A stretch of DNA of 32,978 nucleotides from a bacterium (GTDB lineage: Bacteria; Bacteroidota; Ignavibacteria; Kapaibacteriales; UBA961): positions 1-32,978 of the forward strand of contig JBJTFZ010000166.1 in NCBI GenBank assembly GCA_046093685.1, given 5' to 3'. Made by a program: the position numbers and the translations under genes. The notes under the pieces were generated by a model, which did no database searches, was not told the DNA's origin, and worked only from the letters and a program-made list of their open reading frames with translations. Shown one piece after another: positions 1 through 32,978 of the stretch (the stretch's first letter is position 1; each line of letters starts with the position of its first letter).

Positions 1-188
1 TTTCAACATAGATAAGAGTGAAATTTTGGGTTTCGACGAAAAAAAAACAGTCCGGAAGTTTAATCTTTTGGAACGGTTTTTGCTGGGTCGAAATGCATGT
101 ATTGTATCGTCATCATGGCGATGAGATACTCGAAATATTGATAAGTAATTGAAATACATAGTTTTAACGATCATTTATTGGAGTTCAC

Positions 189-764
189 ATGAAAACACGT
201 TTAGGCACTTTGCTTGTGTTTTTTATCCTTGCAGGATTTGGCTTTGCTTCCCAGAGCCTTAATGCTCAGACTTATAACTTGAAGAACTGGGTCATTGCGG
301 GTGGTGGAGCAATGTCGATGTCTGTGGGCAATGGCATGAAGATGCATGGAACAATCGGCCAATATGCTGTTGGTTCGGTTGACCAGGGTAGTAACAAATT
401 GTTTATTGGATTCTGGGGTCCTAAAGAAGAGACTTCAACAACTGGAGTTGATGACAATACACCGGCAATTTCCGGAACAAGCGTCATTTCAAATTATCCG
501 AATCCATTTTCCATGTTGACAACAATCAACTATACAGTTCCTCAGAGTGCTGTATTGACAATTCGCGTTGTGGACATGGTTGGTCGTGAAGTAAGAATGT
601 TAATCAACAATGAGTATGCAGAATCCGGCAATCATTCCGTTCAATGGGATGCAAAAGATGATGCAGGCTCTGAAGTAAGTGCAGGTAATTATGTATGCGA
701 GATGTCACTCACATTGAATGGTGAAGTACTGAAAGCTCGCGTTCCAATGTTGCTTGTAAAATAA
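189..764 (+). CDS. Small secreted protein with T9SS type A / FlgD-Ig-like C-terminal sorting domain
   Basis: Signal peptide ending LNA|Q. Short N-domain WVIAGGG...GTIGQ...LFIGFW, then a T-rich linker. C-terminal NYPNPFS...TTINYTVP...IRVVDMVGREVRML...HSVQWDAKDDAGSEVSAGNY...MLLVK is typical of T9SS CTDs. Confidence 0.85.
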   Translation: MKTRLGTLLVFFILAGFGFASQSLNAQTYNLKNWVIAGGGAMSMSVGNGMKMHGTIGQYAVGSVDQGSNKLFIGFWGPKEETSTTGVDDNTPAISGTSVISNYPNPFSMLTTINYTVPQSAVLTIRVVDMVGREVRMLINNEYAESGNHSVQWDAKDDAGSEVSAGNYVCEMSLTLNGEVLKARVPMLLVK

Positions 765-817
765 TTTTTGAATGTAAAGTATAGTATAATTTTTATTTTC
801 TTTTCGGAGTTATCAGC

Positions 818-3800
818 ATGAGAAAAGGTTTTCTTGTTGGCTTGGCAGCAACCAGTGCATTGGCTTTGCCGATTAGCAATGTTGAGGCGCAAGTCCCTCG
901 TTTCATCACGTTCCAGGGTGTTTTGCTTGATGCAAACAATAAGCCTGTAGCGGATGGATCTTATTCAGTTCAAGTTTCATTGTATGAAACAGCATCCGGT
1001 GGGGCACCTGTTTATGTTGAATTGGCCACAGCGGTCACTTCAGGTGGTGCATTCTCCGTAGTGCTTGGTTCAGGCGCTCCTCTTCCTGCAAGTGTAGATT
1101 TCAAAGCAGGTTACTGGGCAGAGGTTAAGGTAGGTAATAATCCTCCAATGCCTCGCATGAAAATGACAACAACCGGTTATGCTTTTGCAGCTGACTATGC
1201 ATACAATGCAGCGAACGCTGCAAATGCAGCAAATGCAACATTTGCAGCAACAGCAGGTACAGCAGCTCCTTCAGGACCTGCAGGCGGAGATTTGACAGGT
1301 ACATATCCTAATCCTGAAATCAAAGCAGGTGCAGTTGGCGCAGCTGAAATTGCAGACGGTTCAATTGAACAAAGACACTTCTCAGCAAATTTGACATTTC
1401 CTCCTACAGGCCCTGCAGGTGGAGATTTGACAGCATTTTATCCAAATCCAAAGATTGCAGTTGGCGCGGTGAAAACCGTTCACATCGGTGATCTTCAAGT
1501 TATTGAGCAAAAATTGGCAACAGGCGCAGTTTCATCAAGAGCAATTCTTGATGGTACAATCGCTACAGCCGATCTTGCAGACGGTGCAGCAACCACAGCT
1601 AAAATTGCTGATGGCACAATTGCTCCAGTTGACCTTAACACAGGTTCAACAACTGCAGGCGCAAATAAATTGCTCATGGCTTCAGGTTCCAACTCACAAG
1701 AATGGTTGAATGCTCCTTCAACAGCTCATCAATCATTGCATTGGGATGGTACTTCAGTAAGCTGGAGAAAACTCACACCATCAACATTTGCAACTGAAAC
1801 AAACACAGCAGCAAACACAACAAGTGGTGTTGGTTTGAATCGTTTGCTCATGGGTACAAGCACTGACAATGGTGCAGGTGGAACACAAGGCTGGTTGAAT
1901 GCTCCAACATCAAATCGTAATGTTCTTCGTTACAATTTGGCAAGCAATTCACTCCAGTGGTCACCAAACAATGCTCTTGATTTCCCAATCGATGAAACCG
2001 GCAATCTTGCAGGTACAATGTTCAGATTGACAAATCAAGGTGCAGGCAATACCGGTGAATTCAACAATTCCAGCACAGGAACAGCAGTTGCTGCATCCAA
2101 TACAGGTAGCGGTAATGGTATTTCTTCACAAAGCAATACCGGTACAGCAATCGTAGCCAGCAGTTTGGTTGGTACAGCATTGAATGCTTCAACACAAAAT
2201 TCAGTTGGTAATACTGCAACAATCAATCACGGTGGTATTTCCGGAACTGCATTGAATGTTACACCATCAAATCCTGGTGCAACAGCAAGCGCAACCGGTA
2301 TCAATGTCACAAACTCTACACTTGGTTCATCCATCACTGTTAACAGCAATCCTACAAACTTGACATCAGTCGGTTCAGCAGCGGTTGCAGTTACACAAAA
2401 TGGCCGTGGCGAAGGTATCACAGTCAATAAGACTCGTGGTAATGCCGATAACACAACAGCCGGTGTATCAGTGACAATGGCTACAGGTTCTTCAGGAAAT
2501 GCAATTTCTGTTTCTTCAGGAAGCACATCTCCTGCAGTAAGCATTGCATCAACAAATGGTGCAGCTGCAATGGCAGTGTCAGGAAACATCAATCAGACTT
2601 CCGGCACAGCAACATTGGGCAATACAACAACAGGTACATTGAATGCAGGTAATACCGTTGTTGCAGGTACATTGAATGCAGGTGCTTCAACATTGGCTTC
2701 AGCAATCGTAACCGGCAATACAAATACCGGTTCATTGACATCAGGCACAGCGAATATCAATGGTGGAGCAAATATCAACACTGCTTCAACAGCAGTTGGT
2801 AATGCAACAAATATTGGTAATACTGGCAATCCTGTTTCAATCACAGGTAACACAGTTGGTGTAACCGGAACAACAACATTCACAGGTACAACCAGTGTAA
2901 ACGGTGGTGCATTGAATGCAAATGGCGGTTTGAATGCATCTTCCGCAACAGTTGCAGGTAACACAACTTCAGGTTCGCTGAATGTTTCAGGCCAGTCAAC
3001 ACTTGGTGCAACCAATATCGTTGGTGCAACAAATATCAATACAACTGGTGGAACAGCCACAACTACCATCGGTGGTGTGAATGGTGCTAATGTTGCAGCA
3101 GTTAATATTGCTGGTCCAATGACAGCAAGCAATGGATCCACATTGAGTGGTGGTGCTACCGTTAACGGTGGTGCAACTGTAAATGGTGGTGCTGCAATCA
3201 ATGGTGGTGCTACAATCAGTGGCACAACATCAGTAACAGGTCCAACAACAATCAACACAACCGGTACAAACACAACATCAATCGGTAATACCGGTGCTCA
3301 AACAACCATCACAGGTGGTGGTGGAGCAGTAGGTGTTGCAGTCGTTGGTAATTCAAGAGTCACAGGTAACTTGAATGTTACAGGTATCTTGTCTGCAGGT
3401 CAAATTGCATATACATCAAGTAATGCAGATCCAACCATCACAGTACAAAATACAGGTTCCGGTGCAGCAGCAGCATTCAACAATGCAGGCGCTGCAACAA
3501 CCGTTACAATTTCAGCAGGTACAGGCAATGCTCTTGGTGTACAAGGCAATGCAACAGTATCCGGCAATACAACAACCGGTACACTTAACTCAGGTTCAGC
3601 AACAGTATCCGGTAATACAACAACCGGCACATTGAATGCAGGTACAACTACACTTGGTAGTACCACAACAGGAACATTGCAGTCAGGTACAACAACAGTT
3701 GGTACATCAGCAAGCAATGCAAATCTTACCGTTAATGGAAATGCATCTGTAACAGGTAAGACAACAACAGGTACTTTGGATGCAGGTACAACCGTTATCG

Positions 3801-6800
3801 GTGGTGGTTCTGCAGCAACCGGTGCAGCATTGACTGTGAATGGAAATACCACAACAGGTACATTGAATGCAGGTAATACAGCAGTTAATGGTACACTTGG
3901 AGTTCAAGGTACAACCAATATCAACACTGCAGGTACTGCTTCAACATTCATTGGTAATTCAACAGGTGGAACGACCATCAATGGTCCTATCACTGCCGGT
4001 GCAACAAATATGTCAGCATTGACTGTTACAGGTCAATCAACACTTGCTGCAACAAATATCACCGGTACAACAAATATCAATACAAGCAATACTGCAACAA
4101 CACAAATCGGTAATGCCGTTAGCAATACCATTGTTGATGGTGCATTGCGCGTAAATGGTATCACAACTTTCGCAAACACAATCAATCAAACTGTTGGTAC
4201 AGCCACACTTGGTAATACCACAACAGGTACATTGAATGCAGGTGCATCTACACTTGCTTCAGCATCGGTTACAGGTAATACCACAACCGGTACATTGAAT
4301 TCAGGTACAACAGTTATTGGTGGTGGTTCAGCAGCAGGTTCTTCTGCATTGACTGTCAACGGTAGCTCAACAGTTACAGGTGCATTGGCAGCAGGTGCAA
4401 CAACCATTACTGGTGCATTGAATCAAAGTGGTGGAACAGCAACTCTTGGCAATACCACAACAGGTACATTGTCAGCAGGTGTTACAAATATCACAGGCGA
4501 TGCAACAATCACAAATGGTAGCTTGGCAGTAAAATCCGGCACACCAACAGTGAATCGCTTCACAGTTGATGGAACAAATGGTAATACTGTTGTTTCAGGT
4601 ACATTGAATGCAGGTGCCACAACAATTACAGGTAACCTGACTCAAAGTGGTGGAACAGCAAGTCTTGGCAATACCTCAACAGGTACATTGTCAGCCGGTG
4701 CTACAACTGCATCAAGCCTTGCACTTGGTGGTGCCACACTCGGAACAAATGTTCTTGCAGCAACAGGCACAGCAGCTATCAGTGGCAATACAACAGTTGG
4801 TGGAACACTTGGTGTTACAGGTCTTTCAACAATGAATGGTGGTGCAAATGTCAATGGTGCTACAAATGTTCGTGATGGCAACTTGACAGTTGGCACAACT
4901 TCACCTTCAGCAACAAACTTCACAGTAACACCTGCAGGTAACACAACAGTTGGTGGAACACTCGGTGTAACCGGTGCTTCAACATTGACAGGTCTTGCAA
5001 CAATGAATGGTGGTGCCACAGTAAATGGCGCTACTAATGTTACAGGTACAACTAATATCAATACAACCGGTACTAATACAACAACAATCGGTAACAATGG
5101 TGCCGCAACAGTTGTCGCTGGCGGTTTGACTGTTAGCGGTGCTAATCCTACTGGAAGTTCAGCTCTTGTTGTTAATAATACGACACAAACAGGTGCTCTC
5201 GAAGTTGTTAATAATGCGCTTGTTGGTGGTACACTAACAGTTGAAGGCAATGGATTTTTCGAAGATAACTTGGATGTTACAAATGGAGCATCAATCGGTG
5301 GTAACACTACAATTGGTGGTACTCTTGGCGTAACAGGTGCTTCAACATTGACAGGTGCAGCCACTATGAATGGTGGTGCAACAGTAAATGGTGCCACAGC
5401 ATTGAACGGTGCTTCAACATTGACAGGTGTAACCAAAATCAATAATACCGGTACCGCAACAACAACTATCGGTAACAATACAACTACAACCAATCCAACT
5501 GTAGAAGTTCTTGGTAATGTGATTGTAAACGGTGGTGTAAGCAATGGTAACACTTCTGTTGGAAATTCAACAGGAAATGGTACAGTCACCATCCAAACCG
5601 GAGATCTTGGTGAGATCAATGTTATCGGTGAATTGAACATCAATAGACAAGGTTCAGTCACACAAACAACACCTACATATATTGGTAGCCAGTATAACCC
5701 TGTAACCATCTATGATGCATTCATCGAGAAAGATCTTGATGTCCGTGAAGACTTCAATGTTGATGGTACAACAACTTTGGCAGTAACACAAATTGATGGT
5801 ACTGTTGATGTGGTTGGCGCAACCACAGTTGTTGGAACAACAAATATCAACTCACTCGGTTCAGCAGCAACTACACTTGGTAATACAAGCGCACAAATGA
5901 CCATCCGTGGTGGAAATGGCGGCGCAGACGGTGTATCAATTGTTGGTAATACAAGAGTGACCGGTAACTTCAATGTTACAGGCATCATGTCTGCAGGTCA
6001 AATTGCTTATACATCAAGCAATAATGATCCAACCATAACAGTACAAAACACAGGTACAGGATCAGCTGCATCATTCAACAATGCAAGTGCTACAAATCCA
6101 ACATTGACAGTAGCAAATTCAGGTGCAGGTGCATCACTTCAAGTGAATGGTACATCAAACTTTGCTAACACCATTACACAAACTGCAGGTACTGCAAACT
6201 TGCGTTCAACCGCAATCACAGGAACAGCAGATGTATCCGGTGCAGCAACTGTAGGCGGAACACTTGGTGTAACAGGTCTTACAACCATGAACGGTGGAGC
6301 TACAGTAAACGGTACAACTACTGCAAATGGTACAACAAACATCAATACCGGTGCAAATGCAACTGGTACCAACATTGGTAATAGTGCAAGCACAACAACA
6401 GTTCTTGGTACAGTAAACATCAACAGAACAGGTTCAGGCGCGACCGTTATTGGTAATGGTACAAGCGGAACAACAGTTGGTGGTACTCTCACAGTTGATG
6501 GAACTTCAACATTGACAGGTCTCGCCACTATGAATGGTGGTGCATCTGTCACAGGTGCTACAAATATCAATACGGGAGCTTCCACAGGTAATACCAATAT
6601 TGGTAATACAACAGGTGGAACTGTCACAATCCTTGGTACTCAAGAGCACAGAGGTGCAACATCCATCAATACAACAGGAAGCGCAGGAACATCCATCGGT
6701 AATGCAACAAGTGCAACATCAGTTGGTGGAACACTCGGTGTAACCGGCCTTGCAACCATGAGCAATGGTGCAACAGTTAATGGTGCAGCACTTACAGCAA

Positions 6801-9800
6801 ATGCAGGTGCTACAGTTGCCAATGGTTTGACAGTATCAAGTGGATCAACTTCTGTTGGTACATTGGGTGCAGGTGCAACATCGGTATCTACCCTCAATGT
6901 TAATGGTGCAACTCTTGGCTCAAATAGATTGGCAGTCAATGGAAGCGCAGATGTTTCCGGAGCTACCACAGTTGGTGGAACACTCGGTGTGTCCGGTCTT
7001 TCATCTTTGAGCGGTGGTGCTACAGTTACCGGTGCAACTTCCATCAATACAACAGGAAGTGCAGGAACAACCATCGGTAATGCATCAAGTGCAACATCAG
7101 TTGGTGGAACACTCGGTGTAACCGGCCTTGCAACCATGAGCAATGGTGCAACAGTCAACGGTGCAGCACTTACAGCAAATGCAGGTGCTACAGTTGCCAA
7201 TGGTTTGACAGTATCAAGCGGTACAACATCAGTTGGTGCTTTGTCCGCAGGTGCAACAACCCTTACCGGTCTCACAAACATCAATACAAGTTCAACAGGA
7301 AATACCAATATCGGTAATGCAACCGGTACCACAACAATTGCCGGTACAACCGACATCAATGTTACAGGTACTGCTCTTACAAGAATTGGTAATTCAACTG
7401 GCGCTGGTTCAGCAACACAAGTAAATGGTACTCTTGCAGTTTCAGGTGCAACAACACTTGCGTCAGCAGGCGTAACTGGTGCTTTGACAGCCGGATCACT
7501 TGCGGTTAATGGTGCTGTACTTGGTGGAAATGCTTTTGCAGTACAAGGTACATCAAATGTTTCCGGTAACTCAACTGTTGGTGGAAACCTTACAGTGACC
7601 GGTTCATCAACTTCAGGTAATGGTGCTACAATCAATGGTGCAGCGCTTACAGCAAATGCAGGTGCTACAATCAATGGTGGTGGTACAATCAACGGTGGTG
7701 CTACTGTTTCCGGTACAACAAATATCAATACCTCAGGTACTGCAACAACAACAATTGGTAATGCAGCAGGCCCAGGAGCAGTTGTCCTCAATGGTGGTAC
7801 AACAATCAACAATGGTGGTACAATCAATGGTGGTGCAACAGTCAATGGTGCAGTGCTTACAGCAAATGCAGGTGCAACAGTCAATGGCGCAGTGCTTACA
7901 GCAAATGCAGGTGCTACAGTTGCCAATGGTTTGACAGTATCAAGCGGTACAACATCAGTTGGTACTTTGACTGCAGGTGCTACAACACTTACCGGTCTTA
8001 CAAACATCAACACATCCGCAACAGGAAATACCAATATCGGTAATGCAACAGGTACCACAACAATTGCCGGGACAACCGACATCAATGTCACAGGTACTGC
8101 TCTTACAAGAATTGGTAATTCAACTGGTGCTGGTTCAGCAACACAAGTAAATGGTACTCTTGCAGTTTCAGGTGCTTCAACATTGGCATCTGCTACTGTT
8201 ACTGGTGCAACAAATATCAATACCACTGGTACTGCAACCACAACAATTGGTAATGCAGCAGGTCCTGGTGCAGTTGTCCTCAATGGTGGTACAACCATCA
8301 ACAATGGTGGTACAGTCAATGGTGGTTTGACAGTAGCAACAGGTTCAACTTCAGTTGGAACTTTGAGCGCAGGCGCTACAACAGTAGTTGGTACAACAAA
8401 TATCAATGCTACTGGTACAGCATCAACAAATATTGGTAATGCAACAGGCGGTACAACAATCGTTGGACCTACAACACACACAGGTGCTACAACAATAAAT
8501 GGTGGTTTGCTTGATGTAAATGCAGGTGCAGATGTAACTGGTGGTCTTACAGTCAGCGGTGGTGGTTTGAATGTTACATCCGGTGGTGCAAGTATCACAG
8601 GTACATTATCTTCATCACAACTTGCAACATTTAGTAATGGTGCAACAGTTAACGGTGCAGTTCTTGATGTTAACAATGGCGCAGACATTTCCGGTGGATC
8701 TGGACTTGTTGTTTCCGGTGGTGGTGCAAATGTCACCGGTGGCTTGATAGTAGCTACAGGCAACATGTCTACATCAGCAGGTACAATCACAGCAAGCAAT
8801 GGCTTGATAGCAACCACAGGTGGTGTTACAGCAACAGCAGGTGGTGTTACAGCAACAGCAGGCGGTGTTACAGCAACAGCTGGTGGCTTTACAGCGAGAA
8901 ATGGTGGTGGAATCACAGTATCTGACGGTGCTCCCGGAACAACCAGATTCTCTGTTGATGGAACAAATGGTAACACAGTTGTTGGTGGTACATTGAATGC
9001 AGGTGCTTCAACATTGGCTTCTGCTTCAGTAACAGGTGCTTTGAGCGCTGCAACAGGTACTATCAATGGTGGTTTGGCTGCAGGTTCTGAGTTCACAGTG
9101 AATGGTGATGCTGATGTTACATTGACACTTGATGTAACAGGCGCAACTTCACTTGGTTCAACACTAGGTGTAACCGGACTATCCACATTGAGCGGTGGTG
9201 CAACAATTACCGGTGTTACATCCATCAATGGTGGTGCCTCAGCATCAGCGACAACAATCGGTAATGTTGCAAGTGCTACAACAGTTGGTGGAACACTTAC
9301 ATCTTCCGGTTTGCTCACAGCAAGCAATGGTTTGAGTGTGACCGGTACAACAAGCATGTCGGGACTTTTAACCACAGCAACAGGTATTACCAACAATTCC
9401 GGTAATATCATCAGTTATACCGGTGGTAATCTAAACTTGTATTCAAGTGCTCCCGGCGATCCTTTGGACCTGAAATTTACAGTAGCTGGTGCAACAGGTA
9501 ATACTCAAACCGATGGTTCACTTCAAGTTGACGGTGGTATTACTGCATCAAATGGTATTACCGCATCAACAGGTGGGGTAACAGCATCGACCGGAACAAT
9601 CAGAGCAACTGCTGGTCAAGTTAGAGCAGGTACCGGATTCCTTGCTGATGCAGGTGGTGTTCAATTCACTGGTAAACTTCAAAGTAATGTTGTTAATGTT
9701 CTTGCTGCAGGAGATCTCGATCCTGTAAATGGTGCAGTATTCCAAATTTTAAATACTTCAGGAGTAGCATGGGACTTGGCAAGTATCAATGTTGCAAATG

Positions 9801-9940
9801 CCCAGCCTGGTATGGTTATTTGGATTTATGACCAAGATGGTGAACTAAATATTACTGGAACATATGACCTGCCTGCAAATCAAGTTGCTTGCTGTGTATA
9901 TGTAAACGGTGCTTGGAGACTTGTTAATACAGATATCTAA
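818..9940 (+). CDS. Giant (3040 aa) secreted beta-strand-repeat fibre/adhesin-like protein
   Basis: Signal peptide ending VEA|Q. N-domain ITFQGVLLD...GSYSVQVSLY...FSVVLG...PRMKMTTTGYA resembles FCB tail-fibre-like proteins. Two PxGPAGGDLTxxYPNPxI motifs and AKIADG repeats follow, then about 2500 aa of G/T/N/A/S/V repeats and a short globular C-terminus ending YVNGAWRLV. Strong GGT/ACA/GCA/AAT codon bias. Confidence 0.85.
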   Translation: MRKGFLVGLAATSALALPISNVEAQVPRFITFQGVLLDANNKPVADGSYSVQVSLYETASGGAPVYVELATAVTSGGAFSVVLGSGAPLPASVDFKAGYWAEVKVGNNPPMPRMKMTTTGYAFAADYAYNAANAANAANATFAATAGTAAPSGPAGGDLTGTYPNPEIKAGAVGAAEIADGSIEQRHFSANLTFPPTGPAGGDLTAFYPNPKIAVGAVKTVHIGDLQVIEQKLATGAVSSRAILDGTIATADLADGAATTAKIADGTIAPVDLNTGSTTAGANKLLMASGSNSQEWLNAPSTAHQSLHWDGTSVSWRKLTPSTFATETNTAANTTSGVGLNRLLMGTSTDNGAGGTQGWLNAPTSNRNVLRYNLASNSLQWSPNNALDFPIDETGNLAGTMFRLTNQGAGNTGEFNNSSTGTAVAASNTGSGNGISSQSNTGTAIVASSLVGTALNASTQNSVGNTATINHGGISGTALNVTPSNPGATASATGINVTNSTLGSSITVNSNPTNLTSVGSAAVAVTQNGRGEGITVNKTRGNADNTTAGVSVTMATGSSGNAISVSSGSTSPAVSIASTNGAAAMAVSGNINQTSGTATLGNTTTGTLNAGNTVVAGTLNAGASTLASAIVTGNTNTGSLTSGTANINGGANINTASTAVGNATNIGNTGNPVSITGNTVGVTGTTTFTGTTSVNGGALNANGGLNASSATVAGNTTSGSLNVSGQSTLGATNIVGATNINTTGGTATTTIGGVNGANVAAVNIAGPMTASNGSTLSGGATVNGGATVNGGAAINGGATISGTTSVTGPTTINTTGTNTTSIGNTGAQTTITGGGGAVGVAVVGNSRVTGNLNVTGILSAGQIAYTSSNADPTITVQNTGSGAAAAFNNAGAATTVTISAGTGNALGVQGNATVSGNTTTGTLNSGSATVSGNTTTGTLNAGTTTLGSTTTGTLQSGTTTVGTSASNANLTVNGNASVTGKTTTGTLDAGTTVIGGGSAATGAALTVNGNTTTGTLNAGNTAVNGTLGVQGTTNINTAGTASTFIGNSTGGTTINGPITAGATNMSALTVTGQSTLAATNITGTTNINTSNTATTQIGNAVSNTIVDGALRVNGITTFANTINQTVGTATLGNTTTGTLNAGASTLASASVTGNTTTGTLNSGTTVIGGGSAAGSSALTVNGSSTVTGALAAGATTITGALNQSGGTATLGNTTTGTLSAGVTNITGDATITNGSLAVKSGTPTVNRFTVDGTNGNTVVSGTLNAGATTITGNLTQSGGTASLGNTSTGTLSAGATTASSLALGGATLGTNVLAATGTAAISGNTTVGGTLGVTGLSTMNGGANVNGATNVRDGNLTVGTTSPSATNFTVTPAGNTTVGGTLGVTGASTLTGLATMNGGATVNGATNVTGTTNINTTGTNTTTIGNNGAATVVAGGLTVSGANPTGSSALVVNNTTQTGALEVVNNALVGGTLTVEGNGFFEDNLDVTNGASIGGNTTIGGTLGVTGASTLTGAATMNGGATVNGATALNGASTLTGVTKINNTGTATTTIGNNTTTTNPTVEVLGNVIVNGGVSNGNTSVGNSTGNGTVTIQTGDLGEINVIGELNINRQGSVTQTTPTYIGSQYNPVTIYDAFIEKDLDVREDFNVDGTTTLAVTQIDGTVDVVGATTVVGTTNINSLGSAATTLGNTSAQMTIRGGNGGADGVSIVGNTRVTGNFNVTGIMSAGQIAYTSSNNDPTITVQNTGTGSAASFNNASATNPTLTVANSGAGASLQVNGTSNFANTITQTAGTANLRSTAITGTADVSGAATVGGTLGVTGLTTMNGGATVNGTTTANGTTNINTGANATGTNIGNSASTTTVLGTVNINRTGSGATVIGNGTSGTTVGGTLTVDGTSTLTGLATMNGGASVTGATNINTGASTGNTNIGNTTGGTVTILGTQEHRGATSINTTGSAGTSIGNATSATSVGGTLGVTGLATMSNGATVNGAALTANAGATVANGLTVSSGSTSVGTLGAGATSVSTLNVNGATLGSNRLAVNGSADVSGATTVGGTLGVSGLSSLSGGATVTGATSINTTGSAGTTIGNASSATSVGGTLGVTGLATMSNGATVNGAALTANAGATVANGLTVSSGTTSVGALSAGATTLTGLTNINTSSTGNTNIGNATGTTTIAGTTDINVTGTALTRIGNSTGAGSATQVNGTLAVSGATTLASAGVTGALTAGSLAVNGAVLGGNAFAVQGTSNVSGNSTVGGNLTVTGSSTSGNGATINGAALTANAGATINGGGTINGGATVSGTTNINTSGTATTTIGNAAGPGAVVLNGGTTINNGGTINGGATVNGAVLTANAGATVNGAVLTANAGATVANGLTVSSGTTSVGTLTAGATTLTGLTNINTSATGNTNIGNATGTTTIAGTTDINVTGTALTRIGNSTGAGSATQVNGTLAVSGASTLASATVTGATNINTTGTATTTIGNAAGPGAVVLNGGTTINNGGTVNGGLTVATGSTSVGTLSAGATTVVGTTNINATGTASTNIGNATGGTTIVGPTTHTGATTINGGLLDVNAGADVTGGLTVSGGGLNVTSGGASITGTLSSSQLATFSNGATVNGAVLDVNNGADISGGSGLVVSGGGANVTGGLIVATGNMSTSAGTITASNGLIATTGGVTATAGGVTATAGGVTATAGGFTARNGGGITVSDGAPGTTRFSVDGTNGNTVVGGTLNAGASTLASASVTGALSAATGTINGGLAAGSEFTVNGDADVTLTLDVTGATSLGSTLGVTGLSTLSGGATITGVTSINGGASASATTIGNVASATTVGGTLTSSGLLTASNGLSVTGTTSMSGLLTTATGITNNSGNIISYTGGNLNLYSSAPGDPLDLKFTVAGATGNTQTDGSLQVDGGITASNGITASTGGVTASTGTIRATAGQVRAGTGFLADAGGVQFTGKLQSNVVNVLAAGDLDPVNGAVFQILNTSGVAWDLASINVANAQPGMVIWIYDQDGELNITGTYDLPANQVACCVYVNGAWRLVNTDI
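6653..7218 (+). repeat. Intragenic near-identical duplication, 6653-6840 vs 7031-7218 (offset 378 bp, in frame)
   Basis: Both copies read ggtgcaac-tccatcaatacaacaggaag...ggtttgacagtatcaag with a few substitutions. Confidence 0.9.
7169..8175 (+). repeat. Intragenic near-identical duplication, 7169-7449 vs 7895-8175 (offset 726 bp, in frame)
   Basis: Both copies run cttacagcaaatgcaggtgctacagttgcc...ctcttgcagtttcaggtgc and encode ...TTDINVTGTALTRIGNSTGAGSATQVNGTLAVSGA. Confidence 0.9.
8819..8881 (+). repeat. Tandem 21-bp repeat x3 (GGVTATA)
   Basis: ggtggtgttacagcaacagca twice, then ggcggtgttacagcaacagct. Confidence 0.95.
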
Positions 9941-9986
9941 TCTGACTAATTAGTTTTTCGTATAATCTAAGTTATCCATTCAATAC

Positions 9987-10017
9987 AAAAGCGACCACTT
10001 CGGTGGTCGCTTTTTTT
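9987..10017 (+). terminator. Rho-independent terminator closing the fibre operon
   Basis: aaaagcgaccac-TTCG-gtggtcgctttt perfect hairpin with a UUCG loop and a T7 tail. Confidence 0.95.
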
Positions 10018-10094
10018 ATTTGTGGAAATGTGAAGCATTTGCTACTTTGCTCATGTTCAAAAGGGGATTCCACTCATTATCAATATTCACCGCC

Positions 10095-12293
10095 ATGCAA
10101 TATTCTCTTTTCATCTTATTAATGTTTTCATGTATCACAACATGTATGGTCAAGGCGCAATTTGTTCGTCAATGGCAAAGCATGTCTTCCATGTATGCCG
10201 TCAATGCACTTGCAAGCATCAATGGCACTGTGTATGCCGGCACAAAAGGCGGTATGTGTTCCTATGATATTTCAAGCAAAGAAAAACGCTATTGGCGCGT
10301 GAGCGATTCAACATTGCTGACCTCCACCATCACCACCATTGCGCATGATTCGGTTTCCGGTTTGCTATGGCTCGGTGCGGAAAATGGTGCGATCATGACA
10401 TATCATCCACGCTATGAAATCTGGACAAGCATCACCGCAGTGCTCACGGCACAAATGCAGGGCATCGCATCCAAACGCATAACAGGATTTGTCCATCATA
10501 AAGGAATCACCTATTGCGCCGGAGATTTCGGCATCATCACCTTCAAAGGAATCATACCCGGAGATTGGATTAAATTCATAGGAAGCATACCCATAGGCAC
10601 CGGCATTTCATCGCTTGCCATCATGCAGGACACACTCTGGGTTGGAACAGAAAAAGGATTGGCAAAAGCAGGCATCAATTCAACATTGCAAGATATCTCC
10701 TCATGGAAAGTGATCGGCAATCAACCCGTGATGTCCATCATTCCCAAGAATGATACATTGCTCGTGGCCGAACAGAATGCATTGACATTCATCGTGAAAG
10801 GAACTATTCAACAACAAAACATCGCAGGCCAAACAGGGCTGAATGGTTTGTCCGTGCATGATGAAACCATACTCTATGGCACGGCAAATGGCATTTATGC
10901 ATTTCCTTCGAATCAACTCGTGAAAAGTATTTCCAATAGCGGACATCATCGTTTGCAGGATGGATCCGTGATGGCGAAACTTCAGAGTGGAGGAATGGCA
11001 TATATTTCAGCCGGCAAGCTCGATACCATTCTCCCGAATACACCCGCGGGAAGTCTCTATGGCGCTCTCTCAGTGGATGCATCCTCCAATCTATGGGTTT
11101 GCATGAATGAAGGATATGTGGGCTTCTTTGACGGAATTAATTGGAGCAATTTCACACGCACGAATATCTTCGGAAACAAAGCCATAGGCAATTCCCGCTT
11201 CAATGCATTGACGCCGATGATGAATGGAGGAATGTGGATTGGTAGTTTTGGAAATGGATTCGCGCAAGGTTTTTCCAATGGACAAACCATCACTTTTTCT
11301 CCAATGGATGATAATGCACGGTCAGTTTTGGCAATCAATGCCGGAGATTATACCGTGTCCGGAAAAGTGGCCGAAGATCGAGATGAATCAGTATGGATTC
11401 CACGACTCACCACAGGCACGGACGGTGGACTCATCGTCAGAAAAAATCCTGATGGAACATATACATCGTATCAAGGCACTGCGCGTAGCAAGAAATTCAC
11501 GATTGCCGAGGTGGACAATAATCGCACCGTGTGGCTTGGAGCGCCAAAATCAAATACAGGTGATGGGAATGTGTATTATTTCAATCAAAAAAACACCCTG
11601 AATGATGAATCCGATGATATGCGCGGAGAAGCAAATATCAGCGATGTGAATGTTATCAAAAAAGATGCATCCGGATTCATGTGGTTCGGCACAAGTTCGG
11701 GTTTGAGCGTGATCTATTCACCCGGGAATGCAGTATCAGGAAGACCGCTTAACATCACGGCCATAACGGCATTGAAAGGACAAGTGGTGAATGACATTGC
11801 AATCGATGCAGTGAACAATAAATGGATTGCCACCGAGAATGGACTCTTCGTGCTAAGCGAAGATGGTTCCGAACTCATTGAAACATATACGATGCGTAAT
11901 ACCATATTGCAAAGTTCTTCCATCAAGACCATCGCCATCGATAAAGCAAAAGGGATCGTCTATGTTGGAACCGATGAAGGATTGTATCGAGGATATACAA
12001 CCATCGTGAATCCTCAACCCGATTATTCCAGCATTCGATGCTTTCCGCAACCATTCAATCCTGATATCCATCAATCAGTGACCATAGAAGGATTATCCGA
12101 ACAAACAGGTATTTCAATCGTGAGTCCGGCAGGCTTGCCCGTGCGCAGTCTCACAACGCAAAGTGGAAGGATTATTTGGGACGGAATGAATGATCGGGGA
12201 GAATTGGTTGGCTCGGGAGTCTATCTCATCATTGCACAATCAGGAAATTTGGATCAATCCGGCATCGTAAAATGCATGGTGATACGAAAATGA
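10095..12293 (+). CDS. porZ: PorZ-like T9SS beta-propeller protein with C-terminal sorting domain
   Basis: ATG at 10095 gives a signal peptide (VKA|Q) followed by QWQSMSSM. Propeller repeats include VNDIAIDAVNNKWIATENGLFVLSEDG and VYVGTDEGL. CTD CFPQPFNP...VTIEGL...IIWDGMNDRGELVGSGVYLI matches PorZ architecture. Confidence 0.8.
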   Translation: MQYSLFILLMFSCITTCMVKAQFVRQWQSMSSMYAVNALASINGTVYAGTKGGMCSYDISSKEKRYWRVSDSTLLTSTITTIAHDSVSGLLWLGAENGAIMTYHPRYEIWTSITAVLTAQMQGIASKRITGFVHHKGITYCAGDFGIITFKGIIPGDWIKFIGSIPIGTGISSLAIMQDTLWVGTEKGLAKAGINSTLQDISSWKVIGNQPVMSIIPKNDTLLVAEQNALTFIVKGTIQQQNIAGQTGLNGLSVHDETILYGTANGIYAFPSNQLVKSISNSGHHRLQDGSVMAKLQSGGMAYISAGKLDTILPNTPAGSLYGALSVDASSNLWVCMNEGYVGFFDGINWSNFTRTNIFGNKAIGNSRFNALTPMMNGGMWIGSFGNGFAQGFSNGQTITFSPMDDNARSVLAINAGDYTVSGKVAEDRDESVWIPRLTTGTDGGLIVRKNPDGTYTSYQGTARSKKFTIAEVDNNRTVWLGAPKSNTGDGNVYYFNQKNTLNDESDDMRGEANISDVNVIKKDASGFMWFGTSSGLSVIYSPGNAVSGRPLNITAITALKGQVVNDIAIDAVNNKWIATENGLFVLSEDGSELIETYTMRNTILQSSSIKTIAIDKAKGIVYVGTDEGLYRGYTTIVNPQPDYSSIRCFPQPFNPDIHQSVTIEGLSEQTGISIVSPAGLPVRSLTTQSGRIIWDGMNDRGELVGSGVYLIIAQSGNLDQSGIVKCMVIRK

Positions 12294-12393
12294 TGGCATA
12301 TTTCTTCAAATTGGCATGGTTTTCCCTTCATTTAGAATACCTGCATCAGATTTTTTTCGCAAATTGCATGCATAAAAGCAAGGAAGCAGACGC

Positions 12394-13242
12394 TTGAAGA
12401 TTGTACCCGTGGAAAAACCACTGCGTTTGACAAATGACGGAACCCTCGAAATCGTATTTCTCGGTGTGGGTGGAGCATTTTCTCAGACGCTGTTCAATAC
12501 CAATTTCCTAATCATCAAAGGAGATGCACATCTCCTTGTCGATTTTGGAACGACGGGTCCATTCTCATTGCCTGCCTCCACGGGCTTGACATTATCGGAC
12601 ATACAAGCCATACTTCCCACGCATAGCCATTGTGACCATATCGGCGGGATAGAATCCCTCGCATTATGGAATCGTTATGTGGCCATACCCCAATTTGGCA
12701 AACACAAAATTTCCATGATCATTTCCGAAGAATATGAGGACATATTGTGGAATCAATCATTGCGCGGTGGAATGGAACAGAATGAATATTCATCGGAAGG
12801 AAAGCCACTTGCAATGAGCGATTTCTTTGACATCATTCGTCCGAATTGGTTGGAGCGCGAACCCCGTCTGCGTTTGGAGTTGGATTGGAATGGCATACAC
12901 ATTGAACTCTTCGGCACCAATCATGTGCCTGAGCAGGCATCGAGTGCATCGAGTGCATTCATCACGCATGGATTGCATATTGATGGTCGAGTGTTTTTCT
13001 CGGGTGATACCAAGTTCGACAAAGAACTATTGAATATGTATGCCGATCGGTCTGAATACATGTTTCATGATGCATCGTTTTTCCCCAATCCCGTTCATGC
13101 ATCACTTGAAGAATTGAGAACACTCCCTTCATCCATCAAAGAAAAAATGTTTCTCGTGCATTATGGCGATGCACATGCGCAGTATTCCGTTGAAGAGTTT
13201 TGCGGTTTCACGCAAAAAGGCATGCGCTATATTTTTGATTGA
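12394..13242 (+). CDS. MBL-fold metallo-hydrolase, Apyc1-like putative cyclic-nucleotide phosphodiesterase
   Basis: FLGVGGAF, LLVDFG, THSHCDHIGG (HxHxDH), LWNQSLRGG, FFSGDT, MFHD, VHASLEELRTLP, LVHYGD. TTG start with AAGGAAG upstream. Confidence 0.8.
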   Translation: MKIVPVEKPLRLTNDGTLEIVFLGVGGAFSQTLFNTNFLIIKGDAHLLVDFGTTGPFSLPASTGLTLSDIQAILPTHSHCDHIGGIESLALWNRYVAIPQFGKHKISMIISEEYEDILWNQSLRGGMEQNEYSSEGKPLAMSDFFDIIRPNWLEREPRLRLELDWNGIHIELFGTNHVPEQASSASSAFITHGLHIDGRVFFSGDTKFDKELLNMYADRSEYMFHDASFFPNPVHASLEELRTLPSSIKEKMFLVHYGDAHAQYSVEEFCGFTQKGMRYIFD

Positions 13243-13907
13243 TTCGATTTACCGCCCATCAACTTTGCCAGCAAATCACTGCTGAACACCATTTGCAGGG
13301 AAGCTTCCACTTCGATGTCTTTCTTCATCAATTGTTGCAATTGTTCTTTATCCCAGAGCAGACATCTCGTTTCATCGATAGTGGTGACGGTTGCGGTTGT
13401 CAAATTCCCCGAAAGAAAACTCATCTCTCCCACGAATTGTCCATTACGCACATAACTCACCGTTTTCCCATCCACTTCGATCTTTGCGAGACCATCGGAA
13501 ATCAAGGCCAATTTGTCGATTGCGGTGTTTTGATGCACCATCACGAAATCAATTGGCAGATCTTCATATCCGGCGATATTGAGCAGTTTGCGATATGCAG
13601 TTTTCGGCATGTGTTTGAAAACTTTTGCATGGAGTGACAATTCTTCATCGGTGAATTTCAGATTTTTTCTTTCGCGGTAGAGCATCGTGAATTGCCAGGC
13701 ATTGACGATGATGTAGAATCCACACCACACGATTTCCGCCCATTCCGGTTTATGCAAATCACGGAAGTGATATACCATTTCGATATTGAATCCGATGATG
13801 ATCAATACGCGAAGCCACAAGATGTCCTTGACGATGAAACCCGCCAGATAAAACATGTTGAAGATGCTTGTGATAAGGAATTCGGTGAGCGAGATTTGGT
13901 TTTGCAT
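13227..13907 (-). CDS. Popeye-like membrane protein with a cyclic-nucleotide-binding domain
   Basis: N-terminal hydrophobic helices with KDILWLRVL and WCGFYIIVN. Linker EELSLHAKVF. CNBD LALISDGLAKI...GQFVGEMSFL...TATV...WDKEQL. No HTH. Confidence 0.85.
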   Translation of the reverse strand: MQNQISLTEFLITSIFNMFYLAGFIVKDILWLRVLIIIGFNIEMVYHFRDLHKPEWAEIVWCGFYIIVNAWQFTMLYRERKNLKFTDEELSLHAKVFKHMPKTAYRKLLNIAGYEDLPIDFVMVHQNTAIDKLALISDGLAKIEVDGKTVSYVRNGQFVGEMSFLSGNLTTATVTTIDETRCLLWDKEQLQQLMKKDIEVEASLQMVFSSDLLAKLMGGKSNQSKI

Positions 13908-13937
13908 GACTTGTGAATGAGTTCTGAATCAACACTA

Positions 13938-13966
13938 CAAAGATACGCATGTTCACTTGATGGCAA
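13938..13966 (-). promoter_or_regulatory. Bacteroidota-type sigma-A promoter for the Popeye-like gene
   Basis: Minus strand reads TTG-N18-TATCTTTG (plus strand caaagata 13938-13945, caa 13964-13966). Confidence 0.6.
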
Positions 13967-14011
13967 GAGTTTTTCATCCCCAACAAAGCAGAGTTTTTGC
14001 TAAGTTTGTTC

Positions 14012-17000
14012 ATGATTCGCTTTCTTCTGATACTCCTTTTTATATGTCCGCTTCAGGCATGGTCCACCGAGCTTTGCCTGATGTTCCCCATATCTCTGGA
14101 AGATCGCGTGAAGTCTGCCGAGCTTATCATTGAAGCGGAAGTGATGAGTGATTCAGTGTTTGCCACTTCATCCCCATACATGATTCACACCGCATATCGT
14201 TTGCGCATCATTGGTGTGATGAAAGGGAATGCATCCGGATTGATAAGCATGGTTGTGGAGGGAGGTCGATTGGGTGACAGAGCATTGGTCACAAGACCAA
14301 CTTTGCAACAAGAGATTGGTTCTCGTGGAATATTTTTTCTCAAGAAATCACATATGGGATTTACGCCCTTTGCCGGACCACAGGGAATCATTCTCAAGGA
14401 TGAATCGGGTAAAGCGCGTGAACCATTTCGAACATATTCATCAATGCTTGATGCCATTGAACGTATCGTTGCATTGACGGGTATTCCATATACATATAAG
14501 CCTGATATTTTTCGAGAAGAAAAAGGTGAGAAAATTCTTGCCGCAAGCATCAACTCCATAAGTCCAACCACTTCCACTGCAGGAAGAGGATCCGTTCTGA
14601 CGATAAATGGTTCCGGTTTTGGAGCATTGAGAACAGGGAATGCAAAAGTAGAATTCAAAAATGGAAATGATGGCGGCGCATCATGGACTGCACCCGCAAG
14701 TGCGGAATATGTTTCATGGTCTGATGCGGAAATAAAAGTGAAGATTCCGACATTGGCCGGGACGGGACAGATCCGCGTGACTGCTTCCGACAATTCAACT
14801 GCGGTTTCGGGTCAAACACTCACGATCGATTATTCATTGTTGAATACATCGCTCAATCGCATTTGGCTTCGCGGGCAAAATGGCAATGGCGGACATACAT
14901 TCACATTCAATACTGCATTTGGAGTGAATCCGACAGATTCATATAAAAGAGCATTGCAGAGTTGGCGTTGCAATGCATTCGTGAACTTTGGTGTGAGTGC
15001 AACAACAACTGCCATTGATCAATCTGCAAAAGATAATGTGAATGTTGTGTCATTCAATGCAAATTTGCCGGCAGGTGCATTGGGCGTGACATATAATTGG
15101 TATGCAGGCTGTGCTTCGGACCAATGGTATAATGATGAATTCGACATGATCTTTGCACCTTCTCCCGGTACGGGATGGAATTTTGGTCCGGGAGCCACAA
15201 CTGGAAACAGATATGATTTTGAAACAGTGGCATTGCATGAATTGGGTCATGCAGTTCAACTTGGGCATGTGATCAATGCAAATTATGTGATGCATTATGC
15301 ATTGGGACCGAATTCCGACAAGCGTACATTGAATGCGGTTTCGGATATCGCGGGCGGGAATGATGTGGTAACATTTTCAACAACAACGAAGCCATGTGGT
15401 CCTGCAATCATGCAGGCATTGAATGCGAACAATTGTGCATTGTTCGCTCCGCCGATAGCTGCATTTTCAGCGACACCCACATCAGGATGTTCGCCGATGC
15501 AGGTGCAATTCACGGATCAAAGTCAGAATAATCCAACAAACTATGCTTGGGACATAGACAATAATGGAACAACGGATTATGTCACTCAGAATCCAATGCA
15601 TGTTTATTTGAATCCCGGAACATATAGCGTTCGTTTGACAGTGACGAGTGGCAGTGGTACGAATTCACTCACGATGACAAACATGATCACCGTGAATCAA
15701 TCGCCCACTGCACAAGGCAGGGGTAGCATCATGCCATGCCAAGGAACACAGCAAGAGCTTGGTCCGATCAATGCTCCCACGGGTGGTTTGCCACCATATA
15801 CATATTCATGGTCACCCACGACGGGCTTGAGCAATCCAAATACATTGAATCCGACACTTGCCATAAATTTCACGAATCAAAGAGTATATGCATTGTCGAT
15901 TTCCGATCAGCGCGGTTGCACCATTGTCGTGCGAGATACAATCATGCCGAATCCCGAACTTATCGTGAGTGCGGGGGCAGATCGTTCCGAATGTTCGGGT
16001 GCAATCGTCACACTAGGAGGGGAGCCAACAGTTGTCGGAGGAACACCGCCATATATCTATGCATGGTCGCCAACAAATGCAGTAAGTTCTTCCGTGATTG
16101 CAAATCCTACGGCGATCATTCGCCAAACACAGCAATTCATGTGCACGGTGACGGATGCAAGAGGATGCGTCAAACGCGATACGGTGTTCATCACAAAACA
16201 TCCCGATTTGATAGTGAATGCAGGTTCCGACAAACTCTTGTGCATGAATGCTCAGGATACTCTTGGAGGAAAGCCATCGGTTCAGGGAGGAATGCCGCCC
16301 TATCAATATCAATGGATTCCCGCCACAGGTTTATCGAGTGGCACAATTGCTAATCCAATCATCATATCACCGCAGACACGCACTTATGTTTTGCAAGTCA
16401 CTGATGCTGTCGGCTGCATCATGCGCGATACCATGCAAGTCACTGCAATACTTCCTGTAAAACCCACAATAAGGATTGTGAGCGGTAAACAGGAATTGTG
16501 CGGGGGTGACAGCATTGTTCTTGAAGCCATGGGAGATATTTCTTCATATCGCTGGAAGGATGGATCAACCAAAAAGACGATTGTCATTCGCACTAGTGAC
16601 ACTGTTTTTGTGATCGGTACGACTGCGAGTGGTTGCTCCATGAAATCGGATTCACTCATCATCAAAAAAACCGATGCGCCGAATATGCAATTCTCGGGTA
16701 ATACGGTGGTATGTCCCGGTGAATTCATCACACTTCGAGCGAATCCCGCAAAGAATTTCACGCAGACATGGAAAGTGACGGGGGGAATCATTGGCGGACC
16801 AAATACGCTTGACTCCGTCATGGTTCAAGTATATGAAAGCGGTTATATTACTCTTGAGCGACGATTGGGTCAATGCGTGTATGTCTCAGGCGATTCACTC
16901 AGGGTGCATCCTCGTATCACGGCCAAAATCACGGCGCAGGGAAAGAACAAGCCTTGCATTGGAGACACTGTCATACTCAAAGTTGAAGGAGTGTTGAAGA

Positions 17001-17578
17001 CTGTCACATGGTCGGACGGAGTGAAAGGCATGCGAACCGTATGGCAAAGTGGAACATATTGGGCGGATATAGAAGACAATTCGGGGTGCATTTGGCGAAC
17101 CGACACCGTGACGATAGCATTCAATGCGCTTCCTCAAAAACCAATCATTTCAGTGGCGGGAGATTCACTGATCACGGGAAGTGCAACTGCATTTCAATGG
17201 TATTCAGACAAAGGAGAAATTTCAGGAGCTAAAAATCAATGGTATCGTCCGGATTCTTCCGGGCTGTATCGCGTTCGCATCTGGAATATCGAAGAATGTT
17301 CAAACATGTCCGATGCATTTTCCTTTATTCGCGTCACCGCCCTGCCCGCAGAGCACTTGCTTTCATCGAGGATTTTGACGCATCCCATTGATGGTGAATT
17401 ACGACTCGAACATCCATATCGACAGCCAAAGGTCACAATCGTGAATACATTGGGAATACCCGTCATAGCCGAAATGGCTCAAGCGCCAATACATGTGATG
17501 TCGGTGGTGCATCTTCCATCGGGATTATACATCTTGGTGATAGAACAGGAGCAAATTCCATTACTCATCATGCATTGA
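14012..17578 (+). CDS. Secreted metzincin (matrixin-like) metalloprotease with IPT/TIG, PKD and Ig-like repeats and a probable T9SS CTD
   Basis: Signal peptide from ATG 14012. TIG-like LTINGSGFG...SWSDAEIKVKIP. HELGHAVQLGH plus Met-turn YVMHY. PKD VQFTDQS...YAWDID...PGTYSVRLTV. Repeats GGxPPYxYxWxPxxGLS. C-terminal IVNTLG...LPSGLYIL. Confidence 0.85.
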   Translation: MIRFLLILLFICPLQAWSTELCLMFPISLEDRVKSAELIIEAEVMSDSVFATSSPYMIHTAYRLRIIGVMKGNASGLISMVVEGGRLGDRALVTRPTLQQEIGSRGIFFLKKSHMGFTPFAGPQGIILKDESGKAREPFRTYSSMLDAIERIVALTGIPYTYKPDIFREEKGEKILAASINSISPTTSTAGRGSVLTINGSGFGALRTGNAKVEFKNGNDGGASWTAPASAEYVSWSDAEIKVKIPTLAGTGQIRVTASDNSTAVSGQTLTIDYSLLNTSLNRIWLRGQNGNGGHTFTFNTAFGVNPTDSYKRALQSWRCNAFVNFGVSATTTAIDQSAKDNVNVVSFNANLPAGALGVTYNWYAGCASDQWYNDEFDMIFAPSPGTGWNFGPGATTGNRYDFETVALHELGHAVQLGHVINANYVMHYALGPNSDKRTLNAVSDIAGGNDVVTFSTTTKPCGPAIMQALNANNCALFAPPIAAFSATPTSGCSPMQVQFTDQSQNNPTNYAWDIDNNGTTDYVTQNPMHVYLNPGTYSVRLTVTSGSGTNSLTMTNMITVNQSPTAQGRGSIMPCQGTQQELGPINAPTGGLPPYTYSWSPTTGLSNPNTLNPTLAINFTNQRVYALSISDQRGCTIVVRDTIMPNPELIVSAGADRSECSGAIVTLGGEPTVVGGTPPYIYAWSPTNAVSSSVIANPTAIIRQTQQFMCTVTDARGCVKRDTVFITKHPDLIVNAGSDKLLCMNAQDTLGGKPSVQGGMPPYQYQWIPATGLSSGTIANPIIISPQTRTYVLQVTDAVGCIMRDTMQVTAILPVKPTIRIVSGKQELCGGDSIVLEAMGDISSYRWKDGSTKKTIVIRTSDTVFVIGTTASGCSMKSDSLIIKKTDAPNMQFSGNTVVCPGEFITLRANPAKNFTQTWKVTGGIIGGPNTLDSVMVQVYESGYITLERRLGQCVYVSGDSLRVHPRITAKITAQGKNKPCIGDTVILKVEGVLKTVTWSDGVKGMRTVWQSGTYWADIEDNSGCIWRTDTVTIAFNALPQKPIISVAGDSLITGSATAFQWYSDKGEISGAKNQWYRPDSSGLYRVRIWNIEECSNMSDAFSFIRVTALPAEHLLSSRILTHPIDGELRLEHPYRQPKVTIVNTLGIPVIAEMAQAPIHVMSVVHLPSGLYILVIEQEQIPLLIMH

Positions 17579-17792
17579 CCAACCGTTCTAGACCTCTGAC
17601 TGAGGCGAATTTACAAGGGGTATTAGATATTATGTCCGTCAGTGGCAGAAAACATTCAAATTCTTAAAAAAAACTCAAAATTATCAGTAGTCATTCAGTA
17701 ATGGCTTGCAGTGATGACCTCATAAATTTGCCAATCGGGTAATGATTCAGCAATCGTATGAATCTTGGGTGGATTTCAGCAAAAGAGGTCAC

Positions 17793-18320
17793 ATGGCGAA
17801 GAAAAGAGTACAAAATGCGGGAGCGGGAAGGCAGGCGAGGAAGAGTTCGAATGGGACTCGCAGAAAAGACAAGACCACATCATTTTCTTCGATACAGTCG
17901 GAGTTGATGAGCAAGACTTTGGAGTTGATACAGCTCAAAGAATTGATGGGGCAAGCCTTCAAGCAATTGCAGAATTTAGCAAAAGAACTGGACAGATTGG
18001 ATCATAAACTCACTCTCAAAGAGGTGATGAAAACTCTGCAGGTGGAGGGTCCGAAAAAGAGAGATTGGGATGTGTTTCATTCTCAATTACGCATGTACAA
18101 TGAGCCATTCATTGAGGCATTGTGCAAAAAATTCCCATCGCTTTCCCATCAGGAAATTCGCATTGCTTCTTTGCTCAAGTCAGGCATGACCACCAAGGAG
18201 ATTGCCGAATTGTTTGCCATTCAGGTGAGAACCGTGGAGAATCACAGATTCAGCATTCGCAAGAAAATGAACATGGATTCCGAAAGAGATTTGGTTTCTG
18301 CCTTACAAAATCTTTCATGA
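17793..18320 (+). CDS. LuxR/GerE-type HTH transcriptional regulator (stand-alone)
   Basis: DWDVFHSQL...FPSLSHQEIRIASLLKSGMTTKEIAELFAIQVRTVENHRFSIRKKM. ATG 17793 follows AAGAGGT; the alternative start is 17742. Confidence 0.85.
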   Translation: MAKKRVQNAGAGRQARKSSNGTRRKDKTTSFSSIQSELMSKTLELIQLKELMGQAFKQLQNLAKELDRLDHKLTLKEVMKTLQVEGPKKRDWDVFHSQLRMYNEPFIEALCKKFPSLSHQEIRIASLLKSGMTTKEIAELFAIQVRTVENHRFSIRKKMNMDSERDLVSALQNLS

Positions 18321-18334
18321 CCTCACGGAAATCC

Positions 18335-18364
18335 TTTGTCAATGAAAAAAAACCGGTAGATTTG
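18335..18364 (+). promoter_or_regulatory. Bacteroidota-type sigma-A promoter upstream of the riboswitch
   Basis: TTTG (18335-18338)-N18-TAGATTTG (18357-18364). Confidence 0.7.
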
Positions 18365-18379
18365 CATCATTAATGTGAC

Positions 18380-18518
18380 ATAGGCCTCAAGTTTGTCTTG
18401 AAGACATAGGAAGGAATCAGGTGTAAATCCTGAGCTGTCGTGCAACTGTGAATCCTGAATGGATCAGCCAGATACTTCCCTTGAACGCCAATGCAAAGCA
18501 CTCACGAGAAAGTGCGGG
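18380..18518 (+). ncRNA. Cobalamin riboswitch
   Basis: AGGAA-tcagg-TGTAAAT-cctga (P4/T-loop), GCTGTCGTGCAACTGTGA and B12-box AGCCAGATAC. The downstream hairpin gcact-CACGAgaa-agtgc has a loop complementary to TCGTG (18438-18442). Boundaries are approximate. Confidence 0.9.
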
Positions 18519-18576
18519 CATCCATGGTACGGCAATCGTCCTTAGCCTCTCTTTCTTTTTCATAAGGCGATCTACC

Positions 18577-19149
18577 ATGAAGCAAAACCAAAACACTCGA
18601 TTATTCTTCCTCATAGCACTCATTCTGATTGCCGCATTCGGCAGAATCATTCCTCATCCTTATAATATGTCACCCATAGCAGCCATGGGCTTATTGGGTT
18701 CAGCATATTTTTCTCGCAAGTGGATGGCTTTCGCAATACCCTTTTTGGGCACCTGGTTGAGCGACCTTTTCATCAACAATGTGGTCTATGCACATTTGTT
18801 CAATGAATTCACTTGGTTCTATGCAGGTTCCGCATGGATTTATGCAAGTTATGCGCTCATCATCATGATGGGATTATTCTTGTTCAATTCCGTCTCCATT
18901 TCTCGCATCATGTCCGGCAGTGTATTGGCAACTTCCATGTTCTTCCTCATCACGAATTTTGGTGCATGGCTTGGAAATCCTCTTTATCCTCAAACATTTG
19001 AGGGACTGATGATGAGCTATGCTGCGGGAGTGCCGTTCTTGCAGGGAAGTTTCTTTGGAGACTTGTTCTATTCCGGAATCCTTTTCGGCGGATTTGCTTT
19101 GGCAGGCAAGCATTTGAATTTCCCAATCGCAAAAACAGAAAGAGCATGA
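18577..19149 (+). CDS. DUF6580-type membrane protein, BtuM/ECF S-component-like putative cobalamin transporter
   Basis: About six hydrophobic segments with RIIPHPYNMSPIAAMGL, LSDLF, FFLITNFGAW, YPQTFEGLMMSYAAGVPF. First gene after the riboswitch; the start was moved to ATG 18577 because the longer ORF overlaps the riboswitch. Confidence 0.8.
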   Translation: MKQNQNTRLFFLIALILIAAFGRIIPHPYNMSPIAAMGLLGSAYFSRKWMAFAIPFLGTWLSDLFINNVVYAHLFNEFTWFYAGSAWIYASYALIIMMGLFLFNSVSISRIMSGSVLATSMFFLITNFGAWLGNPLYPQTFEGLMMSYAAGVPFLQGSFFGDLFYSGILFGGFALAGKHLNFPIAKTERA

Positions 19150-20096
19150 ATCTGATTGTACTCATGTTTGTGATGCTTTCTTGCATCATGAACATGCATG
19201 CGCAGTTTCCGGATCGTGTGGGCATGCCCGATTGCGATGCCATTTCTGCAGAACGGGAGGGACTTGTGTGGGGAACCTCATGCACGATAATACCCGGATA
19301 TATCACGATAGCGAATCCATCTCAAGGAATGGTTAGCACAGAGGAAGCTTCATTGGCCATTGGTGCTGCCGATGATGCCGTTGTGAGTTTGGGGGATGGA
19401 GGTATTTGCACGATGATGTTTGCAAGACCGATAGCAGACGGACCCGGTGCGGATTTTGCGGTTTTTGAAAATGCATTCGATGATTATTTCTTGGAATTGG
19501 CATTTGTGGAAGTCAGTAGTGATGGGGAGCAATTTGTGCGATTTCCTGCAGTGTCATTAACGCAATCCAAGCAACAGTTGGGTCCATTCATGCGCATACC
19601 CGATGTGCGTGCCTTGAATAATTTGGCGGGAAAATACAGAAGAGGCTTTGGTACCCCTTTTGATTTGTCTGCATTGAAAGACAGTGCAGGGATAGACATT
19701 CAATCGATCACACATGTCAGAGTGATTGATGTGATTGGATCCATAGATTCGCAATTCGCAAGTCGGGATTCACGAGGGAATATCATCAATGATCCATGGC
19801 CGACGCCATTTTCATCATGCGGATTTGATCTTGACGGGATTGCGGTGATCAATGAAAAAAAAGAAGTGTCTGAGCAATTGACATTTGCGCCCAATCCAAT
19901 TCATGCGGGTGAACATGCGAGCGCAAGAGTGCTTGAACATGCGGATGCATTGTCGGTGTATACGATGCAGGGAGAATTCATTCGTGAGGGGAAGGATGGA
20001 ATGGTGGATATACATGGAATGTCCGGAGGCATGTATATTGTGAAGGGAATGCATGAGGGGCGCATGCAATCAGGAATATTGATCATCATGCCTTGA
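19146..20096 (+). CDS. Secreted T9SS-sorted cell-surface protein, BtuH-like putative cobalamin-binding protein
   Basis: Signal peptide (MHA|Q). VSLGDGG, DGPGADFAVFENAF, LELAFVEVSSDG, GTPFDLS, GFDLDGI, then CTD APNPI...VYTMQG...GMYIV. ATGA overlap with the upstream gene. Confidence 0.7.
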   Translation: MNLIVLMFVMLSCIMNMHAQFPDRVGMPDCDAISAEREGLVWGTSCTIIPGYITIANPSQGMVSTEEASLAIGAADDAVVSLGDGGICTMMFARPIADGPGADFAVFENAFDDYFLELAFVEVSSDGEQFVRFPAVSLTQSKQQLGPFMRIPDVRALNNLAGKYRRGFGTPFDLSALKDSAGIDIQSITHVRVIDVIGSIDSQFASRDSRGNIINDPWPTPFSSCGFDLDGIAVINEKKEVSEQLTFAPNPIHAGEHASARVLEHADALSVYTMQGEFIREGKDGMVDIHGMSGGMYIVKGMHEGRMQSGILIIMP

Positions 20097-21026
20097 TTAT
20101 TTTTTCTTTAATGCTTTTTCCAAATCCCCGCCGAATGTGTTGATCATTGTACGAAGAACATCAAAATCATTGTCGGTTGTAGGTGCCAAACCTTCTATGC
20201 TATAGGTGGCATAGAGAGTTTCTCTTCCTGCGGGTGTGGATTGGAAATCGAGTAATGCCTGAATCAATTCCTTTTTCATCTCTTCAGGGAAATCCGCACG
20301 AAAGACGAAGGGATCATTCGGGATGCTTTCCGTGAATCCAATGATTTTCACTTTCTGAAAAATGTCAGGATATTGTTTGGACACGCGGGCTCTTGCGTCG
20401 AGAATCTCGCCTGTTTTTTTGTCCGGAGGAGAATAATATGTGGCACCTGCATCCACCTGAGATTGATAGACCATCGTTACCACATTGTCATGGCGCATAG
20501 CAAACACCTCCTCTGCAGGTGTAATTTTTTCTTTGTCCAACAAAGCTTTGGGGAGAATATATCCTGATGTGGAGGCTGCATCGACGAAAGCGATTTTTTT
20601 TCCTCGAAGATCTTGTATCGAATTGATGTCACCATTTGTTCTTGCGATGAATTGTCCCCGATAGGTTGTTTCTCCGTCACGACGAATAACTTTCAATGCT
20701 GCTTTCACGCCATATTTTTGATGAGCGAGAATATAGGAGAATGTATTCATCGCTGCAATGTCGGCTTTTCCGCTACCGAATGCTTCCACAACCGCAATGA
20801 AACTCGTTGGGAAAGAAGCAGTGAAATGATATCCTGTTTTTGCTTCCAAATATGCGACGAGGCTGTCTGCACTGGTGCTCAATTTTTGAGCATCGACGGA
20901 AGGAGTGAGCAAGATGCGGATGGGATTGCCTTCACTACCGATTTCATTGGACTCCATCAAGGGCTTGAAGCTCAGATAGAGCAGAATCGTGGCAATAAAT
21001 GTGAGATAGAAGAGTCCGATTTTCAT
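20097..21026 (-). CDS. phnD: Phosphate/phosphite/phosphonate ABC transporter substrate-binding protein (PhnD family)
   Basis: VVEAFGSGKADIA, DLRGKKIAFVDAASTSGYILP, HDNVVTMV...VDAGATY, IPNDPFVFR. N-terminal hydrophobic anchor from MKIGLF. Confidence 0.85.
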   Translation of the reverse strand: MKIGLFYLTFIATILLYLSFKPLMESNEIGSEGNPIRILLTPSVDAQKLSTSADSLVAYLEAKTGYHFTASFPTSFIAVVEAFGSGKADIAAMNTFSYILAHQKYGVKAALKVIRRDGETTYRGQFIARTNGDINSIQDLRGKKIAFVDAASTSGYILPKALLDKEKITPAEEVFAMRHDNVVTMVYQSQVDAGATYYSPPDKKTGEILDARARVSKQYPDIFQKVKIIGFTESIPNDPFVFRADFPEEMKKELIQALLDFQSTPAGRETLYATYSIEGLAPTTDNDFDVLRTMINTFGGDLEKALKKK

Positions 21027-21040
21027 GGTATTTGCATGGT

Positions 21041-21072
21041 TTTGGCTATCCCATGCCATTTTGGTAATTTTG
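21041..21072 (+). promoter_or_regulatory. Bacteroidota-type sigma-A promoter for sucC
   Basis: TTTG (21041-21044)-N20-TAATTTTG (21065-21072). Confidence 0.6.
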
Positions 21073-21160
21073 TATCTGTTTTTGCATGAACAATTTAGTG
21101 CTTCAGCAAAGAAACACGAAACAAATTCGAATATACTTTTTTCACCCCCGGTTTATCATC

Positions 21161-22399
21161 ATGAACATCCACGAGTATCAAGCGAAAGAATTATTGCGGA
21201 AGTACAATGTACCCGTATTGAAAGGGAAGCCAGTGTTTTCCGCCGAAGAGGCATTGGAAATCACCAAGACGGAATTCATCGACAGTGGCATCAATGTGGT
21301 TGTCTTGAAATCACAAATTCATGCTGGCGGTCGTGGAAAAGGAATCATCCATCACACAACCACGAGAGAAGTGGTTGAATTGTATGGAAAGCCTGTTCGC
21401 GGAGTGACGGTCATTCATGACGGAGACATTGCGGAGAAGGCGAGAGAATATGCTCATGCAACAATTGACAATACGCTTGTAACCATTCAGACTGGCGAAT
21501 CCGGAAAAGTGGTGCGTCGCATGTTCATCGAGGAAGGCTGCAAGATTGCTCATGAATATTATTGCAGTATTCTTTTGGATCGTGACACAGCCCGTAATAT
21601 CATCATGGTTTCCACCGAAGGTGGTATGGACATTGAGGAAGTTGCAGAGCATACACCCGAGAAAATTTTGAAAGAATATATTGATCCAAGCATTGGATTT
21701 CAGCAGTTTCAGGCTCGCAGACTGGCATTTGGTTTGGGTTTGAGCGGACAAGCCTTCAAGAGTTTCGTGTCATTCATCGGTACATTGTATCATGCCTATG
21801 AAGACATGGATTGCAGCATGTTGGAAATCAATCCACTTGTCGTCACCGAAGATGGTGAATTCATTGCATTGGATGCAAAAGTCAATTTTGATGACAATGC
21901 CTTGTATCGTCATGCTGAGTTTTTGGACATGCGTGACATCGAGGAAGAAGATCCACTCGAAGTAGAAGCATCAAAATTCAATTTGAATTATATCAAACTT
22001 GATGGAAATGTTGGGTGCATGGTGAATGGAGCCGGCTTGGCGATGGCCACCATGGACATCATTCAACTTGCAGGTGGAAAACCCGCAAACTTTTTGGATG
22101 TAGGCGGCGGAGCGAATGTTGAGCGCATCGCCAATGCCTTTCGCATCATGACAAATGATCCTGCCGTTGAATGTGTTCTCATCAATATCTTTGGTGGTAT
22201 CGTGCGTTGCGATCGCGTCGCAAATGGCATTGTGCAAGCACTCAAGCAAGTCTCCGTTTCAACACCCGTCATTGTGCGCCTTGAAGGAACCAATGCAATC
22301 GAAGCAGGTGAAATTCTTAAAAACTCAGGCATGGAATTCTTGGTGGCAACAACACTCGAAGATGCAGCGAATAAAGTCACCCAAGCCTTGACACATTGA
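21161..22399 (+). CDS. sucC: Succinate--CoA ligase (ADP-forming) beta subunit
   Basis: MNIHEYQAKELL, KSQIHAGGRGK, STEGGMDIEEVA, EINPL, GCMVNGAGLAMATMD, PANFLDVGGGA, NIFGGIVRCD, VRLEGTN. Confidence 0.98.
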   Translation: MNIHEYQAKELLRKYNVPVLKGKPVFSAEEALEITKTEFIDSGINVVVLKSQIHAGGRGKGIIHHTTTREVVELYGKPVRGVTVIHDGDIAEKAREYAHATIDNTLVTIQTGESGKVVRRMFIEEGCKIAHEYYCSILLDRDTARNIIMVSTEGGMDIEEVAEHTPEKILKEYIDPSIGFQQFQARRLAFGLGLSGQAFKSFVSFIGTLYHAYEDMDCSMLEINPLVVTEDGEFIALDAKVNFDDNALYRHAEFLDMRDIEEEDPLEVEASKFNLNYIKLDGNVGCMVNGAGLAMATMDIIQLAGGKPANFLDVGGGANVERIANAFRIMTNDPAVECVLINIFGGIVRCDRVANGIVQALKQVSVSTPVIVRLEGTNAIEAGEILKNSGMEFLVATTLEDAANKVTQALTH

Positions 22400-22424
22400 T
22401 ACGCACATCATCCTGACCATACAT

Positions 22425-22455
22425 AAAGCACAATCCTAAAGATTGTGCTTTTTTT
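22425..22455 (+). terminator. Rho-independent terminator after sucC
   Basis: aaagcacaatc-ctaaa-gattgtgcttt hairpin with a T run. Confidence 0.85.
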
Positions 22456-22472
22456 ATTGATATTTTTCATCA

Positions 22473-22774
22473 TTCACCTCGGCTCCGCTCGGTGAACAAT
22501 ACATGGCTGCGCTGCAGTAAACACTCGACTACATTCATCAACTGCTCGTCGAGCGAAGCCGAGACGAAAAGTCTGTTGTGCATAAATATTTCACCTCGGC
22601 TTCGCTCGGTGAACAATACATGGCTCAGTTCGGTGAACAATACATGGCAGTGCTGCTGTAAACACTCGGTACATTCATCAACTGCTCGTCGAGCGAAGCC
22701 GAGACGAAAAGTCTGTTGTGCATAAACATTTCACCTCGGCTGCGCTCGGTGAACAATACATGGCTCCGCTCGAG
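22473..22774. repeat. REP/BIME-like palindromic repeat array (about 2.3 units starting 22473, 22590, 22730)
   Basis: ttcacc-tcggctNcgctc-ggtgaa-caatacatggc x3 alternates with the inverted core tcgtc-gagcgaagccga-gacga x2. Linkers are conserved between units. Confidence 0.9.
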
Positions 22775-23062
22775 AAAACCTCTTCTGCTCATGGAGCATT
22801 TTGCGCTTATTTGCCGTATTCTTGAGTTCGATGATAAAAGAGTACATATATCCTTCAGGAATGGCATTTTTCCTATGGCTGAACCATTTTTTTGTTGTAT
22901 TATGCATGGTTGAAAGCACATTATTTTTCTTCCCGATCTTCATTCCATTCTGAAGGGTGATCAGGTTCAAAATATAATGTGATGAATTGGCCGATATATT
23001 GTCAATTCAACAAACCTGAACATAGTTAACTCACTCATACATTTTCAAAGGACAGAGTACAC

Positions 23063-26000
23063 ATGATTATTGCTTCCATGTGGAGATTGCTCTCCTTATT
23101 GCTTTTTATCACTTCTTCCATTACGGTTACAGCACAGGTTACTGATTATAACGAAAAGAGAGGAAGTGGAGATGTCAGTGACGGGACTGACTATTATATC
23201 GCCATACCGGGTTGCCAAAAGTATCCGGCTGATTTATTGTCAGGCGGTCAAAGTGCCTATGAATTGTGGCTTTCTTCAAAAGTCAACACTGTTGTCACCC
23301 TAAAAGCGGAAGGCATTGGATATGAAACCACGGTTGCATTGACTGCTAATACAGTCAAGATCGTGAATCTTCCCAGTGAACTTGTGAATGAGGAAAGTGA
23401 AATTGCAAGACCTCACGGAGTTCGATTATTTGCTTCCGATCCATTTTCGGTGACTGTCGCAAACAATTGGCGTTCATCCGGTGCAGTGTACAAAGCATTG
23501 CCTGTTGAATTGTGGGGCAAGTCATATCGCACACTGAATAATTTTCAGGATCGTGATGAATCGATGCATCCTGGACAGATCATGATCATGGCTGCATATG
23601 ATGACACCAAAGTGATCATCAAGCCAAGAGCACGCACAGAGAAAGGCATTGGTTCCGTCACATTGAACAAAGGTGAAGTATTTCTTGTGCTTGCCGAAAT
23701 CGATTCGCTATATCATCACAATTCAAAGGGTGATTTAACCGGTTCATTGGTTGAATCCAATAAGCCAATCGGAGTGGTGAGTGGTCATACAAAAGGCGCA
23801 TATCCGCGTTTTGAAGAAACATTCCATGGCATTCGTACGGATATGTTGCGCAATGCATATGTTGAAATGCTTATGCCGACAACCGCTTCAGGAACGGAAT
23901 TTATGTCCGCTCCGCGCAAGCTTACACCAAATAGAAAATTCACAGGTCCGCAAGAAGAAGGCGAACTTATTCGCTTCGTAGCAACAGAAGACGGAACAAT
24001 CGTAAGTCAAATGAGACAAGACGGATCGGGGATGAAGCAACTCAATGTTCCTCTCAAAGCCGGCGAGTTTTTCGAAATTCAGAGCATGACAGAACCCGGT
24101 TATTATAAATCCAATAAACCGATTGTTGTTGGTCAATACATGAAAGCCTGGCTTCAGCATTTTTATGAAGCGGAAAAAGGTGAAAGCCCATTGGGACATG
24201 TTTTTGCGGGTAATGGTGAACTTACCACATTGACTCCATTGCATGCATGGCCATCAAGTGCGGTATTTTATTCACCGACCGAGAACAATAATTATGTGTA
24301 TTTGACCTTCCGCACCGAAGATCTTCAGAAGCTTAAGATCGATGGAAAATTGTTTCAATCATTCTTTGGTTCGACCATCAAAGAATATAAAGGAACACCC
24401 TATAGTTTTGCCAATAAAGAAGTGGGTATCGGATCTCACATCATCGAAGGCGCTGAATTCGCGGCATATTCTTATGGACATTGGGATGATCCAACAGGGC
24501 AGTTCAAAAACTATGCATATGCCTATCCTGTTGCCGTGAATGCATCAATGCCATGCGAAGATTCCGTAATGATTTCCGGTGATCCAAAATGCGGAGTCAT
24601 CAATGGCAATGCAGGCGTATTTCCGCCGGACAAAGAGTGTGCACAATTGTTGAACCTTCGTCTTGACATGCAGAAAAGTTCAAACATGAAACTTACTTTG
24701 CCTGATGACAATGTGCTTGGGTTGAAAGAAACAACATTTTCGCTGAGCGTCATCGACATGTCAAAACCGGCGGTTGGAATCATTCGTGCAACAACTCGCT
24801 CCGGTAAATTCGTCGAGAGAACCTATACTTATACTCCGGAAGAATTGTCTGCAGACCCACTTTCCATCAACTATGGAATGGTTGGTGTTGGCGATACCGT
24901 GAAGCAAACCATCACGATCACGAATCCGAGCAAAACACAAACAACAGTCATCAAAGAGCTGAAGCTGAAATTCAAGAGCAAAGAGTTTATTCTTCCGACC
25001 GGAATTTTCCCAATCACACTTGCTCCTCAAGCATCAAAAACAATTGAGATTCCGGCAACAAGTTTGGAAGTGAAAGCAGGCCCCATCGTGGATTCTCTTA
25101 TCGCCGTTTTGGAATGTAGAGAAGTTTCACTAACAGAATTACGACTACTTCCAATCAAACCACAAGTGTATACAGGCGATGCCGATTTTGGCAAAGTTCC
25201 GGTGAACTCGGAAAGAAAACTTGATGTGTTGATTCGCAATACAAGAAAAGTCGACATTGTTGTGACCGGAATCAACTGGCCCGATGCTGACAAGCAATAC
25301 TTCCCTCGCGTTGAAGGACTCATTGAGAATTTCCCATTGACCATCAAAGCAAATGGTGAATTCCCATTCAAAGTTGTGTTCACTCCAGGCGCATCTGCAA
25401 ATATCCCACGCGAAACACGCGCAATGCTCACATGCAATACCGATGATATCAAGATTTATTCCGATTGGAAAGGTATGGCCGTTGAAGCAGGTCCGATTTT
25501 GAATGGATATGATTGGAAAGAGCGTCGCGTACTTGACAATTTCGTGAGCCCTGCAGTAAAAACAAATGGATATACAACTACAATTGAATATGGTAACTCA
25601 GGTTCAACTCCATTGACTGACATTGTCATGACCGTATCAGGTCCTGATGGAAAGCACTTCACAGTCCCCACAAATCAAGTTGCCAACAGGCTCGGTGAAA
25701 ATGAATTCAAATCACTCGATGTGAGCTTCTTGCCCGAATGGATTCAAGGAGGTCGAACAGGCGAAAGACCATATGAGATAACAGTAACGCTGGCCGGAAA
25801 AGACAATGGTGTTGATAAATCAACATCTGCGCAATTGAAAGGAATCGGCGTACAACCACATATCGCCATGACACCTTCAATTGATTTCGGAACCGTGCTT
25901 CCAAATGATACAAAATCACTCAATGCGGACATCACCTCAAATGGTTCGATGGATTTGACATTGATGAATGCAAATGGCGGAATCAAAATCATTGGTCCGG

Positions 26001-27337
26001 ATGCAAAATCATTTGCAATCGACCCCGCATTTTTCGCAAATGCCGGAACATATCCGTTCACGCTTGGAAAAGACAATGGAAACAATGTTATGACATTGCC
26101 CATTATCTTTACAGCAGGAACAGTGACCGCTCCAACGACATTCAATGCAACTGTCGTATTGGAATCCGATGCTCCCGAAACTGTTCAAACAGAACTCAAA
26201 GCTTATGTTGAACCGCAAGGATCACCAAAAGGTGAACCAACAGACATCACGCTGAAGCAATTCATCACATTGAAAAAATCGGGTCAAGTTGAATTGAAGA
26301 ATATCGGCGATGCGCCAATGATCGTAACTTCAATCGGAAGTCCACAAGGCAATGGTGGAATCATGTGGAAAGCAGTTTCCACAATTCCTCTTCCTGCAAC
26401 AATTGCACCAGGCAATACACTTGCGATAGATGTGACCTATAGTCCTTCAATGATACGCACCGACATGAACAATGCAATTCAGCCCGACATTGCAACAATC
26501 ACCTATGCAACAAATGCGGGTGATTATACCTCAACGCTCACCGGTATTCCCGATGAAATCGTTGCACTTGTGCGTGTAGGTAGTGAAAATTATTCAGTGA
26601 AACCGGGAGGAATTTCCGATTGGTTGACATTGGAATTGGATGACAAAGTATCAACGATTGCCCGTTTGGAAAATCTTGATCGCGCAGAAGTCAGACACTT
26701 CCAAGCCACCATCAATTATAATCCAACCGTAGCTGAACCATTGCTTGGAGCAGAGAATATCATTGTTGGAAACATGACATCAAACTGGAAGATTGAAAGT
26801 GCGCAAATCGCGAAGCCCGGCGAACTCATTGTTAGAATGAGTGGTCCGACACAACTTTCCGGAACAGGCACATTGTTCAAATTCAAGATGAAAGGATATC
26901 TTGACACAAACAAGAATACTCCTCTTGGCTCAAATTTGACCATTCTCAATGACAATGGTGATCGTGATATTGTGAAATACGGATATACACGCATCGAAAA
27001 ACTTCCCGGAAAAATTGCACTTGTATTTGATTGCGCAGGCAATATCCGCGGAGTCCGTTTTGCCACAGGACAATATGCACTCAAAGGAGCATATCCGAAT
27101 CCTTCCGCCGGCAAAGTGACCATTCCATTCAGCACCGGTTTCAATGGACATGCAAAAATCTGCGTGTACAATACGCTCGGCGCTTGCGTGGCGGTATTGT
27201 TGAATGAAGAAATCAAGGCCGGAGAATATGCTCTTGATGTTGATATGAGAGCCCTCAATCTTGGTTCTGGAGCTTATATGCTTCGTATGGAGACAGCAAA
27301 ATTCGTGGAAACACAGCAATTCATGTTGTCTGAATAA
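23063..27337 (+). CDS. Large T9SS-sorted protein: IgGFc-binding-protein N-terminal domain, multiple choice-of-anchor-D-like Ig domains, cohesin-like domain, CTD
   Basis: Signal peptide (VTA|Q). GTDYYIAIP, ALPVELWGKSY, DLTGSLVESNKPIGVVSGH, FAAYSYG...YAYP. Ig repeats INYGMV/DFGKV/IDFGTV...ITNP/IRNT/LKNIG. INYNPTV...GTGTLF. CTD AYPNPS...VYNTLG...SGAYMLRM. Confidence 0.85.
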   Translation: MIIASMWRLLSLLLFITSSITVTAQVTDYNEKRGSGDVSDGTDYYIAIPGCQKYPADLLSGGQSAYELWLSSKVNTVVTLKAEGIGYETTVALTANTVKIVNLPSELVNEESEIARPHGVRLFASDPFSVTVANNWRSSGAVYKALPVELWGKSYRTLNNFQDRDESMHPGQIMIMAAYDDTKVIIKPRARTEKGIGSVTLNKGEVFLVLAEIDSLYHHNSKGDLTGSLVESNKPIGVVSGHTKGAYPRFEETFHGIRTDMLRNAYVEMLMPTTASGTEFMSAPRKLTPNRKFTGPQEEGELIRFVATEDGTIVSQMRQDGSGMKQLNVPLKAGEFFEIQSMTEPGYYKSNKPIVVGQYMKAWLQHFYEAEKGESPLGHVFAGNGELTTLTPLHAWPSSAVFYSPTENNNYVYLTFRTEDLQKLKIDGKLFQSFFGSTIKEYKGTPYSFANKEVGIGSHIIEGAEFAAYSYGHWDDPTGQFKNYAYAYPVAVNASMPCEDSVMISGDPKCGVINGNAGVFPPDKECAQLLNLRLDMQKSSNMKLTLPDDNVLGLKETTFSLSVIDMSKPAVGIIRATTRSGKFVERTYTYTPEELSADPLSINYGMVGVGDTVKQTITITNPSKTQTTVIKELKLKFKSKEFILPTGIFPITLAPQASKTIEIPATSLEVKAGPIVDSLIAVLECREVSLTELRLLPIKPQVYTGDADFGKVPVNSERKLDVLIRNTRKVDIVVTGINWPDADKQYFPRVEGLIENFPLTIKANGEFPFKVVFTPGASANIPRETRAMLTCNTDDIKIYSDWKGMAVEAGPILNGYDWKERRVLDNFVSPAVKTNGYTTTIEYGNSGSTPLTDIVMTVSGPDGKHFTVPTNQVANRLGENEFKSLDVSFLPEWIQGGRTGERPYEITVTLAGKDNGVDKSTSAQLKGIGVQPHIAMTPSIDFGTVLPNDTKSLNADITSNGSMDLTLMNANGGIKIIGPDAKSFAIDPAFFANAGTYPFTLGKDNGNNVMTLPIIFTAGTVTAPTTFNATVVLESDAPETVQTELKAYVEPQGSPKGEPTDITLKQFITLKKSGQVELKNIGDAPMIVTSIGSPQGNGGIMWKAVSTIPLPATIAPGNTLAIDVTYSPSMIRTDMNNAIQPDIATITYATNAGDYTSTLTGIPDEIVALVRVGSENYSVKPGGISDWLTLELDDKVSTIARLENLDRAEVRHFQATINYNPTVAEPLLGAENIIVGNMTSNWKIESAQIAKPGELIVRMSGPTQLSGTGTLFKFKMKGYLDTNKNTPLGSNLTILNDNGDRDIVKYGYTRIEKLPGKIALVFDCAGNIRGVRFATGQYALKGAYPNPSAGKVTIPFSTGFNGHAKICVYNTLGACVAVLLNEEIKAGEYALDVDMRALNLGSGAYMLRMETAKFVETQQFMLSE

Positions 27338-27360
27338 AGCAAATCCAATTCTTTTTAAGG

Positions 27361-27398
27361 AAATCCCCTGTCGACCCAATATCGGCAGGGGATTTTTT
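27361..27398 (+). terminator. Rho-independent terminator
   Basis: aaatcccctgtcga-cccaata-tcggcaggggattt hairpin with one G-U pair, then Ts. Confidence 0.9.
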
Positions 27399-27485
27399 GT
27401 TGTCAAATACCGATATTTGCATTCATACTATTGAAAAATAGAATACATAGCACCGATTATTGTTCCACCAAATGGTTTAGTTAAC

Positions 27486-29726
27486 ATGGCATTCGATCTT
27501 GAGATGATTCGGAAGGTATATTCGGCACTTCCGGGGAAAGTTCAACAAGCAAGAACATTACTTGGCAGATCTTTGACTCTTGCCGAGAAAATCTTATACG
27601 CACACATGACTGAGATGCCATCTGCGCCTCATCAGCGTGGTGGATCTTATGTTGATTTCAATCCTGATCGCGTTGCCATGCAAGATGCAACAGCTCAAAT
27701 GGCACTTTTGCAATTCATGAGCGCAGGAATCCCAAAAGTTGCAGTCCCTTCAACAGTGCATTGCGATCATTTGATTCGTGCGGAACATGGAGCAGACAAT
27801 GATCTTAAACAATCATTGATTGAAAATGATGAAGTGTTTGCATTTCTCGGATCGGTGTCACAAAAATATGGCATAGGTTTTTGGAAACCCGGCGCCGGAA
27901 TCATCCATCAAGTCGTACTCGAAAATTATGCATTCCCCGGCGGAATGATGATCGGTACCGATTCTCATACGCCGAATGCAGGCGGACTCGGCATGATAGC
28001 AATTGGAGTCGGTGGTGCCGATGCAGTTGATGTGATGGCAGGCATGCCATGGGAATTGCAAATGCCAAAACTCATCGGCGTGAAATTGACAGGAAAGATG
28101 AGCGGTTGGACATCCGCAAAAGATGTGATTTTAAAGCTTGCAGGTATTCTCACCGTGAAAGGTGGAACCGGCGCAATCGTTGAATATTTCGGTGATGGAT
28201 GCGCTTCATTCAGTGCAACCGGAAAAGGCACCATTTGCAATATGGGTGCGGAAATCGGAGCTACAACTTCAATATTCCCATGCGATGAATCCATGATGCG
28301 CTATCTGCGCTCAACAGACAGAGCAGACATTGCGGATTTGGCATCAGGCGTCATGGAACACTTGCGCGCAGATGATGAAGTGATTGCCAATCCCGAAGCA
28401 TATTATGATCAAGTGATTCACATTGATTTGGATGCACTGGAGCCTCATGTGAATGGTCCATTCACACCTGACCGTGCAATGCCGATCAGCGAATTCACAA
28501 AAGCAGTGAAAGAAAACAATTGGCCGGCAGAATTGCGCGTTGCGCTCATTGGTTCTTGCACCAATTCAAGTTATGAGGACATGAGTCGTGTTGCAGAAAT
28601 TTCATCCTATGCCGCTTCGCAAGGACTCAAAACAAAAAGTGAATTCACTATCACACCCGGTTCCGAACAAGTTCGTGCAACGATTGAGCGCGATGGTCTA
28701 TTGACTGCAATGGAATCCGTTGGAGGAAAAGTTCTCGCGAATGCATGTGGTCCATGCATCGGACAGTGGAAGCGACATGATGTGAACAAGGGAGACAGAA
28801 ATTCCATCATCACTTCATTCAATAGAAATTTCACCGCAAGAAATGACGGTAATCCTGATACACATGCTTTTGTGGCCTCACCCGAAACAGTGATAGGTTT
28901 TGCATTGACCGGTGATTTGACCGTTGACTTCACGAAAGAACCCGTGAATGGCATCATGTTGAATCCTCCTCGCGGTAAAGAATTACCCGATGGTGGATTC
29001 GTCCCTGATGAACACGGTTTCATTGCTCCAGCTCAGGATGGTTCATCAGTGAATGTCGTCATCGCCGAGGAATCACAACGCCTGCAAGCATTGTCGCCAT
29101 TCAATGCTCCAATAGCGGAAGATTATCACAATATGCCATTGCTCATCAAAGTGAAAGGCAAATGCACAACAGATCATATAAGCATGGCGGGGCCATGGCT
29201 TCGTTTCCGTGGTCATTTGGATAATATTTCAAATAATATGTTGATTGGTGCCATCAATTATGTGAATGACAAAGCGAATACCATCAAGAATATGTTCACC
29301 GGCGAATATGACGAGGTTCCAAAAGTAGCAAGAGATTACAAAGCTCGTGGTGCATTTTGGGTGGTTGTCGGTGAAGAGAATTATGGAGAAGGATCTTCTC
29401 GTGAACATGCCGCGATGGAACCACGATTTCTCGGAGGAAAAATAATTCTCGTGAAATCATTCGCACGGATTCATGAAACCAATTTGAAAAAGCAGGGAAT
29501 GTTGCCACTTACATTCGTGAATCACGCTGACTATGATCTCTTCAAGGAAGGCGATGTTATTTCAATAGACATTGAAAAACTTAAACCCGGCTCAACTTTG
29601 GAAATGACAATCTCACATGCAGACGGAAGCAGTGATGCAATCACCGTAAAGCATACGATGAATGATCAACAAATTGGTTGGTTCAAAGCCGGCAGTGCCT
29701 TGAATTTGATTGCAGGAAAAGCATGA
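27486..29726 (+). CDS. acnA: Aconitate hydratase (mitochondrial-like type found in Bacteroidota)
   Basis: [92 protein letters not shown]. Confidence 0.97.
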
Positions 29727-30275
29727 TCAATCATGCTTGAGTGTACGATGCGCATGCATGTGAAGCACAATCATAGCAAAAGCAAGCAATGCCGCAAAAG
29801 AAGAAAGAAAAGAATAGAGTCTGTGCAAAGATCTGAATTGATTCAATGCATCCACACCATTGGGTGAAGGTGCATCAAAAGAACCAATCAAGGGTTGCAG
29901 AGAAAACATTGTGTGTTGAATCACAATGCCATAGAGAACATAGACAAGAAGTATGAGTCCGAACACAAACCACATTGATGTTCGGACTTCTGCTTTAGAC
30001 CATTGCCTAAGCATCATCAAACTTCCCGCCATGATGCAGAGTCCGATTCCCTGAAGAATGACCATCCGATTGAGTATCGCTTGATTTGCCATGCCGGCAA
30101 GATCTTTCGTGGGCATGACCTTGAATAAAGCAGGCGCAACTCCGAATCCAAACATGATCAATGAGCCGGAAAATATCATGATCCCACAATACAAAATTGC
30201 GGAAGGCAATATGAATCGCGTTTCAGGATGTCTGAAAAATGATCGCAAAAGTTCTTTGAATGATTGCATGTTCAT
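29727..30275 (-). CDS. DUF4149/TMEM205-like membrane protein
   Basis: Four hydrophobic segments with GVAPALFKVM...AG and FRSLHRLYS. Confidence 0.7.
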   Translation of the reverse strand: MNMQSFKELLRSFFRHPETRFILPSAILYCGIMIFSGSLIMFGFGVAPALFKVMPTKDLAGMANQAILNRMVILQGIGLCIMAGSLMMLRQWSKAEVRTSMWFVFGLILLVYVLYGIVIQHTMFSLQPLIGSFDAPSPNGVDALNQFRSLHRLYSFLSSFAALLAFAMIVLHMHAHRTLKHD

Positions 30276-30325
30276 GTCAACAATTTACCCAATTTTGCAA
30301 TTGCACATCTCAAAAGGATTCAACA

Positions 30326-31012
30326 ATGAAAATATCAATCATGCTTCTCTTTCTCTGTTCAATGATCATGCATGGACAGGAAAAACCAACACTCATCTAT
30401 GTATTCGATCCTTTATGCGGTTGGTGTTATGGATTTTCTCCCGTGATGCAAAGAGTGTATGACACCTATAAGGATAAAGCCAATTTTGAGGTCGTCACGG
30501 GTGGCATGATCACAGGCGATGAAGTTGGTCCCATCGGAGAAATCTCTCCATTCCTCAAGAAAGCCACAGCACAGGTCACCCAACATACCGGGGCGGAATT
30601 CAGCTCACTGTTCTTGGACACCATAATCACCCAAGGAACACAAATCCTTACTTCGATGGAACCATCAATCGCTATTCAAATTTGTAAATCAGAAAAACCT
30701 GATAGCATCTTTTCATTCATCAGTGCCCTGCATAAGGATATCTATATAAATGGCCTGAAAACCGCAATACCAAAGGATTATGGGCGACTTGCAGAGATAA
30801 TGGGCTTTAACCCCAAAATTTTTATTAACAATGTTCAAAATAAAACCTATATTGACAAGGCAAAGAAAGATTTCGAGTATGCCGGTTCATTGGGAGTGGA
30901 CTCCTATCCTGCCCTACTTATCCGATCAAAACAGGGAATAAAGGTGATTACAAAGGGGTTTTTACACTGGAATCAACTTTCTTTCATGCTTGAGCAAGAA
31001 TTTCAACAATAA
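30326..31012 (+). CDS. DsbA-family (thioredoxin-fold) protein with signal peptide
   Basis: From ATG 30326: MKISIMLLFL...HG|QEKPTLIYVFDPLCGWCYGFSP, VTGGM, LGVDSYPALL. Confidence 0.9.
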   Translation: MKISIMLLFLCSMIMHGQEKPTLIYVFDPLCGWCYGFSPVMQRVYDTYKDKANFEVVTGGMITGDEVGPIGEISPFLKKATAQVTQHTGAEFSSLFLDTIITQGTQILTSMEPSIAIQICKSEKPDSIFSFISALHKDIYINGLKTAIPKDYGRLAEIMGFNPKIFINNVQNKTYIDKAKKDFEYAGSLGVDSYPALLIRSKQGIKVITKGFLHWNQLSFMLEQEFQQ

Positions 31013-31410
31013 GATTCAATCGGGCTCGTCAACGCCCATCACTTTTGATATAATGTCAGAATTGGCTTAAAAACTCATTTCTATGGCATATCATAAAACT
31101 CGAAAATATATTTAAGAAAACAGAAAACACAATTGTTAAATTTATTTTCGTTTAAATGATAATATAATCAGAAATTATTTGGTGGATTGCAGTCAAAACA
31201 TTAGATTGCATTCCTAAATGGCGAGTTTATCCGTTTTGAGCATGGTTTTCGGACTGTGTTTGCGAGATTAGGGTCTCAAGAGAGACAATCGATCAGGGCA
31301 TTGCCTAATCAGGCTTCATATAATGGAAATAGTCAGGAAGATTCCGCAAGGAATTCTTCCGGGGACTTGCCGACACTATTTCATTCATGTCATATTCCAA
31401 GAGGTATATC

Positions 31411-32978
31411 ATGACACAAAATCTACAGTCCGGATTCGACCAAGAATCCGAAAGCGAAATGGAGCTCGCTCTATTTCTTGAACATGTTTCTTCGCTGAAG
31501 GAACGCGGTATTGAGCGTATTTGTGCTCGGCTTGAGCGTGAGGTAACATCTCAGGACCATGATCGGAGATTGCATTGTGCGGAAGTACTCTTGTCTCCGG
31601 TTGGGAATTGCATACCTCCCGGAGTTCGTGATCATGCACTGCATGAGCTATTGTTCAGCTCGGCTTTTTGTTCGGATATCATTCTTACAAAGGTATTGCT
31701 GGATGCGGGTTTGAATGTCAATGCATATGATATCCGATCGAATTTCACAACTCTGGCACTCGCCTCTGTTGCTGAAGATCAGGAGTTTATCAAGTATTTG
31801 CTTGAGAGAGGAGCGGATCCACTGCTCTTGCTGAATGGGGCGGATTCGGTGCTCGAGACATATGTTCATTCGGCAAAGCCTGAGACTTTGCGGATCTTGG
31901 TTGATCATTGTCCGAATATCTGTGAGCGATTGATTGCTCAACCAAACCTGTTTGATGCCTGCATTCAGGTAGGCAGACCTGAAAACATCTCCGTGCTCTT
32001 GGACAAGTTCCAAGAGCAGGGGATTGAAGTGACAATGAATCCTGAGTTATTGCCTGCAATTGCTTTGGAGGAAGATGCATCGAATTTTCGGAGACTGATG
32101 GATCTTGGTTTGACCTTCAATGTTTTCGATGACATTGTGATCAAGGCATTCTTCCATGCCATAAAATCCGGAAACAAGGAAGTGGTTGAGATTTTTCTTG
32201 AAAATGGAATGCTTCCATCTTCGGATTATAAAGGCAATCAGCCGATTCATTATGCAATCAAGTTCGAAAGGTTGGACATACTGAAGATGTTGTTCAGATT
32301 TGGGGTCAACATCAATGGATACAATGCCGAACAAGAGCATCCATTGATTTTGGCTGCGAATACCGGAAATCTTGAATTGTTTTCCTTTTTGATGGAAATG
32401 GAGCCACGCCTGGATGCATTGAACTTGGATGAATTGATTGAAGCCATGAACTTGAAGTTGAAGGTATATCATCCTGAGATAGTGAAGATGCGTGATGCTT
32501 TGATTCATCCGGAAATATTTCAAAAAGGCATTGATGAATCATATCAATGGAATCTTGAAATGTTGATAGATGGTAAATCAGATGAAGAATGCATCAATCT
32601 GATAAAGGAATTGCTACAGGCGGAATATGTTCAGTCCACACTCATCGAGCGCATCATTGACACAAGGAAGTTGAACATCAATCAAATGATGGATAAGAAT
32701 GGTACATTTCTCCATTTTTCCGCAGAGCATAATCTGCCTTATGCAATTGAGGTGTTGGTGAAATTGGGGGCTGACATTGATGCTCGAAATGATTGTTTTG
32801 GGAGAACTCCTTTGATGACTGCCATTTGCGCAAAAAACAGGGAAGCTTCATTGTCATTGATCAACAATGCTGCCGATTGCGAAATAGCCGATGAATTGGA
32901 ATTCACACCTGTGATGGAAGCGGTACATGCATTCGGAGATGATGATAGCGTGGTGATCGCATTGCTAAGAGCCGGTGC
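31411..32978 (+). CDS. Ankyrin-repeat protein, truncated by the window end (>522 aa; absent from the ORF track)
   Basis: Manual translation from ATG 31411 (GAGGT at 31401-31405) is open to the end: MTQNLQSGFDQES...LLDAGLNVNA...YLLERGADP...GNQPIHYAIK...FGVNING...HPLILAANTGN...GTFLHFSAEHN...LGADIDARNDCFGRTPLMTA...FTPVMEAV...LLRAG. Confidence 0.9.
   Translation, partial: MTQNLQSGFDQESESEMELALFLEHVSSLKERGIERICARLEREVTSQDHDRRLHCAEVLLSPVGNCIPPGVRDHALHELLFSSAFCSDIILTKVLLDAGLNVNAYDIRSNFTTLALASVAEDQEFIKYLLERGADPLLLLNGADSVLETYVHSAKPETLRILVDHCPNICERLIAQPNLFDACIQVGRPENISVLLDKFQEQGIEVTMNPELLPAIALEEDASNFRRLMDLGLTFNVFDDIVIKAFFHAIKSGNKEVVEIFLENGMLPSSDYKGNQPIHYAIKFERLDILKMLFRFGVNINGYNAEQEHPLILAANTGNLELFSFLMEMEPRLDALNLDELIEAMNLKLKVYHPEIVKMRDALIHPEIFQKGIDESYQWNLEMLIDGKSDEECINLIKELLQAEYVQSTLIERIIDTRKLNINQMMDKNGTFLHFSAEHNLPYAIEVLVKLGADIDARNDCFGRTPLMTAICAKNREASLSLINNAADCEIADELEFTPVMEAVHAFGDDDSVVIALLRAG

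Follow-up and report, generated by a model that had tools for sequence, protein, structure and literature searches.

How a very long fibre is held on a cell surface is the question raised by a locus in which the fibre gene, whose product has a Sec signal and no detectable T9SS sorting domain (CTD), directly follows the gene of a small protein that does end in one. By definition, T9SS cargo bears a CTD within its own polypeptide. One answer, to which we give about even chances, is that the small protein would act as a surface adaptor or anchor for the N-terminal end of the fibre. The window, meaning the whole stretch of DNA analysed, is an entire contig of 32,978 nucleotides, in which 188 nt precede gene 1 and the genes upstream lie off the contig. 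Its relevant features are the following:

189..764, plus strand: gene 1, ORF of 191 aa
189..266, plus strand: gene 1 signal peptide, aa 1-26 (ending ...SLNA, then Q), read from the translation
267..428, plus strand: gene 1 N-domain (GGG/TIGQ/GFW), candidate docking domain, aa 27-80
429..491, plus strand: gene 1 linker, Thr/Ser/Asp-rich, aa 81-101 (variable alignment columns, low pLDDT)
492..764, plus strand: gene 1 T9SS type A CTD, aa 102-191, and stop (HMM, AF2, Foldseek)
765..817, plus strand: intergenic spacer of 53 nt between genes 1 and 2, in which no terminator-like site was found on this strand
818..9940, plus strand: gene 2, the fibre, ORF of 3040 aa
818..889, plus strand: gene 2 signal peptide, aa 1-24 (ending ...NVEA, then QVP), read from the translation
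890..1228, plus strand: gene 2 N-terminal beta-rich domain, MAT-like, aa 25-137 (sub-threshold match to NF053851)
1229..2017, plus strand: gene 2 conserved proximal region, aa 138-400 (neck and repeats, identity)
2018..9667, plus strand: gene 2 shaft, aa ~401-2950 (composition, periodicity)
9668..9940, plus strand: gene 2 C-terminal globular tip, aa ~2951-3040, and stop
9987..10021, plus strand: intrinsic terminator closing the two-gene unit (hairpin, then T-run)
10020..12293, plus strand: porZ, conserved 3' neighbour (NF052228 at 276.9 bits, cut-off 260; PF21544)

The ORF coordinates bear out the original prediction of two genes 53 bp apart that share a single strong terminator. The hairpin of this terminator (9987-10014, 12-bp stem followed by the T-run) folds at -22.6 kcal/mol, with a z-score of -7.1, and was equalled in 0 of 200 shuffles. 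PorZ, the T9SS protein that delivers A-LPS, has a homologue after the fibre in all three loci with a visible fibre end (L012, L014 and the window). The gene order in the window's lineage is porU-porV-(glycosyltransferase-like)-(970 aa)-gene 1-fibre-porZ. This porU/porV/porZ neighbourhood was seen only in the nine close loci, and not in the more distant cassettes, of which about 2.5 kb of flank was covered. The window's own genome encodes SprA (664 bits), PorU (781 bits) and PorZ (277 bits), and its PorU sits at a contig end, which matches the prediction from synteny. PorV was found in the relatives' loci only, and GldM had no match in this 71% complete genome, its model having matched nowhere. 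The window contains no phage genes; the locus is chromosomal and flanked by T9SS genes.

HMM matches, AF2 modelling and Foldseek agree with the make-up first read from gene 1, namely a signal peptide, a domain of about 55 aa, a linker and a T9SS CTD. The N-terminal Sec-type signal, as read from the sequence, is kept across 12 aligned orthologues. The following domain, of about 50-55 aa, carries the motif WVIAGGG...GTIGQ...IGFWGP at residues ~33-78, and its columns W, V, I, GG, TIGQ and GFWG are invariant in nine orthologues. It matched no Pfam family, and a profile search of 1.84 billion proteins found 159 representative proteins at E<=1e-3. The CTD scores 31 bits against PF13860 (above the cut-off of 27), a borderline 23.1 bits against TIGR04183 (cut-off 23) and 21.3 bits against PF18962 (under the cut-off of 27), while that of the small protein in the orthologous locus L016 reaches 28.8 bits. 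The modelled fold of the gene 1 CTD is an Ig-like beta-sandwich, with Foldseek matches to FlgD, PorZ (5m11), PorU (6za2) and the NucA substrate chain 8glk_D. Signal peptide, CTD, fold and the T9SS genes of the genome together point to a type A CTD cargo. In the model of the protein alone, pLDDT is 96-98 for the CTD against 45-72 for the N-domain, a difference that fits, and does not prove, folding of the N-domain on a partner.

Gene 2 encodes a protein composed of 20% T, 17.5% G, 13% A and 10.5% N, whose signal peptide is kept in all six aligned fibres. After the N-domain, the proximal region comprises an Ala/Asn neck, two G-DLTG-YPNP repeats (YPNP at aa 163 and 208) and WLNAP/HWDG repeats. 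The first 400 residues are 81-89% identical to those of close orthologues and 54% to those of L016, whereas the last 300, the least conserved part, are 18-42% identical to orthologues; this is the pattern expected if the proximal end is fixed and the distal one diversifies. The residues D, E, K and R each mostly account for 0-2% of a 200-aa block of the shaft (maximum 4%), whose identity autocorrelation peaks at lag 6 (0.197 vs. a mean of 0.136). Orthologous fibres measure 1807, 2879, 3040 and more than 3315 aa. By inference, the window's fibre would be 150-200 nm long, and it is a candidate appendage for adhesion or cell contact in a lineage that has not been cultured.

The reading of gene 2 as a Sec-exported protein with no CTD, barrel, lipobox or S74 domain stood up. 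At E<=1 the whole protein matched no family in either Pfam or NCBIfam, and its last 250 aa matched 0 NCBIfam families at E<=0.01. A cryptic CTD was not detected either, whether of type A or type B by HMM, or by hhalign against the small-protein/CTD family (probability 0.5%). A trimeric autotransporter adhesin was rejected, as no YadA-type anchor barrel was matched (Pfam/NCBIfam, E<=1), and so was a lipoprotein, as there is no lipobox and no Cys in the first 2900 residues (Cys amounts to 0.1% of all residues and lies entirely close to the C-terminus). No S74 domain was found, which places the fibre among the non-S74 kind, and no PDB sequence relative was better than E = 0.23. For the last 111 aa, a search of proteins of 1672-5320 aa gave no homologue at E<=0.01, and a jackhmmer run started from the last 130 aa was set aside because it had wandered into the low-complexity shaft. 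The AF2 model of the tip, from a three-row alignment, has a pLDDT of 51.5, too poor for judging the fold. The closest ESM Atlas clusters of the tip are unnamed phage proteins (score 0.94), to be taken as a lead only.

The N-terminal domain matches NF053851 (Bdello_MAT_N) over model positions 9-82 of 162, with E = 2.9e-6 and 27.2 bits against a cut-off of 60. The same model matches 6/6 Bacteroidota fibres tested (E from 8e-10 to 4e-3) and 3/10 fibres of the YLP class described below. At this sub-threshold level, the domain appears to be a distant relative of the Bdellovibrio MAT N-domain, a likeness that the original prediction did not include. In the available part of Caulton et al. 2024 (PMC10769870), on the mosaic adhesive trimer (MAT) prey-recognition fibres of Bdellovibrio bacteriovorus, the authors place the MAT N-domain adjoining the cell, where it presumably binds a surface element whose identity is not established.

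The pairing of the two genes is widely conserved. In all nine orthologous loci, gene 1 is followed by the fibre gene 39-58 nt on. Beyond these, 19 Bacteroidota genomes gave another 24 places matching the gene 1 N-domain; at 21 of these the immediate neighbour is a fibre ORF with the gene 2-type N-domain, and one more adjoins a fragmented fibre, so that 22/24 are paired. The pairing occurs in both gene orders, and also as tandem small-fibre-small-fibre arrays (L032, L034 and L038). The fibre N-domain type is present in 122 of 401 sampled Bacteroidota genomes. The first small-domain profile (A3), which matched 20/401 genomes, was too narrow: the iterated profile found a partner at 31 of 66 fibres in loci chosen for showing none in the first search. 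With it, a small-domain ORF adjoins 65 of the 101 fibre ORFs, at a median gap of 19 nt (<=100 nt in 60/65), and these fibres span about 250 to 4100 aa, with various tip types. Ten loci (L018-L027) that matched through the CTD alone were excluded from every count. Of the 36 unpartnered fibre ORFs, seven are cut by contig ends, and one is a complete 790-aa fibre (C30) of the window's own genome. The adjacency anticipated across genomes was recovered widely.

The two domains stay on separate chains, since none of 153 small-domain and 155 fibre-domain ORFs contains both. Homology between them, as in a split or mimicked unit, was rejected (hhalign probability 0.5%).

The tail of the small protein is interchangeable. 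Among 31 small proteins, a T9SS CTD was recognized in 28 by TIGR04183 and in 25 by PF18962 or PF13860. Other members of the family instead end in a YLP-box, a putative sorting motif (NF050076 at 13-14.6 bits, just below the cut-off of 15), in a GC-type dockerin (NF041540 at 44-48 bits) or in an IFxNGFE-like tail. On metagenome contigs that extend 1500 nt or more upstream of a YLP-tail gene, this gene stands directly after a MAT-like fibre gene in 31/34 loci; the GC-dockerin class adjoins a fibre in only 1/11 loci. The pairing is therefore not tied to one sorting tail, as it recurs with both the T9SS CTD and the YLP-box. Since the YLP-tailed partners have no CTD, the shared function is more likely docking or anchoring than carriage by the T9SS. 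The recurrence of the pairing in many bacteria makes the small protein a candidate for the anchor of such fibres.

The adaptor reading can be put together as follows. The locus would be a two-gene surface-fibre cassette, in which the product of gene 2 is a fibre of great length, phage-like, MAT-like and probably trimeric; the trimeric state is suggested by the MAT likeness and by the S74 trimer-chaperone domains in 8/58 relatives. The N-terminal beta-rich domain of ~110 aa would form the cell-proximal end, followed by a shaft whose length varies and by a distal tip that evolves fast. The GGG/TIGQ/GFW domain of gene 1 may dock onto this conserved N-terminal end, both the docking and the end that is bound being inferred, and its C-terminal module would provide the surface-sorting signal of the lineage, which in the window's lineage is the T9SS type A CTD. 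The adaptor would then be exported by the T9SS, have its CTD removed by the sortase PorU and be linked to the anionic LPS that PorZ delivers, leaving a stub of ~75 residues on the outer surface to hold the fibre. The fibre itself may cross the outer membrane by hitch-hiking with the adaptor through the T9SS translocon, a possibility that is speculative.

As a rival explanation in its own right, hitch-hiking is unlikely. On this view the fibre, once folded, is bound by the adaptor in the periplasm, and the adaptor's CTD carries the complex through the SprA translocon, the signal acting in trans. The fibre, with a Sec signal and no detectable CTD, would suit it, as would the T9SS genes both in the genome and flanking the pair. 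The T9SS is also reported to move cargo that is folded and very large, the 6497-aa SprB being an example (PMC9251779, from the part available). Nevertheless, YLP-box-tailed partners, with no CTD, accompany the same kind of fibre, and no precedent for T9SS piggy-backing, or for cargo delivered or anchored via a partner's CTD, was found in the literature searched. Bdellovibrio is not known to have a T9SS; MAT fibres in such a host, together with the YLP-box pairing, indicate that fibre export does not depend on the T9SS in general. The fibres that lack a partner speak against it as well. If the CTD worked in cis in some fibres and in trans in others, unpartnered fibres would be expected to carry their own, and this complementarity was rejected: of the 28 complete fibres without a partner, none has its own CTD in cis, and a single sub-threshold match appeared among 58 fibres. 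A CTD is thus no general requirement of the fibre family. Of the CTD-in-trans adaptor as originally put forward, the conserved functional pair and the CTD-less fibre remain, and the cis/trans complementarity does not.

A broader reading, which likewise strikes us as improbable, makes the small domain a universal plug for MAT-like fibres on any anchoring system, with T9SS hitch-hiking in trans added in Bacteroidota. The anchors would then be the T9SS CTD with A-LPS, the YLP-box, the GC-type dockerin and, where the CPR Pam pilus has its tip, a pilin domain, and the plug would be the sought surface element holding the MAT N-domain.

It is distinctly unlikely that the small protein serves only in the assembly or chaperoning of its fibre, as phage tail-fibre assembly proteins do, with a tail that just targets it to the compartment where the fibre folds and with no role as a structural anchor. 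Such a role could explain the tight one-to-one adjacency, tandem cassettes included, and the lack of a confident fold in the small N-domain alone; the phage-like character of the fibres, with Peptidase_S74 in 8/58 and Collar, Phage_depo_C, DUF7452 and collagen among the other tips, also suits it. However, the covalent anchoring modules (CTD, dockerin, sorting motif) would have no obvious use, and varied anchoring tails on a constant domain fit an anchor better. In addition, S74 fibres have their own intramolecular chaperone, yet those of L061, L091 and L099 keep the small partner.

Export of the fibre in cis by a divergent C-terminal signal, with the small CTD protein as a minor surface component in its own right (a base plate, cap or regulator, for instance), is very doubtful. 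Weak CTD-like C-termini do occur in partnered distant relatives (L044, E = 0.0094; L041, E = 0.007; L086, PF18962 at 24.2 bits; and the fibre end in L051), and the poor tip model leaves room for one. Against this, the window's fibre gave the null family search and hhalign result described above, the nearest clusters of its tip are phage proteins (as a lead only), and the tip is the least conserved part, unlike a sorting signal.

Least probable of all is an absence of physical interaction, the small gene being an independent T9SS cargo that is co-transcribed and co-inherited with the fibre: the complex prediction gave no interface and shared history can explain the mirror-tree result, but the adjacency outlasts changes in gene order, fibre length, tip type and sorting tail, reaches unrelated metagenome lineages, and involves a domain otherwise so rare that the own genome has two ORFs with it, both adjoining fibre-like ORFs. 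In the mirror-tree comparison (51 pairs), fibre N-domain distances correlate with those of the small N-domain at r = 0.67 and with those of the small-protein CTD at r = 0.64 (partial correlations 0.44 and 0.36), near-equal values that shared history can account for and that do not demonstrate any co-evolution on top of it. The complex prediction, with three copies each of fibre aa 25-147 and gene 1 aa 27-95 and their own alignments, scored 0.08 and 0.05, where the mark is 0.32; as it had no controls, an uncertain partner fold and a job unlike the tool's calibration, these scores count neither for nor against.

If the adaptor reading is true, a surface filament that relies on the CTD of a separate 191-aa partner widens the definition of T9SS cargo, and predictions based on the CTD would overlook such CTD-less passengers. 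The conserved small partner gene would be a concrete candidate for the surface element of the MAT N-domain. A 50-aa docking domain with swappable anchors (CTD, YLP-box, dockerin) would constitute a simple modular rule of fibre display, usable for annotating thousands of small hypothetical proteins and for designing surface display. A T9SS export signal acting in trans, if true, would be the first of its type.

Among known systems, MAT fibres share the layout, at least in the part of the source available: directly after the signal peptide comes a conserved beta-rich N-domain, for which the window's fibre matches NF053851 only below the cut-off, and the fibre that follows is long, with a tip that is mosaic and phage-like. 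The relatives of the window's fibre include both S74 and non-S74 subtypes. The window's fibre differs in being about three times as long as the MAT constructs of roughly 1000 aa (PMC10769870, same part), and in belonging to a T9SS-bearing MAG of the phylum Bacteroidota. In addition, a small partner is conserved here, whereas none is named for MAT in the available parts of PMC10769870 and of a 2026 review (PMC13689555).

With canonical T9SS/A-LPS cargo (PorU/PorV/PorZ), gene 1 shares the signal peptide and type A CTD, in a genome where SprA, PorU and PorZ are present. Here, however, the cargo has a functional part of only ~55 aa, and a separate, CTD-less chain forms the large passenger. In Flavobacterium johnsoniae, the giant T9SS adhesin SprB is equipped with a type B CTD of its own, and its dedicated partner SprF is an outer-membrane protein of the PorP-like kind. 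That pair resembles the window's in setting the gene of a giant repetitive surface filament beside a small dedicated accessory gene, but the window's fibre matches neither a type A nor a type B CTD, and it is the partner that is the CTD cargo. In Tat hitch-hiker export and peroxisomal piggy-back import, the signal of a partner carries a signal-less folded subunit across the membrane (PMC9251779, from the part available); the machineries differ, and the T9SS equivalent is only hypothesised.

The Pam pilus protein PamT of CPR bacteria offers a parallel, since positions ~31-80 of its model NF058579 match the small domain in 14/14 members tested at E<=0.1 (7/14 at E<=0.01), and a protein resembling a tail fibre is consistently co-located with the pam operon (preprint PMC13278184). 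Nevertheless, the best score of the relatives is 35 bits against a cut-off of 240, the remainder of PamT is a pilin-type Ig domain with no CTD, and gene 1 itself, with no NF058579 match at E<=1, was rejected as a PamT. Lastly, phage tail fibres, which are attached through an adaptor or baseplate, are trimeric; their N-terminal attachment end is conserved, and the tip that binds the receptor varies. The likeness extends to the tip families shared by relatives of the window's fibre and to the phage neighbours of its own tip in the ESM Atlas, while the products of gene 1 and gene 2 differ from them in that both carry Sec signals.

The locus consists of the following features:

189-764, + strand: gene 1, small protein of 191 aa
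818-9940, + strand: gene 2, fibre of 3040 aa
9987-10014, downstream of gene 2: hairpin with a 12-bp stem, then a T-run (-22.6 kcal/mol, z = -7.1)

Gene 1 and gene 2 are separated by 53 nt, and no terminator-like site is found between them. Their contig (C166, 32,978 nt), which the window spans in full, belongs to a 1.8-Mb, 71%-complete MAG. The gene 1 product begins with a signal peptide, followed by a domain of ~55 aa; a variable linker then joins this domain to a T9SS type A C-terminal sorting domain (CTD). The ~55-aa domain, for which no Pfam family is found, contains W-V-I, GG, TIGQ, and GFWG motifs that are all invariant in the alignment. The CTD matches TIGR04183 (23.1 bits, cut-off 23) and PF13860 (31 bits), and stays under the cut-off of 27 for PF18962 (21.3 bits). 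The AF2 model, based on a 50-row alignment, reaches a pLDDT of 96-98 in the CTD and only 45-72 in the N-domain; its Foldseek matches are FlgD Ig domains, PorZ (5m11), PorU (6za2), and the CTD of NucA, a T9SS substrate (8glk_D).

The whole gene 2 protein (T 20%, G 17.5%, A 13%, N 10.5%) matches no Pfam or NCBIfam family at E<=1, and has no sequence relative in the PDB. It divides into a conserved proximal part of 400 aa (N-domain, Ala/Asn neck, two YPNP repeats, and WLNAP/HWDG repeats), a shaft of ~2550 aa with an identity period of 6 and very scarce charged residues, and a ~90-aa globular tip. The original prediction thus described both proteins correctly. Its fibre length of 150-200 nm is arithmetic from the ~2550 shaft residues, at 0.48 nm per 6-8 residues of an assumed fold. 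Orthologous fibres vary in length (1807, 2879, 3040, and >3315 aa), and close orthologues share 81-89% identity in the first 400 aa versus 18-42% in the last 300 aa, a sequence pattern in which the proximal end stays fixed while the distal one diversifies. At one orthologous locus (L011, 10629-14707), the fibre ORF ends at 1210 aa and resumes in another frame (165-aa ORF, 14210-14707), a frameshift or assembly error within the repetitive shaft.

The excised N-terminal 150 aa of gene 2 match NF053851, which models the N-domain of the Bdellovibrio mosaic adhesive trimers (MAT), with E = 2.9e-6 and 27 bits. As this is under the cut-off of 60, the fibre is called MAT-like, rather than a MAT member. 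NF053851 is also matched by the 6/6 Bacteroidota fibres tested. According to the accessible text of PMC10769870, a conserved ~130-aa beta-rich domain follows the signal peptide in 21/21 MATs, and trimerisation is invariant among them; their N-domain presumably attaches to an element of the cell surface.

Pairing of the two genes recurs across the phylum. Among 401 sampled genomes, a profile built on the first 400 aa of the fibre finds ORFs between about 200 and 4100 aa in 122, and one built on the N-domain of gene 1 has matches in 20, at 24 places beyond the window's own genome. At 21 of these places, the small-domain gene directly adjoins a fibre ORF with a gene 2-type N-domain; at L051 it adjoins a fragmented fibre, and at L047 and L049 it is an orphan. 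TIGR04183 is matched by 28 of 31 small proteins. In a second set (60 loci around fibres partnerless in the first search), an iterated small-domain profile reveals an adjacent small-domain ORF beside 31 of 66 fibre ORFs, and 25 of these 31 new partners carry PF18962 or PF13860. Over all sets, 65 of 101 fibre ORFs are partnered, with a median gap of 19 nt (within 100 nt in 60/65), although the adjacency counts include non-independent kin and hence overstate the independent events. The adjacency of both domains across genomes expected by the original prediction is, therefore, conserved. Either gene can come first, tandem small-fibre-small-fibre arrays occur at three loci (L032, L034, and L038, in genomes G373, G217, and G389, respectively), and the docking-domain candidate and the fibre domain are never found within one ORF. 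The tandems hold two distinct small-domain subtypes, each of which keeps the same fibre type as its partner from genome to genome. Mirror-tree analysis of 51 pairs correlates the fibre N-domain with the small N-domain (r = 0.67, partial 0.44) and with the small protein's CTD (r = 0.64, partial 0.36); these correlations are explained by shared history.

In the window's own genome, the iterated profile finds, apart from gene 1, a single further ORF, for a 307-aa protein (G000:C251:1903-2826), directly downstream of an open-ended 640-aa ORF. This 307-aa protein belongs to a second small-domain class, whose members measure about 300-340 aa, have an additional middle part ahead of the CTD, are usually encoded downstream of the fibre, and are also present at L041, L044, L046, L047, L051, L067, L070, L086, and L093. 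At L047, L051, and on contig C251, the gene after the second-class one ends in an OmpA-like '...EGRFYSR.V...' motif.

The closest relatives of the pair lie among T9SS genes. Nine orthologous loci (gene 1 identity of 49-79%, 10-kb flanks) were fetched, leaving out 10 further CTD-only matches; the records of close gene 1 orthologues are labelled Ignavibacteria, Kapaibacteriota, or Bacteroidota. The order in 9/9 is porU (NF033707, 796 bits), porV (NF033709/NF033710), a glycosyltransferase-like membrane protein, a ~970-aa protein, gene 1, and the fibre, and contig ends fall inside the fibre gene in five of them. In each of the three loci that extend past the fibre (window, L012, and L014), porZ lies downstream; the window's copy scores 277 bits with NF052228. 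Contig C174 of the own genome has PorU at its end, as orthologous synteny predicts, and SprA is found on contig C162. Within the ~2.5 kb flanks of the more distant cassettes (adjoining small-domain and fibre genes), porU/porV/porZ surroundings are not seen.

Other window genes were also annotated. An MBL-fold gene (12394-13242, +; PF23023, anti-Pycsar Apyc1, 101 bits, cut-off 50) converges, with a 16-nt overlap, on a cyclic-nucleotide-binding protein gene (13227-13907, -; PF00027), so that a putative cyclic-nucleotide hydrolase stands next to a sensor, in a chromosomal setting. An ATP-grasp_2/Ligase_CoA protein (21086-22399, +), with a sub-threshold ATP-citrate synthase match, and an aconitase (27486-29726, +) are central-carbon genes, unrelated to the fibre pair. 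Finally, the contig encodes an ordinary giant T9SS cargo (23063-27337, +; 1424 aa) whose CTD is in cis (Por_Secre_tail, 33 bits), in contrast to gene 2; it further contains IgGFc_binding (137 bits) and Ig domains of the ASH/HYDIN type.

By sequence, gene 2 has no CTD: no NCBIfam family is found in its last 250 aa, and hhalign of its tip against the CTD-bearing small-protein family gives a probability of 0.5%. With an AF2 pLDDT of 51.5, the tip model is too poor for fold comparison, so the tip may still have a CTD-like fold. Unnamed phage proteins form the tip's nearest clusters in the ESM Atlas (0.94), and Phage_depo_C and related families rank slightly lower; this phage likeness is a lead only. 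TIGR04183 is found in 0/21 complete partnered fibres of the first adjacency set, and Por_Secre_tail in only one of the 58 complete fibres of the second (L086, sub-threshold), whose C-termini include Peptidase_S74 (8/58), Collar, Phage_depo_C, DUF7452, or collagen. Weak CTD-like ends occur in a few distant relatives (L041, L044, L086, and L051). The original prediction held that the small protein supplies in trans the CTD that the fibre lacks. The fibre is indeed without a sequence-detectable CTD, but the evidence goes against the simple version, as 0/28 complete unpartnered fibres have their own; the CTD being absent from partnered and unpartnered fibres alike, the small neighbour makes no difference to it.

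The small domain also extends beyond the T9SS. Its profile retrieves 159 proteins at E<=1e-3 from 1.84 billion representatives, mostly of 85-110 aa or 180-200 aa, with different tails. Besides the T9SS CTD, these are a YLPLVLR-type end, named 'YLP-box putative sorting motif' in NCBIfam (NF050076, 13-14.6 bits, cut-off 15), a GCP end, named 'GC-type dockerin' (NF041540, 44-48 bits), and an IFxNGFE-like end. A metagenome scan with five YLP-class queries yielded 80 loci, where a profile built from 60 Bacteroidota fibres (E<=1e-3) served to call fibre N-domains. Of the 34 YLP-tail genes preceded by 1500 nt or more of sequence, 31 lie directly downstream of a gene with the same kind of fibre N-domain; three of ten such fibres match NF053851, weakly. 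Fibre adjacency is found in only 1/11 of the GC-dockerin class. Proteins such as P0029, P0067, and P0116 show that the small domain can be repeated in tandem, two or three times per chain (three matched stretches in P0029), or embedded in larger proteins that have dockerin or thrombospondin-type repeats; three copies would suit a three-fold symmetric partner.

The constant element is, thus, a ~50-aa domain adjoining a MAT-like fibre, and the variable one is the surface-sorting tail. The simplest interpretation makes the small protein a putative adaptor fixing the fibre's conserved N-terminal end onto the cell surface. Beyond the observed architectures, machinery genes, and pairing, we infer the docking itself, the fibre end bound, and the trimer stoichiometry. 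In the T9SS, PorU removes the CTD and links cargo to A-LPS, which PorZ supplies. The gene 1 adaptor would be exported via this system, PorU would remove its CTD, and the adaptor would be linked to PorZ-supplied A-LPS; the abstract of PMC8545088 describes roles of PorU and PorZ. The fibre itself could hitch-hike on the adaptor through the T9SS to cross the outer membrane. This is physically conceivable, because folded, very large cargo is reported to pass the 36-strand SprA barrel (accessible text of PMC9251779), but it cannot be the general function, because the pair also occurs without a CTD.

Besides surface anchoring by such an adaptor, a comparison with the CPR Pam pilus can be drawn. Positions ~31-80 of its predicted tip protein PamT (NF058579) are matched by 14/14 small-domain family members, two of them queried as mature N-domains without signal peptide, at sub-threshold E-values of 8.5e-9 to 0.09 (E<=0.01 in 7/14), and by no part of the window's gene 1. 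A tail fibre-like protein is reported to be consistently co-located with the pam operon (accessible text of preprint PMC13278184), and the suggested tie between the small domain and PamT/pam fibre is a lead, not a finding. Searches of the openly accessible literature, main texts only, turned up no account of the small domain, its pairing with fibres, T9SS piggy-backing, or YLP-box or GC-dockerin tails, and the accessible text of a 2026 review (PMC13689555) names no MAT anchor. Taken singly, both parts belong to known kinds: gene 1 is a T9SS CTD cargo, and gene 2 a MAT-like fibre.
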